DNA from: Candidatus Lindowbacteria bacterium RIFCSPLOWO2_12_FULL_62_27
Lineage (GTDB): Bacteria > Lindowbacteria > 2-12-FULL-62-27
Assembly: GCA_001784175.1 (NCBI GenBank)
Contig: MFPR01000017.1
Coordinates: forward strand, 93,024-157,023
Reading direction: 5' to 3'
DNA length: 64,000 nucleotides
In this document: in pieces, positions 1 through 64,000 of the stretch
Position numbering within the stretch: position 1 is the stretch's first letter
Layout: the number at the start of each line of letters is the position of its first letter
Program-made: the position numbers and the translations under genes
Notes under the pieces: generated by a model
Databases searched by the model: none
What the model was told of the DNA's origin: nothing
What the model saw: the letters and a program-made list of their open reading frames with translations, nothing else

Positions 1-1
1 C

Positions 2-1213
2 GACGCCAAGGACGCCGCGCGGCTCCAGTCCCTCCAGCAGGAGGCGGCCAAACTCATGCCCAAACTCCAGGAGCTGGCGAAAAACCCGGCGTTTCAGGAA
101 CTCAAAAAAGCCCTCGCCACATCGGCGGCCGACCTGCCCAAACAATTCGAGCAGGCGGCGAACGCCATGCGGTCTTCCGCCTCCGAGTCCAACCAGGAGG
201 CTGCGGCGAAAGCGGCGGAGGAAAAACTCAAGAACGCGCTCGCCCAGCTTCAATCCGCCCTTGAAAAAGGCCGCCAGCAGTCGGAATCGTCCGAAAAACA
301 GAACGCGGCCGAAAAAATAACCACCCTCGTCGACGTCCTCGTCTTCTCGCTCGGACAGATGCAGGACTATCACGACTATTTCCGTTCATCCCGCGTCCAG
401 CGCCAGGCCGACGAATATTCGCGGCTGCTCCAGAAGGCCGCCGCCATCGAGCCGATCCTCCGGCAGGCCGTCAACGACGTCGCGGCCACCGCCGAACAGC
501 TCATTCTCTTCGACCCCCGGCCCATGCAGACCCTCCAGCGGGCCGCCGCGTCGATCCGGTCGATCATGGACCAGGATGAAGACCCGGGCGCGATCGCGGC
601 CAAACTCAAGTTGGCCTACCGATACACCGCCACCGCCGCGCTCCAGCTCCTCGAAATCACGCGTGACCTGCAGAAACAGAAAGGCGGATCCAAAGGCGCG
701 CCCATGCAGGACCTCGCGGATCTTTTGCAGCAGCTCATCTCCGCGCAGTCCGGGCTCAATTCCCAAACCCAGATGAGCATGCAGCTCGGAATGTTCGGCC
801 AGAGCCTCGAACAGCTCGCCTTTCAGCAGGAGCTGATCCGGCGCAGCATGGAGGCCGAGGCCGGCCGGTTTTCGGACCTGCAGGACAAGCTCGGCCGGAT
901 CGACCAGCTCCTGCAGGAAATGCGGAAGACCGAGGAGGAACTGCGCAAGCTCGGCCCGACGCCGGACGTCCAGGAGCGGCAGCAGAAAATTCTCAACAAG
1001 CTCATGGAGCTTCAGCATTCCCTCACAGAAAAGGAGGAGAAGGAGGAGAAGTTCGAAGCCGAGCCGTTCTTCGGCCGGCCCTCCGACACGTCGGCCCTGC
1101 GGCTCGACCGGCCGAAGATCAACGAGAAGGAATTCCTCCGCGGCCTGCCGCCGCAATACCAGGAGGCGGGCAAAAAATACCTCCGCACCCTCCTCGGGGC
1201 CGAGCCGCAATGA
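2..1213 (+). CDS. Long coiled-coil protein, C-terminal part (DUF4175-like); 5' end lies outside the window
   Basis: Frame is open from base 2; Q/E/A-rich helical heptads; ends with the 'LPPQYQEAGKKYLRTL'-type tail typical of DUF4175-like proteins. Confidence 0.6.
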   Translation, partial: DAKDAARLQSLQQEAAKLMPKLQELAKNPAFQELKKALATSAADLPKQFEQAANAMRSSASESNQEAAAKAAEEKLKNALAQLQSALEKGRQQSESSEKQNAAEKITTLVDVLVFSLGQMQDYHDYFRSSRVQRQADEYSRLLQKAAAIEPILRQAVNDVAATAEQLILFDPRPMQTLQRAAASIRSIMDQDEDPGAIAAKLKLAYRYTATAALQLLEITRDLQKQKGGSKGAPMQDLADLLQQLISAQSGLNSQTQMSMQLGMFGQSLEQLAFQQELIRRSMEAEAGRFSDLQDKLGRIDQLLQEMRKTEEELRKLGPTPDVQERQQKILNKLMELQHSLTEKEEKEEKFEAEPFFGRPSDTSALRLDRPKINEKEFLRGLPPQYQEAGKKYLRTLLGAEPQ

Positions 1214-3054
1214 TTCTGCCGCGCCTCGTCCTCGTGTCGGTCGCCTCGCTGATTCTGTCCGCCTCCGCGTCCGCCGCCGAGCGCGACCCCCAGATGTACT
1301 TGAAAGATGCCGGCCGGTTACTGCGCGCGTCCGATACGCCGTCGGCCCTGCTGAATCTCCGGCAGTGCATCCTCGATCCCCTGTCGAAGGACTGGATGAT
1401 CGACGAAGCGGTCAAAATGTTCGCCGCAAATTTTCGCGCGGCATCCGACAGTTCCGCCGCCCGCGGCATTTTTTCGCTCGCCCTCCGGTCCCCCCGCGCC
1501 GTGACGGTGGTGCCGTCCGTGCTGTCGATCCTCGTCGACTACGGGGGTCTTACCAGTGAGGAGAAGCTGTCTCTCCTGACCGGCGTTCAGCCGGGCGGCA
1601 AGGCGACGGAGGAGGTGCTGGCCGTCCAGATCCAGCTTTTGCGGCGCCTCGGCCGGCTTGACCCCGCGCTGGAGCTTTCCGCGAAGCTCGTGCAAAGTTC
1701 CAGCCGATTGGAGCACCGGGCCCTCATGCTCGATCTCCTGCTCGATCTTTCGCGCACGGTGGATGCCGTCGCATTGGCCAACGCGATCCTCAACGACCAC
1801 GCCGCCGACCCGGCCGCGTTTTCGCTCTTGTCCGAACGCTTCTACCGGCACGGCGATTACCGCAACACGCTGGACATTCATCGGCGCGCGCGCGGCGCGT
1901 TTTCCAACCCGATGCTGTTTTTCGACCAGTCGCTTTCGATCTGCCAGGGCCTTCAACTCGGCCGGGAGGGCGTCGAGCTTTACCTGCCGGTGCTGCTGGA
2001 CGCGTCGGGCCCGGCACCGGAGTATTACAGGGATTTTCTGTCGATGGTAACGGACACCTCGTTTTTCACGCGCGTCTATCCCTCCTGGATCGCGGCCGGG
2101 AGCAATCCGAATCTGTATCTGGCGGCGCTCTCGCGGTTCGCGGACCTCGCGCCGGAGAACGACTGCCTCGAGTTTGCGCGCGTCTATCGGAACCGGTTTC
2201 ACGACGCGTCGGCGCACCTCGCGCTGGCGGAACAACTCCTGGAGCGCGACCGCCGGCCGGCGTTCCTCAACACGCTCGCCGACCTGCCCGATACGCCGGT
2301 GGGCGTGACGGAATCGAAAAAACTTTTGTTGTTTAAAAACGCCCTTCGCGCCGAGGGGCCCGACCGGGCCCTCGAGCAGTATCCGCCGCAGTCGTTCACG
2401 TCTCCCGCCATCCGAGCGGGGGTTCATCGGCTGGTGTCGCCGATTTTTTTCCGGCAGGCGCGCCTGACCAACGCGATTTTCTCCCTCAAAATGGCGCAGA
2501 CGCTTGCCCCGGAGGCCCAGGATGATCTGGGGCTCGCACAGATGTATTTTTTCGCAGGCGCCGATTCGGAGGCGCTCGAGGCCGCCTACCGCGCGCACCG
2601 GCTGACGCCGCTGGAGGAAACCCTCTACTGGCTCGGCTGGCTCTCCTTTTTGCGCGGCGACACGGAAACGGCCCGCAAGGCCTTTCGCGACGTCATCCTG
2701 CGGTCGGAAAATTTCCTCGCGGACGAATCCCTGAGCTGGCTGATCGCGATGGGCCGGCCGGCCGACGCGGATCCCGACGAAGTCGGCCGGGCCGCGCGAC
2801 AGGCCGCGCGTGAAGGGACAGAGGCGTCGGAGCCGGTGAAAAAATTCCCCCTGGCCGCGCGCCTAGCCATCCGCCGCGAGGCCCTGCGGGCGGGTCTTCG
2901 GCCGAAGTCGCTGGCCGATGACGAGTCCCCGTTTTTGCGGTTCCTGCTCTGGGAGTCGATGCCGCCTGCCGGCCGGACCGCCGCGCAATATCAGAAACTG
3001 TTGCGCGATGCGCCGGAATTCCTGCGCCCGATGATCCGCGTCGATGAGCCTTGA
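1210..3054 (+). CDS. Secreted TPR-repeat protein
   Basis: Signal peptide (MILPRLVLVSVASLILSASASA); TPR-like helices (ETLYWLGWLSFLRGDTETARKAF); ATGA overlap with the upstream gene. Confidence 0.7.
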   Translation: MILPRLVLVSVASLILSASASAAERDPQMYLKDAGRLLRASDTPSALLNLRQCILDPLSKDWMIDEAVKMFAANFRAASDSSAARGIFSLALRSPRAVTVVPSVLSILVDYGGLTSEEKLSLLTGVQPGGKATEEVLAVQIQLLRRLGRLDPALELSAKLVQSSSRLEHRALMLDLLLDLSRTVDAVALANAILNDHAADPAAFSLLSERFYRHGDYRNTLDIHRRARGAFSNPMLFFDQSLSICQGLQLGREGVELYLPVLLDASGPAPEYYRDFLSMVTDTSFFTRVYPSWIAAGSNPNLYLAALSRFADLAPENDCLEFARVYRNRFHDASAHLALAEQLLERDRRPAFLNTLADLPDTPVGVTESKKLLLFKNALRAEGPDRALEQYPPQSFTSPAIRAGVHRLVSPIFFRQARLTNAIFSLKMAQTLAPEAQDDLGLAQMYFFAGADSEALEAAYRAHRLTPLEETLYWLGWLSFLRGDTETARKAFRDVILRSENFLADESLSWLIAMGRPADADPDEVGRAARQAAREGTEASEPVKKFPLAARLAIRREALRAGLRPKSLADDESPFLRFLLWESMPPAGRTAAQYQKLLRDAPEFLRPMIRVDEP

Positions 3055-4321
3055 GATGAGGAAGGCGCTGCCTGCCGCTCTCGCACTATGCCTTCTCTTG
3101 CCCCCCTCCTTCTCCGCCGCCGAACTGCTCATCCCGATGGACGCCGCACAGTCGGACCATCTGCGCGCGTACGGCCTCGTCTATGACTATCTCAAATCTT
3201 CAGGCAGCCGCGCCGGCAAGTCCTGGTGGCTTCTGAACATTCGCGGCGGCGCCTTCCTCCTGCCGGACGACGCCGCGGTGTCCGAACGCGCCGTCGACTG
3301 GGGCGTGACGGTGGAGGTCGCCACGCAGGCCGATATCGCGCAGATGGAACTTCAGGTCGAACGGTCCAACGCCGCCAAAATTCTGCTGGAAAAGGCGCCG
3401 AGGATCGGCGTCTACGCGCCGCCCTTCCAGGAAATGTGGGACGACGCCGTCATGCTGGTCCTCAATTACGCCAAGATCCCGTACGAGACGTTCTACGACA
3501 AGGAAGTCCTCGAAGGCCGGCTGGGCCGGTACGACTGGGTTCACATGCACCACGACGATTTCACAGGACAGTTCGGGAAATTCTACCGGTCCTACAAATC
3601 CTTCCCATGGTACATCCGCATGGTCGACGTCCAGACAAAAATCGCGCGCGACCTCGGATTCGCGACCGTCCCCAAACTCAAGGCCGAGGTGGCGCGGCGG
3701 ATCGCCGCCTACGTCGAAAACGGCGGCTTCCTCTTCGCCATGTGCGCCGCCATCGACAGCTTCGATATTGCGCTTGCCGCGCAGGGAATCGACATCGTGC
3801 CGGAACTCCTGGACGGCTCGCCCACCACGCCCGATCTCCAGAACAAGCTCGATTTTTCAAAGACGATGGCCTTTAAAAATTTCACCGTCAGCCTTGAGCC
3901 GAACGAGTACGAGTTTTCCGACATCGACATCTCCATCTACGAAAACTCGCCCGACCGCGAAGCCTTCGCGCTCTTTCCCTTTTCGGCCAAGTATGACCCC
4001 GTGCCCACGATGCTGACGCAGAGCCACGAGAGCCTCGTCGCCGGGTTTTTCGGCCAGACCACCTCCTTCAAGCGCCCGACGGTCAAACCCCACGTCATCC
4101 TCATGGCCACCGTCGTCGCGTCCGATCGCGCCAAATATATCTATGGAAGTTACGGCAAGGGTCTCTTCTCGTTCCTCGGCGGGCACGACCCCGAGGATTT
4201 CTCGCACATCGTCGGCGAGGCGCCGACCGACGTCTCGCTCTACAAGCATTCCCCGGGGTACCGGCTGATCTTGAACAACATCCTTTTTCCGGCGGCGAAA
4301 AAGCAGGAACGGAAGACCTGA
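3044..4321 (+). CDS. Conserved secreted protein with class-I glutamine-amidotransferase-like fold (family often labelled 'asparagine synthetase B')
   Basis: Signal peptide; motifs LIPMD..Q.DHLRAYG, WDDAV.LVL.YA.IPY, HHDDFTGQFGKFY, GGFLFAMC, GGHDPED, SPGYRLILNNILFPAAK. Confidence 0.7.
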   Translation: MSLEMRKALPAALALCLLLPPSFSAAELLIPMDAAQSDHLRAYGLVYDYLKSSGSRAGKSWWLLNIRGGAFLLPDDAAVSERAVDWGVTVEVATQADIAQMELQVERSNAAKILLEKAPRIGVYAPPFQEMWDDAVMLVLNYAKIPYETFYDKEVLEGRLGRYDWVHMHHDDFTGQFGKFYRSYKSFPWYIRMVDVQTKIARDLGFATVPKLKAEVARRIAAYVENGGFLFAMCAAIDSFDIALAAQGIDIVPELLDGSPTTPDLQNKLDFSKTMAFKNFTVSLEPNEYEFSDIDISIYENSPDREAFALFPFSAKYDPVPTMLTQSHESLVAGFFGQTTSFKRPTVKPHVILMATVVASDRAKYIYGSYGKGLFSFLGGHDPEDFSHIVGEAPTDVSLYKHSPGYRLILNNILFPAAKKQERKT

Positions 4322-4329
4322 GGGCGGCG

Positions 4330-5244
4330 ATGACACCTCAGGCGACGATGTGGCTGATCTTCAATACGGCGGTCCCCGCCATCCTCCTCTTTGACGTGCT
4401 GGTCCTTCAGAAGGAGTCGAAACCGCCGGCGCTCAAGGAGTCGGCCGGCTGGGTGATCTTCTGGGTCGCGCTGGCGATGCTGTTCAACCTCTGCGTCTAC
4501 TCGCTCCTGGGCCGGCAGAAGGCGATGGAGTTTCTGACGGCCTACCTGATTGAGGAGTCATTGAGCCTCGACAACATGTTTGTCTTCATCATGATTTTCG
4601 AATATTTCGCCGTGCCCCAGGCGCACCGCCGGCGAATCCTCCACTGGGGGATCCTGATGGCGATCGTCCTGCGGCTCTTCTTCATCTTCGCCGGGGTGGC
4701 GCTGCTCGAGAAGTTCCACTGGATGATCTACGTGTTCGGCGCCGTCCTCGTTCTCACCGGCGTCCGCATGGCGGTCGAGCAGGAGCAGAAGATCGAGCCG
4801 GAAAAAAATATCCTGCTGCGCCTCTTCAAAAAGGTGATCCCGTTCGTGGATCGGCACGACGGCCCGGAGTTTTTTGCGCGCACGGGGGACAGGCTTGCCG
4901 CCACGCCGTATTTCGCCACCCTGCTCGTCATCGCCTTCAGCGACCTGGTCTTCGCCATCGATTCGATCCCGGCCGTGCTGGCGATCAGCGGCGATTTCTT
5001 CATCGTGGCGACCTCCAACGTCTTCGCGGTCCTCGGCCTGCGCGCGCTGTTTTTCCTGATCGCGGGCCTCGTGGGGATGTTCCGGTACTTGAGATTCGGG
5101 ATTGCCTTCATCCTGGTCTTCGTCGGCGTCAAAATGATGATCGCGGGATTTTACAAAATCTCCATCGGCGCCTCCCTGGGCGTCGTCGCGGGCATCCTCC
5201 TGCTCTCGATCATCGCGTCGGTCATCGCCGGATGGAAGAAATGA
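4330..5244 (+). CDS. TerC/Alx family membrane protein
   Basis: YLIEESLSLDNMFVF, DLVFAIDSIPAVLAI and SNVFAVLGLRALFF signatures. Confidence 0.92.
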   Translation: MTPQATMWLIFNTAVPAILLFDVLVLQKESKPPALKESAGWVIFWVALAMLFNLCVYSLLGRQKAMEFLTAYLIEESLSLDNMFVFIMIFEYFAVPQAHRRRILHWGILMAIVLRLFFIFAGVALLEKFHWMIYVFGAVLVLTGVRMAVEQEQKIEPEKNILLRLFKKVIPFVDRHDGPEFFARTGDRLAATPYFATLLVIAFSDLVFAIDSIPAVLAISGDFFIVATSNVFAVLGLRALFFLIAGLVGMFRYLRFGIAFILVFVGVKMMIAGFYKISIGASLGVVAGILLLSIIASVIAGWKK

Positions 5245-5245
5245 T

Positions 5246-6628
5246 CTAAAGCGGTTCGATTCTCTCCCGCGCCAGATTCAACAGCGCCTCCGGATTTTTC
5301 GCGTGCTCCGGAAAAATCGCCACGCCCACGCCGAACTCCGGTTTCGGCAGGCCCGCCGGCGCGCATCGGAAGAGATCCTCGATCTTCGTACGCACCCGCC
5401 GTCGAACCGACTGCGCGCCGTCCTGGCCGCTCTGAAGCAGAATGACGAACATCGACTGGTGCGGCCAGTAGTCGATCCGGTCGTCCTTCCACAAAACGCC
5501 GCTGCCGATCTCGTCCCGGAGGCGCGTCGTCACCTGCTCGAAGTCCTCCGGCGGCCATGCGTCGCGGACCGTGTCCGCGTTGAGGACGGCGAGGGCCATG
5601 AGGGACACGGGCGATCCTTGCGGCGCCGCCCGTGACACCGCCTCGTCGATCAGGGTCCGAACCTGGACCTGATTGTCGAATTCGGGCAGCACGAAATGGA
5701 ATCCGGCGCCCTTCCCCGGCCGGCTCTCGGCCCAGATTCTTCCCTGATGGAGTTCCACGATCTCCTTGCAGATCGTCAGGCCCAGCCCGCTGCCCCGGTG
5801 GCCCCGCGACTCCGACGGATGGTGGACCTGCATGAATTTCTGGAAGAGCCGTTTGAGGTTCCCCGCGTCGATGCCCGGCCCGTCATCCGTCACGGTGATC
5901 TGGACGCCGATCAGTTCCGGCAGGAGCGTCGCCTGCTCCACGCGGCGCACTTTCTGCTCGTCGGCGTGCCGCGCCTGAACGGTGATCCGGCCCCGCGCGA
6001 ATTTCATCGCGTTGGACAGGAGGTTCGTCACGACCCGGCGGATCATCTCCGGATCGGCGTGGGCCTTCGGCAGGTCCGGCGGAACGTCGCGCAGGATCTC
6101 GACGCCCAAACTTCCGGCCTCGATCTCGAAATCCTTCACCACCTGCTCGATCAGGTCCGGCACATGGAGCGGCCCGCGGCTCATCCGCGTCCGGCCCGAT
6201 TCCAGGCGGGAGAGGTCGAGCAAGTCGTCGATCATGTGGCAGAGCCGCTCGACGTGGCGGCTGGTCAGATCGAGGTAGGCCATCTGTTCCGGCGTGAATT
6301 CCCCGGCCACGCCGTCCCGCAAATTGTCCATTGCGCCCTTGATGACCGTCAGGGGCGTGCGAAGCTCGTGGGAGGCGGTGTTGAGGAAATTGTCCTTCAT
6401 CCGTTCCTGCCGTCGCCGCTCGTTGATCTCCGCCTGAAGTTCGCCCAGCATCTTCCGGGAAATCGATTCGCTTGCCCTGAGGTTCCGCTGGAGCCGATCG
6501 AGTTCCGACATGAGCCGCTCCCGCTCGAGGCCTGCGGCTTTGAGCATATGGCGAAACCGCCCGGCCTCCGGATCCGCCGGCATGCGATCCCGCACATTCG
6601 TCAAACGATCATCCAAAGTTGTCTTCAT
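5246..6628 (-). CDS. Cytoplasmic histidine kinase (coiled coil-HisKA-HATPase) with degenerate GGDEF-like C-terminal domain
   Basis: H-box SHELRTPLT, N-box NLLSNAMKF, G1 DDGPGI, G2 GSGLGLTI; C-terminal 'GVGVAIFPEHA..PEALL' resembles the GGDEF fold but lacks the GGDEF motif. Confidence 0.85.
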   Translation of the reverse strand: MKTTLDDRLTNVRDRMPADPEAGRFRHMLKAAGLERERLMSELDRLQRNLRASESISRKMLGELQAEINERRRQERMKDNFLNTASHELRTPLTVIKGAMDNLRDGVAGEFTPEQMAYLDLTSRHVERLCHMIDDLLDLSRLESGRTRMSRGPLHVPDLIEQVVKDFEIEAGSLGVEILRDVPPDLPKAHADPEMIRRVVTNLLSNAMKFARGRITVQARHADEQKVRRVEQATLLPELIGVQITVTDDGPGIDAGNLKRLFQKFMQVHHPSESRGHRGSGLGLTICKEIVELHQGRIWAESRPGKGAGFHFVLPEFDNQVQVRTLIDEAVSRAAPQGSPVSLMALAVLNADTVRDAWPPEDFEQVTTRLRDEIGSGVLWKDDRIDYWPHQSMFVILLQSGQDGAQSVRRRVRTKIEDLFRCAPAGLPKPEFGVGVAIFPEHAKNPEALLNLARERIEPL

Positions 6629-6761
6629 CCCACATTCCCACCTTCGGCTTCATCCATCCCCTCAGCCGAAGCCGGCCGGCTCTCACCCCGACCGAACCGC
6701 GCGAGAATTTAGCTGTTTTTTCCCCCGGATGCAATCTTTTTTTTCAAATTCTCAGAAGTTC

Positions 6762-7958
6762 TCAGTCCTGCGCAATCGCCGCCTCCAAAATCTCCTGCCG
6801 CTTCCCGTGATCGCCCGTCAGGATCAGGCCGACCCAGTCGCCGTACAGGTTGACGCCCAGCGAACACTGGTACGCGATGTTGGAATAATATTTTTTCACA
6901 AGCTGTTTCGTGGAGGTCCTGTACCGGATCCTGTTGAACCGCCCGATCTGCATGCAGATCTTGTCGCACGTGGGCCGGAGGACGACCTTTTCGTTTTTCA
7001 TCACCTTCGCATACGCCGCCCAGATGTCGATGCCGGCGGCGTGGTTCATCATGTCGAGATGCACAAACCCCGGCGGCCGGGCGTTGATCTCGACGCAGTA
7101 GTAGTCCTCGCCGATCCTGAAGTACTCGATGTGGAAGAATCGCTTCCTCAGGCCGAAGCCCTTCACCGTGTTGAAGCCGATCTCCCTGAGTTTGGCAGGG
7201 ATCTCGGCCCGCTTCAGATTGTAGTAGTAAATGGTTTTGCCGGTGGTGGCGATCTCGAGGTCGCCGTCGTTGTAGACGTGCGCCGTGTAAAAAACGATGT
7301 CCCCCCACGGGTCGGTCAGGCCGTCGAACGACATGAACTGCCGGTGTTCGTCCTGAATGAATTTCTCCATGAAGTACGTCGTTCCCGGCTTCTTTTTCCT
7401 CCAAAACTGCTGGATGTCGGCCTCCGTCCTCAGCCGGTAGGTGTGCGCCGACCCGAGGCCCCGGTCGGGCTTCGCGATGATGTCGCCGCCGACCTCTTGC
7501 TTGAATGCCAGCATGTGGGCCACGTCCTGAATGATCTCCCCGCGGGCCGTCTGGGCGCCCGCGGCCTGAAACACCGGCTTCATTTTGGATTTTCGGATGA
7601 GCCTCTCAAGCTCGTCCGGCTTCAGGCCCTCGACGTCAAAATCCTGCCGGAGACGCGCATCGAGCGGCAGCCACCATTCATTGAACGATTCGACGGCCTG
7701 CGGCTTGCCATACTCTTTCGCCAGTCTCTCCACCTTCCGGCGGATGGGCAGATACTTCGACTCGATGACCCCGCCGTTCGGATCGTAGCAGTCCAGTTCC
7801 TGGCGGAGGTAACTGCGGAGCGATGACTTGAGATCCGCGTTCAGGCGCGCGTATGCCGCGTCGCCCATTCCGAGGACTTGAAAGCCGGCCGCCTTCAGCC
7901 GGGTCGCGAAATAATAGACGCGCGGGGGATAAGACGGGGACAGAATCAGGAAATTCAG
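6762..7958 (-). CDS. ATP-grasp domain protein (carbamoyl-phosphate-synthase-large-subunit-like small family)
   Basis: IIAKPDRGLGS, MEKFI, FFHIEYF and EINARPPG motifs. The family-like N-terminus (LNFLILSPSYP...VLGMGD) extends 30 codons upstream of the ATG at 7868 to a CTG at 7958; start uncertain. Confidence 0.8.
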   Translation of the reverse strand: MNFLILSPSYPPRVYYFATRLKAAGFQVLGMGDAAYARLNADLKSSLRSYLRQELDCYDPNGGVIESKYLPIRRKVERLAKEYGKPQAVESFNEWWLPLDARLRQDFDVEGLKPDELERLIRKSKMKPVFQAAGAQTARGEIIQDVAHMLAFKQEVGGDIIAKPDRGLGSAHTYRLRTEADIQQFWRKKKPGTTYFMEKFIQDEHRQFMSFDGLTDPWGDIVFYTAHVYNDGDLEIATTGKTIYYYNLKRAEIPAKLREIGFNTVKGFGLRKRFFHIEYFRIGEDYYCVEINARPPGFVHLDMMNHAAGIDIWAAYAKVMKNEKVVLRPTCDKICMQIGRFNRIRYRTSTKQLVKKYYSNIAYQCSLGVNLYGDWVGLILTGDHGKRQEILEAAIAQD

Positions 7959-7988
7959 AGGGAATGGGAACGGGTCTTGATTTGACTT

Positions 7989-10112
7989 CTAATACTGCTC
8001 AAGCTGATCTCCGCCGGTGGGTCCGGCGATCGCACGGGCTTTTTCCACGGGTTCGGCGATGCGGACTCTGTTCTCCCTCTCTGCAGTTCGCCCCGTATAC
8101 CGGGCGCTGCGGTGCATGGAGGCAATATGGGCGCGATTCAGAATGCGGCCCAATCCCACGAGACTGTCTCCGAACTGATCGATATACGCCATGATCGTTT
8201 TTTTCTGCTTTTCCGTGTGGTACACCTCGACTTCGATGCCTCGGGGGTCATGGTAATCAAAAGGCAGCGAGGCGAAATTGCCGTCCAGCAATTTCACAAA
8301 ATCGAAATGGAACTCGCCCCGGCTCAGGCCGTTCATGTCGAACAGTCCCTCCTTCCGCATCAGGCTGAACCGTTGCAACTCGTTCACATATTGTTCCGTC
8401 CGCTCATCCAACAGGCCCTTCTCCCTCAATAACTCACGGGCGGCGGCATAGGCGACCTCATGAAGCTCGGCCATGTGATAAAACACGGCAATGGCCCGGT
8501 ACTTGTAGATTTCATTGATGCCATATTCTCCCTTGATATATTTTTCAACAACGCCGGGCTCCAAAGTAAAAGCTCTGAGTTCATCTCCGCTTTCCCGCAA
8601 ATTGCTCTCCTCCTCCGGCGCAAAGTCCTTGTAGAATTTGGAAAGAATCTTGTTTTGATGCACCAGATCCAGAATTTTGAAGATAAAGTCGGACCGCAAA
8701 ATTCCCTGCTTGGACAAGAATTGCACGATGTCGAAGAAAATACCGTTGTTGTTGAACATCTCGACGGTCAGGCTCATTTCGCGGCAATCCCGGTAATCCT
8801 GGTAGGTCATGGTGCTGTTCGCGACGCAGATTTCCTCGATTTCGGCCGAAGGAAATCTTTCGCCCCTGAACTCGTAATATCCAAAGTTCATGGGTTTGAC
8901 CCGGAATCTTGTGATGTACTTGTACTTTCCCCGCGCCGCCTGGTCCGCCGCCTCCGTTCCCGCCAATAACTGGAATTGGTAGCTTCGAATCAAGGTAAAG
9001 CCGGTGTCGAGCACATCCTTGACGGATTTGAGATAGGCTCGCTTGCTGTCTCCGGGAAGACACAAAATAATTTCCGACACGCTGGCCGCGCCGTCCGTCT
9101 CCGCCGTTCTGGCCACCTCCAACAGCGCCTCCATGGGAAGATTGGTGCGCTTGATGGCTTTCAGCACTTCGGGATCCGTGCTCTGCACGGCGCCGCCGGG
9201 GTCGACCGACCCGCGGAGAATCCTGGAAATCTCCAATACGCGCTTTTTGTCGTTCTTGGAAGTGGCAATGATCACGAATTTGGGCCAGCCGACTTCCTCC
9301 TGCTTGGCCGCCAGATATTGGGCGGTCCGGATATCCTGCTCGTTGATCCCGAAGTTCAGGTCCGCAATGTACACGTCCGGCGCTCTGGCTCTCGCCGCGA
9401 TGTAATCGATTTCCCTTTTCACGCGCTCATCGGAAACCCGGCGAATTTTATTGAAATACGACGCGCCGTCATGACAAAACGTGCATTGATAGGGACAACC
9501 CCTCGACGTTTGAAAAATGGACATCAAATGCTCGTCGAAAAATTTGTCCATCAGGCCGGCTTCGAACACGGAGGGAACGCTTTCCAAGTCTTCGATCCGG
9601 GGCAGGATGGGACCCTTCACGTATTCGCCGTCTTTCGTCAAATAGGCGGTATTGGGAATCTTGATGCGATCCCGCTTGATCTTGTCGACGTTGAATTCAT
9701 TATCTTTGAGAATATTGTACAGCTCAACAAACGCCACCTCGCCCTCGCCTTCCACGCAAAAATCGGCCGCGTACCATTTTTTCAGAAAAGTTTTCTGTAC
9801 CGGCGGGTCATTCGGCCAGTTCGGCCCGCCAAACACCACGATCGTCTCGGGCGCGACGGCCTTTAAACGGCGGGCATATTCGTGGGAAAGGTGATTGTTC
9901 CAGGCAAACAGGGAAAAGCCGGCGATTCGGGGCGTGGTGTGACTGAGATACTGGTTGTAATCCTCCGGGTACTTGAAGAGCTGGAACTCCACTTCATCCC
10001 CCAGCGCCTTTTTGGCATAGGACGCCACCATGGCGATGCCGAGGGGAATGACATTGGCGGACACCAACTGCCCGGTATGAGTCAGATCGGCAAAACTGAT
10101 CTTGGTTGCCAT
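7989..10112 (-). CDS. Cobalamin-binding radical SAM protein (class B-like)
   Basis: N-terminal B12-binding domain (PLGIAMVASY, VFGGPN, GEGE); SRGCPYQCTFC CxxxCxxC motif; AGGAG RBS before the ATG at 10112. Confidence 0.9.
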   Translation of the reverse strand: MATKISFADLTHTGQLVSANVIPLGIAMVASYAKKALGDEVEFQLFKYPEDYNQYLSHTTPRIAGFSLFAWNNHLSHEYARRLKAVAPETIVVFGGPNWPNDPPVQKTFLKKWYAADFCVEGEGEVAFVELYNILKDNEFNVDKIKRDRIKIPNTAYLTKDGEYVKGPILPRIEDLESVPSVFEAGLMDKFFDEHLMSIFQTSRGCPYQCTFCHDGASYFNKIRRVSDERVKREIDYIAARARAPDVYIADLNFGINEQDIRTAQYLAAKQEEVGWPKFVIIATSKNDKKRVLEISRILRGSVDPGGAVQSTDPEVLKAIKRTNLPMEALLEVARTAETDGAASVSEIILCLPGDSKRAYLKSVKDVLDTGFTLIRSYQFQLLAGTEAADQAARGKYKYITRFRVKPMNFGYYEFRGERFPSAEIEEICVANSTMTYQDYRDCREMSLTVEMFNNNGIFFDIVQFLSKQGILRSDFIFKILDLVHQNKILSKFYKDFAPEEESNLRESGDELRAFTLEPGVVEKYIKGEYGINEIYKYRAIAVFYHMAELHEVAYAAARELLREKGLLDERTEQYVNELQRFSLMRKEGLFDMNGLSRGEFHFDFVKLLDGNFASLPFDYHDPRGIEVEVYHTEKQKKTIMAYIDQFGDSLVGLGRILNRAHIASMHRSARYTGRTAERENRVRIAEPVEKARAIAGPTGGDQLEQY

Positions 10113-10251
10113 GCGCAAACTCCTGATGACCTCCCCGTCACTCGACATTGAATGTCATAATGATATGGCGTGCGCCCTGGTTTGTCAAGGACGGCAGCCC
10201 ATTTTCGGCCCTGCTCGACTCGCCCGTTGGGATAAGGTAAGAGAGGAGGCC

Positions 10252-12132
10252 ATGCGGATTCTGGAGGAACGAAAAGGGGTCATCTATTTTATCCTGATCG
10301 TGTTCACGGTCAGCGTCCTCTACTACCTGACCCACATGATGAATTTCTTCATGTACAAAGTCTCTTTCACGGATGTACTCGGGAAAATCTACTACGATGC
10401 CGGCGAATACGCGCCGGAAGGATTCAGCCTCCACCTGTTCAAGCACAGCCCGACGCTCTATTCGGTCATCCCGTCCTGGCTGTACCGGGCGTTTCATATC
10501 AACGTCAAGATTCTCATGGAGGCGACGGGCTTCCTGATGATCTTCTTGTCCCTGCTCGGCATGGCCTTCCTCGCCGATGTGGGCCGGTCGGCCGACAGGG
10601 TCACTGCGTTTCTGTGTTCGGCCTATTTGCTATTTTCGGACATCGGCTTTGTGCCGCTCGGCAATCACTGGGCGATCACCGGCCAGGTCCTGACGGCGAG
10701 CACGTACGGCATTGTGTGCATGATGTTCGTGCTGGCGGCGTTTCTCAAGGCGAGGTACGTTCTGGCCGCGTTTCTCCTCGGCGTGACGTTCACCATCCAC
10801 GCCGGCAATGCCGTGATGGCCGGCCCGCCGCTCGTCGTGGCGTTCATCGCACGCGAGTGGAGATCGCCGGGCTGGATCAAAACACTGCTCCTGTCCGCGG
10901 GCTGTTTTTTGATCGGCACCGCGCCCTACTGGATCTTCCTGGCCCGCGAGCACAGTTACGTCAACTGGGTCGCCGGCGACGAGTTGAAATATTTCGAGTA
11001 CCTGCGGCTCAGCATGCACTATCACAGCCATCCGAGCGAGTGGCATCCGGCGAAATACATCACGTTCCTGACATTCCTGGCGGTCGGCTGGCAGGGCCGT
11101 CGCCTGCTCCGGCCGGACATCCGCGGGCGGTTTTCGGTCATGGTCGGCGTGTATGTCGCGATGGCCCTCGTGTTCGCGTTCTTCACGGAAGTCGTTCCCG
11201 TGTGGGCGATCGCCAAATTGTCGCCGTTCCGGCTGTTCACGCACCTGACCCTGCTTTTTCTTCCCTGCTACTTCCTGTATCTCCGGGAACTTCTGGTGGA
11301 CCAGGACCGGCCCTGGATGGGCGTGCTGGCGGCATGGACGCTCGGCGCCACCTTTTTCTCCGTCGACGGCCCGCCCATTGTTCCCTGCCTCTTTTTGCTG
11401 GCCGCGCCTGCGCGGCGGCGGGTCGTGGTCTCGATGCTGCTTCTCTGCGTGTTGTTTTCAGCCGCGCTGGTCATTCTGATTCCCGGCGATGCGCGTTTGA
11501 GTTCCGGCCGGATGTTGTCTTTCCTGTATTACGGCTCCTACCTCGTGCCGACCCCGTGGAAAATCGGCGTCACGATCGCGGTCCTCGCGCCCTTCTCAGT
11601 CGCATGGTTCCGGTTTCGCGGTCCGGAGGAACGGGCGCGGTTGTTTCTGCTGTTCATGGTCGCGTTCTGCGCGGCGCGGGGCGTCTACAATGTCAACGAG
11701 CGCGCCGCGAAGAACCCGCGGTCCGTCGATTATTACGGGATGCAGGTGTGGGTCCTCGATCACATTCCCAAAGACGCCGGCGTGATCATCGATCCGGAAC
11801 TCGGCGGGTTCCGCGATTTTGCGCGACGCAACGTGTTCGTCACGTGGATGGATATGTATTCGGGCCGGCTTCTCCCGTTCGTCTATGAAGAGGTCCTCGG
11901 CCGGTTCAACGACCTGACGATCTCCTACGACGAACTGCGCGGCGTCCGCAATTCGGCCCGGTCGGCCCACATCTCCGAGCGGTTCGCCAAACTCGATCCG
12001 GAGGTGTTCCGCCGGATCCGCGAAAAATATCCGATGTACCGGTACGTCCTCTATGTGAACGCCCGCGATCCGGTCATCCGCCTGCCGGTGATCCATAAAA
12101 ATGCGAACTTCACGCTGTGCGAAATCGACTGA
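10252..12132 (+). CDS. Polytopic membrane protein (GT-C/DUF6798-like), probably surface-glycan modification
   Basis: About 12 hydrophobic segments plus a soluble C-terminus (WVLDHIPKDA, FRDFARRNVFV); GAGGAGG RBS before the ATG at 10252. Confidence 0.6.
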   Translation: MRILEERKGVIYFILIVFTVSVLYYLTHMMNFFMYKVSFTDVLGKIYYDAGEYAPEGFSLHLFKHSPTLYSVIPSWLYRAFHINVKILMEATGFLMIFLSLLGMAFLADVGRSADRVTAFLCSAYLLFSDIGFVPLGNHWAITGQVLTASTYGIVCMMFVLAAFLKARYVLAAFLLGVTFTIHAGNAVMAGPPLVVAFIAREWRSPGWIKTLLLSAGCFLIGTAPYWIFLAREHSYVNWVAGDELKYFEYLRLSMHYHSHPSEWHPAKYITFLTFLAVGWQGRRLLRPDIRGRFSVMVGVYVAMALVFAFFTEVVPVWAIAKLSPFRLFTHLTLLFLPCYFLYLRELLVDQDRPWMGVLAAWTLGATFFSVDGPPIVPCLFLLAAPARRRVVVSMLLLCVLFSAALVILIPGDARLSSGRMLSFLYYGSYLVPTPWKIGVTIAVLAPFSVAWFRFRGPEERARLFLLFMVAFCAARGVYNVNERAAKNPRSVDYYGMQVWVLDHIPKDAGVIIDPELGGFRDFARRNVFVTWMDMYSGRLLPFVYEEVLGRFNDLTISYDELRGVRNSARSAHISERFAKLDPEVFRRIREKYPMYRYVLYVNARDPVIRLPVIHKNANFTLCEID

Positions 12133-12138
12133 GTGAAC

Positions 12139-12166
12139 TTGCGCGACAAGCCAAATACAGTAAAAT
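12139..12166 (+). promoter_or_regulatory. Candidate original sigma70 promoter of tRNA-Arg
   Basis: TTGCGC-N16-TAAAAT about 90 nt upstream of the leftmost tRNA 5' fragment. Confidence 0.4.
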
Positions 12167-12257
12167 GCACACATCCGTGTGTGCGCCCGCACCCTCCGTC
12201 GTCGGAATTACATCCATGTAATTCCGAAGTCCCGCCTTCGGGTACGGCCGCATCCAT

Positions 12258-12298
12258 GCGCCCGTAGCTCAGTTGGATAGAGCATCGGCCTTCTAAGC
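12258..12298 (+). repeat. att site 1: 5' fragment of tRNA-Arg(UCU)
   Basis: 41-bp identity to 22762-22802 (GCGCCCGTAGCTCAGTTGGATAGAGCATCGGCCTTCTAAGC). Confidence 0.95.
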
Positions 12299-12516
12299 TG
12301 ATCCACGCAAATTTCAATTTTTCAACGGCGTTCAGGATTATTCAGTAAGCGTCTGTTCCTTGTTGAATTATCTCCGCGTGTGATTTTCTGATTTCAGGAT
12401 TTTTCAGTTCGAGTAGGCGCAGTTCCGTCCCCTTTTGTCCCAAAAACCGGTACAAATCCGGTACAAGTTTGGAAGCGTGTTTCGTGGCGGATCATGGGCA
12501 GTCATCGCTGCTCCCC

Positions 12517-12554
12517 TTGCATTTGTAACAAAAATTGTGTACTTTTTGTTACAA
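12517..12554 (+). promoter_or_regulatory. abiEi promoter with overlapping inverted-repeat operator
   Basis: TTGCAT-N17-TACTTT overlapped by a perfect 12-bp inverted repeat TTGTAACAAAAA-N8-TTTTTGTTACAA. Confidence 0.7.
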
Positions 12555-12567
12555 CCATTGAGGCGGT

Positions 12568-13182
12568 GTGTTTATGCGATCTGTTGAAAGCAAGATGACC
12601 GGCAGAATATGCGAAAATGACAGGGGTTGGTGCTTTACTCCAAAATCGTTTTTTGGCCTTGGAAGTTCCCAGGCCATACGCATTACCCTTCACCGGCTTG
12701 AAAAACGGGGGACCATTCGCCGCTTGGCCCATGGTCTGTACGATTATCCCAAAAAGCATCCATCCATAGGCATTCTGTCACCGGATCCGAACGAGATAGC
12801 AAGGGCGTTATCCGTTCGCGATTCCACGCGCATTCAACCGTCCGGCGCTTATGCGGCTAACCTGCTGGGCCTGACGGAACAGGTTCCGGCGAAGATCATA
12901 TTTCTAACGGACGGCCCGGAACGGAGGGTCAGAATTCGATCCCAAGAGATAATCCTGAAGCGGACAACCCCCCGATACATGGCGACCGCCGGGAAAATCA
13001 GCGGAACGGTCATTCAGGCGCTTCGGCACATCGGTGAGGCGAATATCGCGCAATCCGGAATCAAAAGGTTGAGGAAGATGCTGAAGGATAAAGACAGGGT
13101 TCAGCTAAAACGGGACAAGAGACACGCGCCGGCGTGGATGCACCACTTGATTGATTCGATCACGGGTTCCGCCGATGCGTGA
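12568..13182 (+). CDS. Type IV TA antitoxin, AbiEi-like (DUF6088 family)
   Basis: FTPKSFFGLGS, LHRLEKRGTIRRLAHGLYDYPK, SGAYAANLLGLTEQVPAK and terminal APAWM motifs. Confidence 0.85.
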   Translation: MFMRSVESKMTGRICENDRGWCFTPKSFFGLGSSQAIRITLHRLEKRGTIRRLAHGLYDYPKKHPSIGILSPDPNEIARALSVRDSTRIQPSGAYAANLLGLTEQVPAKIIFLTDGPERRVRIRSQEIILKRTTPRYMATAGKISGTVIQALRHIGEANIAQSGIKRLRKMLKDKDRVQLKRDKRHAPAWMHHLIDSITGSADA

Positions 13183-13384
13183 ATTTGCGAAACTTCCGTC
13201 CTTGGAACGCGACACCATTTTCCTGGAGACGGCCAACCGGCGAGGGCTCTCCCGCCTGGTCGTGGAGAAGGACTTCTGGGTCTGTTTCACGCTGTCTCTG
13301 CTGTTCGAGTCAAAACAATTCGACTATCTGTTCGTCTTCAAAGCGGAGCAATGCGGAGGCTTACCAGATGATTTCCACGCCTGA
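13175..13384 (+). pseudogene. Truncated AbiEii/AbiGii nucleotidyltransferase toxin
   Basis: MREFAKL...VVEKDFWVCFTL...LFVFK; similarity stops where the GGTSL motif is expected and the convergent PIN gene follows. Confidence 0.85.
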
Positions 13385-13750
13385 TTTCTCCGAAATGTCG
13401 GCGTCTTTGGTGACGATGGCAACGGGTTCTTTGGTCAAGGCGGAGAAGGAGCGGGCGGTCGCAATAATGATGGCGTCATGCAATTCGAAGCCCGCGGGCA
13501 ACAGCGGAAAGAGCGCCACGTCCAAAGGAGCAAATTCAATATTTCGAATCCGGGACCATTTGCCGAGAAGGTCTTCAAAAATGGATGTCACTCGCCGGCG
13601 CTGGCAGAGGTGCCAGATTTCGCCGGCGACGATCGTCGGAACAACCAACCGGCCTGTCAGGTCGGCCATCGCCCCACGGGCCTTGGCCGTCAATCGGCGG
13701 TCATTTTCCAGAAACCATAACAGCGAGTGTGTATCGGCGATGCGGATCAT
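13361..13750 (-). CDS. PIN-domain (VapC-like) toxin
   Basis: IADTHSLLW, PTIVAGE, ELHDAIIIATA and IVTKD acidic PIN motifs. Confidence 0.88.
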   Translation of the reverse strand: MIRIADTHSLLWFLENDRRLTAKARGAMADLTGRLVVPTIVAGEIWHLCQRRRVTSIFEDLLGKWSRIRNIEFAPLDVALFPLLPAGFELHDAIIIATARSFSALTKEPVAIVTKDADISEKSGVEIIW

Positions 13751-13956
13751 GCTGGAAACGGTTTTATCCAGCTCTTCTTCGCCTCGTCGATCTCCTGGTC
13801 CGAAAAATGGATCTTCTTCCGCCAGATGCCAAAAAGATCCCGCATTTCGAGGGATTTACCCTGTTTTTTGCTCCGCTGGTTTACCGCCAATCGCAGAAAT
13901 TCAATCTGCCGTTCCAAGCTGTGAAGTTGTAACAGCACATAATCCGGTGTTGCCAT
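13747..13956 (-). CDS. Putative antitoxin of the PIN toxin
   Basis: 69-aa ORF with ATGA overlap onto the PIN gene; 'LFGIW....FSDQEIDEAKKSW' tail typical of PIN partners; RBS before the ATG at 13956. Confidence 0.7.
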   Translation of the reverse strand: MATPDYVLLQLHSLERQIEFLRLAVNQRSKKQGKSLEMRDLFGIWRKKIHFSDQEIDEAKKSWIKPFPA

Positions 13957-14141
13957 GGCGTTCCCCTTTCCTTCGCGCAACGGCTCGGATCCCATCGGAA
14001 CCGAACCCTTTTCATGCCGCACACAGTATATCCGCCGTTCCACTCTCCGTCAACATTCGCAACCATGAGCCGTTTGCCCCACGAATTGCGGGACGAAAGC
14101 CTCATCGCTGCGTGGCAGGGATGATGTACGGGAAAAAGATT

Positions 14142-14220
14142 ATTTGTGATTGGTGATTCCTAATTTGTGATTTGTGATTGCGATAATCACAAATGGGAAA
14201 TCACAAATCACCAATCACAA
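14142..14220. repeat. Palindromic heptamer-repeat element, copy 1
   Basis: Left arm of ATTTGTG/ATTGGTG units, right arm of CACAAAT/CACCAAT units; first 38 nt identical to 16745-16782. Confidence 0.9.
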
Positions 14221-14278
14221 GTCGCTTTCGCCGCATCGCGGCGTCGAGGTATTACACGACCTGGGGAGGTCGACTGAC

Positions 14279-16674
14279 ATGAAAAAGTTCGTACTGGGTT
14301 TACTTTTCGCTTTCCACTTTGCACTTTTCACTTGGAACGCCGCATGGGCGGACGTTCCAAAATATATATCCTTCCAAGGCGAGCTGACGGACTCGCAAGG
14401 CACGCGCATCACCAGCTCCAAAAGCGTGACCTTCAAACTCCACAGCGCCGCGTCCGGCGGGGCGATTCTCTGGTCCGAAGCGCAGACCCTGACGCCCGCC
14501 AACGGCATCGTGAGCGCGAGCATCGGAAGCGCGACGGCCGGCGGCGTGAATCTGGCGTTTGACACCGGTTACTGGCTCGGCGTGACCGTCTCCCCGGACG
14601 CCGAGATGTCTCCCCGCATTCGACTGACGACCTCCCCCTATGCGTTCATCGCCAAGTTCCTCGACACGGGCGCGACCGCCTACGGCGCGCTGTCGGTTGC
14701 CGAAACGGTGACGGCGAACAAGTTCGTCGGAAACGGATCGCTCCTGACGGGCATCACGGCATCCGCCGCGTCGGACACGGATTGGACGATTGCGACGGCG
14801 AGCACGATCTACCGGCTCTCCGGGAATGTCGCCATCGGCACGACCAGCACGGCGGACAGCTTGCAGATCGAAGGCACGCTCAACGTCGATTCGCCGACGC
14901 TGTATGTGGATGCGGCGAATAATCGGGTCGGCATTGGGACGGCGAGCCCGAACGCGACATTTGAAGTTAACAACGGGCAGTCCATGTTTCACGACGGCGC
15001 TTTCACCGATCCCCATACAGGCACGGCATATGACGCCAAGTTCGGGGGCCCAAACCGGGGCATCGGGGTCAAAGGGATATCTATTTTCAACGACAACGTC
15101 GGCATCGGCACAACGTCTCCGGCGGATTCGTTGCACGTCGCAGGCCGCATTCAAATGGACACGAACGCGGCGACTTCCGCCGCGGACGGCGCGATTCGGT
15201 GGTCGGGATCGGATTTCGAGGGCCGGAAGGCCGGATCGTGGGCGTCGCTGACGGCGACGGGCGGCGCGACGCCGGATACGGACTGGACGATGGTCGGCGG
15301 CACGATCGGGAACATCTACAGGAGCGCCGGGAATGTGGGCATCGGGACATCGAGTCCGTCGGATTCGTTGCATGTGGCCGGAACGGTTCGCGTTTCGGAT
15401 TCGATGACGGTCGGCGATACGGTGTTCGTGGTCAATTCAAAGAGCGGCAACGTCGGCATCGGCACCACAGGGCCAGCAAGTACGTTACACTTATACCAAT
15501 CAGGAGCAGGGCTCGTTATTCAAAATTCAGCCACAGCCGGGGTGGGCAATTTAGCATCTATACATTTTCGGAACCTGCTCGCATCTGGCGCAACTCACTA
15601 TGCCGCTATTATTAGAGGGGCTCAAGATAGCACTACCCAGAATAGTGGGCATTTAGAGTTTGTCACGTACAATAATGGCAATGCCGATGAGAGAATGAGA
15701 TTAACAAAAGAAGGCAACGTCGGCATCGGGACGACGGCGCCAGGGGCGAAGATGCACGTTGCCGTTGATAACTACGAAAGCATCCTGTTTGATCGGAGTG
15801 TAAATGTGAACTCCCCGAATAAGTACTCGATAGGCGTAAGCTACTCTGGCGCTGGCGCTGACTATCTCAGATTGGGCAAGACGGGCGGAGATCCATTCGT
15901 CATCAATCCAAGCGGCAACGTCGGCATCGGGGATACGGCTCCGGGGAGCAGGTTGGATGTAACGGGAGCGGCGCATGTATCTGATTCTTTTGCAGTGGGT
16001 ACTGCGGCGGGCGACCGTCTGGTTGTTACAACATCGGGCAACGTCGGCATCGGCACAACGACGCCGGGGGATAGTCTGGTTGTCAAGGGCGGAGTTATGT
16101 CGGACACACTGACAGTGGGAGACACGTTTTTGGTTGTATTAAAGAGCGGCAATGTCGGCCCGGCACGACGAGCCCTGGCGCTAAATTGCACGTCGCCGGA
16201 AATGTTATCGTCAAAGACACCATAACCGTCGGGGATACGTTCTTGGTCGTCCTTGCCAGCGGCCGGGTCGGAATCGGCACCGCAAGCCCAGATACCGACT
16301 TCTCTGTCAACGGCGGGGCATCCAAAGTCGGCGGCGGGTCCTGGGCGACCTTCTCCGATGGCCGCCTCAAGAACATCGACGGCCAGTACAAAGCCGGCAC
16401 GGCGGAACTCATGAAACTCAATCCCGTCAAATACCGCTACCGCGCGGACAATCCGGTCGGCATCAAGGATGGCGCGCCTCATATCGGCCCTGTTGCTCAA
16501 GAAGTTAAGGAAGCCATCCCGGAGGCGGTTGAATCGAACAACCAAGGTTACCTCATGCTCAACAACGACCCCATCATCTTCGCGATGCTGAATGCCGTCA
16601 AGGAACAACAGGTGACGATTGAGAAGTTACAGGGGAGAATCGAGGAATTGGAGAGGAACCAAGCGGCGAAATAA
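14279..16674 (+). pseudogene. Secreted GNVGIGT-repeat fibre/adhesin with C-terminal peptidase S74 (intramolecular chaperone) domain; 1-nt frameshift at ~16160
   Basis: GGGGAGG RBS and signal peptide; N-terminal 'ISFQGELTDSQG...LWSE...EMSPRIRLTTSPYA' domain; about 10 GNVGIGT repeats; WATFSDGRLKNI S74 motif and coiled coil lie in the second frame (ORF 16186-16674). Confidence 0.85.
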
Positions 16675-16744
16675 GATTACGGGCGGACCTCCCGCCAAAG
16701 ACCGGCCGGATGATGCATGCGCCATTTTAGATTGCCGTCGGGGG

Positions 16745-16820
16745 ATTTGTGATTGGTGATTCCTAATTTGTGATTTGTGATTTCAATCACAAATTGGAAA
16801 TCACAAATCACCACTCACAA
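16745..16820. repeat. Palindromic heptamer-repeat element, copy 2
   Basis: Direct repeat of 14142-14220; abuts the stop codon of the DUF2442 gene. Confidence 0.9.
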
Positions 16821-17087
16821 CTATTTTTTCTTTGCGTTCGGGGCAGGAGCGCCTCGAAGAAGTCCCTCCGTACTCAAATCCTCATCAATTTCCGGCCAGT
16901 GAATGCCGTACCCCCCGCCGCCGACCTGCCATTTTTTCCTTTGCTTCGGCGTGGCGTTCGCGAGTTTCGGATACCAAGCCAGAGGAACCGTGATGGTGCG
17001 GCCATCCGACAGGCTGACGCTCAGGTCAACCTCTGTGATTTTAACGTCTCTTACCCGTTCATCCGCGCCCAGAGCCAAAATACCCAT
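16821..17087 (-). CDS. DUF2442 family protein (TA antitoxin partner of DUF4160)
   Basis: LSDGRTITVPLAWYPKL.NAT...GIHWPEIDEDLSTEGLL signature. Confidence 0.9.
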   Translation of the reverse strand: MGILALGADERVRDVKITEVDLSVSLSDGRTITVPLAWYPKLANATPKQRKKWQVGGGGYGIHWPEIDEDLSTEGLLRGAPAPNAKKK

Positions 17088-17142
17088 GCCATGCCTCCAA
17101 GAATTCCAGTCGATGTTCCCTGACCAAGCGAACCGTCGGCAT
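17059..17142 (-). pseudogene. Internally deleted DUF4160 toxin (27 aa)
   Basis: Manual translation MPTVRLVREHRLEFLEAWHGYFGSGRG*: the family N-terminus MPTV is joined directly to the C-terminus ..EAWHGYFG, overlapping the DUF2442 start. Confidence 0.75.
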
Positions 17143-17231
17143 AACACGCACGAGTATACACGATTTCATGCATGAATTCAAAAAAACGGGCAACGTCGGC
17201 ATCGGGACGGCGGAGCCGCGACACCGGGAAC

Positions 17232-17444
17232 ATGGGGCATAAAAATATTTCGACGACTCGCCGGTACGCGCATCTTGAGCGAAAACAAAAACAGGAGGCG
17301 GTTGACAGTATTTCTGATCAACTCAGCGATGAGGCCGGCGATCCCCAGAATTCGAAGGCCGCGAGAAAATTGGGTTGGACAATTGCCCCGACTATCGTAA
17401 TATTTCAAGAAAGTGGAGGAGGCATCCATGTACGCATGCGGTGA
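17232..17444 (+). pseudogene. Tyrosine integrase C-terminal remnant (island 1)
   Basis: MGHKNISTTRRYAHL matches the LGH..TT..Y box II motif; points toward att site 2. Confidence 0.8.
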
Positions 17445-18994
17445 AAGGGCTGTTCCCGGATATGGTCGATGCGAAAATTTTGCACAAATTTTGCACAAGT
17501 CGATTTTGAATTGTCGCATTGTTTTGTAACTGTTTGATAATCCCAATGCGCCCGTAGCTCAGTTGGATAGAGCATCGGCCTTCTAATTCGTTGGAATGGT
17601 AAAGAAGATGCAGACCCATTTTCGCCATCTTCATCAACCATCTCATTCTGCGCCTGTAGCCACGCCTTCAACGTCTCCTCTGCACGCAACAATTCATCCC
17701 TCAACCCCGACGGCAACGCATCGGCGTAATCACGCTCCAATTCTGCAACCGTATGGCCAAAGTGTTTTGCGAGCCGTACCATGTCGAAGCTGATACGCGT
17801 TGCGGCGTGATACCAAACACTTGCCACAGTTTTCCGAAGGCAGTACGACGCAGCACCGAGCCTCTCTCCGATCAAGACACGAAACCTGTCAGACATTTCC
17901 GACGATATAGTATTCTCGCTACATTTTCGCTCCGCGAATTGTGGCAACAGCGCAACGACAGCGACGTCGCCAGAGCTATCAACAAACCTATCCCGAGCGG
18001 CATCATACTGTAATCCGCAATGTGTTGCATATGCACGCAACCCCGCAATCAAACGATTCGAGAGCATCATCACACGCCCGCGCCCGCGTTTTAACTTTTT
18101 CGATTTTTCATTTTTCGGTGGTACAAAAATTCCACGACGGGACAAGCGCACATGATCCCAACGGATACGACGCACCTGCGCGGCACGGTTGCCGGTCTCG
18201 CGTTCGACGAGCAACCAAAAATCTGTATCATCTACACTCGACAAGACATCATCAACCACACGTAACTCTTGACCTGTCAGGACACGCCAAATTTCTTGGC
18301 GCGTCGGCGATTGTGCTTCAAACCCGAGCGACCGCATACGCAACACCAAACGAATATTATTTTCCGTGACAAGTTTTTCCAGAATTCCTGCATCCACCAC
18401 ACGCGCCAACAACTCAATTTCTTTCTTGATCGTATTATCCTTTGAAAACGGCTGCGCACGCCGATATTCAACGTATTGCGTAAGGCGAGCCTGCGACACA
18501 ACAGAAATCTTGTCATTGCCAAAAAAACGCAACAACTTATTCAGGTCTGTTGCGTGGCGTTTACGTTGACCTCCGCTCTTAACCACTCTGAAACAATAAC
18601 CGTTTTCCTCGACGAATTTTTTTGCGAATCGGCCATTCGACGATGGAACATACCGTCCGACCTGCAATTTTGACAAAATACCGCATTGAGATGTTGCCAA
18701 ATGTTCTACAATTTCCTGCACCGTTAAATCCTGACAAACAGGATCGACAGCAACACCACGATGAACGATTGACAGCGCACGCTCAAGCGTTGACACTTCC
18801 ACATCACGCCGGGACAAGAGATTTTCTGTAGTCCCTTCCTCCGATACCTCACGCCGACGAATGCCGTCAAAGTCATAGTCTTCGACAACATCGGCTTGAC
18901 GACACATCAACGCCGTGGGAACATCTGGACGAGATCGATTTTCAGTTTCAACGGCCTGCGGCTGGCCCCGCAGGCTTTGTTTTTCCTCAAGCAT
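17405..18994 (-). CDS. int: Tyrosine recombinase/integrase whose ORF runs through the att site
   Basis: SAM-like domain (TIKKEIELL); catalytic R (ETGNR), K (KNEKSK), YCLRKT (HxxR variant), FGH, and Y (ERDYA); RRPMLYPTELRA is the antisense tRNA half. Confidence 0.85.
   Translation of the reverse strand: MLEEKQSLRGQPQAVETENRSRPDVPTALMCRQADVVEDYDFDGIRRREVSEEGTTENLLSRRDVEVSTLERALSIVHRGVAVDPVCQDLTVQEIVEHLATSQCGILSKLQVGRYVPSSNGRFAKKFVEENGYCFRVVKSGGQRKRHATDLNKLLRFFGNDKISVVSQARLTQYVEYRRAQPFSKDNTIKKEIELLARVVDAGILEKLVTENNIRLVLRMRSLGFEAQSPTRQEIWRVLTGQELRVVDDVLSSVDDTDFWLLVERETGNRAAQVRRIRWDHVRLSRRGIFVPPKNEKSKKLKRGRGRVMMLSNRLIAGLRAYATHCGLQYDAARDRFVDSSGDVAVVALLPQFAERKCSENTISSEMSDRFRVLIGERLGAASYCLRKTVASVWYHAATRISFDMVRLAKHFGHTVAELERDYADALPSGLRDELLRAEETLKAWLQAQNEMVDEDGENGSASSLPFQRIRRPMLYPTELRAHWDYQTVTKQCDNSKSTCAKFVQNFRIDHIREQPFHRMRTWMPPPLS
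17548..17586 (+). repeat. att site 2: 5' fragment of tRNA-Arg(UCU)
   Basis: 39-bp identity to 22762-22800, ending exactly at the end of the anticodon loop (CTTCTAA). Confidence 0.95.
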
Positions 18995-19352
18995 GAAAAT
19001 CCCTCCCCACTCGTGATTTTTGCATCATCCTAAAATCCAACCGCAACCCAAATCGCTTCGAAAATTTTTCCATGACCTCTATCTCCGTAATTGACAACAT
19101 ATGAAAATCCAACAACCGCCTAATCACACTTTCAACAACACGTTTATTTTTCATAATATCGTCAGCGGTCATAACGACACACCCACTGTACACAATAACC
19201 GCTCCTGTAATTGGATCAAAAATCACCCACACTTCATCTTTTTGAATGCGACGCAACAATAAATCAAAATACCCAGCATCTCGAAAATGCAATTTTAAAC
19301 AATCAATCAGTTTCCTTAACTGGCGATTCTCTAATTTTCTTTTTTCGACCAT
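18987..19352 (-). CDS. Hypothetical protein of element 2
   Basis: ORF overlaps both the RHH gene and int; likely start at ATG 19352 (or 19385). Confidence 0.6.
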   Translation of the reverse strand: MVEKRKLENRQLRKLIDCLKLHFRDAGYFDLLLRRIQKDEVWVIFDPITGAVIVYSGCVVMTADDIMKNKRVVESVIRRLLDFHMLSITEIEVMEKFSKRFGLRLDFRMMQKSRVGRDFHA

Positions 19353-19549
19353 CGCAACACCTTGCCTTTCTCGGTTGTCCGGCATCTGGACAAATATTCA
19401 CGGATCGCACGCCGGATCAAATATGAAATTGCGCGACCTTCGCGACGACCAAGAACACGAAGTCGCTCACGGTCGATCACAGGCATATACACGGTGACCG
19501 CCGCGCAACCTAATCCCTTCACATCCAGAAAATCCATTACCTTACTCAC
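19331..19549 (-). CDS. Ribbon-helix-helix (CopG-like) regulator
   Basis: VTVYMP..DRERLRVLGRREGRAISYLIRRAIREYL pattern; AGGAGG RBS upstream. Confidence 0.85.
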   Translation of the reverse strand: MSKVMDFLDVKGLGCAAVTVYMPVIDRERLRVLGRREGRAISYLIRRAIREYLSRCRTTEKGKVLRWSKKEN

Positions 19550-19564
19550 CTCTCACCACCTCCT

Positions 19565-19593
19565 ATTTTTCCTCCCACGATGTCTATTGTCAA
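19565..19593 (-). promoter_or_regulatory. Candidate promoter of the element-2 operon
   Basis: TTGACA-N17-AAAAAT immediately upstream of the RHH RBS, in the element's only sizeable non-coding gap. Confidence 0.5.
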
Positions 19594-19774
19594 CTCCTTG
19601 AGCTACAAACGGTAATGTATTATTTTTGTTGACAAATTAACTCCCATCAACACAAGCAATTACATCCAACTAACATCTGCTACTCTCCGCAATTATTTTT
19701 TCAAAGTCCCCATCTACACCCTATGTTATTAGGTTCAGCTCTCTTTTTCTTCGGGAGACCCCTTCTCCCGACCT

Positions 19775-21121
19775 CTACCCACTTTCCCCCTCTGACAAAA
19801 TCAAAGGAACCTGAACTTGTAACTCATCAAGTCCCCGACTCCATATGAACCGGCCGGGCGTCGCCGGCAATTTTGCAGATGCACCCGACCCGATTAACTT
19901 GACTGACATATCCAGATTTTTTAAGCGTCCGATCAGGCGGCACGGCAGATTATCCCGCAACTGACCATCCAGCACTCTTACATCTGGACGCTGCGTCGCA
20001 AGAATCAAATGGATCCGCGCTGCGCGACCCTTCATTGCAATGCGCTCAAGTCCCAACTGAATTTCCTTTCCATCTTTCCCGGACACAACGTCCGCAAGCT
20101 CGTCCACGACAAGCACCAGCGGCACGAAATCATCCGATCCGGTACGCGCCTGCTGGTATCGCTCGTCCATCTTCGACACAAGCGCAGTTATCAGCGACAA
20201 GAATTTTTCGGACTCAAACACGTATGCTTTCAATTTCGACTCGATACCTTTGTAGTCCGTCCCTTTCGCATCGATCAGCACAATATCAACACACTGAGCA
20301 ATCAGTTGCCGTATCAATCCCAACAGCACCGTTGTTTTTCCACATCCTGTTTCACCACCAATCAGCAAATGCACCATTTCGGTCAACGTGATCACCACGG
20401 ACCGAGAAAAACTCTCTCCAATGTACAATTGCCCCCTACCGGGGGCCGCGTCCGCATGCGCGGCCGCCTGCGCCCGATTCACCGCTTCTTTCACAGTCAA
20501 CTCAAACCGCCCCGGCAATGTTCCGGTTCCATAGTCATATTGGTAGCTACCTGCCCCGCACTCATGGAAGCTTTCAAAATGTCCGTTGTATTCATTCGCC
20601 AACCGTTCTGTTTCCATCCTCTCCCGGTCTGTACCGCGTGGCCGGAAATATAGTGTCACCGCGCGACCCCGCGAAAACTCCGCAATGAAGTCCGGCGGCT
20701 CACCCGAGCCACTGACAACTCCGGCACTCCGACAATGTTGCTCAAATTTTGTCGCTGAAATTCGCCATCGCAAATTGAACGCACAGCCGAACGAAAACAC
20801 CATCAACAGAAATGCAAGCAGAACCAACACGATCAACGGAAACGATCCGATATACTCGACAGGTTGCAGAAGTCCAACACCCAAAAGCAAAGTTCCAGAT
20901 ATGTATAAGTCAACCGGACGGAAGTACCACCGATCCGTCCGTAATTTCACCGAACAAAATCTTACCCAGCCATCAAGACCGCCGACCATCAACAAAAACA
21001 GAGACACAACAGATAACGTTCTCCTGAACGCCTCCAGCAGCGGAACATGACCGAACGCCTTCAACAGCCCGGCTACGATAATCGCCAGCCCAGCCGACAA
21101 GCAGACAATGAAACGCATCAC
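19775..21121 (-). CDS. FtsK/SpoIIIE-family ATPase with N-terminal TM helices (TcpA/TraB-like DNA translocase)
   Basis: HLLIGGETGCGKT Walker A, LIDAKG, LVVDELAD Walker B, GRAARIHLILATQRP. Confidence 0.92.
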   Translation of the reverse strand: MMRFIVCLSAGLAIIVAGLLKAFGHVPLLEAFRRTLSVVSLFLLMVGGLDGWVRFCSVKLRTDRWYFRPVDLYISGTLLLGVGLLQPVEYIGSFPLIVLVLLAFLLMVFSFGCAFNLRWRISATKFEQHCRSAGVVSGSGEPPDFIAEFSRGRAVTLYFRPRGTDRERMETERLANEYNGHFESFHECGAGSYQYDYGTGTLPGRFELTVKEAVNRAQAAAHADAAPGRGQLYIGESFSRSVVITLTEMVHLLIGGETGCGKTTVLLGLIRQLIAQCVDIVLIDAKGTDYKGIESKLKAYVFESEKFLSLITALVSKMDERYQQARTGSDDFVPLVLVVDELADVVSGKDGKEIQLGLERIAMKGRAARIHLILATQRPDVRVLDGQLRDNLPCRLIGRLKNLDMSVKLIGSGASAKLPATPGRFIWSRGLDELQVQVPLILSEGESG

Positions 21122-21525
21122 AGCCGGGAGAACTCCGATACATCTTCCGCACCTCGAACCGCCGTAGCCTTCAGCTTGCGCGGAGCCTTGTCGTCAGCCG
21201 AGATCGGCGACACAGCGTCAGGCAACTTCACATCATCCCGACGTTTTCTGCCCGAGTACTCCAATATCACCGCAGGATTAGGAAACTCCCTACAGCGATA
21301 GAACCTCTGACCTTTCCATTCGCGAACCCGGAACACATCCAAAACCATCTGCTTGCCGTCTGGCAGATCGATATGACCCGGAGAAGTCATATCGCAGCGG
21401 TAAAACTCCCGCGTACCCCGATCAACAAGCTCAAACGAGTACGCAAAAAATTTCTCTCCGGACTGTTTTGCTGTTACCTCACGCTCCCGAACATTTAGTA
21501 CAGGACCGGCTAAAATCATTTGCAA
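21118..21525 (-). CDS. Putative ssDNA-binding (OB-fold-like) protein
   Basis: Small beta-rich protein (ILAGPVLNVREREVTAKQSGEKFFAYSFELVD) between rep and the FtsK-like gene, with a disordered tail; assignment relies on position and pattern. Confidence 0.5.
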   Translation of the reverse strand: MQMILAGPVLNVREREVTAKQSGEKFFAYSFELVDRGTREFYRCDMTSPGHIDLPDGKQMVLDVFRVREWKGQRFYRCREFPNPAVILEYSGRKRRDDVKLPDAVSPISADDKAPRKLKATAVRGAEDVSEFSRL

Positions 21526-22574
21526 CCACCGCCCTCTCGTTGAAATTTTATCAGGTCAGCAACACTGCCAACCCAGTTCATTGACTCCGCGCGACGCAGA
21601 AAATTGCGCCACTTCTGGACGGAATCTATGCGGTACCACCACCCAATGCGTGCAAACTCCCGCGCAATCTCTCTATATTTTTTTGTATCTTCCTTGGGAC
21701 AGACGACACGACGACGCAACTCAAGAGTTTCCGTATCAGGGCGACGAAACGCGGACCACTCCGGAACAGGAACATCGTTCAAGACCGGAACGCACCGATC
21801 CAGCGACCAGTTCCAAATTCCCGAAAACTTTTGCTGGAAATCTGCGAACGTGTCAACTTTCAGATCATGCAAAACTGAACGACGCAATTCCACCTCGTAG
21901 CGTAAAACCTGAGACTTGCCGTCCCAGCCGGACCGCATCCAACGCTCAAACCAATCCTGTCGCGCCGGATTCTTTGTGACGTTGAGTTCATAGGGTTTGT
22001 CATACAAACGTGTCACCATATCCCCCGACCTGAACCAGTACCCGCTAAACCGCGAAGGTGTTCCATATTCCTTCGATTCGTATTTCCCGCCTTTCATTCT
22101 GCAAGACCAACCCCTCAACCCCAGAGACGCAAAATCTGTCTCCGGCACAAAATCCACGCAAACATCTACGCGCGATAAAATTTCACTTTCAATATCAGCG
22201 TGAGAACGTGCCAACTCCAATACGACACGCTCAACATATTCCAAATTTTCCGAGAGATTCGGACACGCACGTGATCTGAAAATGACATACAACTCTGGTA
22301 CGCCAACACTGTAACGCTGATGCGATGACAACCACCCCTCAACTTTTTTTATCTGTATCTCAATGCCCCTCGACTCATTCACCAGAGTAAAAGCGTAAGG
22401 ACCGCGACCCTTGCGGCGAACTTCCGAGTTTTCACCACCCAAGTCAAACCGCGCCGATCCGGTCTCCTGCGCTTGGAGCTTCAGCTTTTCCAAATCAGAA
22501 TTGAGACCTTCGCGCAGTACGACGCGCCGAGATACCATAAGCGTGTCGATGGCCGGACCGTGTAGAATCTTCAC
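21516..22574 (-). CDS. rep: Rolling-circle replication initiator/relaxase, Rep_trans-like
   Basis: IDTL, LSRVDVCVDF, RLYDK (catalytic Y) and VLRYEVELR motifs; GTG at 22574 has a GAGGTG SD (alternative GTG at 22583). Confidence 0.85.
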   Translation of the reverse strand: MKILHGPAIDTLMVSRRVVLREGLNSDLEKLKLQAQETGSARFDLGGENSEVRRKGRGPYAFTLVNESRGIEIQIKKVEGWLSSHQRYSVGVPELYVIFRSRACPNLSENLEYVERVVLELARSHADIESEILSRVDVCVDFVPETDFASLGLRGWSCRMKGGKYESKEYGTPSRFSGYWFRSGDMVTRLYDKPYELNVTKNPARQDWFERWMRSGWDGKSQVLRYEVELRRSVLHDLKVDTFADFQQKFSGIWNWSLDRCVPVLNDVPVPEWSAFRRPDTETLELRRRVVCPKEDTKKYREIAREFARIGWWYRIDSVQKWRNFLRRAESMNWVGSVADLIKFQREGGGCK

Positions 22575-22720
22575 GGACGCCACCTCTCGACAGTAGGCTC
22601 AACAGACGATACACGCAGACCATCCCTCGAAAGTTCAATTTTCAAATTGATTGTGATGTTGACGTGAGCTTCGGCCGACACGTTCAGGCCGTTGCTCACA
22701 GCCGATGGTCGCGTTAGACT

Positions 22721-22749
22721 TTGCTTTTCTCCGCTACCGTTTGTATCAT
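22721..22749 (+). promoter_or_regulatory. Element-supplied sigma70-like promoter for tRNA-Arg
   Basis: TTGCTT-N17-TATCAT ending 12 nt before the tRNA 5' end. Confidence 0.65.
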
Positions 22750-22761
22750 CATTACTTGTGT

Positions 22762-22835
22762 GCGCCCGTAGCTCAGTTGGATAGAGCATCGGCCTTCTAA
22801 GCCGAGGGTCCCCGGTTCGATTCCGGGCGGGCGCG
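22762..22835 (+). tRNA. tRNA-Arg (anticodon UCU), CCA not encoded
   Basis: Acceptor stem GCGCCCG/CGGGCGC, D arm GCTC..GAGC, anticodon arm TCGGC-CTTCTAA-GCCGA, T arm CCCGG-TTCGATT-CCGGG. Confidence 0.97.
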
Positions 22836-22836
22836 T

Positions 22837-23517
22837 TTATTTGTCCGGCAGGCTCCATTTATTCCGGTATTTGTCCAGGGCCGCGCGCCAGGCCGGGCTG
22901 CCGAAGGCGCCGCCGCTGGCGTGCGTGACGGCAATCGGCCAGGTGCCGATGCGGAGGCCCGCCGTTACGGCGGTCCGGCAGAAATCCATGTCGTAGAGAT
23001 GGAATTCGAATTGTTCGTCGAATCGGACCGATCGATCGAGCAGCGTCGCGCACTTGGCTGCGATCAGCAGGCCATCCACCGTTTTCACCTCCGCCGGGCA
23101 GTCGCCGTACCATGTGACCGGGCCGAAGGGCCGGCTTCCGTGCGCGACCGCGCCGGAGAGATTATCCGCGAGGTCCCATTCGAAGCGGTCGTTGGCAAAC
23201 GCCCATGCCGGCGTCGCCGGCGCCGGTGATTTGTTTCCGGCGAGGCCGATCACGTCGAATCTCTCCAGGCCCTCCCGGATCCGGTCGGCGAAATGGTAAT
23301 CGTCGATCCAGACGTCGTCATGCATGAACACCATGACATCGGCCCGGTTTGCCTCGGTGATCAACTGATTGTAGACCCGCGGCAGTGTCTCCGCGTTTTC
23401 AAACGCGATCCATGCCGAAAGCCGCGCGTCGCGGGCCAGCCGGCCCAGGCTGGCGCCGAGCGGAGAATCTTTGAATAGGGATTCAGACAGCCGCGTGGCG
23501 GAAACGATCTTGATCAA
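22837..23517 (-). CDS. GT2-like glycosyltransferase
   Basis: VFMHDDV DxD motif, VDGLLIA, RFDEQFEFHLYDMDFC, VTHAS. Confidence 0.85.
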   Translation of the reverse strand: MIKIVSATRLSESLFKDSPLGASLGRLARDARLSAWIAFENAETLPRVYNQLITEANRADVMVFMHDDVWIDDYHFADRIREGLERFDVIGLAGNKSPAPATPAWAFANDRFEWDLADNLSGAVAHGSRPFGPVTWYGDCPAEVKTVDGLLIAAKCATLLDRSVRFDEQFEFHLYDMDFCRTAVTAGLRIGTWPIAVTHASGGAFGSPAWRAALDKYRNKWSLPDK

Positions 23518-23531
23518 AGGACCGCCGCCGA

Positions 23532-24113
23532 TTACTCGGCGACCAGTGCCAGGTTTCCGCTGAGCCGCTCTCGAAGAAGGGATTCGATCGCCCGGAGCGT
23601 GCCTGCCGTGGAAGTCGGGCAGCTTCCGCAGGCGCCCTCGTAATGGACCCGCAGAAGGTTGCCGTCCAGGCCGAGCACCTGCAGGCCGCCGCCGTCGCCC
23701 GCGAGGTACGACCGGATTTCTTCATCCAGAAGCCGGTTGATGACCGCGAGCCGCTCGTCGGGCGGAAGTTTCTCAAATTCGGCCGCGTCCGCCGGCGCCG
23801 GCGCGGCCGGCCCGGCCGCCGCGGGCTGGACCGGCACGTCGATCACCGGCGCGGTCGAGCTGATGGTCGATTCGGCCTCCTCGACGATGTCCTCCCACGG
23901 CACCTCGTCGGATTTGGTGACGGTGACGAAATCGTGCATGTAATACACGGATTGCACGCCGCGGATCCGGAAGAGCGCCGCGCCCAGCGGGTCCACGCCG
24001 GTTTCGGCGGGGCCGCCATACGTGACGGAACCGGACGGCACGAAAGGCTGGTTCACGACGAACTTGATCGCGTTCGGATTCGGTGTCGGTTCAATATTGA
24101 CAACGGTCAGCAT
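23532..24113 (-). CDS. Nfu/NifU-type Fe-S carrier (Nfu_N + NifU_C)
   Basis: EPTPNPNAIKF; DGG...GACGSCP CxxC motif. Confidence 0.92.
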   Translation of the reverse strand: MLTVVNIEPTPNPNAIKFVVNQPFVPSGSVTYGGPAETGVDPLGAALFRIRGVQSVYYMHDFVTVTKSDEVPWEDIVEEAESTISSTAPVIDVPVQPAAAGPAAPAPADAAEFEKLPPDERLAVINRLLDEEIRSYLAGDGGGLQVLGLDGNLLRVHYEGACGSCPTSTAGTLRAIESLLRERLSGNLALVAE

Positions 24114-24144
24114 GACACAATTATCGCACGATCAAAAACGCCCG

Positions 24145-24933
24145 TCAAACACGCGACAGCAGGACCCGGTCGAGCAGCGACGGGAAAAACCGGTTGACGA
24201 AAATCCCGAGCTTGCCGATCCCCGTCAGGATCGTGTCCCGCCGGTTCTTGTTCAACGCCTTTACCAGGAGCCGCGCGCAGGTGTCGACCGTCATCGGCGT
24301 GGTCGGCACGCCCCTGCGGTGCGTCACGCCGAACCGTTTCTGGTGCGCGAGAAACTCGGTCTGGGTGTGCCCGGGGCTGGCGTACATGACCTGCACGCCT
24401 TTTTTGGCGTACTCGACCCGCAGCGACTCCGTGTAGGCCTTGAGGGCCGACTTGGTGGCGCAGTAGGACGACATGAGCGGCATCGCGCGGTGTCCGACCA
24501 CCGACCCGATGTTCATGATCTTGCCGCCGCCCTGCCGTTCCATGATCGGGAGGACTTTTTTCATGAGATACAGCGACGCAAAGAGATTGGTTTCAAAGAT
24601 CTCCCGTTCCGCCGCCATCGGCGTGTCGACGAAGAGGCTGTCGATGCCGTAGGCCGCGTTGTTGATCAGCACGTCGATCCGGTTGAACCGCCGGACCACG
24701 TCGTCGATCATCCGGTCGACGGCCGGGGCGTTGGTGATGTCGAGCGGATACGACGTCATGGTGATTTGGGCGCGGGTCTTCGAGATTTCGTCCCTGAGCG
24801 CCGTCAGGAGTCCATCCCGGCGCGCGATGAGCACCAGCGTCGCGCCGGTCTTCGCCATTTCCCGGGCCAGCGCCGCGCCGATTCCGCCTGACGCGCCCGT
24901 GATCAGTGTGACTGTGCCGTTCCAAGATTGCAT
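24145..24933 (-). CDS. Short-chain dehydrogenase/reductase
   Basis: TGASGGIG, NNA, YCATK. Confidence 0.92.
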   Translation of the reverse strand: MQSWNGTVTLITGASGGIGAALAREMAKTGATLVLIARRDGLLTALRDEISKTRAQITMTSYPLDITNAPAVDRMIDDVVRRFNRIDVLINNAAYGIDSLFVDTPMAAEREIFETNLFASLYLMKKVLPIMERQGGGKIMNIGSVVGHRAMPLMSSYCATKSALKAYTESLRVEYAKKGVQVMYASPGHTQTEFLAHQKRFGVTHRRGVPTTPMTVDTCARLLVKALNKNRRDTILTGIGKLGIFVNRFFPSLLDRVLLSRV

Positions 24934-25086
24934 CCGCTTTCACGCTCCCTTATTCGAATTATGAATCACAGAACTTGCCGGCATCATATCAGACTGCGGC
25001 GCTTTCGCAATGGCGCGCGCGGCGGTTGACGCCCCGCCCGGCGATGGTAGACTCCACGATTACAATCTTATGAAGGAGAGCGACCC

Positions 25087-26532
25087 ATGCCCAACACAGC
25101 AGTATTGAAAAAAACCATCGCCCGGTGCCGCGAGCGCGGCGTGATCATCCCGACCTTTGAACAGATGCGCCATCCGGAAAAAATTCCGGGCGCGATCCAA
25201 CGGAGGCTCCGCAAGATCGGGCTGTGGGATGTCAGCCCGCTCAATTTGTTCCGCATCACCTGGAAAAATGACATCTCCAGTGGGCTCTTCGGCCCGGTCA
25301 ACGCGCTTGAAATCCCGCGCGTGATCACCCGCGTCCGAGCGCGGATCGTGGGGCTGCTCGGCAAATTTTATCCGACGGGCGCGCACAAGGTCGGCGCGGC
25401 CTTTGGGTGTCTCGTGCCGAGGCTGATCAACGGCGAGTTCGATCCGACGGCCCAGAAGGCCGTCTGGCCGTCGACCGGCAACTACTGCCGGGGCGGCGCC
25501 TTCGATTCGGTTCTGCTCGACTGCGTGCCCGTGGCGATTCTGCCGGAGGGCATGAGCAAGGAGCGGTTCGAATGGCTGAAGGGCATCGGCGCCGAAGTAA
25601 TCGCGACGCCGGGAACGGAATCGAACGTCAAGGAAATTTACGACAAGTGCTGGGAAATCCGCCGGACCCGGCCCGAATGCGTCATCTTCAACCAGTTCGA
25701 GGAATTCGGCAACCCGGTCTGGCATTACGAAGTCACCGGCCCGGCGGTGGAAGAGGCGTTCCGGAATCTCGGACCCGGACTGAACCTCGCCGCGTACATT
25801 TCGGCCACCGGGTCGGCCGGCACCATCGCGGCCGGCGATTATCTGCGCGGGCGGTTTCCGCACATCCGCGTGACCGCCTCCGAGGCCCTCCAGTGCCCGA
25901 CCCTGCTCTACAACGGATTCGGCGCGCACCGGATCGAGGGCATCGGTGACAAGCACGTGCCGTGGATTCACAACGTGCGGAACACCGACGCGGCCGTCGC
26001 CATCGACGACGAGTCCTGCATGCAGATCCTCCGGCTCTTCAATGAAAAGGCGGGCCATGCGCTCCTGAAGGACCAGGGCGTGCCGGCGTCCTTCATCCGC
26101 AAGCTTCCGCTCCTCGGCATTTCCGGGATTTCGAATATGCTGAGCGCGATCAAAATCGCCAAGTATTTCGAGCTGACAGAAAACGACGTCGTCATGACGA
26201 TCTTCACCGATTCGACCGCCCTCTACGGATCGCGGGTCGAGGAACTCCGCGCGCAGTACGGCGAGTACAAACCCAAGAACGCCCTCTACGACCGCACCCG
26301 GTATCTGGACGGGATCGGCCCGGACCATGTGATGGACCTCGGCTACTACGATCGCAAGCGGCTCCACAACCTGAAATACTTCACCTGGGTCGAGCAGCAG
26401 GGCAAAACGTCCGAGGACCTGAACCGTCTCTGGGCGCCGTCTTTCTGGGAGGAGGTCTTTCGCCAGGGTCCGGTGTGGAACCGGCAGATCGACGAGTTCA
26501 ATCGGGCGACGGGCGTTCTCAAGCGGCTCTGA
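25087..26532 (+). CDS. PLP-dependent fold-type II enzyme (cysteine-synthase-like)
   Basis: TGAHKVGA (PLP lysine), PSTGNY, NQF, TGSAGT, HRIEGIG. Confidence 0.85.
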   Translation: MPNTAVLKKTIARCRERGVIIPTFEQMRHPEKIPGAIQRRLRKIGLWDVSPLNLFRITWKNDISSGLFGPVNALEIPRVITRVRARIVGLLGKFYPTGAHKVGAAFGCLVPRLINGEFDPTAQKAVWPSTGNYCRGGAFDSVLLDCVPVAILPEGMSKERFEWLKGIGAEVIATPGTESNVKEIYDKCWEIRRTRPECVIFNQFEEFGNPVWHYEVTGPAVEEAFRNLGPGLNLAAYISATGSAGTIAAGDYLRGRFPHIRVTASEALQCPTLLYNGFGAHRIEGIGDKHVPWIHNVRNTDAAVAIDDESCMQILRLFNEKAGHALLKDQGVPASFIRKLPLLGISGISNMLSAIKIAKYFELTENDVVMTIFTDSTALYGSRVEELRAQYGEYKPKNALYDRTRYLDGIGPDHVMDLGYYDRKRLHNLKYFTWVEQQGKTSEDLNRLWAPSFWEEVFRQGPVWNRQIDEFNRATGVLKRL

Positions 26533-27344
26533 TGGCCTCCGCGCCGGTTTCAATCACGTATTTTGCTGAGGCGAAGAAGAAGCGCGAGCGGTTCGTCGTG
26601 TTATCGCTCTACGAAGCCTGGTCGGCGCGGCTCGCGGAAGCCGCCGGCGTGCGCGTTCTTCTCGTGGGCGACAGCCTCGCCACGTCGGTCCAGGGCCATG
26701 AGACGACGCTGTCCGTGACGATGGACCAGATGATCTATCACACGCAGTGCGTCCGTCGCGCCGTGCCCCGCGCGTTCGTGATCGGCGACATGCCGTTTCT
26801 GTCCCACACGGTGTCCGAATCCGACGCGATCCGGAACGCCGGCCGGTTTCTCTCCGAGGGCGGCGCGTCGGCGGTGAAGGTCGAAGGCGGGGCCGAGATT
26901 GCCGACGTCGTTGCCGGCATGGTTCGCCGCGGCATTCCGGTCCTCGGACATATCGGCATGACGCCTCAGCACCATCTGCGGTTCGGCGGGTACAAGGTTC
27001 AGGGCCGGGGGGCGCCGGACGCCAAGCGCATCGTGGCCGACGCGAAGGCTCTCGAAAAGGCCGGAGTGTTCGCGATCGTGCTTGAACTGGTCACCGAGGA
27101 AACCGCGGCCCAAGTCACCGCCGCCGCCGGCGTCCCGACCATCGGGATCGGCGCCGGACGCAAGGTCGACGCGCAGGTGCTGGTGTTCCACGACCTTCTG
27201 GGACTCAATCCGCATTTCTCGCCCCGGTTCCTCAAGCGATACGCCGAAGTCGGGGACGAGGCGGTGGCCGCCATCCGGAAATTCGCGGCCGACGTTTCCG
27301 GCGGCTCGTTCCCCGGCGAGGCCAACGTCTTTCACAACCAGTAG
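26532..27344 (+). CDS. panB: 3-methyl-2-oxobutanoate hydroxymethyltransferase
   Basis: LLVGDSL, DMPF, VKVEGG, GHIGMTPQ, IGIGAG, QVLVFHDLLG. Confidence 0.95.
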   Translation: MASAPVSITYFAEAKKKRERFVVLSLYEAWSARLAEAAGVRVLLVGDSLATSVQGHETTLSVTMDQMIYHTQCVRRAVPRAFVIGDMPFLSHTVSESDAIRNAGRFLSEGGASAVKVEGGAEIADVVAGMVRRGIPVLGHIGMTPQHHLRFGGYKVQGRGAPDAKRIVADAKALEKAGVFAIVLELVTEETAAQVTAAAGVPTIGIGAGRKVDAQVLVFHDLLGLNPHFSPRFLKRYAEVGDEAVAAIRKFAADVSGGSFPGEANVFHNQ

Positions 27345-27348
27345 GCCC

Positions 27349-28191
27349 GTGTTCCTCGCGCGCGACCCCGCGTCGCTCGACCGCGCGCTGGCCGGCGCCC
27401 GGCGCAGGAGGCGGCGTGTGGGATTAGTGCCGACCATGGGCGCGCTTCACGCGGGACACGAAACGCTGATTCGCGAGAGCCTGCATCGGTGCGACCGGAC
27501 GGTCGTCAGCATTTATGTCAATCCTCTGCAATTCGATTCCGCGGCCGATTTCGGCCGATACCCGCGGCCTCTTCGCCGGGACCTGGCGGTGTTGCGCCGG
27601 CTGGGCGTGGACGTCGCGTATTGCCCGAAGCCGTCCGTTTTTCCGGCCGGCTGCGCTCTCCGGGTGACGGAACCCCGTGTCTCCGAAATTCTCGAAGGCC
27701 GGGTCCGTCCGGGACATTTCGAAGGAGTCCTGACGATCGTCGCGAAATTATTTCTTCAGGTGCGGCCGACCCATGTGTTCTTCGGGGAAAAAGATTTCCA
27801 GCAGCTCTGGCTGATCCGGCGGCTCCTCCGGGAGTTCCGGTTCGGAATTGAACTTGTCGCGGTTCCCACCGTCCGCGAGCCTTCGGGCCTCGCCTGCTCG
27901 TCCCGCAACGAACTTTTGAGCGCCCGCGGCCGCCGGCGCGCGGCGGAGATTTATCATGCGCTGTCGTCGGCCGCGCGGCGCGCCGGTTCGGGAGGCCGGC
28001 CTGTTTCGATCGTCGCGCAGGTCCGCCGGCGACTGATGGAAAAAAAGATTCGGCCTGAATACATCGTGCTGGTCGATCCGGTCGATTTTACGCCGGCGAG
28101 GCGGCTGATCCGGCCCGGCGCCCGGCCGCGGCTCCTCGCGGGATGCCGCATCGACGGAATTCATCTGATCGACAACATTTCCATTCCGTAA
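27349..28191 (+). CDS. panC: Pantoate-beta-alanine ligase
   Basis: VPTMGALHAGH, SIYVNPLQF, RPGHFEGV, FGEKDFQQ, GLACSSRN, LIDN. Confidence 0.95.
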   Translation: MFLARDPASLDRALAGARRRRRRVGLVPTMGALHAGHETLIRESLHRCDRTVVSIYVNPLQFDSAADFGRYPRPLRRDLAVLRRLGVDVAYCPKPSVFPAGCALRVTEPRVSEILEGRVRPGHFEGVLTIVAKLFLQVRPTHVFFGEKDFQQLWLIRRLLREFRFGIELVAVPTVREPSGLACSSRNELLSARGRRRAAEIYHALSSAARRAGSGGRPVSIVAQVRRRLMEKKIRPEYIVLVDPVDFTPARRLIRPGARPRLLAGCRIDGIHLIDNISIP

Positions 28192-28197
28192 CCCGGC

Positions 28198-31143
28198 ATG
28201 GCCCTTATCACCGTCGACGCGCGATTCCGGCTGGGCCTCCAGCGCGTCCTTGCGCGGCTGGGCGACCGCGAATCGTTCAGCGTCGTGCAGGCGGACCTTG
28301 GGGAGGCCGACCCGGAGATCCGTGCGGGCGCGATCCGGCTCATCGGCGAGCTGGGCCTTCGGGAATTTCTCCCGAACATTCAGGAACGGCTGCAGAAACT
28401 CTACGGCCGGCAGCACGCGCCGGAGGAACTGCCGTTCACCATCGCGGTGTTCAATGCGCTCAAAAAAATCGGGACGCGCGAAATCTCCGAGGAGCTGGCC
28501 CGCCGCTTCGAACAGCTGGCCGGCCGGCTCAAGCCCGCGGCCATTCACGTCATCGCGGCCCACGGGGCCGGCAGCGCCGAGATCGACGGTTTTTTCCAGG
28601 GACTCATCCGGCTCGACACGCCGTATCCGCATCTGAGGGCGCAGGCCGTCGAACTCTACGGGACGCTGGCCGCGGGCCATCCCGACAAGAAGGCGCTGGT
28701 GGCGACGATCCGGAAATGTCTGAAGGACGAGTCGACCGAAATGGCGCGCGCCGCGGCCGAGACGATCGCGAAACTTCTCGGCGAGCGGCTCTTCGAGCTG
28801 CCCGAATGGGGAACGCTTGCGCCGGCCATCCGGGCGGAACTCATCCTCGCGGCGCCCGCGATCCCCGCCGCGCGGCTCGAGGAGGCATTCAAGGATCCGG
28901 AGGCGGATGTCCGGCGGGCGGCGGTGCAGAGGATCCTGTCGGCGGTCGAGCCGCCACAGTCCATCCGCGACGTGATCCGCATGTACAGCCAGGACGCGTC
29001 GGAGGAAACCGTCGTGACCGACCGCCTGATGGCGAGTCTCGGCGGCTGGAACGATTCGGGCCATGGCCGGCTGGTTCTGATCCAGTCGTTCCTGTACATG
29101 CTCAAACGCCAGGCCGGCGTGCTTGAAAAGTTTTTGCCGACGCCCGGCGCCATGCTCGGCGACATGGACAAGCTCATCGCGCGGCTCCGCCGGGCGCTCC
29201 TTCGCACGGGAACGGAACAACTGTCCGAGTCGCTCTTCCTCGCGATGTCCGGCCGGGGCGACAGCCGAAGCGTCTTCAGCGAGGTGGAGGCGCAGCTCAA
29301 GATTTATCCGAAGGAAGGGGAACTCAAGGCCACCGTACAAGAACTTATGGCCGTGCAGGACGATCGAATCCGCAAGCGCATCGCCGCCGAGGTCAAATCC
29401 GTGCCGGCCGGCGCGTTCATCCCGATCAAGCGCATTCTTAAAATCATGCCGCCGCTCAAGGAATCCGCCCTGGTTCCGACCCTGCGCGTCATCAAGGACC
29501 TCGCGCGGTTTCACGGCGATCAGGAGCTGGAGTGGCTGGCCGTCGTCCACCTCGCGGGCTGCCGCGACGGGCCGTCCCTCGCCGCCGTGTCCGACGCCGT
29601 TCTCGGATCGGACAAGGCCGCCGGCCCCCGGTCGCCGGTATCGGCCGCGCGGCGGCAGGTGGACGTTGCGCTCTGGATCCGGTCTCTTTCGGTCGACACC
29701 GCCAACGCACGCGTCCGCGAAACGCTCCTCACCCTCATTCGCTCCTCCACCCATCCCGACACTTTTCGCGCCGCGGTCGACGCAATGACGGCCAAGGTCG
29801 ATACGGAAGTATCCAGCATTCTCATGCTGAGGCTTCCGAGCCTCAAGGGCGCGATGCGGTTCATCGTGATCCAGTCGATCGGCCGGATGGGCGACCGCGT
29901 GCATCTGCCCGTTTTCCTCGGAGACCTCAAGGCGGCGGAGGAAGACCGCAAGCTTGCGGGCCTGCTCGGGCTGGAGAAACTGCTCGACCGCAATCCCGAT
30001 CTGCCGCCGGACACGGTGACGGGGCCGCTCTACGAGTTGAAAAATCATTCGAGCGCGCTCGTCCGCGCCTCCGCGATCGCGCTCCTCGTGCGGCTCAAGG
30101 ATCCCAACCGCGTTGAACTTGTGTCGGAGCTGATCGCTTCGGACCGGCCCATTCCGGTCGGTTCCTACCGGCTTGTGCCGGAACTGGTGCGGGAGGGCCT
30201 TTCAGACGATGGCCGGCAGAAACTCTATCAGGCGCTTCTGTCGCGGGTCGGCCGGCTGTCGGAGGACGAGGAGGCCGTCTGCGAAGCCTTTCGGTCGGTG
30301 CTGGACGGGCGGCCCTTTGCGGAATTGTTGAACCCCCGCCGGCAGCGCGCCGAGTCCGTGGAGGATTTGCGGGACTTGCTGAGAACCCGGTCCGCCGCGC
30401 AGGCCACCACCGATTTCAAAATCTCCAAGGCCATTCAGCGCCGCGCCATCGCATTCCTCGACATCACCGGGTTCACCCCGCGCGCGGCCAAGATGACCGC
30501 GATCGAACTCGGATTTTTTCTCGTGCAGGTCGAGGACGAAATCCTGCCGTTCGTGACCGGCCACCAGGGCCTCCTGGTCAAGCGGCTCGGCGACGGGTTT
30601 CTCCTTTCCTTTCCGGGCTCCGCCGAGGCCCTGTCGGCGTCTCTTGAAATGCTGATGCATCTGGCCAAAAAAAACCAGTTGATTCAGGAGGACGACCGCA
30701 TCCGCCTGCGCGTCGGCATTCACGTCGGCGACGTCCTCGTCGACCGCGACGACGTCTTCGGCGACACCGTCAACGTCGCCGCAAGGGTCGAGGCGCAGGC
30801 CAAACCGATGTGCATCTGCCTTACCGAGGACGTCTTTCGCGATCTGCCCACGCGCAACGAGTCGATCGAGTCGATGGGCCCGGTCCGGCTCAAGGGGAAG
30901 GACGAGCCCGTCACCCTCTACCGCGTCCGGCTTGACGTCATCTACGAGGCGCAGACGGAAGCCCTGCAGAAGCTGATGGCGACCCCGGACTGGCTGCCCA
31001 AAATTCGCCGCTTTGAACTCGTGCTGGACGAAAAGTACCGGATCATCAAGGAAAAAATCGAGGAGGCCAGGCACATGGTCGCGCACGGCGACTACACCCA
31101 CGCCGAATCGCTGGTCGAGGAAATCGAAAAAATGCTGCTCTAA
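28198..31143 (+). CDS. HEAT-repeat protein with C-terminal class III adenylate cyclase
   Basis: HEAT-like repeats (DPEIRAGAI, DVRRAAV, LVRASAI); cyclase motifs FLDITGFT, KRLGDG, RVGIHVG, DVFGDTVNVAAR. Confidence 0.88.
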   Translation: MALITVDARFRLGLQRVLARLGDRESFSVVQADLGEADPEIRAGAIRLIGELGLREFLPNIQERLQKLYGRQHAPEELPFTIAVFNALKKIGTREISEELARRFEQLAGRLKPAAIHVIAAHGAGSAEIDGFFQGLIRLDTPYPHLRAQAVELYGTLAAGHPDKKALVATIRKCLKDESTEMARAAAETIAKLLGERLFELPEWGTLAPAIRAELILAAPAIPAARLEEAFKDPEADVRRAAVQRILSAVEPPQSIRDVIRMYSQDASEETVVTDRLMASLGGWNDSGHGRLVLIQSFLYMLKRQAGVLEKFLPTPGAMLGDMDKLIARLRRALLRTGTEQLSESLFLAMSGRGDSRSVFSEVEAQLKIYPKEGELKATVQELMAVQDDRIRKRIAAEVKSVPAGAFIPIKRILKIMPPLKESALVPTLRVIKDLARFHGDQELEWLAVVHLAGCRDGPSLAAVSDAVLGSDKAAGPRSPVSAARRQVDVALWIRSLSVDTANARVRETLLTLIRSSTHPDTFRAAVDAMTAKVDTEVSSILMLRLPSLKGAMRFIVIQSIGRMGDRVHLPVFLGDLKAAEEDRKLAGLLGLEKLLDRNPDLPPDTVTGPLYELKNHSSALVRASAIALLVRLKDPNRVELVSELIASDRPIPVGSYRLVPELVREGLSDDGRQKLYQALLSRVGRLSEDEEAVCEAFRSVLDGRPFAELLNPRRQRAESVEDLRDLLRTRSAAQATTDFKISKAIQRRAIAFLDITGFTPRAAKMTAIELGFFLVQVEDEILPFVTGHQGLLVKRLGDGFLLSFPGSAEALSASLEMLMHLAKKNQLIQEDDRIRLRVGIHVGDVLVDRDDVFGDTVNVAARVEAQAKPMCICLTEDVFRDLPTRNESIESMGPVRLKGKDEPVTLYRVRLDVIYEAQTEALQKLMATPDWLPKIRRFELVLDEKYRIIKEKIEEARHMVAHGDYTHAESLVEEIEKMLL

Positions 31144-31886
31144 GGCTCCGCGGGCGGCTTGGCGCCTTCCGGAATCGGCGCCGGTTCCTCCTCCGACAGG
31201 TTTCTCAGATCCCTTTTCACGTAATGTTTCGGCGGAAGAAATTCCTCTTCGCTGAATTTCACCCGCTCGATCTTCCGGGCCTCGAGGACGTCCCGGCCGT
31301 AGGGATAATATTGAATGTCGTTCAGCGGCAGGCCGTGGACCTTGCGGAACAGCATCGAGAGCGGCTCGTAATCGTCCGACGGCGCAAATGCCTGAAACGC
31401 GCGTTCGAGTCCCTCCATGGCCCGCATGAAATCGAATCCGGGCGTGATCTCCTGGGTCGTCGTGATCTCCCGGATGAGCGCCGAGTCCTCATAAATGCGG
31501 TATCGCCGGGCCGCGAATCCCAGCACCGGCGCGGCCGTCTCGTCCTCTTCGATCAGGAAAATCCCTTCGGCGGGCTCCGTCTCTGCCGGGATCGCCGGCG
31601 GAAATTCAATCATCGAATACGCCTGGGTCTTCGCGTCCAGAACGTAGATCGTGCGGGCGTTCAAGTCCGCGATGAGGTCGTAGCCCGACACGTCGCCATT
31701 CACGGTCCGCAGTTTCCCCTTGTCGATCCACATCGCGTTCTTCTGCCGGCTCACCACCTCCGGGGTGTCGCCTTCCTCGGAATACGACACGGCCTCGTAG
31801 GCCACACGGTAGCCGCCCCACGCGCCGCCGGCCTGCAGGAGGGCCGCCAGCGCCAACAAGATCCCGCACCTCCGAATGCTGTTCAC
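31140..31886 (-). CDS. Secreted DUF4412-like protein
   Basis: Signal peptide from GTG 31886; MWIDKGKLR, IADL...IYVLD...QAY, GLPL and EEFLPPKHY pattern. Confidence 0.7.
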   Translation of the reverse strand: MNSIRRCGILLALAALLQAGGAWGGYRVAYEAVSYSEEGDTPEVVSRQKNAMWIDKGKLRTVNGDVSGYDLIADLNARTIYVLDAKTQAYSMIEFPPAIPAETEPAEGIFLIEEDETAAPVLGFAARRYRIYEDSALIREITTTQEITPGFDFMRAMEGLERAFQAFAPSDDYEPLSMLFRKVHGLPLNDIQYYPYGRDVLEARKIERVKFSEEEFLPPKHYVKRDLRNLSEEEPAPIPEGAKPPAEP

Positions 31887-31928
31887 AACTTGTATTGTCG
31901 GCGATCCGCATATAAAAATCAAGGAGAG

Positions 31929-33344
31929 ATGATCCGCATGTTCGCGACGGTTGCAGCGCTGAATGCGATGTCCGGCGGCTTGGGCGCGGCCCTCCTCCTC
32001 GCGCTCGGCGCCATCCTGCCGCCCGAGGAATACGGCACGTTCGTCCTGATCCAGATGGCCGGCCAGGCCCTGTTCTGTTTCGGCGCCGACTGGAGCAACC
32101 ATCTGCTGCAGCGGTACGGCCACGAGGAATTTCTGAAAACCGGCTCGCTCCAAAGCGCCATTCGCGGCCGGTACGGGATTCTGGCCGTGTCGCTCCCGGC
32201 GGCGTCGCTCGTCTTGTGGCTGGCCCGCCCCTGGGTCCTGCCTAGGGAGGGCGCCGGTCCGGTGACGCTGGCCGCGCTCTATGCCGGCTCCCTCATCCTC
32301 ATGGCGCACGTCCAGTATCTTCTGCAGGCCATCGACAAAATCACCGTCAGCGTGTGGCTGCCGGGCCTGTCGCGGATCGTCGCCCTCGTCTGCCTCGGCG
32401 GCCTCTGGGCGTCGGGCCGCCTCAGCGGCTCGACGGCGCTCGCCATTCTGATCGCCGGCGGCGCGCTGGCGGCGCTCGCCGGATTTTGGCGCCTGCGGCC
32501 GGTCCTGGCGGTTCCGGCGTCGATGCGGTTTGAACGGAGCGTGCTCTGGAAGTATTCGATCCCGATCGCCGCGGTCACGGGGCTGGGATTCGTTCAGAAC
32601 TGGATCTCGATCCTGCTCGTCAACAAATTCTGTTCCGCGCGCGACACGGGCGTCTTTGCGCTGGCCCAGCAGATGGTTCTCTTTACGAGCATCGGCCTCG
32701 CCTCCACGACGCCGATCCTCATCAATCACTTCGTTGGCCGACTCGTCGACGGCTTCGACGCCGCGGCCTTCAGAAATTTCTCGATGAATTACCTTCACCG
32801 AATGGTCTTCGCCTGGAACTTCCTCCTCATGGCCGTCCTCGGCGTCGCGCGCTCTCTCTTCGCCACGATCCTCGACACCTACGCGCCCGGCGCCCGGGTC
32901 GTGGAGATCCTCCTGCCGGCCTTCGGGATCCTGGCGATTTCCACGTTCCTCATCCCGGTCATCCACGTCTACGGCCTCACCCAGCACATCATGTGGATGA
33001 GCTTCGTCTCCATCGCCGGCAACGTGACCGTCAGTTTCTGGCTCGCGCCCAAACTCGGCATGACGGGCCTCGCCTGGGGCATGGCCGCCGGCATTCTCCT
33101 CTCGTCCACGCTCTATGCCGCCATCGCCGTCCGCAAGATCGGCACCGGTCTCGCCGCGCTTCTCCGATCGCTCCTCGCCGCATGCCCCCTCGCCTTCGTG
33201 TGTCTCGCCTCCGCCGGCGCCGCCTCGCGCGTCTGGCCGTGGCTCGCGCTGGCCGTGGCCGCGGCGGGCCTGTACCTCCGCCTTGTCCCGCCCAGCCGCG
33301 CCGAACTCAACGACTGGGCCAATCGCTTCAGGCGTTCGTCATAG
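31929..33344 (+). CDS. Wzx-like oligosaccharide flippase
   Basis: AAGGAG RBS; LPPEEYGTF, GVFALA, LAPKLGMTGLAW; about 12-14 TM segments. Confidence 0.8.
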   Translation: MIRMFATVAALNAMSGGLGAALLLALGAILPPEEYGTFVLIQMAGQALFCFGADWSNHLLQRYGHEEFLKTGSLQSAIRGRYGILAVSLPAASLVLWLARPWVLPREGAGPVTLAALYAGSLILMAHVQYLLQAIDKITVSVWLPGLSRIVALVCLGGLWASGRLSGSTALAILIAGGALAALAGFWRLRPVLAVPASMRFERSVLWKYSIPIAAVTGLGFVQNWISILLVNKFCSARDTGVFALAQQMVLFTSIGLASTTPILINHFVGRLVDGFDAAAFRNFSMNYLHRMVFAWNFLLMAVLGVARSLFATILDTYAPGARVVEILLPAFGILAISTFLIPVIHVYGLTQHIMWMSFVSIAGNVTVSFWLAPKLGMTGLAWGMAAGILLSSTLYAAIAVRKIGTGLAALLRSLLAACPLAFVCLASAGAASRVWPWLALAVAAAGLYLRLVPPSRAELNDWANRFRRSS

Positions 33345-33380
33345 CAGCCGCGCCGCCTTGCATGGCGCCGCCGGATCAGA

Positions 33381-34685
33381 TTGAATGACCGCATGACGGT
33401 GAGCGCGGTTGTGAAACGGTTGTGCGGCCTCGTAGCCGCTCTTGCGATGGCGGCGGCGCCGGCCGGCGCGGCCGGGTTTTCCGAGATCGTTCCCACGGTC
33501 GGCGTTCTCTATTTCGATAATGCCACCGGCGCCGACCACCTCTCTTGGCTCCCCAAGGGATTCGCCGAGTTGCTCATCCGCGACCTTGCCCGGACCGGCC
33601 GCGTCGAGACCATTCCCCGCGAACAGGTCGAATCCGCGTGGTCGACCTACGCTGAGAGCAAGTCGACCGCGTTCGCCAACAAGATGCTGGCCCAGCGACT
33701 CGGCAAAATCCTCAAGGCCACCCACCTTCTGGCCGGCCGCTTCACCCGGCGGGACACCGACCTTGTGATCGAGATCAAACTCTACGACATTCAACACGCC
33801 CGGTTCTCCGGCTGGCGCCAGATCGAGGGGCCGTCCGACGGCGTCATGTACCTGCTCAAGCAGGTCGGGCTCAAAACATTCGAGATGCTGAAAATGGAGC
33901 TGGCCGACCGCGAGCTCATCGATTTCCTCCAGATCCCGTCCCACAACCTCAAGGCCCTCGCGTTTTATTCCCTCGGCCTCGACGCGCTGGACCGCGGAGA
34001 CAAAAACCTCGCGCATTCGCATTTCCGCACGGCGGTCGACGCCGACCGGTTTTTCAAGCCCGCCGTCGAGGCGATTTCCGGCATGGCCTTTGTCCTCGCA
34101 GGCAAGGCCATTCTGCGGAGCGAATTTCACGAAACCACCGTCATCGGCGCGTCCGCCATCACCTCCGTCCATGACCTCATTGAACTTGCCCGCACCAACG
34201 CATTCGATTTCTCCATCGGCGATCCCGTCGCCACGCCCATTGAGGGCGACACCTACCTCGCCGACGTCAAGCTTCCGCTGGAAGTGACCGTGCGGCCGGA
34301 TTACGTCAATCTGTGGCTTTATTCCATCCGCCGGATCGGCCGGGAATGGCCCGACACCATGTCCTCGACCCGGCAGATCGAGTTCGCGCGGAAGGATCTC
34401 TTCGATCAGCCCGTGGTTCTGTCCCTGCCCGACCCGCTCGCCCGGCAGTGGCTGGACGCGTGGAAAACCCTGACCATGCGCCTCGTGTTTCAGGGGCCGG
34501 AGGGCCAGGCGCTCTTTGAGACCCAGAAGGTTCCGGTCCTGCCGCTTTATATCGGCAACGCCGAAGGGCAATTCGCCGGCCAATCCTCGGTCCACTGGCG
34601 GCTGGCGACCTCCTTTGAGGTCGCGCGGGTACCCAAACACTTTTTTGAAGGCCCGATTCAGGTCAGCCTTGAAATCGACCGATAG
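33381..34685 (+). CDS. Secreted CsgG/TolB-N-like plus TPR protein
   Basis: Signal peptide; VGVLYFDN, WLPKGFAELL..DL, LGKILKATHLLAG; TPR segment FRTAVDADRFF. Confidence 0.7.
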   Translation: MNDRMTVSAVVKRLCGLVAALAMAAAPAGAAGFSEIVPTVGVLYFDNATGADHLSWLPKGFAELLIRDLARTGRVETIPREQVESAWSTYAESKSTAFANKMLAQRLGKILKATHLLAGRFTRRDTDLVIEIKLYDIQHARFSGWRQIEGPSDGVMYLLKQVGLKTFEMLKMELADRELIDFLQIPSHNLKALAFYSLGLDALDRGDKNLAHSHFRTAVDADRFFKPAVEAISGMAFVLAGKAILRSEFHETTVIGASAITSVHDLIELARTNAFDFSIGDPVATPIEGDTYLADVKLPLEVTVRPDYVNLWLYSIRRIGREWPDTMSSTRQIEFARKDLFDQPVVLSLPDPLARQWLDAWKTLTMRLVFQGPEGQALFETQKVPVLPLYIGNAEGQFAGQSSVHWRLATSFEVARVPKHFFEGPIQVSLEIDR

Positions 34686-34688
34686 CTC

Positions 34689-34702
34689 TATATATATATA
34701 TA
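34689..34702. repeat. (TA)7 microsatellite in an intergenic region
   Basis: TATATATATATATA followed by CAAATATTATATA. Confidence 0.9.
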
Positions 34703-34768
34703 CAAATATTATATAGGCTGTTCCGGAGCCTCTGGGCAACCGGAAACTCGATCAGGAGGTGGTCGGTC

Positions 34769-35407
34769 ATGAGAGGGAAGATTTGGGTCATCGTCAGCGC
34801 ACTCGCGGTCCTGCTGGGCGCCGTCCGGCCGGCGGCGGCGGATTTGTTCAAGGACGTTTTTTCCGGCAGCGGCAAGAAGAAGGCCGAGGAGAAGGCGCAG
34901 TCGATCGCGCGGAAATTCAAGTTCGTCCTTTACCTCACCACGGGCGATGTGCTGAAGGCCGTGGAGTACAAGGGCGGCGGGACGAGCGTGAAAAAGGGCA
35001 CGATCCGGTTCATCAGCAATTTCGAGTCGGACATCGAGGTCAAAACCGGTTTCATCAAATACATCGACATGGACATGATCGGCGAGCAGATCCTGGAGGA
35101 GGAATACGCGTCCTCCAAGTCCGACCGCGTCTATCTGCGGAACCAGGATTTCGTCACAGGCAAGGTCACGGGCTTTACGGCCAAGGACGTTCTCGTTGCG
35201 ACCACCTACGGCGATCTCAAGGTCTCCGCGATGCAGGTCAAATATGTCATATTCCGAAATCCGATGGCGGGACCCGAAGCGCCGGCGAAAAGTTCCGGCC
35301 TGTCCTCCCCCCGCGCCCCGGCGCGGCCCCAAGCGGCGCCGCCCGCGCCCGAGCCTGAGCCGGAAGCTTCCAAACCGGCGCCGGCCCCGGAAGAGGACGA
35401 AAAATAG
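34769..35407 (+). CDS. Secreted hypothetical protein with Pro-rich tail
   Basis: AGGAGG RBS; signal peptide; two small beta repeats (LYLTTGDVL / VYLRNQDFVTG). Confidence 0.75.
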   Translation: MRGKIWVIVSALAVLLGAVRPAAADLFKDVFSGSGKKKAEEKAQSIARKFKFVLYLTTGDVLKAVEYKGGGTSVKKGTIRFISNFESDIEVKTGFIKYIDMDMIGEQILEEEYASSKSDRVYLRNQDFVTGKVTGFTAKDVLVATTYGDLKVSAMQVKYVIFRNPMAGPEAPAKSSGLSSPRAPARPQAAPPAPEPEPEASKPAPAPEEDEK

Positions 35408-35439
35408 CCGGCGGGCCGCCGACCGCCGGAAATTCCGCC

Positions 35440-36768
35440 ATGCCCCGGGCCTGCATCCTGACCTACGGATGCCAGATGAATGTCCACGATTCCGAAATCG
35501 TCGCGGGCCAGCTCGCGCGGCTCGGGTATGAGATGACGCCCGACCCGGCGGCGGCCGACGCGATCTTCGTCAACACCTGCACGGTCCGCGAGCACGCGAA
35601 GCTGCGCGGCCTCGCGCGTATCGCGTCTCTTTCGACCTTCAAACGCCGCCGGCCCGGCGTTTTCCTGGCCGCGATGGGATGCGTCGCCTCGGAGGAACGC
35701 GGCCGGCTCTTTGAACGCTTTCCGTTTCTCGATGCCGTCATTCCGACCGACCAGGTGACGGAGGTCGCGCGGTACGTATCGGACGCGGCGGCGGATTTCG
35801 GCGGCCACATTTCCGCCGACACACCGAGGCTGCGGTTCTCCGGGTTCAAGGCCTACGTCACGATCATTACCGGATGCAACATGGATTGCACCTACTGCAT
35901 CGTCCCGAAGACCCGCGGCCGGGAGCGGTCCCGGCCGATGGCGGACGTCCTGCGCGAGGTGGCGGCGCTCGTGGCGCAGGGATACCGCGAGATCGTTTTT
36001 CTCGGCCAGACCGTCAACGCCTACGGCGACGATCTGCCGGACCCGGCGGAAAACTTTACCGCGCTCCTGCGCGAAACGGACCGTCTCTTCCCGAACGGCC
36101 GCGTCCGGTTTCTTTCGCCGCACCCCCAACAAATCACCGACGGCCTCATCTCGGCCTGGCCCGGCCTATCCAGCCTCTGCGGGCACATTCACCTGCCGGT
36201 GCAATCGGGTTCGGACCGGATCCTTCGGCGGATGAAACGCCTCTACACACGGGACGAATTTCTGCGCAAGATCGACGCGCTGCGCCGGAACGTCCCGGAC
36301 ATCGTGATCACGACGGACCTCATTGTGGGATTCCCGGGCGAAACGGAGGAGGATTTTCAGGAGACGCTGTCGCTATGCGAATCCGTGCGGTTTGATTCCG
36401 CATACATGTACATCTACAGCCCCCGGCAAAACACCGCGGCCACGCGCCTGAAGGACCCTGTGCCGTCCCGCGAGGCCGCGCTCGACCGGCACGGCCGGCT
36501 CGTGGAGCTCCAGACGCGGCACACGCATGACTCCTTCGACCGGCAGGTCGGCCGCACGGTCGAGGTCCTGATCGAGTCGGCCGCGAAAGAGGGCGGACTT
36601 TTGGGCAAGTCCCGCGCTACGCACGATGTCGTGATCGACGCGGAACCGGGGCCGGCCGGCGCGGCGCCGGCGCCGCGGATCGGCGATGTTGTGCGGATCG
36701 AGGTCGAGTCGGTGGTGGGAAAAACGCTGCGAGGCCGGGTAGTGGCGGAAGTTGCGGCAGGCGCATGA
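35440..36768 (+). CDS. miaB: tRNA-2-methylthio-N6-dimethylallyladenosine synthase
   Basis: TYGCQMNVHDSE, NTCTVRE, GCNMDCTYCIVP, HLPVQSGS, DLIVGFPGET; TRAM domain. Confidence 0.95.
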   Translation: MPRACILTYGCQMNVHDSEIVAGQLARLGYEMTPDPAAADAIFVNTCTVREHAKLRGLARIASLSTFKRRRPGVFLAAMGCVASEERGRLFERFPFLDAVIPTDQVTEVARYVSDAAADFGGHISADTPRLRFSGFKAYVTIITGCNMDCTYCIVPKTRGRERSRPMADVLREVAALVAQGYREIVFLGQTVNAYGDDLPDPAENFTALLRETDRLFPNGRVRFLSPHPQQITDGLISAWPGLSSLCGHIHLPVQSGSDRILRRMKRLYTRDEFLRKIDALRRNVPDIVITTDLIVGFPGETEEDFQETLSLCESVRFDSAYMYIYSPRQNTAATRLKDPVPSREAALDRHGRLVELQTRHTHDSFDRQVGRTVEVLIESAAKEGGLLGKSRATHDVVIDAEPGPAGAAPAPRIGDVVRIEVESVVGKTLRGRVVAEVAAGA

Positions 36769-37055
36769 AACGGATCGCGTTTCTCGTCGCGCTTCTCATC
36801 CTGCTCTTTCTCGGCCTCGTGATCGCCAACCTCCTGTCGCCGGCGCGGATCGCAATCTTGAACGTCGAGCTCAAGCAGGACGTCTTCTACATGTTCCTCT
36901 TCGGTGTCGGCGCGGTCGGCCTCCTCGCCATCTATGACGTCTTTGCCGCGTTCGGTTCCTTCCGCCGCCAGCGTGAGCAGCAGAAGACGATCGAGCGGCT
37001 TGAAACGGAACTCCTGGAGTCCAAGCACAAACCGCCGCCTCCGGCGACGTACTGA
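36765..37055 (+). CDS. Small two-TM protein with coiled coil (LapA-like)
   Basis: Two hydrophobic helices then RRQREQQKTIERLE; ATGA overlap with miaB. Confidence 0.6.
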   Translation: MKRIAFLVALLILLFLGLVIANLLSPARIAILNVELKQDVFYMFLFGVGAVGLLAIYDVFAAFGSFRRQREQQKTIERLETELLESKHKPPPPATY

Positions 37056-37057
37056 TC

Positions 37058-37846
37058 GTGCATCGGTTGCGAATTGTTCATTGCTGCATTGTTTCATTGT
37101 TCATTTATCAGTTCTTGTTTTCTGCGTTGCCGGCCGCCGCCGACTACGACCGCGCCCTCGAATCGTACTTGAAGGAGGATTACATCCAGGCCGCGCTGCG
37201 GTTTGACCGGTACGTCCGACAATCGCCCGGCGATCCCAAGGTCGCACTCGGACTCTATTACGCGGCGATCTGCCGCCTCCGGCTCGAGCAGCCCAAACCT
37301 GCGCTTGAGCGTCTCGAGTCCCTCCTCGCGGTCCTCCCCGAAGGCGCGCCGGACTCGACGGCGGACGCGCCGTCCGCCGCCATGGTCCGGCTGGCGATCG
37401 GCTCGGCCCACGCGATGCTCGGCAACGACACCACGGCACTCGCCTATTTCGAATCCTCATGGCTTAGTGCCGCCAACGTGTTCGAACGCGAGGCCGCCAA
37501 GGAAAAAATCCGGGAACGGCGCGAACCGCGCTTGGCGACGCCCAAAGTGTCTCCGGCCGAATCGTTGCGCCCGCTCGCAGGTGTGGTCACACCTCCGGCC
37601 CGGCGCCCCTCCCGCGGCGCGTTCGTCGTCCAGGTCGCGTCGACGCCGGACCGCCCCCAGGCCGACTCGATCCGCGACCTCGTCGCGCGCGACGGCTGGC
37701 CGGCCTACATCGAATCGGCGTCTCTCCGGGGCCAGACCTACCACCGGGTCCGCGTCGGTCCCTTCGCGGACGAATCCGACGCCCTCGACGCCAAGGGCCG
37801 CCTGCAGACGCAGTACGGGCTCGAAGCGTGGGTCACGCGGAAATAA
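37058..37846 (+). CDS. TPR + SPOR domain periplasmic protein
   Basis: TPR (YDRAL...LYYAAIC); SPOR motifs FVVQVAS and YHRVRVGPF. Confidence 0.85.
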   Translation: MHRLRIVHCCIVSLFIYQFLFSALPAAADYDRALESYLKEDYIQAALRFDRYVRQSPGDPKVALGLYYAAICRLRLEQPKPALERLESLLAVLPEGAPDSTADAPSAAMVRLAIGSAHAMLGNDTTALAYFESSWLSAANVFEREAAKEKIRERREPRLATPKVSPAESLRPLAGVVTPPARRPSRGAFVVQVASTPDRPQADSIRDLVARDGWPAYIESASLRGQTYHRVRVGPFADESDALDAKGRLQTQYGLEAWVTRK

Positions 37847-37924
37847 TCTGAAGGGACACTGTCAGATCCAGCCGATCAAATCCTGTTGACATCTCACCGG
37901 CCGTAGCCTACCCTTGCCCCCGTC

Positions 37925-40510
37925 ATGGAGACTACGGGGGAAATACGGCTTCATAAATTAACGCCCCTCATCCGCCAGTACCAGTCGATCAAACGCGGCG
38001 TGGGCGACGCCATCCTCTTTTTCCGGCTCGGCGATTTCTACGAGATGTTTAACGAGGACGCCGTCGCCGCTTCCCAACTCCTCGGACTTTATCTCACCAA
38101 AAAAAGCGCCGGGGCCGGAAACTCCGTGCCCCTCGCCGGCGTGCCCGTCCATTCGGCCGATTCCTACATCGCGCGGCTCGTCAAGGCCGGCCGCAAAGTC
38201 GCCATCTGCGAACAGGTCGACGCCGGCCGGGGCAAGGGACTCATGGACCGCGCTGTCATCCGGATCGTCACGCCCGGAACGCTCGTCGAGGAAAATCTCC
38301 TCGCGCCCAACCTCGACAACCGGCTTGCCGCCCTCGCATGGGCCGATGACCGCGTTGGGCTGGCGTGTGTCGACGTGTCCACCGGCGATTTCGAAGTCGG
38401 CGAGTGGCGCGCCGATTCCGACGCGCTGAAAAACGCCTTCGAGGCCCTCAGTCTCCGCGAACTCGTCCTGCCCGACGCCCCCGCGCCCGCCGGCGTCGAG
38501 GCGCTCGCGAACGCGGGCGTTCCGGCATGCCGCCGCCGCGCGGCCGGCCCCGACGAAGTCATCGAGACCCTGAACGCGCGGTTCGGGGCGGGCGTGGTAG
38601 AAGCCTCGGGCCTGCGGCGGCAGCCCGCGGCGATCCTCGCGGTTGGACTTGTTCTGCGTTATCTTGCGGAAACCAAAAGCGACCATCTCCCGTTGCGGTT
38701 TCCGAGAACTCTCTCGCGCGCTGGCGTCATGGACCTGGACGCGGCGACCGTTCGGAACCTCGAAATTCTCGCCGGTCTTTCCGGCGACGCGCAGGCGGGC
38801 CTCTGGCCGGTCATCGACCGCACCCGCACCGCGATGGGATCGCGGCTTCTCCGCCGCTGGCTCCTGGCGCCGCTCCGCGCGCCCGCCGGCATCCTCGCGC
38901 GGCAGGAGGTCGTGTCGGCGCTCGTCGATCAGCCCGACATTCTGGATCGCCTTCGCGAGGCGCTCGCCGGCATCGGCGACATGGAACGGATTCTCGCGCG
39001 GCTCGCCCGCCCGGCCACCGCTCGTGTCACGGACCTCCTCATGCTTCGAAGTTCCCTCGAATCCGCTCCATTAGCTGTGACGGAGCTGGGCCGTCTGCCG
39101 GAAACCGCTCAACAGATCCTGAGCCTCGACGATTTCCCCGACCCATCGCCCATCCGGCGCATCCTTGCGGACCGGCTGGCCGAAGCGCCCGGCGCGGTGC
39201 TGGGAGAGGGCAAGGTCATCAAGGCCGGCGTGCATCCGGAACTGGACGAGCTGCGCGACATCGTCGAAAACCAGAGACTGCACCTCCTCAAATTCCAGGA
39301 CACCGAACGCACCCGTTCCAACATTGCGTCCCTCAAGGTCAGCTACAACCGGATTTACGGCTATTACATCGAAATCTCCAAGTCGAACCTCGACTCGGTC
39401 CCGGCCGACTACATCCGAAAACAAACGCTCGTCAATGCCGAACGCTTCGTCACGCCCGACCTCAAGCGCTTCGAGGAAAAACTCCTCGCCGCCTCCGATC
39501 GCATCTCCCACATCGAACGCGAACTCTTCTCACAGCTCCTCTCCGACATCCTCCTGCAGGCCGAGCCGGTCCGAAAGGCGGCCGAGCTTCTGGCCCGCGC
39601 CGATGCGCTGGCGGCCCTCGCCGAAACCGCGCGCCGCGAGCGCTTCGTCCGGCCGCAACTCACGGAAGACGACGTGCTCGAGATTCACGAAGGCCGTCAT
39701 CCGGTCGTCGAACGGTTCTGTCCGGACGGATTCGTCCCCAACGACACGCTCCTCACGCCTGACCGACGGCTCGCCATCGTCACCGGCCCCAACATGGCCG
39801 GCAAATCCACCTTTATCCGCCAGACCGCCGTCCTCACGCTCCTCGCGCAGATCGGCTCCTTCGTCCCCGCCAAAGCCATGCGATGGCGGCCCGTCGACCG
39901 CATCTTCACCCGCATCGGCGCTTCGGACGACCTCTCCCGCGGCCAGAGCACCTTCTTCGTTGAAATGTCCGAAACCGCCGCCATCCTCCGCCAGGCCACC
40001 CGCGACTCCCTCATCCTTCTCGACGAAATCGGGCGCGGCACCAGCACCTACGACGGCCTCTCCATCGCATGGGCCGTCGCCGAACACATCGCGACCTCGC
40101 TCCAGGCCAAGACCCTCTTCGCGACGCACTACCACGAACTCGCCGACATCGCCGGACAACAGGGCGTCCACACGCTTACGGTTCTCGTCCGCGAATGGGA
40201 GGGCCGCGTGGTTTTCCTGCGCAAGGTAACCGACGGCGCCTCCGACCGCAGTTTCGGGATTGCCGTCGCGGACCTCGCGGGCCTGCCGCGGTCCGTCCTC
40301 GAGCGCGCGCGCGCGCTTCTCACGCAACTGGAGTCCGCCTCGCAGACCCGCCGGCCGGCCGCGCCGGGCCAGGAGGATCTGTTCACCGCCCCGGCCGCGC
40401 CCGACCCGCATTCCGAATGGAAATCGCGGATCCGACAAATGCCGCTCGACCGCATGACCCCGATCGAAGTTGTGTCCGAGATCGCCCGGTGGCAGAAGGA
40501 AATCCAGTGA
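37925..40510 (+). CDS. mutS: DNA mismatch repair protein MutS
   Basis: FFRLGDFYEMF, TGPNMAGKST, STFFVEM, DEIGRGTST, FATHYHEL. Confidence 0.97.
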   Translation: METTGEIRLHKLTPLIRQYQSIKRGVGDAILFFRLGDFYEMFNEDAVAASQLLGLYLTKKSAGAGNSVPLAGVPVHSADSYIARLVKAGRKVAICEQVDAGRGKGLMDRAVIRIVTPGTLVEENLLAPNLDNRLAALAWADDRVGLACVDVSTGDFEVGEWRADSDALKNAFEALSLRELVLPDAPAPAGVEALANAGVPACRRRAAGPDEVIETLNARFGAGVVEASGLRRQPAAILAVGLVLRYLAETKSDHLPLRFPRTLSRAGVMDLDAATVRNLEILAGLSGDAQAGLWPVIDRTRTAMGSRLLRRWLLAPLRAPAGILARQEVVSALVDQPDILDRLREALAGIGDMERILARLARPATARVTDLLMLRSSLESAPLAVTELGRLPETAQQILSLDDFPDPSPIRRILADRLAEAPGAVLGEGKVIKAGVHPELDELRDIVENQRLHLLKFQDTERTRSNIASLKVSYNRIYGYYIEISKSNLDSVPADYIRKQTLVNAERFVTPDLKRFEEKLLAASDRISHIERELFSQLLSDILLQAEPVRKAAELLARADALAALAETARRERFVRPQLTEDDVLEIHEGRHPVVERFCPDGFVPNDTLLTPDRRLAIVTGPNMAGKSTFIRQTAVLTLLAQIGSFVPAKAMRWRPVDRIFTRIGASDDLSRGQSTFFVEMSETAAILRQATRDSLILLDEIGRGTSTYDGLSIAWAVAEHIATSLQAKTLFATHYHELADIAGQQGVHTLTVLVREWEGRVVFLRKVTDGASDRSFGIAVADLAGLPRSVLERARALLTQLESASQTRRPAAPGQEDLFTAPAAPDPHSEWKSRIRQMPLDRMTPIEVVSEIARWQKEIQ

Positions 40511-42267
40511 GTACACGGCCCGGCATCGCGGTCCTTCCGCCCGAGGTTGTCAACCAGATCGCCGCGGGCGAAGTCGTCACCCGGCCGGCGGCGGTCGTCC
40601 GGGAACTGATGGACAACGCCATCGACGCCGGCGCGGACGAGATCGCGGTCGAAATCGAAAAGGGCGGAAAGAAAAAGATCGCCGTCCGCGACAACGGCTG
40701 CGGCATGGACGCCGCCTCGCTCAAGCTTGCCGTCCTCCCCCACGCCACCAGCAAAATCCGATCGGTCGACGACCTCCAGACGATTCGGTCCCTCGGATTT
40801 CGCGGCGAGGCCCTTTCGAGCATCCACGCCGTCAGCCGTCTCGAAATTCTCTCGAGTGTTTCGCCCGACTGCGGCGGATCGAGACTCCTGTCGGACGGCA
40901 AATCCGTCCGCGTCTCGCCGGCGGCCGCCCCGACCGGCACCGCGGTCAGCGTTCGGGATCTCTTCTGGAACGTCCCGGCCCGCCGGAAATTCCTGCGCTC
41001 GGATGCCTCGGAAACCCGCGCCGTCGGCGAAACCGTGATCGAAAAGGCGCTCGCCTTTCCCGACAGGTCCTTTCGCTACGTCCGCGACGGCCAGGAGGTG
41101 TTCGTGCTGCCGGTCCGCGACACGCTCAGGGGCCGCCTCTCCGCGCTCTTCGGGCGCGATCTCAGTGACGCCTGCATTCCGTTCGACCGCTCGACCACCT
41201 CCAGCCGCGCGTTCGGGCTGGCGTCGGATCCGAGCATCGTGAAATCCACGCGTGGATCGATCTATCTCTTCGTCAACGGCCGCCGCGTTCAGGAACCGGC
41301 GCTTCAGCATGCGGTCCTCACCGTCTATCGAGAAATTCTCGACGAGGGTTTCCCGGCGGTCTTTCTGTTTCTTGAAATCGATCCCCATCTCGTCGACGTC
41401 AACGTCCATCCCGCCAAGTCCGAAGTCCGGTTCGCCGACGCATCCATCGTCTGCCGGTTCGTGGCCGGCGCCGTGTCGGACGCGGTCCACCGGTTTTCTC
41501 AGAAAGCGCCGGTGGCGGCGGTCCGGGAGGAATCTCTCCAGGCGGCGCCGCCCAACTCCGACCTCGGCGTCGCCGACCGGACAGAGATCGATCCCGCACA
41601 AGCGCTTTCCGACCCTCTCCCGCCCGAGCCCCTCTTCCAGACCGCCCAGCAGGGACGCTTTCGGATCCTCGGCCAGATTTATCGGACTTTTTTGCTCGTT
41701 GAAGAAATACCGGCCGCTTCAGGCGGCCCTTCGGAGGAACCCGAACTCTGGGTCGTCGATCAGCACGTCGCCTCCGAACGCGTGATCCTCTCGCGCATGA
41801 CCGAACGAATCGAACAGCGCGGCCCCCTCTCCCAGTCGCTCCTCGTGCCGATCGTGCTGGAACTCGGCCTCAAGGACTCGATCCTCTTCGAGCGCGTGGC
41901 CGCGTCCCTGCGGCGCATGGGATTTGAGACGGAACCGTTCGGCCCCCGCGGCGTCTGGATCGTCCGCGCCGTCCCGGTCATCCTGGGCCGGAGGGTCGCC
42001 GACCGGAAAATATTTCTGAAATTCGTCGAGGAACTCTCCTCCTTCGATTCCACCCGCCGCTCGGAGGAGGAACTCTTCCATGACGTCCTCGCGCATTTCG
42101 CCTGCCGGTCCGCCGTCAAGGCCGGCGATGCGCTGATGCCCGAGGAGCAGGCGCAGCTTTTGACGGACCTTCTGTCCGCCGAGCATTTCCGCATCTGCCC
42201 CCACGGCCGGCCTTCCATGATCAAAATCGCGCGGGACGAACTCGAAAAAAGATTCCTGAGAAAATAA
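40507..42267 (+). CDS. mutL: DNA mismatch repair endonuclease MutL
   Basis: NQIAAGEVV, GFRGEAL, DVNVHPAK; endonuclease motifs DQHVASER, ACR and CPHGRP; GTGA overlap with mutS. Confidence 0.96.
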   Translation: MSTRPGIAVLPPEVVNQIAAGEVVTRPAAVVRELMDNAIDAGADEIAVEIEKGGKKKIAVRDNGCGMDAASLKLAVLPHATSKIRSVDDLQTIRSLGFRGEALSSIHAVSRLEILSSVSPDCGGSRLLSDGKSVRVSPAAAPTGTAVSVRDLFWNVPARRKFLRSDASETRAVGETVIEKALAFPDRSFRYVRDGQEVFVLPVRDTLRGRLSALFGRDLSDACIPFDRSTTSSRAFGLASDPSIVKSTRGSIYLFVNGRRVQEPALQHAVLTVYREILDEGFPAVFLFLEIDPHLVDVNVHPAKSEVRFADASIVCRFVAGAVSDAVHRFSQKAPVAAVREESLQAAPPNSDLGVADRTEIDPAQALSDPLPPEPLFQTAQQGRFRILGQIYRTFLLVEEIPAASGGPSEEPELWVVDQHVASERVILSRMTERIEQRGPLSQSLLVPIVLELGLKDSILFERVAASLRRMGFETEPFGPRGVWIVRAVPVILGRRVADRKIFLKFVEELSSFDSTRRSEEELFHDVLAHFACRSAVKAGDALMPEEQAQLLTDLLSAEHFRICPHGRPSMIKIARDELEKRFLRK

Positions 42268-43208
42268 CCGCCCGCACCGGGATCGTCCTCACCGGGCCCA
42301 CCGGCGCCGGCAAAACCGATCGGTCGATCCGCCTCGCCGACCGCCTGCTCGCGCTTGGCCGGACCTGCGAGATCGTTTCGGCCGACGCCGTCAGCATCTA
42401 CCGCGAACTCGAAATCGGCACGGCGAAACCGCCGCCAGATGTCCGCGCGCGCATCCGCCATCACCTGATCGACATCCGGTCCATCGCGCAAACCGCCGAG
42501 CCCGGCCCGGCCTACAGCGCGGGCGAGTTCGCCCGGGATTTCGCCGCGCTTTTGCCCGCGCTGTCCGACCCGCCCCTGGTCGTGGGTGGCACCGGCTTCT
42601 ACATCGACGCCATCGTCCGGGGCTTGGCCGACCTTCCGGCCGCGCATCCCGAGATTCGCGACCGGCTGGCGGCGGAAGAAAGAGCGGCGCCGGGTGCGCT
42701 CCATCGACGTCTTGAACGCTTGGACGCCACAGCGGCGCAGCGCATCGGTCCGGCCAACATCCAGCGACTTATCCGCGCGGTCGAGGTTCGCGAACTGACG
42801 GGCGGACCCTTTTCGGCGGCCGCGCGCACACCCACGAGTTTTCGGCCGATCATCCTGGTGATCGCGCCCGACCGCACGGACCTCCACCGGCGGATCGACG
42901 AGCGCTGCCGGTGGATGTTTGACCACGGCCTTCCGGAGGAGGTCGAGTCCCTGCTGAAACGCTTTCCGCCGAATCTGCCGGCCTTCTCGATCATCGGCTA
43001 CACCGAAGCCTTCCGGCTCGTGCGCGGCCTCTGTTCCCGCGTGGAGGCCGTCGCCCAAACCGCCGCCCGCACGCGGCAGCTCGCCAAACGCCAGTTGACC
43101 TGGTGGCGTCATTTCAGGTATGAACAGGTGAGGTTCGTGCCGGCGGGGGTTTCGCCGGACGGCATTCTGGCCGTATGGAAGGAGAGTGACGCTTGCGGGG
43201 ATTCCTGA
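42264..43208 (+). CDS. miaA: tRNA dimethylallyltransferase (non-canonical start inferred)
   Basis: GPTGAGKT, SADAVSIYR.LEIGTAKP, VGGTGFY, IGY and LAKRQLTW, all in one frame beginning at ATA 42264. Confidence 0.9.
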   Translation: MTARTGIVLTGPTGAGKTDRSIRLADRLLALGRTCEIVSADAVSIYRELEIGTAKPPPDVRARIRHHLIDIRSIAQTAEPGPAYSAGEFARDFAALLPALSDPPLVVGGTGFYIDAIVRGLADLPAAHPEIRDRLAAEERAAPGALHRRLERLDATAAQRIGPANIQRLIRAVEVRELTGGPFSAAARTPTSFRPIILVIAPDRTDLHRRIDERCRWMFDHGLPEEVESLLKRFPPNLPAFSIIGYTEAFRLVRGLCSRVEAVAQTAARTRQLAKRQLTWWRHFRYEQVRFVPAGVSPDGILAVWKESDACGDS

Positions 43209-43759
43209 TTCTGTTGACCCTGATCAGCATATTCTGTGTCGTGGTCTATGATTCGGTCGTCGCCGTTCCCGACGGATATGTCGGTGTGACCACCTGCCGG
43301 CTGCGGCGTTTCGGACCCATCGCCACGGCCCCGCGGACGCTGGACCCGGGCCTCCATCTTTCGCTTCCGCTCCTGACTCGGCTCAGTCTCTACAACACGC
43401 GCATCCAGATGCTCGTCCTCCAGGTGCCGGTCGGGGAAGGAAAGATCGTGCAGATGACCGGACAGGTCCGGATCGAGCCGGACTCGGCGGTGATTCTCCA
43501 CCAAAAGCGCGGCCCCAACTACCTTGCGGAGGTCCGGCCGTGGCTCACGGAGATTTTCAAGGGGAAAATCTCCGAAGCCCACGGGCGTCTCGGATCTCCG
43601 GAAATCCGGCAGGACATCCTCGACACGGTCGAACAGGCCCTCGCCGCCGACGGCATCGCCTTTGACCGGCCGCCCTTCCTGACCCTTCTTGAGCATCTCT
43701 CTCTCAACCTCGACCCGCCAACCGAAGAGGAGTCGGATACCGACGAAGACGCGGATTGA
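43193..43759 (+). CDS. Short divergent SPFH/prohibitin-like membrane protein
   Basis: N-terminal TM, then VPDGYVGV...FG...LDPGLHL.LP...YNTRIQ. Confidence 0.6.
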   Translation: MRGFLILLTLISIFCVVVYDSVVAVPDGYVGVTTCRLRRFGPIATAPRTLDPGLHLSLPLLTRLSLYNTRIQMLVLQVPVGEGKIVQMTGQVRIEPDSAVILHQKRGPNYLAEVRPWLTEIFKGKISEAHGRLGSPEIRQDILDTVEQALAADGIAFDRPPFLTLLEHLSLNLDPPTEEESDTDEDAD

Positions 43760-44876
43760 GGCCCTGCGGAACAGCCGGCAGGCGCCCAAGACTCTCATCG
43801 TCGCCTTGGCCCTGCGCGGAAAACCCGTCGACGCCGAACTCGTGGAGCTCACGGAACTCGCCCGGACCGCCGGCGCCGCCGTCGCGGATACGGTGGTGCA
43901 GAAGGCCGACCGGATCGACCCCGCGGTCTGGATCGGCCGCGGCAAATCGGAGGCGGTGGCCGAACGCGTCCGCTCGGAGCAATTTCAGCTCATCATCTTT
44001 AACGGCCTTCTGTCGCCCACCCAGCTCCGCAACCTCCAGGACATGGTCGGCAGTGATGTCAAGATTCTCGACCGCCCCGGACTTATCCTCGACATCTTCG
44101 CCATGCATGCCCGCAGCCGTGACGCAAAATTGCGGGTGGAACTCGCGCAGCTCCAGTATCTCCTCCCGCGGCTGGCCGGCCTTTGGCGCCATCTCGAACG
44201 GCAGCAGGGCGGCATCGGCACGCGGGGCCCGGGCGAAACCCAGATCGAGGTCGACCGCCGCATGGCGCGAAAACGCATCGGCGCCCTGCAGGAACAGATC
44301 GGCCGACTCGGCCGCGCCCGGTCCGTGCAGCGGTCCGGCCGGGAGTCCCTCCCGCGCGTTGCGCTCGTCGGGTACACCAACGCCGGCAAATCCACGCTTC
44401 TCAACGCGCTCACGCACGCCGACGTCTTCGCCGACGATCATCTCTTCTCGACGCTCGACACCAAAACCGCCGCCCTCGTCTTCCCCTCGGCGGACGGCCT
44501 CCAGGGTCCGCCCCCCCGGGTCCTGGTCAGCGATACGGTCGGATTCATCCGCAGCCTCCCGGACCATCTCTTTGACGCCTTTCTTTCGACGCTCGACGAA
44601 GTCCGCGAAGCGGATCTCCTCCTGCACGTGATCGACGCCTCGAACGCGGAATTTCGGACGCAGGCCGCGACCGTGTCCGATGTCCTCTCCAAGATTTCCG
44701 TCGACCGGCCGGTCCTCACCGTGTTCAACAAGGCCGACCGGCTGGATGCCCGGCCCGACCATCTGCTCCGCGAATATCCGGACTCTTTGTTCATCTCCGC
44801 CAGAACCGGACTGGGCCTCGCGGGACTTAGGGAGACCGTCCGGCAGAAAACCGTTGCGCCGGCGGCGGCCCGGTGA
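43689..44876 (+). CDS. hflX: GTPase HflX (start uncertain)
   Basis: RGPGETQIEVDRR, GYTNAGKST, LFSTLD, DTVGFI, NKAD. Confidence 0.95.
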   Translation: MSISLSTSTRQPKRSRIPTKTRIEALRNSRQAPKTLIVALALRGKPVDAELVELTELARTAGAAVADTVVQKADRIDPAVWIGRGKSEAVAERVRSEQFQLIIFNGLLSPTQLRNLQDMVGSDVKILDRPGLILDIFAMHARSRDAKLRVELAQLQYLLPRLAGLWRHLERQQGGIGTRGPGETQIEVDRRMARKRIGALQEQIGRLGRARSVQRSGRESLPRVALVGYTNAGKSTLLNALTHADVFADDHLFSTLDTKTAALVFPSADGLQGPPPRVLVSDTVGFIRSLPDHLFDAFLSTLDEVREADLLLHVIDASNAEFRTQAATVSDVLSKISVDRPVLTVFNKADRLDARPDHLLREYPDSLFISARTGLGLAGLRETVRQKTVAPAAAR

Positions 44877-44884
44877 GAAAAAAA

Positions 44885-45349
44885 ATGGCGTCGCCGAAAA
44901 AATCACCGGCGGCGACGGGAGGCGGGATCGCAAAAGACATCCGCGACTTCATGCACCGGCACCGGCTGGACGAGCTCGTGATTGAAAAGGATCGGGAAAA
45001 AATCGAAGTCCGGCTCGGGCCGGCCGTTCCGCTTGCGCCGGCGCACCCGGCCGCCGAATCGCGCGCGCCGGCGCCGGCCGCGCTCGCCCCGACCCCTGCG
45101 CCTTCCACCAACCTCCAGATCCGCGCGCCCATGGCCGGAACCTTCTATCGCTCCTCGTCGCCGAACGCCGACCCCTACGTCAAGGAGGGCGACGCGGTCA
45201 CGCCGGCGACCACCGTCTGTGTGATCGAGGCGATGAAGGTCATGAACGAAATCAAGGCGGATGTCGCCGGCAAGGTCGTCAAAATTTGCGTCGAAAACGC
45301 CGCTCAGATCGAGTCCGGCGCCCTGCTCTTCGAACTTTCTCCGGCCTGA
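44885..45349 (+). CDS. accB: Biotin carboxyl carrier protein
   Basis: APMAGTFY and IEAMKVMNEI biotinylation motif. Confidence 0.95.
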   Translation: MASPKKSPAATGGGIAKDIRDFMHRHRLDELVIEKDREKIEVRLGPAVPLAPAHPAAESRAPAPAALAPTPAPSTNLQIRAPMAGTFYRSSSPNADPYVKEGDAVTPATTVCVIEAMKVMNEIKADVAGKVVKICVENAAQIESGALLFELSPA

Positions 45350-45363
45350 CGCGACCAAATCCG

Positions 45364-46746
45364 TTGAGAATTGCTCATTGGTTCATTGGTTCATTGGTTT
45401 ATTCTCAGTTAATCCTTTGTGCCCTCTTCACCGCGCCGGCCTTCGCCGATCTCTCCGAATCCCGCCGAACCGCGATTGTCACGGCGGTCGAGGCGGTCCT
45501 GCCGGCGACCGTGACCATCGGCGCCGAAAAGGTCGCGGTTCAGCAGGTCAATCCCTTTCGCAGTCTCCATGACGATTTCTTCTCCGACTGGTTTTCCGAT
45601 CCGTTCTTCGGCGGGTATCGCAGGGCCGTCCGCGTCAAGAGCCTGGGCAGCGGAATCCTCGTCGACCGCCGGGGTCTCATCCTCACCAACGACCACGTCG
45701 TCGCCGGCGCCGAGGAAATTCATGTGACGCTCTCCGACGGGCGCGCCTTTCAGGCCCGCGTGAAGGGACGCGGCCTGCCGCTGGATCTTGCGCTCCTCGA
45801 AATCATGCCGCCCAAGGGCCACCCGCCGGATGAGGAACTCGATCTTCCGTTTGTGACCCCCGGCGCCTCCGACGATCTGGCGCTTGGCGAGTGGGCCGTC
45901 GCCATCGGCGCGCCGTCCAACCTCGAAGCCAGCGTCACCGCCGGCATCATCAGCGCCGTCGGCCGGCGGCTGCCGGCCAAGCAGGACTACAAGTATCTCG
46001 GCATGATCCAGACCGACGCCGCCATCAATCCCGGAAATTCCGGCGGCCCCTTGGTCAACGCCGACGGCAAAGTCGTCGGCATCAACACCGTCATCATCTC
46101 CCAGAGCGGCGGGTCCGAGGGACTGGGCTTTGCCATCCCCGCCGAGCAGGCCCGCAAGGTCATCGGCGACATTACGGAGGCCGGGGAACTTCGGCCGGCA
46201 TGGTTTGGCTGGGAACTGGCCGAGGATGAATCCGCGGGAAGGCTGGTAGTCCGGAAAGTCCACAGCCCCAGCGACGCCGCGTCGGCGGGCATTCGGCCCG
46301 GCGCCGCCCTCGTCGCGCTCAACGGCAAACCCACCCGATCGGCCGACGATTACGATCAGATGCTCCTCTCGATCCGCATCGGCCAGGCCGTCGCGGCCCG
46401 CGTGCAGGAAAACAGCGCGGAACGCGTCGTCCGCCTGATCGGCCGCGCCATCCCCGAATCGCTCCTGCGAGTCGACCTCGGGCTCGTCGTTCAAAATGTC
46501 TCTTCCCGGTATCGCCGCCTCGGCGGCTCCGGCGTCCTCGTCGCCGAAGTCCGGCCGGACGGGATCATCGCGCGCCTCAAATCGGCGCCCATCCAGCCCG
46601 GCGACATCCTCGTGGCCGTCAACGAGGAGGCGGTCGATGCCGTCGAAGCCTACGACGCGGTTGTCAGGCGCCTCAAGAAAGGCGCCACCGTCGAAATCAC
46701 CGTCCGCCGCCGCAACTTGCTTTTCAGTTTTTCGTTCTCGCTTTAG
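45364..46746 (+). CDS. DegP/HtrA serine protease with two PDZ domains
   Basis: LGSG, TNDHV, DLAL, QTDAAINPGNSGGPL; TTG start at 45364 inferred. Confidence 0.92.
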   Translation: MRIAHWFIGSLVYSQLILCALFTAPAFADLSESRRTAIVTAVEAVLPATVTIGAEKVAVQQVNPFRSLHDDFFSDWFSDPFFGGYRRAVRVKSLGSGILVDRRGLILTNDHVVAGAEEIHVTLSDGRAFQARVKGRGLPLDLALLEIMPPKGHPPDEELDLPFVTPGASDDLALGEWAVAIGAPSNLEASVTAGIISAVGRRLPAKQDYKYLGMIQTDAAINPGNSGGPLVNADGKVVGINTVIISQSGGSEGLGFAIPAEQARKVIGDITEAGELRPAWFGWELAEDESAGRLVVRKVHSPSDAASAGIRPGAALVALNGKPTRSADDYDQMLLSIRIGQAVAARVQENSAERVVRLIGRAIPESLLRVDLGLVVQNVSSRYRRLGGSGVLVAEVRPDGIIARLKSAPIQPGDILVAVNEEAVDAVEAYDAVVRRLKKGATVEITVRRRNLLFSFSFSL

Positions 46747-46783
46747 AATGCGCGCAGACCAAAATTCAAGGAGGCAATACCAC

Positions 46784-47368
46784 ATGAATAGGCACCTGAT
46801 GACCCTGCTGACCCTGAGCCTGCTGACACACACAACGGCGTGGGCGACGGAAAAAGACGCCGAACAATTACTGCAGGAATACACAAAAATACTCGGAGAT
46901 GAAATTCGGGCAGTGACCAGGGGCGCCAAAGTCATCATCGACCCCGACAAGGGAATCGATGGATTGCCTTTCGGGTCAACAACGGATTCGGCCTACGAGC
47001 TATTGGGATATCCAACGGGCGTCGTGAAATTGGGTGAGACCAAAGTGGCCTTGATCTATGGGAAGGCGCATTCCTTGATATTCAGAAAGAATAAGCTCGT
47101 CGCGGCCTATGGCACACCCCTATTGCTGAATACATCCTTACCCGGGATGGGGAGCAATCCTGAAATATCCATGGTGATCGCGCCTGGGATTGAGTTGGGC
47201 ATGGAGAAAGAAACGGTGGAAAAATTGTTGAATAAAAAGATAGTCGAGTCACCCCTGGGTTTTGATTTCAATTACGAAACGGAAAATTCCGACGTCACCA
47301 TAAAATTTGTAAAATCTCAGGGAAGAATCCAGGTATTTTCCTACAGCATTACAAATTATGGAAAATAA
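46784..47368 (+). CDS. Secreted hypothetical protein, AT-richer than its neighbours
   Basis: AGGAGG RBS; signal peptide; internal repeat (GLPFGST / GIELGME). Confidence 0.7.
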   Translation: MNRHLMTLLTLSLLTHTTAWATEKDAEQLLQEYTKILGDEIRAVTRGAKVIIDPDKGIDGLPFGSTTDSAYELLGYPTGVVKLGETKVALIYGKAHSLIFRKNKLVAAYGTPLLLNTSLPGMGSNPEISMVIAPGIELGMEKETVEKLLNKKIVESPLGFDFNYETENSDVTIKFVKSQGRIQVFSYSITNYGK

Positions 47369-47415
47369 AAAAAGAAAGAATTTGGGAAATGGGTCGGTAA
47401 ACAGGGGAAAACATA

Positions 47416-47521
47416 TTCCACGAACGGACGCGAACGATCACGAACAGACACTAAAAAACATTCTTCCTATGTAAAAATGTTCGAGTTCGTTCGTGTTCCA
47501 AGTTCGTGTTCGTTCGTGGAA
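47416..47521. repeat. REP-like palindrome built of CACGAAC/GTTCGTG units
   Basis: TTCCACGAACG ... CGTTCGTGGAA outer inverted repeat with iterated CGAAC/GTTCG units, between convergent genes. Confidence 0.8.
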
Positions 47522-47578
47522 CATGTTGAATGGTTTCTCCGCTGCCTGCGAACGCATTCGAGAAACAGGTACGGTGCT

Positions 47579-49324
47579 TTACTGCGCCAGCAGCCGGACC
47601 GCCTGCGCGACCACCTCGAAGGGGAGCCATGAATCGGAGCCTTCCAGATTGATGAAGGTCCTCGGCGATTTCGCCAGGGCCGCCGCAAGCGGGTCCCACG
47701 AAAGCGGGCCCTGGGTGCCGGAGTCCTTGGTCGAATAGAACCACAGGCTGCCCGCGTCTCCGCTGCGGCCGGCCCACTCCAGCACGACGCGCACGCATTC
47801 CTCCAGCTCGCCAAAATCGATTTTCGCATCCTTGTTCTTGTCGAAGGACGTCAGGAGGTCGTGGTTCCGGTTGAGCCATTTCCGGATCTCTTCGGCCGCA
47901 CGGTTGCGCTTCGCGGCCTCGTGTTTGAGTTGATCGCCCAACTCCGCAAGCCGCTGCGGATCGCTCATGAGTTTCCCCAGATAGTCCGGCAGGCGCAGGC
48001 CCGCGTTCCGGGTCAGCTCATGCAGCGGCGGAAGAACGCCGACCAGGCCCGACACGAAGTCGGACGTGCTGGTTTTTCCGTCTGCGCGCTTGCCGCCTTC
48101 CCACACCGTCACCGAATCGATCTTCAGGTTCGAGATTGCCTTCACCTGCTCCGCCACCAGTTGCGGGAGCTGCTCGGTGATCATGAGGAGCGCCGCCAGC
48201 TCCGGGCTGCCGCCGCTGGCGCGCACGACTTCCCGCAGGCCCGTGGCCTTCCGCGTCAGGATCGCCATCAGTCCCTCGGCTTCGCCCTCCATCACGGACC
48301 GGATCCCGTCGGCCTCGCCCTTCTTTGTCCGCCGCGTCTGTTCGGCCTGCGCCTCAGCCAGAATCTCGATGCGTTTCTTTTCGATCTCCGTCGGCACGAT
48401 CACGTTCGCGACCTGCGTCGCCTCCTCGCGCTTCGCGCGCTGCCGTTCCGCCGACTCTTCTGCAACGTATGACTCCCTCAACGCGTCGGCGGCCTTCACC
48501 TTCTCGGCCGCCGTCCCCAGACGCTCCGACTCGGCCTCCTTCTCGCGGCGATTCGCGTTGGACTGCGCGATCGTGATCGCCGCCAGGTTCTCGCCCTGCA
48601 CGGCCGCCGCGTGCGCGCTGGCGACCTGGATCCGCTGTTCCTTATTGGCCGTCGCCTTGCCGATCTCACCGTCGCGTTCCTGCTGCGCGACCTTGATCTT
48701 CGCCTCGTTGATCGCGCGCGCGGCCGCCTCCTTGCCGAGGGCCTCGATGTAGCCCGATTCGTCCGTGATGTCCTGGACGTTGACGTTGATGAGGCGCAAC
48801 CCGACTTTCTTGAGTTCAACCTCCACGCCCTTGGATATGTTGTCAATCAGCCGGTCGCGGTCCGCGTTGATCGCCTCGATCGGCATCGTCGCGATCACCA
48901 CGCGCATCTGGCCGAAAATGATGTCCTTCGCGACCTCCTGGATCGTTTTCATGTCCAGACCCAGCAGCCGCTCCGCTGCGTTCTCCATGATGCCGGGCTC
49001 GGTCGAGATGCCGATCGTGAAGGTCGACGGCGTGTTGACGCGGATGTTTTGCTGGGACAAGGCGCCCCGCAGGTTGATGTCGATCGGAATCGGCGTCAGG
49101 TCCAGATACTGGTAGTCCTGAATCACCGGCCACACAAAAGACGCGCCGCCGTGATAACACTTGGCGTGCAGGCCCCCGACGCCTCCCCCGCTGATCTTCC
49201 CATACACCACCAATATCTTGTCCGACGGGCAGCGCTTGTAGCGCGACGCAAAACTGATGAGGGTGACAAACAACGCCAGGATCCCGCCGCCGATCAAAAA
49301 TAAATACGCGACTGAAAATTGCAT
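47579..49324 (-). CDS. Flotillin (SPFH) protein with C-terminal EF-hand-like and GYF_2-like extension
   Basis: RYKRCPSDKILVVYG, GASFVWPVIQ, A/E-rich coiled coil; DKNKDAKIDFGEL; WFY...TQGP...EGSDSW. Confidence 0.9.
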   Translation of the reverse strand: MQFSVAYLFLIGGGILALFVTLISFASRYKRCPSDKILVVYGKISGGGVGGLHAKCYHGGASFVWPVIQDYQYLDLTPIPIDINLRGALSQQNIRVNTPSTFTIGISTEPGIMENAAERLLGLDMKTIQEVAKDIIFGQMRVVIATMPIEAINADRDRLIDNISKGVEVELKKVGLRLINVNVQDITDESGYIEALGKEAAARAINEAKIKVAQQERDGEIGKATANKEQRIQVASAHAAAVQGENLAAITIAQSNANRREKEAESERLGTAAEKVKAADALRESYVAEESAERQRAKREEATQVANVIVPTEIEKKRIEILAEAQAEQTRRTKKGEADGIRSVMEGEAEGLMAILTRKATGLREVVRASGGSPELAALLMITEQLPQLVAEQVKAISNLKIDSVTVWEGGKRADGKTSTSDFVSGLVGVLPPLHELTRNAGLRLPDYLGKLMSDPQRLAELGDQLKHEAAKRNRAAEEIRKWLNRNHDLLTSFDKNKDAKIDFGELEECVRVVLEWAGRSGDAGSLWFYSTKDSGTQGPLSWDPLAAALAKSPRTFINLEGSDSWLPFEVVAQAVRLLAQ

Positions 49325-49335
49325 GAGGTTCCTCC

Positions 49336-49911
49336 TTAGCCGAGCGGCTCGACCAGCAGCGTCTGCGGGTCGACCAGGTCCACGACGCGGACCTTTGCTT
49401 GATTTTCAATTCGTTGGCCGGCGTTCGTGAACGCCTGCACCACCGTGAGCCGGCCCTGCACCAAAATCTCGATCTGGCCGGGGCCCGCGCGGTTGGCCGG
49501 GATCGGCAGATACACGCTGCCGACTTTGCCGACCGCGTTCCGGTAATTGAGCGTGCCGCTGTCGCGCAGGCGGTGAAGGGATCGCATCACGGAAAAAACG
49601 AAAAAGAGAAAAACGCTCCCGACCAGCGCCGCCAGAATCACCGTGCCGTACAGCGGCAGCTTGTTCTCGATGGCAATCACGCCGGTCCATCCAAAGCCCA
49701 CAAAAAACGCAACCACCGTCCGGACCGACAGGATGTGCAGCCCGCCCGGATGGTCCGTCGGGCCCTCCATGTCGACGTCGCCGACCGTGGCGTCATGGTC
49801 AAGACCGAAGAGCATGAGAATGAGTTGTGCGACGAGGATGAGCGTGGAAAGAATCCCGATCGCGTAGAAGATTTGCAGTTCCGTCGACATCGCGCCCCAC
49901 CAAGTTGCCAT
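49336..49911 (-). CDS. NfeD-like flotillin partner
   Basis: Three TM segments (FFVGFGWTG) plus OB-fold (VGKVGSVYLPIP...GQI). Confidence 0.85.
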   Translation of the reverse strand: MATWWGAMSTELQIFYAIGILSTLILVAQLILMLFGLDHDATVGDVDMEGPTDHPGGLHILSVRTVVAFFVGFGWTGVIAIENKLPLYGTVILAALVGSVFLFFVFSVMRSLHRLRDSGTLNYRNAVGKVGSVYLPIPANRAGPGQIEILVQGRLTVVQAFTNAGQRIENQAKVRVVDLVDPQTLLVEPLG

Positions 49912-49979
49912 TCGTGACCCCCGATCAGATTGCGGTTCTCACCCCGCTCGACTCCTTATATCTATATCCCCCCGCCGCG

Positions 49980-51425
49980 TCAAAACCCGACTTTCGCGCG
50001 GAATACCACCTTCTCCGTCGCGCCCGCTTTGACGCCGGCGACAAATTCGTAGACCTGCGCCGACCGCCGGACCGGCTCGTGCGAATTCTTGAGCAGCTTG
50101 ACCTCAGCCGCCGGCGGAAACCGCTCCACCACGCGCACCTCGACATCCGTGTCTTTTCGATTGGTGAGCTCGATCTCGAACTCCGATTCGATGATCTGCG
50201 GATGTTCCCGCCGCAGAATTTGATGGTCCGTCTGGCGGCGCTCCGCCACCACGTCGAACGACCGCCCCAGCCGCAGCCGCACCGGCTCGTTTTTGGGCGT
50301 GTGGTCCACGTTGTCCTCCCCGATGAACACCCACTGGCCGTCCGCGTCCTCCTTGTTCACCCGCACGCGCCCGGCGGGAAGCGGCGCTCCGAGATGCGAC
50401 GTGTCGTCGTTTTGAAATTCGAGCGTCACGGTCACGTCCTGTTTCTGAGGGTCGGGCTGCGGGCCGGACCACCCCGACCAGAGATCGTGCGGAGGCCGCT
50501 CCACCGACAGGATCTTTTTCACGGGAATGTCGCCGGCCGTGGTCAACTCCAGTTGCTTCGATGCCTGGTCCTTCAGCGTCGTCCGGCGCTGGAATGTGTA
50601 GAGATGATATTCGGAAAAGGATTTCTGCGAGGCGGGCGCCCGCTGCTCCTTGAACTCCTCGTCGGCCGCCACACGGGCATACAAGGGAGCCGGCGCCGCC
50701 GGCGCCTCCGCCCGTTGAACGTCGCCCGCCAGAAGCTTGAGCGCGGCGTTCTCGAACGTCGCGCCGCTCTGGTTGTCGATCGTCACCCACGCCGTCAGAA
50801 TGTTCAGCCGCGTCTCCGCAGGATTCAACACCGCCACATAATCGCAGTGCCACGACATCCCCGCCGTCAAATACGTCACCGCCGCGTCCCGCGGTCCTTC
50901 CCGGTCCGACTGCAGCCGCAACGTGAGCGTCGGGCGCGTCCGCAGGTCCGACGGAACCTCCGGCAGGACCACCCGCCCGGGAAACCCCAGATGAATCTGG
51001 TGGTCGATCAGATAAATCGGCCCCTGGTTGTTCGCCAGTAGCCGCGCCTTGACGATCCGCTCCCGCGGCTCGTTCTGCACGGTCTCGGCAACGCGCAACT
51101 CAACCTCCCGACCGACGTACTTGTCCAGCAGGCTCGCCGGCGACAGGAGGTCATACTCGAAATTCTGCTCCAGCACGCGCGCCCCCTCCGCGCGAAACGA
51201 CACCGACGTCGGGTCCATCGCGGCCGGCACGCCCTCCAGCTCCAGCGTCGATTCGCCCACCGGCAGCGCGATGGTGCGTACCTCGTGAACGAGACCTAAA
51301 TTCTCATTGTAAACCGTGACCGTCACGTCCTTCCGGTCCCCGTCCGCGCTCCGAGCGGTCGTCTCCGACGCTGCTGACTCGCCGAGGAGGGCGGAGAACA
51401 ATAATGCAAGCAGGAGCGGCTTCAC
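49980..51425 (-). CDS. DUF4139/DUF4140 secreted protein
   Basis: VTVYNENLGLV, EQNFEYDL, YLTAGMSW..DY, PLPAGRVRV, FIGEDNVDHTP. Confidence 0.88.
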   Translation of the reverse strand: MKPLLLALLFSALLGESAASETTARSADGDRKDVTVTVYNENLGLVHEVRTIALPVGESTLELEGVPAAMDPTSVSFRAEGARVLEQNFEYDLLSPASLLDKYVGREVELRVAETVQNEPRERIVKARLLANNQGPIYLIDHQIHLGFPGRVVLPEVPSDLRTRPTLTLRLQSDREGPRDAAVTYLTAGMSWHCDYVAVLNPAETRLNILTAWVTIDNQSGATFENAALKLLAGDVQRAEAPAAPAPLYARVAADEEFKEQRAPASQKSFSEYHLYTFQRRTTLKDQASKQLELTTAGDIPVKKILSVERPPHDLWSGWSGPQPDPQKQDVTVTLEFQNDDTSHLGAPLPAGRVRVNKEDADGQWVFIGEDNVDHTPKNEPVRLRLGRSFDVVAERRQTDHQILRREHPQIIESEFEIELTNRKDTDVEVRVVERFPPAAEVKLLKNSHEPVRRSAQVYEFVAGVKAGATEKVVFRAKVGF

Positions 51426-52195
51426 AGCGGCGTCACATACGCGGCCGTGATGCCGCCGTCTACCATGAGCGCCGAGCCCGTGATGAACGACGAATCGTCT
51501 GACGCCAGAAACAGCGCGGCCCCGGCCACCTCCCGCGGCTCGCCGAACCGGCCCATCGGGATATGGATCAGGCGGCGCCGGCGTTTCTCCTCGGTATCGA
51601 GAATTTTCATCAGAAGCTCGGTGCGAAGCGGCCCCGGGCAGATGGCGTTCACTCGGATGTTCTCCTTGGCGTGGACCACCGCCAGCTCCCGCGTCAGCGA
51701 TACGACCCCGCCTTTGCTCGCCGTGTACGCGACCTGCGGCGTCGCCGCGCCCATCATCGCCACAAACGACGCGGTGTTGATGATCGACCCGCCCCCGGCC
51801 CGCCGCAGCGCCGGAATGCCGTGCTTGCAGCCGAGATAAACGCTCTTGAGGTTGATCGCCATCGTCCGGTCCCACACCGCCTCCTCCGTCCCGATCGCGT
51901 CGTCGTCTCCGCTCAGAAGCACACCCGCGTTGTTGAAGAGGATGTTCAAGCGCCCGAAGGCCTCCTCGGCGCGCGCGATCATTTTCGCGCAGTCTTCGGC
52001 CTTCGAAACGTCCGCGCGCACGAATATCGCCTCCCCGCCCTGCGCGCGGATCTCCGAAACGGTTTGCTCCCCATCGGATTCATTCAGGTCCACGGCCACG
52101 ACCTTTGCGCCCTCGGCCGCAAAGACCAGTGCCGACGCCCGGCCGATCCCGCTCGCGGCCCCCGTGATCAGGGCCGACTTGCCGTTGAGTCTCAT
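51422..52195 (-). CDS. SDR family oxidoreductase
   Basis: TGAASGIG, NNAG, YTASK, VNAICPG, VDGG. Confidence 0.93.
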   Translation of the reverse strand: MRLNGKSALITGAASGIGRASALVFAAEGAKVVAVDLNESDGEQTVSEIRAQGGEAIFVRADVSKAEDCAKMIARAEEAFGRLNILFNNAGVLLSGDDDAIGTEEAVWDRTMAINLKSVYLGCKHGIPALRRAGGGSIINTASFVAMMGAATPQVAYTASKGGVVSLTRELAVVHAKENIRVNAICPGPLRTELLMKILDTEEKRRRRLIHIPMGRFGEPREVAGAALFLASDDSSFITGSALMVDGGITAAYVTPL

Positions 52196-52920
52196 GAGGA
52201 ATGCCCCCTCCTCCCGGCGGACGCCGCCACGAACGAGTCGAACAATCGCTGCTGAATCGGGTCCTCCGCCGCCGTCAGCTCCGGATGCCACTGCACGCCG
52301 ATCAGCCACGGATGATCCGCTGACGGCATCTCAACGGCTTCGATGGCGCCGTCCGGCGCGAAGGCCGAAACGCTTAGTCCCTCCGCCGCGCGCCGGATGC
52401 CCTGATGGTGCCACGACGCGACTTCTATTTTTTCCTGCCCGACAATCTCCGCCAGTCGCGTCCCCGCCCGCACACGGATTTCATGCGGGATCGGCCGGCG
52501 CGGCGGCGCGCGGTGCGCGACCGCCTCGCCCAGCTCGTCCGGCAAATGCTCGATGAGCGTGCCGCCCAGCGCCACGTTCACCACCTGCGCGCCGCGGCAA
52601 ATTCCAAAAATCGGCATTCGGATGGACACCGCGCTCCGCACAAGCGCCAGTTCCGTTTCGTCACGTTCCGCGTCGACCATGTAGTTCTCCTCGTGGGCGT
52701 CGCCCCCGTACCGCGCCGGCTCGATGTCCCCGCCGCCGCTCAACATGAGCCCGTCGAGCCGCGCGACCAGCTCGTCCACGCGCGTCTCACCGTGCGGCAG
52801 AAGCGCCGCCATGCCGCCGGCCCGGCGGACCGCTTCGACATAGCCGGCGTACAGCGCGTATTTGTTGTCCGCGTCCCGCCCGTACGTTGTGATGCCGATG
52901 AGGGGGCGCGCCGTCGTCAA
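52192..52920 (-). CDS. Gamma-glutamyl-GABA hydrolase family (peptidase C26, PuuD-like)
   Basis: LSGGGDI, GICRGAQ, HHQ, GVQWHPE. Confidence 0.92.
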   Translation of the reverse strand: MTTARPLIGITTYGRDADNKYALYAGYVEAVRRAGGMAALLPHGETRVDELVARLDGLMLSGGGDIEPARYGGDAHEENYMVDAERDETELALVRSAVSIRMPIFGICRGAQVVNVALGGTLIEHLPDELGEAVAHRAPPRRPIPHEIRVRAGTRLAEIVGQEKIEVASWHHQGIRRAAEGLSVSAFAPDGAIEAVEMPSADHPWLIGVQWHPELTAAEDPIQQRLFDSFVAASAGRRGHSS

Positions 52921-52928
52921 CGGAAAGT

Positions 52929-54311
52929 TCAGATCCGCTCAAAGTATCGCTTCCGCTCCCAGTCGGTCACCGCCCGATCGTAGGCGTCCTGTTCCGTGCG
53001 GAAGAAATGAAGGTAATGCTCCACGACGTCGGCGCCGAACGCTTTTCGCGCGAACTGGCTCGCCTCGAAAAGGTCCGTGGCCTCTCGCAGACTTTTCGGT
53101 ACATGCGGGATTTTCGTCGCGCCGTACGCGTCCCCCTCAAACATCGCCGGCGGCTCCGTCCGGCGCGCGATCCCGTCCAGACCCGATGCCAGCGCCGCGG
53201 CGTACGTCAGATAGGGATTGCAGTCGGCGCCGGGAATGCGGCATTCGATCCGCAGGCTGTCTCCGTCCCGGCCGACCACTCGAAACCCCGCCGTCCGGTT
53301 GTCGTAACTCCACGCCAGCCGCGTCGGCGCCCACGAGGCCGCCTGATAGCGCTTGTAGGCATTGACGGTCGAAGCGTAAAACACCATCATCTCCGGCGCG
53401 TGCGCCATCCAGCCGCCCAGAAACCACCGGAACGCGTCCGATCCCTGCACCGGCCCGAGGCTCCGATGGCCGACGAACGCGTTCCTGCGGCCCTTCCACA
53501 AACTCAAATGTACATGGCAACTCGACCCGGCCTGGGCCGACGACCATTTCGACATGAACGTCACACTGATCCCCTGCGATTCGGCCACTTCCTTCAAACA
53601 CTGCTTGAACACAACATGCCGGTCGGCCATCGTCAGAATGTCGGCGTATCGGATGTTCAACTCGTGCTGCCCCAGCCCCCACTCGCCTTTGGAGTTTTCG
53701 ACCGGAATCCCCGACCGCCGCAGATGCCGCCGCGCCGCGCCATTGAACGATTCCTCCCGCGTGCCCTGCAGCACGTGGTAGTCCTCCAGATACCAGCCGG
53801 CCGGCTCAAGCGTTGCGTAGCCTTTTGCGGCAGCGTCGCGGTAGGAATTTTGAAAGAGATAATATTCGAGTTCGGAAGCAGCCATGGCCGTGTATCCCAT
53901 CGACGCCGCACGCGCGACCTGCCGCTTGAGCATCGACCGCGGCGCGACCGCGACCGGCGCGTGACGCCGATCGTCCTCCACGTCGCAAATCACAAACGCC
54001 GTCCGGTCCTGCCAGCTCGCCCGTCGCAGGGTCGACAGGTCGGGCACGAGATGAACGTCGCCGTACCCCTTTGACCAGTTCGCAAACCGGTACCCGGGCA
54101 CCGGATCCATTTCCATGTCGACCGTCAAGAGATAATCGCAGGCGTGCGTCCCGCCGCGAGCGCCCTCGGAAAGGAAAAAATCCGCATCCAGTCGCTTGCC
54201 CATGAACCGGCCGTACAGATCGGTAAACGCCAGCACGACGGTATCGACCGCGCCCTTCCGCGTCAGCGCCTTCAGGTCATTCAGGCTCAACACTCCCTCA
54301 GTCTTCGTCAC
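52929..54311 (-). CDS. Glutamine synthetase-like gamma-glutamyl-amine ligase (PuuA-like)
   Basis: ELEYYLF, EWGLGQHELN, GSSCHVHLSLW, DNRT, RIECRIPGADCNPYL; start at GTG 54311 inferred. Confidence 0.92.
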   Translation of the reverse strand: MTKTEGVLSLNDLKALTRKGAVDTVVLAFTDLYGRFMGKRLDADFFLSEGARGGTHACDYLLTVDMEMDPVPGYRFANWSKGYGDVHLVPDLSTLRRASWQDRTAFVICDVEDDRRHAPVAVAPRSMLKRQVARAASMGYTAMAASELEYYLFQNSYRDAAAKGYATLEPAGWYLEDYHVLQGTREESFNGAARRHLRRSGIPVENSKGEWGLGQHELNIRYADILTMADRHVVFKQCLKEVAESQGISVTFMSKWSSAQAGSSCHVHLSLWKGRRNAFVGHRSLGPVQGSDAFRWFLGGWMAHAPEMMVFYASTVNAYKRYQAASWAPTRLAWSYDNRTAGFRVVGRDGDSLRIECRIPGADCNPYLTYAAALASGLDGIARRTEPPAMFEGDAYGATKIPHVPKSLREATDLFEASQFARKAFGADVVEHYLHFFRTEQDAYDRAVTDWERKRYFERI

Positions 54312-54411
54312 GAGGCCCTCGCTCCCTGCCACGCATGCCCAAAACGTTATCATCCCGACAGCCCCATGAACAGCTTGTCCGCGTCTCTCCGGATATGGCA
54401 CAGTCGCGGTC

Positions 54412-56871
54412 ATGGATAATCAGCAGATCCGGAAGCTGTCCGCCATCATGTTCACGGACATTGTCGGCTACAGCAAAATGATGGGCGCCGACGAGCGGGG
54501 AACGCTCGAATTCCTCGGAATCCATAATCAGATGGTCAAGGAGGAAGTGGCGGACAAGCACGGCAAGATCATCAAGACCATCGGCGACGCCTTCCTGGTT
54601 GATTTCGATTCCGCCGTCAATGCCGTCCGCGCGGCCGTGGCGATCCAGAACCGGATGACCGAATACAACCGCGACAGGAAGGACACCGAGAAAAGGTATC
54701 TGCGCATCGGCATCCATCTCGGGGATGTCGTCATCTCGGAGAACGACATCTTCGGCGACGGCGTCAACATCGCCTCGCGCATACAGCCCATCGCCGAGCC
54801 GGGCGGCATCTGCATTTCGCACGATGTCTATAATCAGATCAAAAACAAAATCGACGTCAGAGTCATCAATCTGGGACCGCAGGAATTGAAGAACATCGCG
54901 GAGAAGATGGACATCTACGCGATCGTCCTGGGCGAAATGGAGGGCCGGGCCGCCGGCCCCGGAAGACGGCGGACGCCGAGACGGGTGGCGCTGTTCGCCG
55001 GCTTGGCGGTTCTCGCGGCGATGACGGCGGCGGTCCTCGTCAAAGGCGGCCTTCATCCTTTTTCGTCCGGTTCCTCTGAAGATCAGGACTGGCAGCTCTG
55101 GTATTCGGACGATTTTGACGATCAGTCCAAGTTCGAACAGAACTGGCGGGACATTCGGCTCGACCAATACATCAAAGACGGATATCTCAACAGCGCAGTC
55201 CCCCTCAATCTCAAGGCCACCCTTCCGATTCAGCCCGTCCGGATAAGAATGCGGTGCAGACCCGAATCGGATGCGCGCGATCGTGGCGTGAGCACCCAAA
55301 TTGCTTTTGATATCGAGTACGGACCCGGCCCGTGGTTCTTTTTTCGGGGGTTATTCTACTGGATCTGGATCGGAAATGACCATGTTTTCAACAAGATGGG
55401 ATACTCCGGTATCGCCCGAAAGACTGAACATGAATTCAAGGCACCGTTCAAGGCTGATGCGAAGCCATACGAGATCGATTTTACGTTTGATAACGACCTC
55501 ATGGCCATGACCACGCTGAATGGCGTGCGGCGGGAGACGCTCATTCGCGACATCACGACGCAGGACACGGAGATGACCTTTGTCGTCGTGGGTCAGGGTG
55601 TCTTGATCGATCGGTTGGAGATTTATGTCCGAAAATCATCCGAAAACATGGATCTCGTTCAGGCCGCAGACAAATACAGGCTTGATGGGAAATACTCCCT
55701 GGCCATCAACCTGTATGACGACCTGATTCGAATGTCCAAAAACGATCTCGCGCGATGCCGGTATCTGTATAAGAAGGCGCTTGCCTGCGCGTCGCTGGGC
55801 GACACGCCGGCCGAGATGGCGGCCTATCAAACGATCATCGACGACTACCCGGACAACGTCTACACCGGTTATGCGCGATTCGATCTGGGTGTGAAGTATT
55901 ATCAGCTCAAGAAGGGCCGCGAGGCCGTGGATGTCCTCAGGGAACTTGCCAACAAGCAGCCCGATCATCCCGAAGCGTCCAAGGCGCATGTTTACGTTGT
56001 GAGCGGCATGTTCCATGTGCTCGGAGATACGCCCGGGGCTGAACGCTATGCGAGGCAAGTCATCGAGCGCATGAATCCGACGGACCCGAAGTGGTCCGAG
56101 TTGGTAGACTTCCTCGTGACCCAGATCATGTTGACGGACACGAACCCTGAGACCGTCAATCGGGCCCTTGCCTTCGTGGATGAGCGGGCGGAAAAAGGCG
56201 GGTTTCAGTCAGAGTATCTCAGCTTGGAAAGTTTGCGCATGACCATTTATGTAAGAGCGAATCAGATCGGCCGCTTTTTTGATGACGCGGAAGCGATCCT
56301 TCGCAAACCGGACAAGCCGTACCTTCATTCCCGGATAGTTTATGCCGTAATGAATTACGAGCAGAAGTTCGGATTTGACGACCGGGCCTCGAAACTCGTT
56401 CGTCTCATGAAAGAGAACAAGATCGCGTCGGACGAGGCTCTTTATCTGTATGCGATCAAGGCCGTTCGGGACGGAGACACGCCATCGGCGGTCGAGTACT
56501 TCAAGCAGTACCGGCAAAAAGTGCAGATGGGAACCTGGGCCGAATCCGCCAAGGCGTTTCTGGACACATACTCCGCGCCCGCGCCGCAGGGTTCCTACGT
56601 CCGCTGGACGGTCGGCGAGTCGACGGCTGTCGTGACGTATGAGATTGGACCCAAATCCGTGATCCAATCCAAGGATCGGATGATCCTGCACCTCGGCGTG
56701 AACGGCTGGCAGCAGGTCCGCGATTATAAAATGGAACGGAAAGACAACAGATGGTCGTACGGCGTGCCGCTGGACAACAGCCTTCAAACATTGAACTTCG
56801 TCTTCTACGACGGCAAGGGCAAATGGGACAATAACAGCGGGTTGAATTGGGATGTGACGCTGAAAAGATAA
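54412..56871 (+). CDS. Membrane-anchored class III adenylate cyclase with extracytoplasmic beta domain, TPRs and a C-terminal starch-binding-like CBM
   Basis: FTDIVGYS, KTIGDA, DIFGDGVNIASR; single TM; TPRs; LHLGVNGW...LNFVFYDG.GKWDNN.G.NW. Confidence 0.88.
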   Translation: MDNQQIRKLSAIMFTDIVGYSKMMGADERGTLEFLGIHNQMVKEEVADKHGKIIKTIGDAFLVDFDSAVNAVRAAVAIQNRMTEYNRDRKDTEKRYLRIGIHLGDVVISENDIFGDGVNIASRIQPIAEPGGICISHDVYNQIKNKIDVRVINLGPQELKNIAEKMDIYAIVLGEMEGRAAGPGRRRTPRRVALFAGLAVLAAMTAAVLVKGGLHPFSSGSSEDQDWQLWYSDDFDDQSKFEQNWRDIRLDQYIKDGYLNSAVPLNLKATLPIQPVRIRMRCRPESDARDRGVSTQIAFDIEYGPGPWFFFRGLFYWIWIGNDHVFNKMGYSGIARKTEHEFKAPFKADAKPYEIDFTFDNDLMAMTTLNGVRRETLIRDITTQDTEMTFVVVGQGVLIDRLEIYVRKSSENMDLVQAADKYRLDGKYSLAINLYDDLIRMSKNDLARCRYLYKKALACASLGDTPAEMAAYQTIIDDYPDNVYTGYARFDLGVKYYQLKKGREAVDVLRELANKQPDHPEASKAHVYVVSGMFHVLGDTPGAERYARQVIERMNPTDPKWSELVDFLVTQIMLTDTNPETVNRALAFVDERAEKGGFQSEYLSLESLRMTIYVRANQIGRFFDDAEAILRKPDKPYLHSRIVYAVMNYEQKFGFDDRASKLVRLMKENKIASDEALYLYAIKAVRDGDTPSAVEYFKQYRQKVQMGTWAESAKAFLDTYSAPAPQGSYVRWTVGESTAVVTYEIGPKSVIQSKDRMILHLGVNGWQQVRDYKMERKDNRWSYGVPLDNSLQTLNFVFYDGKGKWDNNSGLNWDVTLKR

Positions 56872-56898
56872 CCCAAGGTCGGTGACGAGTGACTACTC

Positions 56899-58914
56899 TT
56901 ACTTCCCCCTCATCCCCCGCACCGCGTCCAGATTGGCCCGCGCGTCCGCGTGGTCCGGCTTGAGGCGGATCGCCTCCGAATAATGCCGGGCTGCCTCCTT
57001 CAGACGGCCATCGCGCGCGAAGACATTGCCCAGATTGTAATGCGCCGTCGCGTATTCCGAATCCAGCCGCAGCGCTTCCTGATACTGCGCGATCGCCTCG
57101 GCCGTCCGGTCCAGCCCCGCCAGCGCCATCCCCAGATTGTTGTGATGGGTCGGCGACCCCGGCTGAAGCTCGACGGCCGTGGCCAGATACCGCGCCGCCT
57201 CATCGTAGCGGCCATTTCTCATCAGCGCCGTCCCCAGCTCCGACAGCGCCGCCGGATGGCCTGAATCGGTTTCGAGCGCCCGGCGCAAGCGCGCAATCGC
57301 CTCGTCCAGACGGCCTTCGCGCTTGTAAAGTCTCGCCAGGTTTACGTTGGCCTCCAGACGCCCTGGATCGATCTCCAGCACGGCGGCATACTGCGCCTCG
57401 GCATTCCGGCCGTCACCGGCTTTCAGATACGCGTTGCCCAGCATCTCAATCAGTCCGACGTTCCCCGGATCTTTTTCGAGTTCCTTCCGGAGAAACTCGA
57501 TCGCGCGGTCGGTCCGACCCTGTCGGATCAGCGCGATGGACAGGTTCTTCGCCGCATCGGGATAATACGCCGGCGCGATCCGCCGCGCCGCGCTGTAATG
57601 CTCGACCGCCTCGTCGTGCCGGCCCCGGTTCAGCATCAGGTTGGCCAGATTGTGATGCGCGAGATGATTGTCCGCCGTCACGCAAATCGCGCGTTCATAG
57701 AGCGCGAAGCTGTCGTGCCAGAAGCCCATCTGCGACCGCGTGGCGGTCACAAGACCGGCGATCGACACGCACGCGCACACCCAGAGAGCCGGCCGGATCC
57801 TGCGGAACACCGCGCCGAGTTCTGCGAGCGCCCACACGATCATGAGGGACAGCCCGATCTGCGGCACGTACATGTACCGGTCGGCCATCGCCTGCCGGCC
57901 CACCTGCACAAGGCCGATGACGGGGATCAGCGTGATCACGTACCAGAGCCAACCCGTCACGAGGTACCGGCGCCCGCGGAAAACGAAGACCAGCGCCGAA
58001 ATGAGGATCAGCATGAAAGCGCAGCCCGTGACTTTCCAAACTGGCGGCGGCGCGGCGGCCAGCGGATAAAAAAACGCCAGATCCACAGGATACAGCATCA
58101 TCCATACGTATTTCACGTAACTCACAACCATGTTTGACAGGCGCACCGAAAGCGGAAACGTTTCAGATGTCATGATCGACCGCCCCCCGTGCTGGGCGAG
58201 GACGGTCAAGAGGGAGGAAAGGCCGGACAAAACCAGCAATGGAATTTTTTCAAGGATCACCCGTCTCAGGGATCGCCCGCGCATGCCGAGCGGCCAGTAA
58301 TCGAGCAGAAGCAGCACGAGCGGCACCGTGACCAGCATCGGTTTCGCCATCAAGCCCACGGCGAAAAGGGCGGCCACGCCCGCGTATCGCGCGGCGTTTG
58401 GCCGGTCGACATATCGGGCGTAGGCCCACAGCGTCAACAGCCAGAAGAACGTGCTCAGGACGTTCTTGCGTTCCGCCACCCATGCCACCGATTCGAGCGC
58501 CAGCGGATGAACCGCGAATACGGCCGCGACAAACGCGCTCGGCCGGACCGCGCCGGTCAGCCGTCGAAGCACGAGAAACACGAGAAGCGCGTTTGCCGCG
58601 TGAATCCACAGGCTCGTCAGATGGTGCCGGCCCGCGTCCATCCCGTACATCTCCACGTCTGCAAGATGCGACAGCCACGTCACCGGATGCCAGTTGCTCG
58701 CCTTGTACGTCGTGAAGGCCCACGCGATGGTTTCCCGCTCCAGCCCCCGCTGAACCTGCGGGTTGGTCCTCACGTAGCTGTCATCGTCGATGTCCAGAAA
58801 CTCGAATCCGCGAATCGGCCAAAAAACGCCAACCGTCAGGACCAGGAGAAGGACACAGATCATCCAAGTTCGGCGCATGTATGGAAATAAACAAAAAATC
58901 CCCCGCGTGTCCAT
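56899..58914 (-). CDS. TMTC-like membrane glycosyltransferase with TPR repeats
   Basis: DD..YV..NP, NWHPVTWLSH, VHPL..ESVAW, ADRYMY; about 8 C-terminal TPRs. Confidence 0.9.
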   Translation of the reverse strand: MDTRGIFCLFPYMRRTWMICVLLLVLTVGVFWPIRGFEFLDIDDDSYVRTNPQVQRGLERETIAWAFTTYKASNWHPVTWLSHLADVEMYGMDAGRHHLTSLWIHAANALLVFLVLRRLTGAVRPSAFVAAVFAVHPLALESVAWVAERKNVLSTFFWLLTLWAYARYVDRPNAARYAGVAALFAVGLMAKPMLVTVPLVLLLLDYWPLGMRGRSLRRVILEKIPLLVLSGLSSLLTVLAQHGGRSIMTSETFPLSVRLSNMVVSYVKYVWMMLYPVDLAFFYPLAAAPPPVWKVTGCAFMLILISALVFVFRGRRYLVTGWLWYVITLIPVIGLVQVGRQAMADRYMYVPQIGLSLMIVWALAELGAVFRRIRPALWVCACVSIAGLVTATRSQMGFWHDSFALYERAICVTADNHLAHHNLANLMLNRGRHDEAVEHYSAARRIAPAYYPDAAKNLSIALIRQGRTDRAIEFLRKELEKDPGNVGLIEMLGNAYLKAGDGRNAEAQYAAVLEIDPGRLEANVNLARLYKREGRLDEAIARLRRALETDSGHPAALSELGTALMRNGRYDEAARYLATAVELQPGSPTHHNNLGMALAGLDRTAEAIAQYQEALRLDSEYATAHYNLGNVFARDGRLKEAARHYSEAIRLKPDHADARANLDAVRGMRGK

Positions 58915-58975
58915 GTGCCCCGCATCGAGGCACAGGTTGACAAGTCTTTCGCCGCCGTCTTAGGCTCTCTTAGAT

Positions 58976-60376
58976 ATGGAAGCGAACAAACTGCTGGACT
59001 GTCTGAAACCGCTTTTGCCTCCCGGAAGTTTTCTCGCGGGGGGCGCCGTGCGTGACATGCTGCTGGGCGTCGAACCGAGGGACGTCGATGTCCTTGTCCC
59101 GGCCGATCCGATGGTCCTCGGCCGTACGATCGCGGAGCGCCTCGACGGGTTCTTCGTCCCGCTGGACGAATCGCGGCGGATCGCCCGCGTGGTCCTTCGC
59201 GGCGGCGACGACGTGGATCTTCTGCCCATCCCCTCGGGCGGCGTTCCCGAAAGCCTCGCGGAACGGGACTTCACCATGAACGCGATCGCGCAGTCGCTCG
59301 ACACAGGCGCGCTCGTGGATCCCTTCAATGGCCGGGAGGATTTGAAGAACAAAACGATCCGGCACGTCGCCGAAAAGAACCTGGAGGACGACCCGCTCCG
59401 GATCCTCCGCGCATGGCGGTTTCACGCCACCCTCGGATTTTCCATCGATCCGGCGCTTCTTGCGGCCATTCGACAAAAACACAACCGCATCTGGTCCGTC
59501 GCCCCGGAACGGATTGCCGAGGAGTGGTTTATCATCCTCGCCGCGCCCGCCGCCGGGCGAGCCGTCCGCGCCATGGCCGACGCCGGCACGCTGACCGCGC
59601 TCCTGCCGGAACTCCTGCCGATGCGTGGGTGTACCCAGAACGAGTTCCACCACCTCGACGTGTTCGATCACTCCCTCGCGGCAATCGATGTGGTCGATGA
59701 CATCGCCGGCCGGCCGGAGCGGCAGTTCCCGCCGGAGGCGGCGCCGGTGGTCGCCGAGTACCTTGCGCGGACCCTCGTGGGCCGCCGGCCGCGCGTGGCG
59801 TACCTTCGATTCGCGGCCCTCCTCCACGACATCGAAAAACCGTCGGCCCGGTCGGTCGACCCGGACGGCCGGGTGCATTTCTACGGACACGAAAAAACGG
59901 GAAGGGCGTCCGCCTCCGCGATCTGCGGGAAACTTCGACTCGCCAGGGACGAAAGCGATCTCGTCGCCCGGCTGGTCGCGCAGCACATGATCTTCGGGCC
60001 GGAACTCTTCGACGCGACGGCCGACCGCGACCGGTTTTTTTATAGAATCTTCCGCGACTTCGGAGGCGACGACGGCATCGGCCTTCTGATCCTCTCCCTC
60101 GCCGACCGCATGGCCAGCCTGGGCCCGGCGGTGACGGGCGACTTCAACGAGAGCCACCGCCGGCTGGTCGTCGACGGCGTCGTCCGATACATTCAGGAAA
60201 AGGAGCGGGTGGTGCCGCCCAAGCTGCTGTCAGGCAATGACGTCATGACCGCCCTGAACCTTCCCCCCGGCCCGGCCGTCGGCGTGATCCTCGAACGCGT
60301 CCGGGAACTCCAGGCCGAAGGCAAAATCCGCAGCCGCGACGACGCCCTCCGCGCCCTGCCCTCGCTCCGCCCGTGA
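58976..60376 (+). CDS. Class II tRNA nucleotidyltransferase with HD domain (probably CC-adding type)
   Basis: GGAVRD...DVD, RDFTMNA, DDPLRILR..RF, ERI..E, LLHDI.K, PGP.VG. Confidence 0.9.
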   Translation: MEANKLLDCLKPLLPPGSFLAGGAVRDMLLGVEPRDVDVLVPADPMVLGRTIAERLDGFFVPLDESRRIARVVLRGGDDVDLLPIPSGGVPESLAERDFTMNAIAQSLDTGALVDPFNGREDLKNKTIRHVAEKNLEDDPLRILRAWRFHATLGFSIDPALLAAIRQKHNRIWSVAPERIAEEWFIILAAPAAGRAVRAMADAGTLTALLPELLPMRGCTQNEFHHLDVFDHSLAAIDVVDDIAGRPERQFPPEAAPVVAEYLARTLVGRRPRVAYLRFAALLHDIEKPSARSVDPDGRVHFYGHEKTGRASASAICGKLRLARDESDLVARLVAQHMIFGPELFDATADRDRFFYRIFRDFGGDDGIGLLILSLADRMASLGPAVTGDFNESHRRLVVDGVVRYIQEKERVVPPKLLSGNDVMTALNLPPGPAVGVILERVRELQAEGKIRSRDDALRALPSLRP

Positions 60377-63303
60377 TGCGCACCTTCGAGCCGGCGATTG
60401 CCGGCCGCGCCCGCGGCCTGCTCGAGGCCGTTGACCGCCGGGAACGGGAACTGTCGGTCGGTGAAACGCTCGAGGACCGGATCTTGGACTGGAGCATGGC
60501 CGATCCCGACCGCAAGACCCGAATCCTGCGGTTCATCGACGTATTCCCCGCCCTCAAGACCGACGCCGAGATCGTGGACCATCTCAAACAGTACTTTCCT
60601 CATTCGGACCAGCGTCTCCCTCTCACGCTTCGGGCCGGCCTCCGCGTCACCGGGGGGCTCTTGACCGGCCGGCTGGTGGCGGGCACGGCCCGGATGGTCA
60701 TGAAAAACATGGCCTCGCGATTCATCGGCGGAGAAACAGAAGCGGAGGCGGCGGAGTCGATCCGGCGGCTCCGCGCGCAGAAACTCGAATACACCCTCGA
60801 CTTCCTCGGCGAAGCCACCTTGTCCGAACCGGAGGCCGACCTCAATCTGGAATCGATCCTTTCGATGCTCGCGTACCTGTCCCGCGATGGCGCGCGCGCG
60901 CACTTCTCCGTCAAATGCTCATCCCTCACCTCCTTTCTCGATCCCGTCGACCCGGACGAGGTGGCCCGGCGGCTCGCCCCCAGACTTCGCGCACTCTTTC
61001 GGCAGGCGGCGGAAAAAAACGCGTTCCTTCATTTTGACGCCGAACACTACGAAACCTGCGATCTCGTCCTCGACCTCGTACTGAAACTTCTCGACGAGCC
61101 CGACGGCTGCGCCCTGCCGGACGCCGGCATCGTGATCCAGTCGTATCTTCACGACGCGGCTGCTCGCGTCGATCGTGTCCTCGACTGGTGCCGCCGTCAC
61201 CGGCGATCCATGACGGTCCGGCTGGTCAAAGGGGCGTACTGGGATTCCGAAGTCATCCGCGCCCGGCGGCTGGGACATGCCGAGCCTGTCTATCTGAACA
61301 AATGGGAAACCGACGCCGCGTTCGAACGGATCCTTCTCACGCTCCTCGATGCTCACGCGGTCGTCCGCACGGCCGTCGCGAGCCACAATCTCCGAAGCAT
61401 CGCCGCCGCGCAGGCGCTCGCGGAAGAACTCAAAGCGCCGCCCGGACAGCTCGAATTCCAGTTCCTCCACGGCATGGCCCGCGCCACACGGTCGGTCCTC
61501 GTCGATCAGGGTCACACCGTCCGCGTCTACATGCCCTACGGCCGCTTGATTCCGGGTATGGCGTATCTCGTCCGCCGGCTCCTGGAGAACAGCTCAAACG
61601 TGTCCTTCCTCCGGCGCCGCCGAATCGGCGATCAGCCGGCGGAGGAACTGCTGAACCCTCCTCGTGTGAGCCCGCCCGCCGAACCGGAGAGGGTCGACCG
61701 CCCGCCGGATTCCGCCGGCGATACATTTCATAATGTCCCCTTGATCGAATTTTTCAGGAAGGGTGTTCGCGAGGCCATGCACGAAGCGCTCCAACACAGG
61801 TTGATGGCCAACCCCGAGCGGATCGGACCGATCATCGATGGTCAGCCGGTCGGCGGGAAAACGGAAATCCTCTCACTCAATCCCTCCCACCCCGATCGCG
61901 TGGTCGCCGAAACCGATCTCGCCGACGCACAGATGGCCAAAGACGCCGTCTGCGCCGCCCGTCGGGCATGGCCGAAGTGGCGGAACACAAGCGCCGCCGG
62001 CCGCGCCAGAATTCTGCGTGCGGCGGCCAGCCTGATGACGGCGAAACGCCACGAGCTTGCGGCCCTGGAAGTTTGCGAGGCGGGGAAACCCTGGGAAGAG
62101 GCACAGGCAGACGTCGCCGAGGCCATCGATTATCTGCGTTACTACGCGACCGAAGCCGAGCGTCTCGAAGCGGGCCGGCGATACCAGCCACACGTGCCCG
62201 GAGAACTCAACCTCGGAATGTTCCGCCCGCGCGGGGTCGCCGCCGTCATCAGTCCTTGGAATTTCCCGCTGGCCATCCCCGCCGGCCAGACCGCCGCGGC
62301 CCTGGCGGCCGGCAACTGCGTCGTCTTCAAACCGGCCGAGCAGACGCCGCTGGTCGCGCACCATCTCGCGCGGATTTATTTCGAAGCCGGTCTGCCCGCG
62401 GGCGTCCTCCAGTTTCTGCCGGGCATCGGCGAGTGGGTCGGCCCGGCCCTCGTCGAACATCCGGACGTCGATGTGATCGCATTCACCGGCTCGAGAGCCA
62501 TCGGCGAGGAGATTATCAAACGCGCAGCCGCCGCGGGCCCGGCGCCGTCAGGCGCAAAAAAAGTGATCGCAGAAATGGGCGGGAAAAATGCAGTGATCGT
62601 CGATTCCGGCGCCGATGTTGACCTTGCCGTCCAGGAATGCGTCCGGTCAGCCTTCGACTACGCTGGCCAGAAATGCTCCGCGGCCGGCCGGCTCATCCTG
62701 CTCAAGGATATTTATGAGGCCTTCTTGAAGCGCTTCGCCGCCGCCGTCCAAAGCCATCCGCTCGGCTACGCCGAAATACCTTCGACGCGCATCTCGCCGC
62801 TCATCGACGCCGCCGCGCTCACTCGCGTGAATGAGCGAATCGACCTCGCCGTCCGCGAAGGCCGCTGGGTCCTGCCGCCCGACCCCGGGCGTATTCCAAA
62901 AGAAGGTTACTTCGTCCCCCCCGCCATCGTCTCCCTCACGTCCGTGAGCGCGCGAACGGCCCAGGAGGAAATCTTCGGCCCTCTCCTCGCCGTCCTCGAA
63001 GCCCGCTCGATCGACGAGGCCATCGAGATCGCCAACAGCGTGCCCTACGCGCTCACCGGCGGGATTTTCTCCCGCCACCCCGGCCACATCGAACGCGTGC
63101 GCCGCCATCTCGACGTCGGCAACCTCTACATCAACCGCGCCATCACGGGCGCGGTCGTCGGCCGGCAGCCGTTCGGAGGACACCGCGCGTCGGGCGTGGG
63201 CTCCAAGGCCGGCGGCCCCGACTACCTCGCGCAGTTCTGCGTTCCGGTCACCATCTCCGAAAATCTCACGCGTCACGGGTTCTCGCCGGACGTCTCGCGC
63301 TAG
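60373..63303 (+). CDS. putA: Bifunctional proline dehydrogenase/P5C dehydrogenase
   Basis: VRLVKGAYWD, ASHN, YLVRRLLEN; ALDH motifs SPWNFP, EMGGKN, GQKCSA, EEIFGP, QPFGG. Confidence 0.95.
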   Translation: MMRTFEPAIAGRARGLLEAVDRRERELSVGETLEDRILDWSMADPDRKTRILRFIDVFPALKTDAEIVDHLKQYFPHSDQRLPLTLRAGLRVTGGLLTGRLVAGTARMVMKNMASRFIGGETEAEAAESIRRLRAQKLEYTLDFLGEATLSEPEADLNLESILSMLAYLSRDGARAHFSVKCSSLTSFLDPVDPDEVARRLAPRLRALFRQAAEKNAFLHFDAEHYETCDLVLDLVLKLLDEPDGCALPDAGIVIQSYLHDAAARVDRVLDWCRRHRRSMTVRLVKGAYWDSEVIRARRLGHAEPVYLNKWETDAAFERILLTLLDAHAVVRTAVASHNLRSIAAAQALAEELKAPPGQLEFQFLHGMARATRSVLVDQGHTVRVYMPYGRLIPGMAYLVRRLLENSSNVSFLRRRRIGDQPAEELLNPPRVSPPAEPERVDRPPDSAGDTFHNVPLIEFFRKGVREAMHEALQHRLMANPERIGPIIDGQPVGGKTEILSLNPSHPDRVVAETDLADAQMAKDAVCAARRAWPKWRNTSAAGRARILRAAASLMTAKRHELAALEVCEAGKPWEEAQADVAEAIDYLRYYATEAERLEAGRRYQPHVPGELNLGMFRPRGVAAVISPWNFPLAIPAGQTAAALAAGNCVVFKPAEQTPLVAHHLARIYFEAGLPAGVLQFLPGIGEWVGPALVEHPDVDVIAFTGSRAIGEEIIKRAAAAGPAPSGAKKVIAEMGGKNAVIVDSGADVDLAVQECVRSAFDYAGQKCSAAGRLILLKDIYEAFLKRFAAAVQSHPLGYAEIPSTRISPLIDAAALTRVNERIDLAVREGRWVLPPDPGRIPKEGYFVPPAIVSLTSVSARTAQEEIFGPLLAVLEARSIDEAIEIANSVPYALTGGIFSRHPGHIERVRRHLDVGNLYINRAITGAVVGRQPFGGHRASGVGSKAGGPDYLAQFCVPVTISENLTRHGFSPDVSR

Positions 63304-63311
63304 CCGCCGCG

Positions 63312-63618
63312 TCACCACCGCGGGCGAAAGCCCCCGCTCATCTTCGCCGCCACCGCCGTCGCCAGCATGTAGGCCACGACCGCCACCAGCACGTTAAAGA
63401 TACCCCCGGCTGGACTCGTGCACCACCAAACCGATCGAGGCCCAGTACAGCAGATCTTCCACCCCGGCCAGCAGAGTCGCGGATTTCACGCGGCCCCACA
63501 CGACCATCACCGTCTGCACTTCCGTCAGCAGACTCGATGTAAACCGGACGACAAAAATCAGCGGAACGGCAAACCAGCTCGACAGAGCGGTCGTCAACGC
63601 CGTCTCCAGGTCCATCAT
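63312..63618 (-). pseudogene. DUF5698/UPF0316-like small membrane protein frameshifted at a G5 run
   Basis: GGAGG RBS; LIFVVR...GR..SATLLAGVEDLLYW; removing one G from 63403-63407 restores a third helix (GIFNVLVAVVAYMLATAVAAKM). Confidence 0.55.
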
Positions 63619-63872
63619 GATACTCACCTCCCACACTCACACCGCTGGATATTCAAGCACGCCTCGGGTTCCCATCTCAGGGGGTGTCGTGTTCCTATGC
63701 CCGATTGTCCCGCTCCCCGGCCCCCCGAATCAAGACACCCCGCCGAAAAGATTTTATCCCCCACCGCCTCTAAGGTACCCAACTCCTTAGAGCCGTTAAG
63801 TCCCTAACCCGTTGTTCCGCCGGAAACAAATTGACGCGGCCGGGGTTTTGAGGTCAAATCATTTAACCGGCC

Positions 63873-64000
63873 ATGACCTTGGATGCGATTTCAACGTTTG
63901 AGCAAAATGTGAATGCTGTGCTTCTCGGAAAACGCGAGATTGTCCGGCGGGCCCTGATCGTTCTCATCTGCCGCGGCCATATGCTTCTGGAGGATGTCCC
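63873..64000 (+). CDS. MoxR-family AAA+ ATPase, 5' part
   Basis: MTLDAISTFEQNVNAVLLGKREIVRRALIVLICRGHMLLEDVP (GHxLLEDVPG motif); truncated by the window end. Confidence 0.85.
   Translation, partial: MTLDAISTFEQNVNAVLLGKREIVRRALIVLICRGHMLLEDV

Follow-up and report, generated by a model that had tools for sequence, protein, structure and literature searches.

A 17-nt word of fixed spelling marks module joints in a bacterial fibre gene family and probably serves as a short-homology recombination seam

Introduction

Does a 17-nt word that recurs in frame along a bacterial fibre gene reflect a favoured peptide loop written in favoured codons, or does its DNA spelling bear on how the modules of the fibre are exchanged? 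The question is raised by a 64-kb stretch of DNA (hereafter the window) from a Candidatus Lindowbacteria genome. The host is free-living and belongs to an isolated bacterial family; its genome holds four paralogous fibre loci, and sister genera are available for comparison. Its MutS has one relative at 67%, labelled "uncultured bacterium", the others standing at 50% or below. A first-pass annotation had proposed that the word bounds compositionally foreign modules and may be conserved at the DNA level as an in-frame recombination site, a shufflon- or integron-like route to adhesin diversification. The R64-type shufflon works by inversion at inverted sfx sites and depends on a linked recombinase, Rci. 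Integron cassettes are moved by IntI at attC sites, long and imperfectly palindromic, which fold in single-stranded form. A further precedent comes from the distal tail-fibre locus of T-even phages, for which the accessible text of PMC12032242 describes recombination between conserved gp37/gp38 motifs (citing Tetart et al. 1998 and Trojet et al. 2011) and the suggestion that the conserved glycine-rich motifs of gp38 are recombinational hotspots for modular shuffling. Here, we argue that the 17-mer is probably a short-homology recombination seam between fibre modules, working without a dedicated site-specific recombinase.

Results

The gene that carries the word (Table 1) is, as far as its translation and profile matches tell, a pseudogene of an S74-capped, MAT-like fibre, in which a frameshift within one joint severs the S74 chaperone. 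Its first frame begins with a signal-peptide-like start, MKKFVLGLLFAFHFALFTWNAAWA (read from the sequence), followed by an N-terminal domain and a chain of joint-opened modules, each headed by the loop GNVGIGT(T)xPxxxL. The downstream ORF (16186-16674) matches Peptidase_S74 (PF13884) at 47.1 bits (cut-off 22); SDGRLK in its translation is an instance of the SDxxxK pattern, and the S74 region matches MyRF (7dc3, E = 2e-11). Among PDB entries, 8ond (Bd2133) is matched with E = 3.4e-10 over residues 454-616 and 8oml with E = 2.8e-5, and 8ojn is matched too; the NCBIfam model Bdello_MAT_N is matched with E = 7.5e-7, at 29.1 bits, below its cut-off of 60. A single open frame from signal peptide to S74 is absent in the window copy. 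The frameshift, at 16160-16161, is present in the contigs of four runs, which cover the broken joint region with 0 gaps and 0 differences. The C4 paralogue is intact (1864 aa). The gene appears to be one of several copies of a secreted trimeric fibre with an S74 chaperone as its cap, a family distantly related to Bdellovibrio fibres.

MAT fibres of Bdellovibrio bacteriovorus (S74 subgroup) have a beta-helical body with recurring capping loops, V-G-G/N-pi-X-X-P-X-X-X-L, according to the accessible text of PMC10769870. With the MAT fibres as described there, the genes studied here share a C-terminal S74 chaperone with SDxxxK, a capping-loop body as judged by sequence match, and the occurrence of many paralogues that differ distally; a signal peptide followed by a conserved N-terminal domain may be common to both. 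They differ from that description in that the putative N-terminal domain scores below the NCBIfam cut-off, the loop motif is one residue longer and the window copy is broken; DNA-level conservation and module recombination are not the subject of the accessible part of that paper. Copies of a 79-bp palindromic hairpin bracket the window gene. The 5′ copy is 92% identical to 16745-16820 and folds as DNA at -24.1 kcal/mol (z = -7.3); two further copies lie on contig C43, and another lies 5′ of the orthologous gene in metagenome contig L359.

Table 1. Features of the fibre locus in window coordinates, with the comparisons that bear on each.
Feature	Position	Strand	Remarks
Palindromic hairpin element, 79 bp	14142..14220	.	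just 5′ of fibre gene; brackets the gene, not part of the putative seam
Fibre gene, first frame	14279..16225	+	by translation; frame lost at 16160
Non-canonical joint GGGAATGTCGCCATCGG, GNVAIG	14822..14838	+	within conserved proximal block; 2 BLAST matches cross, 0 end; identical spelling in C25 and G002:C244
Joint AATCGGGTCGGCATTGG, NRVGIG	14921..14937	+	left border of polymorphic slot
Polymorphic module slot, 154 nt	14938..15091	+	by comparison with L359 and G002:C244
16/17 joint GACAACGTCGGCATCGG, DNVGIG	15092..15108	+	right border of polymorphic slot; L359 has the exact 17-mer at the equivalent place
Non-canonical joint GGGAATGTGGGCATCGG	15329..15345	+	within two-module block inherited as a unit; 3 BLAST matches end, 3 cross; variant spelling also at homologous place in C4 and C25
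Canonical joint	15446..15462	+	exact 17-mer; 6 BLAST-match ends, 0 crossing
AT-rich module, GC3 0.386	15463..15712	+	DNA homologue: none in own genome or the relatives compared
Canonical joint	15713..15729	+	exact 17-mer
Second unique module, GC3 0.62	15730..15913	+	by DNA comparison and composition
Canonical joint	15914..15930	+	exact 17-mer; BLAST matches begin at 15910-15914
Canonical joint	16037..16053	+	exact 17-mer; BLAST matches begin at 16034-16037 or stop at 16053-16068
Broken joint GGCAATGTCGGC + CC	16148..16163	+	one base short of intact copies; frameshift
Second frame	16186..16674	+	last modules, GRVGIG joint at 16261, Peptidase_S74 chaperone
Second 79-bp hairpin copy	16745..16820	.	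~70 nt 3′ of stop codon; z = -5.7
Orphan fibre-joint relic, ~40 nt	17178..17218	+	intergenic; exact 17-mer at 17189-17205
Tyrosine recombinase C-terminus fragment MGHKNISTTRRYAHL...	17232..17306	+	directly adjoins orphan joint
529-aa ORF, weak tyrosine-recombinase likeness	17405..18994	-	neighbour; action on joints hypothetical

A scan of the window located all five exact copies of the word, GGCAACGTCGGCATCGG, on the + strand where the first-pass annotation had placed them, together with the 16/17 match at 15092. The window holds seven matches in total, against a shuffle mean of 0.04, and seven was attained in 0 of 100 shuffles; a 2-mismatch match at 60065 is unrelated. Four other joints (14822, 14921, 15329 and 16261) had been called synonymously diverged. 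They are indeed diverged, but in part non-synonymously, encoding GNVAIG at 14822, NRVGIG at 14921 and, at 16261 (GGCCGGGTCGGAATCGG), GRVGIG. An additional joint, at 16148, had been missed: it is broken, with CC following GGCAATGTCGGC where intact copies have ATC, and the frame is shifted.

Across the genome, the exact 17-mer occurs 26 times, spread over the four paralogous fibre loci, and spells 26 of the 38 GNVGIG peptides. Codon usage, computed from 998 long ORFs, predicts 6.5% (P = 0.065), and P is 0.02-0.03 when it is computed from the codons that the fibre genes themselves use away from the joints. By gene, the exact spelling is used in 4/5 cases on C17, 11/14 on C4 and 6/9 on C25; in sister genera the counts are 10/16, 10/11 and 5/6. 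The excess over codon expectation is clear: the word is conserved at the DNA level beyond what codon preference yields, as had been proposed. At that level the 17-mer is invariant and its edges are sharp. The fibre frames of the genome hold 53 joint units; counted over 40 units, the successive codons are GGC (36/40), AAC (30/35), GTC (33/38), GGC (32/40) and ATC (35/36), and the lock stops abruptly at base 17, the next glycine, itself invariant (40/40), being spelled GGG 21 times, GGC 17 times and GGA twice. Among 325 pairs of exact copies, the tract of identity is typically short (median 20 nt, 90th percentile 24 nt) and never exceeds 36 nt. With so short a median tract the copies are not recent duplicates, and recent tandem duplication is thereby ruled out as the source of their identity. 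A Chi-like hotspot was also considered and rejected, since the 7- and 8-mers of the word show no excess over Markov expectation outside the fibre loci.

It is conceivable, though in our judgement unlikely, that a constraint unrelated to recombination holds the word, acting through the peptide together with accurate or fast codons, or at the level of the mRNA, while recombinants that break elsewhere are lost through damage to the fold. All five codons are the genome's commonest synonyms (GGC 0.55, AAC 0.68, GTC 0.46, ATC 0.70), and the loop that the joint begins is a recurring structural element of solved MAT fibres (accessible text of PMC10769870; 8ond match), both of which speak for such a constraint. 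The equally invariant but unlocked glycine that follows the word speaks against it.

Where do fibre genes of paralogous loci and of different genera part company? BLAST matches of at least 120 nt were collected, and their ends were scored at joints against random placement. At an identity of at least 84%, 50 of 69 match ends lie at joints (random mean 6.1); at 80% or more the count is 103/151 (13.6), and at 70% or more, 291/442 (37.8). The 17-mer thus bounds units of homology, as had been claimed, and module boundaries in homologues are concentrated at it: breakpoints coincide with joints. The two classes of joint behave differently. Canonical joints collect 75 match ends as against 2 crossing matches, with 2/45 joints crossed, whereas other joints collect 60 ends and 22 crossing matches, with 11/59 crossed (Fisher p = 0.037). 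Canonical joints are borders, and variant joints are more often internal to blocks. At the 15446 joint, a 542-bp block with 89% identity to the C4 paralogue comes to its end.

One orthologous slot holds mutually unrelated inserts in three related genomes, of 154 nt (window), 229 nt (L359) and 427 nt (G002:C244), between flanks that are 84-90% identical. Homology of the window gene to L359 and G002:C244 stops ~6-8 nt past the 14921 joint and resumes within the right joint. Homologues thus carry module replacements that break in the joint, of the sort the first-pass annotation had suggested looking for in reads or strains; the three records were assembled separately, and their flanks are long. 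Between genera, dS is 0.28-0.30 for fibre segments versus 1.05-1.26 for MutS, and single modules are 87-94% identical between genomes versus 72-79% for MutS. Since the four genera exchange fibre DNA, their agreement on spelling is not independent. Random recombination followed by survival of only the in-frame, fold-preserving products would equally place breakpoints at joints, and protein-level selection must filter recombinants anyway, as a constraint unrelated to recombination would have it. What such a constraint does not lead one to expect is that variant spellings lie preferentially within co-inherited blocks.

The modules from 15463 to ~16147 had been described as AT-richer. Their GC3 is indeed below that of the upstream modules (0.386 for 15446-15713, 0.62 for 15713-15914, 0.46 for 15914-16037 and 0.58 for 16037-16148, versus 0.67-0.84 upstream and a genome median of 0.74), but it is extreme only in the first; values of 0.40 or less occur in 1.9% of genomic 80-codon windows. 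On composition, then, these modules would be foreign. A donor of the AT-rich modules was not found: a DNA-guided search gave one weak match (38%) in the genome contigs and none in viral contigs, and the intact C4 paralogue has no close relative among viral contigs. A protein search for the same donor gave 3593 matches with E ≤ 0.001 among 8000 scored, the best non-self identity being 41-47%.

The spelling is also found in other lineages. The examples from Patescibacteria, Planctomycetia and phages were chosen, among the matches listed, for holding the 17-mer. In phage records among those matches, exact copies make up 5/5, 4/5, 5/17, 2/3 and 2/5 of the joints, and 93/93 phage units are in frame; the GC of their flanks goes down to 0.29, the median being 0.48. 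A Doudnabacteria gene with a GC3 of 0.41, likewise among the matches listed, has 5/6 exact copies at P(word) = 0.0008. In this ascertained sample the GC-rich canonical spelling is kept in genes of GC3 0.40-0.48, where its codons are rare (P(word) 0.0008-0.008), which again argues against peptide and codon preference as the cause. An unselected sample of other lineages gives exact spellings in 5/63 (G306), 4/26 (G183), 0/24 (G194) and 0/13 (G067) cases. Conservation of the spelling across the GC range is thus seen in chosen low-GC phage and Patescibacteria genes, but in unselected lineages the spelling varies; there the same peptide does without locking, a further point against a constraint seated in the peptide.

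It has to be asked whether GGCAACGTCGGCATCGG(G/C)AC is a cross-lineage "splice word", kept against base composition, that lets fibre modules of very different genomes be joined in frame and is possibly read by some sequence-specific factor. Phages, Patescibacteria, some archaea-labelled assemblies and this bacterium would then use one word. We find this doubtful and give it little weight. If true, the fibres that recognise hosts or prey would evolve by something like exon shuffling, under one shared grammar. The peptide string NVGIGT was not found in a search of literature full text.

A dedicated shufflon- or integron-like system, with the 17-mer as the core site at which a tyrosine recombinase inserts, excises and swaps modules, would also account for sharp edges of the conserved word. 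The fibre genes have in common with the R64 shufflon and the integron that cassettes are rearranged at short repeated sites, diversifying a distal adhesin or a gene array. The orphan joint at 17189 adjoins the C-terminal fragment of a tyrosine recombinase (matched by tblastn to the C-terminal ends of other recombinase genes in the genome, best E = 0.001) and lies 200 nt from a recombinase-like ORF; five more intergenic orphan joints have dispersed repeats for neighbours, or an IstB-like gene in a sister genus. Against this, a general family search (PF00589, Phage_integrase) found 14 matches in the genome and none on C4, C7 or C25, so that of the linkage the first-pass annotation had envisaged there is one ORF beside the window gene, the 529-aa frame, scoring 20.7 and 23.2 bits, below the Pfam cut-off of 27.1. 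The copies are all direct and in frame, which makes inversion of the shufflon type impossible; unlike in R64, every copy is in coding orientation and a linked tyrosine recombinase was not found. Unlike attC, the joint with its flanks lacks dyad symmetry and a single-strand fold (-1.3 kcal/mol, z = +1.1; no attC-like palindrome or hairpin). An RNA or DNA structure at the joint was rejected because the joint does not fold, and Rfam gave only tRNA and spurious microRNA-precursor matches on long hairpins. The spread of the 17-mer across phages, Patescibacteria and this lineage, and the want of sub-word excess outside fibre loci, point the same way. With no dedicated recombinase found by the family search, and no dyad symmetry or hairpin, the shufflon or integron analogy is unsupported, and we regard such a system as highly improbable.

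Finally, the mosaic and its foreign-looking modules could be a chimera of short-read assembly across a repeated word common to many of the organisms sampled. Short reads underlie the assembly of this genome, so that paralogues could have been joined in part across repeats and the order of modules there be chimeric; C7, C25 and several relatives' contigs stop within fibre genes, and the assembler contigs of four runs break at joints, where very many other contigs hold the 17-mer. In the depth bin with the 15713 joint, depth is 5353-18574, versus ~8-17 for the organism's own contigs, and the loose ends are diverse. Inter-joint "skips" listed for the contigs of the four runs are anchored by just 19-31 nt on their sides and stem from repeats or from other organisms; they speak neither for nor against variants, and parts that no contig spans carry no weight either way. 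Against a chimera, depth agrees on either side of the joints in the four runs (15193-15454, 15427-15737 and the next piece: 12.2, 15.7 and 13.7 in X1; 6.4, 10.1 and 9.1 in X4), the piece 15427-15737 extends 19 nt into the upstream module, three separately assembled records show the slot polymorphism, and the spelling statistics are independent of module order, all of which leaves an assembly artefact with very little to recommend it.

Discussion

In this lineage the first 17 nt of the loop motif are held to one spelling. We propose that they provide a brief stretch of identical, in-frame DNA where modules can be swapped, dropped or added. Exchange at such a recombination seam would join paralogues, or different genomes, by short-homology recombination of a general kind, with the 17-mer as the putative physical substrate of the crossover. 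Two routes to the fixed spelling can be envisaged. Joints may be re-set by exchange with a shared module pool that reaches phages and Patescibacteria, or lineages with identical joints may be those that retain the ability to reshuffle. A point against the proposal is that the tracts, at 17-24 nt, do not exceed the homology usually said to be needed for RecA-dependent recombination.

The closest parallel is with T-even gp37/gp38, where, in the accessible text of PMC12032242, short glycine-rich motifs part variable segments and are proposed as hotspots of in-frame shuffling, with no dedicated recombinase involved. The features of such a seam, namely a repeated motif, likeness at the DNA level and whole-segment differences that break in the motif, are found here. 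By this analogy, the best reading of the joints is as a seam of the kind proposed for gp37/gp38. The differences are also plain. Unlike the T-even case, the genes are chromosomal and bacterial, and their predicted products are secreted S74-capped trimeric fibres. Compared with the description in that text, the 17-nt word occurs up to 12 times per gene, none of its five synonymous sites is free of the lock, and its spelling is common to phages and Patescibacteria of different base composition (among the matches listed). The strategy has already been proposed for phage fibres, and the window alone yields the more modest result of a cellular case of it, clear and well backed by statistics, in a poorly known bacterial lineage.

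Fibres of this kind set the attachment targets of phages, of predators and of ultra-small symbionts. If a word of 17-24 nt suffices for modules to move between paralogues, between genera and perhaps between phage and cell, the binding repertoire of a community would be one recombining pool. In practice, the joint would mark module borders in unannotated fibre genes and would allow exchange to be tracked in metagenome time series. It would also help to ask how little homology natural recombination needs.

The fibre gene and its surroundings

The open reading frames (ORFs) at 14279-16225 and 16186-16674 are a single fibre gene, divided by a frameshift at 16160-16161. The first matches solved mosaic adhesive trimer (MAT) fibres of Bdellovibrio (8ond, E = 3.4e-10; also 8oml and 8ojn) and, weakly, the NCBIfam MAT N-terminal model (29.1 bits, cut-off 60); the second contains SDGRLK and also matches MyRF (7dc3). 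Each fibre module opens with a loop motif, the joint, and in the joint copy at 16148-16163 one base has been lost, which breaks the reading frame and puts the S74 chaperone out of frame. Contigs from four public runs show no gaps and no differences at this site, which excludes a mistake in the present assembly. Three further loci of this fibre type are present in the genome (4.39 Mb, 44 contigs, GC 61.3%).

The window's gene sits in a stretch of lower GC (about 12000-22836; 0.45-0.55 versus 0.61) that looks like a decayed integrative island. The two copies of a palindromic element around the gene are 92% identical and fold with z = -7.3 and -5.7; this upstream hairpin element is common to the window and to L359, a metagenome contig with an orthologous gene. 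Such a sequence could act as a terminator or be a mobile hairpin element. Separately, a long hairpin immediately precedes the intact fibre gene on contig C4 (L001:9162-9270, i.e. G000:C4:145161-145269). Plant and animal Rfam models for microRNA precursors all score below their gathering scores there, and such matches are spurious on a perfect hairpin.

Fibre loci, orphan joints and neighbouring features (unlabelled coordinates are window positions; G000 is this genome and G002 a sister-genus genome)
Feature	Location	Strand	Remarks
DUF6088/AbiEi-like gene	12568-13182
PIN gene	13361-13750	minus
79-bp nearly perfect palindromic element	14142-14220 and 16745-16820		direct orientation, bracketing the fibre gene
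Fibre gene, first ORF	14279-16225		signal-peptide-like segment at start
Fibre gene, second ORF	16186-16674		Peptidase_S74 chaperone, 47.1 bits (cut-off 22)
DUF2442 gene	16821-17147	minus
Orphan joint	17189		exact word
Weak recombinase-like ORF	17405-18994	minus
FtsK/SpoIIIE-like ATPase	19775-21121	minus
tRNA-Arg(TCT)	22761-22836		end of low-GC stretch
Fibre locus	C4		intact gene, 1864 aa
Fibre locus	C25		gene truncated by contig end
Fibre locus	C7		debris
Orphan joints, intergenic	C4:139192; C7:701, 1927, 6505		exact word with 15-40 nt of joint flank
Orphan relic, ~140 nt	L011 (G002:C104) ~1370-1509	minus	begins at word; adjoins tRNA and IstB-like gene
Further 79-bp element copies	G000:C43:43449-43527 and 52193-52271		8.7 kb apart, with ORFs in between
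79-bp element in metagenome contig	L359:831-911		precedes orthologous gene

Spelling of the joint

The 17-mer GGCAACGTCGGCATCGG, which spells the GNVGIG start of the joint and is here called the word, occurs exactly at 15446, 15713, 15914, 16037 and 17189, with a one-mismatch copy at 15092; dinucleotide-preserving shuffles of the window give a mean of 0.04 matches. A search of the window bears out the first-pass annotation both on these positions and on the divergence of the remaining joints. Its description of the intervening modules as AT-richer holds in the extreme for 15446-15713 (GC3 0.386), but the rest up to 16148 are only moderately lowered (0.46-0.62). GC3 is 0.67-0.84 in the proximal modules; across 80-codon windows of the genome, a background that contains some spurious long ORFs, the median is 0.74 and 1.9% fall at or below 0.40.

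Genome-wide there are 26 exact copies (12 on C4, 3 on C7, 5 on the window's contig C17 and 6 on C25), and the conservation at the DNA level that had been proposed is evident: the word is used at 26 of 38 GNVGIG-coding places, against 6.5% predicted from codon usage in 998 long ORFs. A comparison with the fibre genes' own non-joint codons, covering 9 of 11 genes, puts the chance of the exact spelling at 0.022-0.032 for those on C17, C4 and C25, where exact copies number 4/5, 11/14 and 6/9, respectively. The excess over codon usage is roughly 20-fold or more; the repeats are non-independent, so that binomial figures are not probabilities.

The conserved word has sharp edges. In 40 units, the five joint codons are GGC (36/40), AAC (30/35), GTC (33/38), GGC (32/40) and ATC (35/36), and the sixth residue, likewise an invariant Gly, is split among GGG (21), GGC (17) and GGA (2). 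Selection for accurate or optimal codons at critical residues leaves the unlocked state of this sixth codon unaccounted for. In pairwise comparisons of the exact copies (325 pairs), identity reaches past the word by an average of 1.0 nt on the left and 2.0 nt on the right, giving tracts with a median of 20 nt, a 90th percentile of 24 and a maximum of 36. Such short tracts rule out recent duplication as the source of the copies.

Module boundaries and exchange between genera

Within the genome, a 542-bp block of the window's gene, 89% identical to C4, spans from the joint at 14921 to that at 15446, and BLASTN finds no paralogue for 15480-15700 or 15765-15895. When ten fibre loci of the four genomes are compared all against all by BLASTN, 50 of 69 match ends fall at a joint at >= 84% identity (random mean 6.1), as do 103/151 at >= 80% (13.6) and 291/442 at >= 70% (37.8). 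The 45 canonical joints (exact word), out of 104, have 75 match ends and 2 crossing matches; the other 59 have 60 ends and 22 crossings. Counted by joint, 2/45 canonical versus 11/59 other joints are crossed by any match (Fisher p = 0.037, indicative only, as the sequences are related). The joints at 14822 and 15329, both variant in spelling, are spelled the same way at homologous places in paralogues and in G002, and they are interior to blocks that travel together. Another type of border lies near 15256/15266, away from any joint.

The clearest illustration is the slot bounded by the joints at 14921 and 15092. Its flanks are 84-90% identical among the window, L359 and G002:C244, and its contents (154, 229 and 427 nt, respectively) are unrelated; homology ends 6-8 nt past the left joint and resumes within the right one. 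Such a slot is the kind of support that the first-pass annotation had asked for, and the boundaries of homologues are here concentrated at the motif, the opposite of its condition for refutation. This genome and those of its relatives were assembled from short reads, and the assemblies break within fibre genes; module order may be wrong in places, although depth is consistent across the pieces in four runs.

MutS of this genome is 72-79% identical in DNA to that of two sister genera (dS 1.05-1.26); no MutS match was found in the third. Fibre segments have a dS of 0.28-0.30 between genera and between paralogues (0.74 for the S74 part), and individual modules (136-147 nt) share 87-94% identity across genera. 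Since the fibre dS is far below that of MutS, fibre DNA has moved between genera, or paralogues, well after the genomes diverged, and the four genera are therefore not independent witnesses for the spelling.

Orphan joints are tentatively read as scars of fibre-gene rearrangements. Those on C4 and C7 adjoin dispersed short repeats, and the window's directly adjoins a recombinase C-terminus fragment. Immediately upstream of the word the DNA is unrelated in 6/6 orphans, partly by construction, as they were found via the word. As a side observation, a 224-nt non-coding element without an Rfam match is 91.5% identical between C7:6256-6479 and a region of C4 (139249-139470) downstream from the intact gene; it includes a ~30-nt dispersed repeat present on at least 9 other contigs.

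The word in other genomes, phages and communities

Comparison within the family covered three other genera, in which 10/16, 10/11 and 5/6 of GNVGIG words have the exact spelling; all remaining sampled genomes are related at the domain level only. In the sister-genus locus L009 (G003:C48:2474-10366), fibre genes of 1078 and 1414 aa lie in tandem: the first has only GxVGVG-type joints and no GNVGIG, and the second has the canonical spelling in 5/6.

At least 118 of 401 genomes in an unselected sample contain one or more GNVGIG words. Copy-rich lineages vary in spelling (exact among the matches listed: G306 5/63, G183 4/26, G194 0/24, G067 0/13, and G014 2/12, where one variant occurs five times), and locking therefore belongs to some lineages, not to the peptide. 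A scan of genome_contigs gave at least 131 stretches with the exact word; by our own arithmetic about 70 chance matches are expected in 596 Gb, so isolated matches in GC-rich genomes mean little. Among the matches listed there, several Patescibacteria and one Planctomycetia assembly have many copies. The viral_contigs scan gave at least 129 stretches. Among the viral matches listed, every one of the 93 fully flanked units is in open frame, with Thr next in 65, and flank GC has a median of 0.48 and a minimum of 0.29.

Genes picked for holding the word include one from Doudnabacteria (GC3 0.41; 5/6 exact, at a codon-usage chance of 0.0008), and others from Patescibacteria (9/23) and Planctomycetia (3/10); five phage records ascertained likewise have 5/5, 4/5, 5/17, 2/3 and 2/5. 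In these ascertained sets, a GC-rich joint separates AT-rich module bodies. In one Patescibacteria locus (L147, G402:C1:447000-466000), a fibre ORF of at least 6286 aa is open throughout 19 kb, with at least four tandem copies of a 1584-nt unit; each unit has two joints, each with its own fixed spelling.

In four groundwater and soil runs, joint-holding bins reach depths of hundreds to 18574 with diverse loose ends, far above the organism's own contigs (~8-17). The word, along with its near flank, must therefore be present in many other sequences there.

Mechanism and precedents

These results confirm the original observation and support the reading of the word as a module-shuffling seam. A shufflon- or integron-like mechanism, as the first-pass annotation suggested, is unsupported: every copy is direct, with none inverted, the word contains no fold, its sub-words show no Chi-like excess, and the genome's Phage_integrase matches, 14 in all, are absent from C4, C7 and C25, the ORF beside the window's gene being below cut-off. 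None of this points to a site-specific system. We therefore interpret the word as a stretch of DNA identity that would serve general short-homology recombination over tracts of 17-24 nt. Its spelling may be kept uniform by constant re-import of joints along with modules from a shared pool. Alternatively, lineages that remain able to recombine may gain an advantage that holds the spelling fixed. Protein-level selection must also shape the breakpoint positions that are observed.

The nearest precedent is in T-even phages, where recombination hotspots for module shuffling have been proposed at motifs of gp37 and at the glycine-rich motifs of gp38 (PMC12032242). The Bdellovibrio MAT paper covers the fibres and the capping loop, with no DNA-level seam in the passages concerned, and the string 'NVGIGT' is absent from the texts of the papers searched. 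What is new beyond this known kind of module shuffling is that the seam is cellular, sharply codon-locked and common in spelling to very different genomes. By itself the finding is of moderate weight; it would be weightier if the reading of a 'splice word' across lineages is true.

Follow-up and report, generated by a model that had tools for sequence, protein, structure and literature searches.

The window is a 64,000-nucleotide stretch of contig MFPR01000017.1 from a Candidatus Lindowbacteria bacterium, a rarely sampled host. It contains three exact copies of a 40-nt repeat corresponding to the 5' half of tRNA-Arg(TCT), and these delimit two tandem islands (Table 1). The two right-hand copies (R2 and R3, the latter at 22761–22800) are spaced by 5214 nt; for the third exact copy, R1, whose match to the tRNA extends to 12301 with one mismatch, none was expected in 100 shuffles. 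Island 2 (17587–22800, 5214 bp) lies within the tRNA-Arg(TCT) gene and is a discrete insertion. A genome of a related genus (G002) has an intact tRNA-Arg(TCT) with homologous upstream DNA and without element 2, so the insertion is not ancient. The right end of island 1 (17309–17546) aligns at 83% identity with the sequence that precedes tRNA-Arg(TCT) in G002; the lengths of the indels between the two are not divisible by three. Island 1 is decayed: a C-terminal integrase fragment alone is left, at 17172–17444.

Table 1. Features of the element, its target tRNA and the flanking DNA (window coordinates).
Feature	Position	Strand	Remarks
R1	12257–12296	+	tRNA-Arg 5' half, leftmost of the exact copies; left border of island 1
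Right end of island 1	17309–17546		DNA upstream of the tRNA before insertion of element 2; codes for the last 47 codons of integrated Int
int	17405–18994	−	Tyrosine integrase, integrated form, 529 aa
R2 / attL identity block	17547–17586	+	tRNA positions 1–40; antisense reading RRPMLYPTELRA within the int ORF
hyp	18987–19385	−	Hypothetical protein, 132 aa (121 aa from ATG 19352); no family match
RHH	19331–19549	−	Ribbon-helix-helix (CopG-type) protein, 72 aa; first gene past the gap; GGAGGTG Shine-Dalgarno
Gap	19550–19774	−	Single intergenic gap of the element, 225 bp
ftsK	19775–21121	−	FtsK/SpoIIIE-family ATPase, 448 aa
orf133	21118–21519	−	Small protein, 133 aa
rep	21516–22574	−	Putative rolling-circle initiator or relaxase, 352 aa; Rep_trans-like (TBP-like) fold
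P' arm of attP	22571–22760	−	Open frame of 63 codons that extends int in the circle; its stop is the TGA of GTGA
Candidate promoter of the rebuilt tRNA	22721–22749	+	TTGCTT-17-TATCAT, 8/12, 11 nt short of the tRNA
tRNA-Arg(TCT)	22761–22836	+	First 40 nt are R3 / attR; Rfam: 22762–22835
Host gene	22837–23517	−	226 aa; on the strand of rep; ends at the tRNA

The int ORF begins at ATG 18994, behind a GGGGAGGG Shine-Dalgarno sequence, and reaches att, which starts at codon 471, without a stop; after ...FQRIRRPMLYPTELRA it continues for another 47 codons into island 1. Its product has the residues R270, Y384-x-x-R387, H414 and Y423 and matches phrog_1 (4e-12) and PF00589 (3.7e-4, under the Pfam cut-off). 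In a protein atlas, named integrase families account for most of the matches listed by features (scores 0.97–0.98) and for 10 of the 10 structural neighbours listed, and the sequence reads as that of a divergent tyrosine integrase. No relative besides Int itself was found among 7999 scored candidates; the single cluster returned has two members, of 529 and 393 aa, and no 545-aa form was found. One gene caller gives an alternative 393-aa Int from GTG 18586. The 136 codons dropped by that call score 0.219 per codon in codon usage, and the 44 codons from Tyr423 to att score 0.259, against a mean of 0.198 per codon in held-out coding windows. Both values are gene-like, which suggests that the Int extension is genuinely coding as far as att. 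The catalytic Tyr423 lies 48 codons ahead of att and structural alignments with integrase folds stop at residue 428–432; two forms of Int that differ beyond att would thus share a whole catalytic domain, as the first-pass annotation had proposed, and differ in the tail alone.

Rep starts at GTG 22574, as it also does in the public gene call P0002 (352 aa), and carries the motifs SRVDxCxDF, RLYDK and RxExxxRR. A Pfam search with Rep gave no match, and the representative library contained no Rep of >50% identity; distant relatives number 449 at E<=0.001. The six best Foldseek matches of its AlphaFold model (58 sequences; pLDDT 82.7) are Rep_trans initiators (4CIJ, 4CWC and 4CWE; E 3.8e-8 to 1.9e-7), and a profile search of PDB sequences returned 4CIJ at E 0.002. 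The modelled fold supports a rolling-circle initiator or relaxase, and the earlier label 'rep' stands. For orf133, the label 'ssb' has weak leads at most: its language-model neighbours are unnamed, DUF961 and G5P/ssDNA-binding clusters, and Pfam, PHROG and NCBIfam returned no family match. The FtsK-like ATPase is a membrane protein, with many hydrophobic stretches, judged by eye, in its N-terminal third. The hypothetical protein between RHH and int occupies a position where an excision factor might sit.

Neighbouring genes of the element overlap: rep and orf133 as ATGA, orf133 and ftsK as GTGA, hyp and int by 8 nt, and RHH and hyp by 22 or 55 nt according to which start is taken. The sole large gap carries a promoter-like TTGACA-17-AAAAAT at 19593–19565 (10/12), ahead of RHH, and an 8-bp hairpin directly past the ftsK stop. 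Promoter-like sites over the whole region number 5, against 5.3 expected from shuffles.

At attR, the int frame gives RRPMLYPTELRA, followed by 63 codons (HTSNDD...VERWRP) as far as TGA 22573–22571. This stop overlaps the rep start, GTG 22574–22572, as GTGA, and a Shine-Dalgarno sequence, GAGGTG, stands 6 nt upstream of the GTG. The other two frames over the post-att stretch hold 6 and 4 stops. The first-pass annotation had described the int frame as open through att at both ends of the element, the GTGA junction with its Shine-Dalgarno sequence, the gene overlaps and the single gap with its TTGACA candidate, and all of these were found as described. The same 190 nt must double as the P' arm, in which an imperfect palindrome lies at about 22664–22698, and probably also contain, on the other strand, the promoter that serves the rebuilt tRNA; the element gives the 5' half of the tRNA and must therefore, presumably, also give its promoter.

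These features suggest how the two states of the element would differ. The attP core consists of tRNA-Arg(TCT) positions 1–40, antisense, inside the C-terminal extension of the integrase ORF. Integration yields a 529-aa Int whose last 47 codons are supplied by the sequence preceding the target tRNA, and excision would yield a 545-aa Int with its last 63 codons from the other end of the element and its stop overlapping the Rep start. In the 5214-bp circle, RHH-hyp-int-rep-orf133-ftsK would form one unbroken overlapping string behind the gap, and the gene string previously proposed for the circle holds as sequence anatomy. The int-rep GTGA is of the same kind as the rep/orf133 and orf133/ftsK junctions, which supports it. 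Excision would assemble this six-gene unit, so that only in the circle would the promoter in front of RHH drive the replication and transfer genes, and only there would these be translationally coupled to int; integration would split the unit in two and might thereby keep chromosomal nicking and rolling-circle replication in check. We give about an even chance to the reading of the locus as a six-protein integrative element whose excision assembles an int-rep unit and whose integration splits it; a single transcript, translational coupling and a switch against chromosomal nicking are plausible on the sequence. Read depth over the element equals that of its flanks in run X1 (15.2 versus 14.8 and 16.1) and in run X2 (16.7 versus 15.9 and 15.6), with no sign of circles, and the one metagenome contig found is identical to the window.

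Several known systems share parts of this arrangement. SSV1-type fusellovirus integrases likewise have the att site within the int gene; their integration splits the gene and parts the enzyme, whereas the catalytic domain here is whole, with Tyr423 before codon 471. In mycobacteriophage BPs, attP reportedly lies within a regulatory gene and integration alters the C-terminus of the protein, but that gene encodes the repressor rather than the integrase, and it is not known to be coupled to a replication gene. [quoted passage not shown] Mx8 is a temperate phage and the present element a 5-kb rolling-circle element; the review passages on Mx8 mention no replication-gene coupling.

The archaeal pleolipovirus SNJ2 offers the other half of the comparison. 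Excision there brings int together with genes of the opposite provirus end in one compact operon, and a new attP-spanning ORF (orf26) arises downstream of int (Nucleic Acids Res. 2026, PMC13107129). The operon includes a rolling-circle initiator with a TBP-like Rep_trans fold, Rep-Arvir, which has a fused MarR-like domain, and its authors hold that the arrangement ties replication to genome topology (PMC13107129). SNJ2 is a virus of an archaeal host, in contrast to our bacterial element; its orf26 is separate from int, whereas in our element int is itself the ORF that runs across attP, with its stop on the start codon of rep; and its operon was shown by experiment, whereas the unit proposed here is known from DNA sequence. 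Elements of the pSAM2 type from actinomycetes, to which our host does not belong, are also small and tRNA-integrated, and combine a tyrosine integrase with a rolling-circle Rep and an FtsK-like ATPase for transfer. Accounts of pSAM2 place rep, xis and int in one operon, in the order rep-xis-int-attP as against int-attP-rep here, and assign RepSA to the pC194 family, not to Rep_trans, whereas Rep here is Rep_trans-like. In integrative mobilizable elements of the MobT type and in Tn916, ICEBs1 and ICESt3, a Rep_trans-related relaxase is also the rolling-circle initiator of the excised element. The pairing of MobT with the FtsK-like coupling protein TcpA on small integrated elements, described there in Firmicutes, resembles that of Rep with the FtsK-like ATPase; the window proteins gave no match to curated models of the MobT/TcpA families.

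The locus might instead be a small integrative element of the ordinary kind, for which the crossing of att is a by-product, with any Int tail tolerated and the frame beyond att open by chance; on that account, rep would rely on its own, unrecognised promoter or on read-through out of the host gene, and excision would switch nothing. We judge this a serious possibility, a little short of an even chance. The post-att frame (62 codons scored) stays open in 710 of 20,000 and 2000 of 61,531 mononucleotide shuffles (~3.5%), which is not extreme, but its first stop coincides exactly with the Rep start, in a 4-nt overlap like those at two other junctions, and adding that demand brings the chance to roughly 0.01, a post hoc estimate. 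Codon usage of the tail is marginal: at 0.005 per codon it lies below 35 of the 36 held-out coding windows, a score that 10.5% of the shuffles open by chance also reach, whereas the Int extension before att is gene-like. In the controls, the integrated-state 47-codon tail is open in the same frame, and at the G002 site this frame stays open for 70 codons beyond att (open frame 145 aa), although the DNA of both is not protein-coding by its indel pattern. The comparison set comprised 26 distantly related rep-int islands that have both repeats: int ends ahead of the repeat in 20 and crosses the whole repeat in 4, from one Pseudidiomarina lineage, where the tail swap is trivial (6 versus 7–9 codons); the integrases of the 26 islands are not detectably related to Int. 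As to the expression of rep, the 326 nt upstream of it on the minus strand hold no sigma-70-like site of at least 8/12 (shuffle mean 0.54). However, the host gene points toward rep and ends 263 nt upstream of it when integrated, with no terminator-like site predicted between them, and a 95-aa ORF from ATG 22858 then crosses the antisense tRNA and ends on the rep-start GTGA, so that rep is not necessarily silent or uncoupled in the chromosome. Both the host gene and the tail codon usage cut against a clean switch, and the further duties of the tail DNA, as P' arm and probable tRNA promoter, also weigh against the int-rep reading; the functional precedent demonstrated in SNJ2 speaks for one.

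Two further readings carry far less weight. Were the element a decaying remnant, with an int that lost its stop or was frameshifted near its 3' end, the read-through would be meaningless. Island 1 next to it is clearly decayed and the depth of the element is about one copy per chromosome, but the element's six ORFs are all intact and tightly overlapped, codon usage from Tyr423 to att is that of coding sequence, and the empty G002 site shows that the insertion is not ancient; we consider decay very improbable. We give still less credence to the idea that the 63-codon frame belongs not to Int but to an N-terminal extension of Rep that has been frameshifted, or forms a small gene by itself. Many relatives of Rep do carry 50–70 extra N-terminal residues and align to it from their residue 50–80 onward. 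However, a stop closes the rep frame 10 codons before its start, a conserved N-terminal motif follows GTG 22574 after ~10 residues, as in relatives lacking the extension, and the tail peptide showed no similarity to 186 proteins, Rep relatives included (best phmmer E 6.7). Nor does the tail frame offer, within the element, a start codon in register that is preceded by its own Shine-Dalgarno sequence.

Returning to the int-rep unit assembled by excision, the anatomy is real and each half of the idea has published precedent. The first-pass annotation had taken the combination to be undescribed, which is not supported in view of the C-terminal swap in Mx8 and of the excision-assembled int-rep operon and attP-spanning ORF in SNJ2. 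The element is a bacterial variant of known arrangements, and its proposed logic would join that of Mx8, where integration swaps the tail of Int, to that of SNJ2, where a replication operon containing int exists only after excision.

Element 2 is a real, discrete insertion at a tRNA gene. The first 40 nt of tRNA-Arg(TCT), the single tRNA gene in the window, occur in three exact copies (0 expected, 100 shuffles) that delimit two tandem islands; the copies bounding island 2, the element analyzed here, are spaced 5214 nt apart. The repeat comprises tRNA positions 1–40, the 5′ half, with the intact gene at the far end, as in the class of islands that displace a 5′ tRNA fragment, which the available portion of the Islander island-finder study gives as the rare class (159 of 3919 islands). 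The G+C content is ~50% in island 2 versus 60–69% in the right flank, its strand skew is strong, and the minus strand carries all six ORFs. One of the three other genomes of the phylum, G002, from the same family and another genus, has an intact tRNA-Arg(TCT), flanked on one side by a homolog of a right-flank gene of the window (79% identity to 24149–24725). The 260 nt directly upstream of that tRNA align at 83% identity to the attL side of the window; identity starts precisely at the repeat, so G002 represents the site without element 2. This shared upstream DNA holds remnants of the island-1 integrase (its 3′ end) and, given the indels of 2, 19, and 1 nt that separate the two genomes here, does not encode protein in the int frame.

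Coordinates of the features discussed (window positions unless a locus or contig is named)
Feature	Position	Strand	Remark
Repeat, outermost copy	12257–12296		left end of island 1
Island 1	12297–17586		decayed
Repeat blocks in island 1	14142–14234; 16724–16820		short AATCACAAAT-like repeats, 94–95% alike, flanking the gene of a 683-aa GNVGIGT-repeat protein
Island-1 integrase remnant	17172–17444	+	C-terminal fragment only, classical type
Segment shared with G002	17309–17586		upstream of the tRNA in G002
int ORF	17405–18994	−	ATG at 18994
attL	17547–17586		
Element 2 (island 2)	17587–22800		5214 bp
Sole intergenic gap	19550–19774		225 bp
GC-rich hairpin	19751–19772	−	8 bp, right after the ftsK stop
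Tail (post-att frame)	22571–22760	−	P′ arm
TGA stop of the tail	22573–22571	−	
GTG start of rep	22574–22572	−	
Imperfect palindrome	22664–22698		GTGAGC..GGCC / GGCC..GCTCAC, between att and rep
attR	22761–22800		
tRNA-Arg(TCT)	22761–22836	+	22762–22835 in Rfam
Host gene upstream of rep	22837–23517	−	ends at the tRNA
ATG of the 95-aa ORF	22858	−	
Right-flank gene region	24149–24725		homolog in G002
Chance ORF at L084 (G002:C180:3251–5066)	1321–1758	+	145 codons
tRNA array, G000 contig C27	~3000–4600		outside the window

The host is a bacterium, because its full-length 16S matches the bacterial model; its GTDB phylum comprises four species representatives only. An Rfam scan of the element returned the tRNA only. 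Elsewhere in the genome, a dense array of at least 21 tRNA genes (ARAGORN numbering) includes a second tRNA-Arg(TCT), and the target of the islands is therefore not unique. Island 1 also contains a repeat-rich surface-type protein and toxin–antitoxin-like genes. Each of the three sister genomes has multiple copies of relatives of the GNVGIGT-repeat gene, and the conserved repeat at this gene has a very high contig depth, contributed by many organisms.

The integrase gene reads across att. The first-pass annotation had placed att inside int, with no stop ahead of it and a whole catalytic domain, and had the integrated frame run 47 codons into the neighboring island; this anatomy stands. The repeat, read antisense, is RRPMLYPTELRA, and the 47 codons that follow it enter the upstream DNA with the island-1 remnants, giving the 529-aa integrase of the integrated state (Int-529), a form also called by other sources. 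The 40-nt identity block corresponds to codons 471–483, which puts the attP core within the int coding sequence, as in the Mx8 type. Int matches phrog_1 (4e-12), phrog_216 (4e-10), and, under the gathering score, Pfam PF00589 (3.7e-4). In a protein atlas, named integrase families account for ten of the ten structural neighbors listed and for the majority of the feature neighbors listed, with structural alignments covering residues ~80–431; against PDB sequences, Int gave nothing meaningful (best match E=1). Alignment and inspection place the active-site residues at R270, Y384-x-x-R387, H414, and Y423. In one MAFFT alignment with inspection, residues 384–387 read Y-x-x-R in place of the usual bacterial H-x-x-R, and a published paper lists the same H-to-Y substitution for archaeal pNOB8-type integrases. 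Since att begins at codon 471, after Y423, the catalytic domain is whole both in Int-529 and in the predicted circle form, Int-545. Both forms have a C-terminal extension of ~100–115 residues and end differently, with tails of 47 and 63 codons, respectively. The int start codon has a strong Shine–Dalgarno sequence, and the 136 codons omitted by one gene caller have gene-like codon usage. The 44 codons from Tyr423 to att score 0.259 per codon, which is gene-like (held-out coding windows average 0.198); the ORF does not just stray past the end of a complete gene.

At the other end of the element, the int frame stays open for 63 codons past the attR repeat, and its TGA overlaps the GTG start of rep as GTGA, with GAGGTG 6 nt upstream. 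Circularization would create a new coding sequence across attP, the predicted 545-aa Int, as in the SNJ2 type. The circle order would be RHH-hyp-int-att-rep-orf133-ftsK, in which all junctions overlap (hyp/int by 8 nt, RHH/hyp by 22 or 55 nt, rep/orf133 as ATGA, orf133/ftsK as GTGA) except at one gap, again an SNJ2-type contiguity. That gap holds a TTGACA-17-AAAAAT site. The ORF map and junction coordinates thus agree with the first-pass annotation on int crossing att, the circle order, the neighbor overlaps, the one large gap with a TTGACA candidate, and the 63-codon frame terminating at the rep start. The region has five promoter-like sites, versus 5.3 expected from shuffles, and none of at least 8/12 lies on the minus strand within 326 nt upstream of rep (shuffles give 0.54). 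The hairpin after the ftsK stop is followed by an A-rich, not T-rich, run; this hairpin is therefore not a typical intrinsic terminator for the element's strand.

In the proposed mechanism, transcription of RHH-hyp-int-rep-orf133-ftsK from a promoter ahead of RHH would occur in the circle only, translation of rep would be coupled to that of int, and the replication and transfer genes would be cut off from this unit upon integration. The reading frames themselves show that any ribosome translating int in the excised circle has to pass through attP and end on the Rep start; in the chromosome, it ends 47 codons into the tRNA-upstream DNA. We give this circle wiring about an even chance of actually being used. 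The fuller proposal, that in a bacterial element excision itself would build a translationally coupled integrase–initiator pair, with Rep and the transfer proteins made from the circle only and the Int-529 tail perhaps biasing toward or against excision, is put forward tentatively, as a little less likely than not.

The main alternative is that the tail is a chance open frame. In favor of function, shuffled post-att DNA remains open in 710 of 20,000 and 2000 of 61,531 trials (~3.5%), and the other two frames contain 6 and 4 stops. The first stop of the tail falls on the rep start, through a type of 4-nt overlap found twice elsewhere in the element; the joint chance of the open frame and of a stop at the rep start is ~0.01, as a post hoc estimate. 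The gene-like codons between Tyr423 and att and the lack of a promoter-like site ahead of rep also speak for function. The codon score of the tail points toward chance: at 0.005 per codon, it ranks below 35 of the 36 held-out coding windows, and 10.5% of open shuffles do as well. Long open frames also arise non-coding in the same register, as in the 47-codon integrated tail and in G002, where the frame extends 70 codons past att within a 145-aa open frame. The latter, at locus L084, runs antisense across tRNA-Arg(TCT) and its upstream DNA, where the indels mark it as non-coding; it is a local case of a long chance ORF antisense to a tRNA. The 190 nt of the tail must double as the P′ arm and, because the element provides the tRNA 5′ half, should also hold the tRNA promoter on the other strand; a plus-strand TTGCTT-17-TATCAT site (8/12) ends 11 nt ahead of the tRNA. 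The coupled reading also has a competitor in the integrated state, in which the replication and transfer module may be expressed from the chromosome. The host gene upstream lies on the same strand as rep, with no terminator-like site before rep, and a 95-aa ORF formed upon integration terminates on the same GTGA; the integrated module therefore need not be silent.

The tail was also considered as a frameshifted N-terminal extension of Rep, which was rejected (phmmer against 186 stored proteins, best E 6.7). Neither the gap nor the tail contains a strong hairpin by an inverted-repeat scan, and their predicted folds have z-scores of only −2.1 and −1.9, respectively. In the predicted tail fold, the principal hairpin comes from the palindrome between att and rep; this palindrome could serve as an origin or as a binding site for Rep or Int.

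Rep itself lacks any match in Pfam (even at E≤10), PHROG, or NCBIfam, and hence to the curated Rep_trans model PF02486. A public 352-aa gene call, P0002, begins at exactly the GTG that overlaps the tail stop. In an exhaustive HMMER search, 449 cluster representatives qualified as relatives (E≤0.001), the best match having 33% identity; none of the best 20 of the 449 has a Pfam family. An AlphaFold model built from a 58-sequence alignment reached a pLDDT of 82.7, compared with 35.8 without the alignment; the C-terminal helical part (residues 294–346) is at 58–69. The top six Foldseek matches of the model are Rep_trans initiators (4CIJ, 4CWC, 4CWE; E 3.8e-8 to 1.9e-7, TM by target 0.46–0.53), followed by TATA-binding proteins, consistent with the TBP-like fold of Rep_trans, and a Rep profile compared with PDB sequences finds 4CIJ at E 0.002. 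Six residues, among them candidates for a catalytic tyrosine and acidic metal-binding positions, are invariant among the 58 sequences: D137, D141, Y191, K193, R225, and E227. Judged by the predicted fold and the 4CIJ profile match, Rep is a putative initiator or relaxase that would work in the manner of Rep_trans or MobT but lies outside Pfam's model. Loci L013–L069 (for example, L018:4799–10466, L041:2894–8128, and L052:44–5482) carry this Rep_trans-like family without a Pfam model, represented by the 449 cluster representatives. Of the other products, the one of 448 aa belongs to the FtsK/SpoIIIE family of ATPases (PF01580, 1.6e-17; NCBIfam plasmid_TraB at 19 bits versus a cut-off of 800), and the 72-aa protein is a ribbon-helix-helix protein (PF01402, 1.9e-5). 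The 133-aa product of orf133, initially labeled ssb, has no family match; its language-model neighbors (0.87–0.93) are unnamed, DUF961, and G5P/ssDNA-binding clusters, all of them no more than leads.

The combination of a swapped integrase tail with a link to rep had been thought undescribed, a view that does not survive comparison with two known systems, as far as the available parts of the sources describe them. In myxophage Mx8, att lies inside int and integration swaps the C-terminus; a review reports that Mx9 integrates similarly, and Islander treats Mx8 and SSV as known exceptions with att inside int. In the haloarchaeal virus SNJ2 (PMC13107129, April 2026), int and the genes upstream of it become joined upon excision to genes from the opposite provirus end, and a new ORF, orf26, spans attP. 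The accessible text of that paper describes the operon as co-transcribed, with each of orf19–orf26 required for replication, and includes in it a rolling-circle initiator with the Rep_trans TBP-like fold; its authors conclude that the arrangement ties genome topology to replication activation. The same text describes Rep-Arvir, in which a MarR-like winged helix is fused to the catalytic domain, in archaeal elements. The SNJ2 host is haloarchaeal, whereas the host of element 2 is bacterial. Open-access papers and preprints yielded no bacterial case, no attP-spanning int ORF in such an operon, and no int/initiator stop–start overlap. Element 2 may be a bacterial counterpart of the excision-assembled SNJ2 operon fused with an Mx8-type tail swap, a possibility that we rate a little below even. 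From what is accessible of the literature on them, two bacterial groups share parts of the gene set: small integrative elements of actinomycetes (Rep and an FtsK-like TraB) and integrative mobilizable elements of Firmicutes (a Rep_trans-related MobT relaxase and an FtsK-like TcpA). Integration at a tRNA 3′ end in an actinomycete does not describe element 2, in which the repeat is the 5′ half and the host belongs to another phylum.

A pattern from a 14-sequence alignment, scanned against one genome for each species, gave 80 loci with distant relatives of Rep, in Brocadia-type Planctomycetota, numerous Gammaproteobacteria, Dormibacterota, and other groups. In 43 of the 80, an antisense tRNA gene follows rep at a distance of 1.0–2.0 kb, and most of these intervals contain an integrase-sized ORF. 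Both tRNA repeats are visible in 26 loci, which define islands of 5.2–8.7 kb with the order rep–integrase–tRNA (antisense), bounded by 45–112-nt repeats of the tRNA 3′ part; several public contigs with these islands are only 4.4–7.2 kb long. The int stop falls before the repeat in 20 islands, inside it in 2, and past the whole repeat in 4. These four are Pseudidiomarina tRNA-Phe islands (L042, L047, L050, L051) in which int ends in the chromosomal tRNA part; the swapped tails are of 6 versus 7–9 codons, and the predicted C-termini of the circle and integrated forms differ by a few residues only. Crossing of att is thus an occasional outcome where int abuts att. In tblastn searches of the 80 loci at 1e-3, the FtsK of element 2 matched in 5, whereas its Int, hyp, RHH, orf133, and tail sequences had no match. 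The integrases of the 26 islands are not detectably related to that of element 2, and their order is rep-int-att in contrast to int-att-rep; these islands neither support nor refute the excision-coupled model.

Element 2 occurs in seven public metagenome runs from four studies, four of the runs possibly being the source of the assembly; the metagenomes with the element are from groundwater and soil. The four runs examined (X1, X2, X4, X5) are represented by Logan contigs built from 31-letter words, which cannot span a 40-nt repeat; the contigs break inside the repeats and are blind to the circle junction either way, so the circle is neither shown nor excluded by them. The element is a single piece of 5231–5232 nt in two of the four runs and several pieces in the other two, spanning 17557 to 22784–22790. 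Its depth is 15.2 in X1 (flanks 14.8 and 16.1), 16.7 in X2 (15.9 and 15.6), 8.2 in X4, and 5.6–7.9 in X5 (flanks of the last two 3.7–6.9), or about one copy per chromosome. Among 5.8 billion proteins, Int matches nothing except itself, a single cluster with members of 529 and 393 aa, and no 545-aa Int is on record. No Rep relative above 50% identity was found, a scan of 40 relatives gave no Rep, and the collections searched (proteins, Rep relatives, the four-genome phylum, metagenome contigs) contain no diverged copy of the element. The only metagenome contig found, L096, is identical to the window over 4666 nt save one base; its end (L096:4667–4806), an unrelated GC-rich sequence that departs inside int (window 18165), is probably an assembly chimera.

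The chromosome is damaged when an integrated copy initiates rolling-circle replication, so mobile elements need replication to be licensed only after excision. If the arrangement in element 2 works as proposed, both the integrase isoform and initiator synthesis in a bacterial element would be set by DNA topology alone, without any additional regulator, and a principle just demonstrated in an archaeal virus would be used across domains. Independent of the switch, the analysis reveals a large Rep_trans-like family that is invisible to Pfam and is carried on 5–9 kb tRNA islands in many bacterial phyla.
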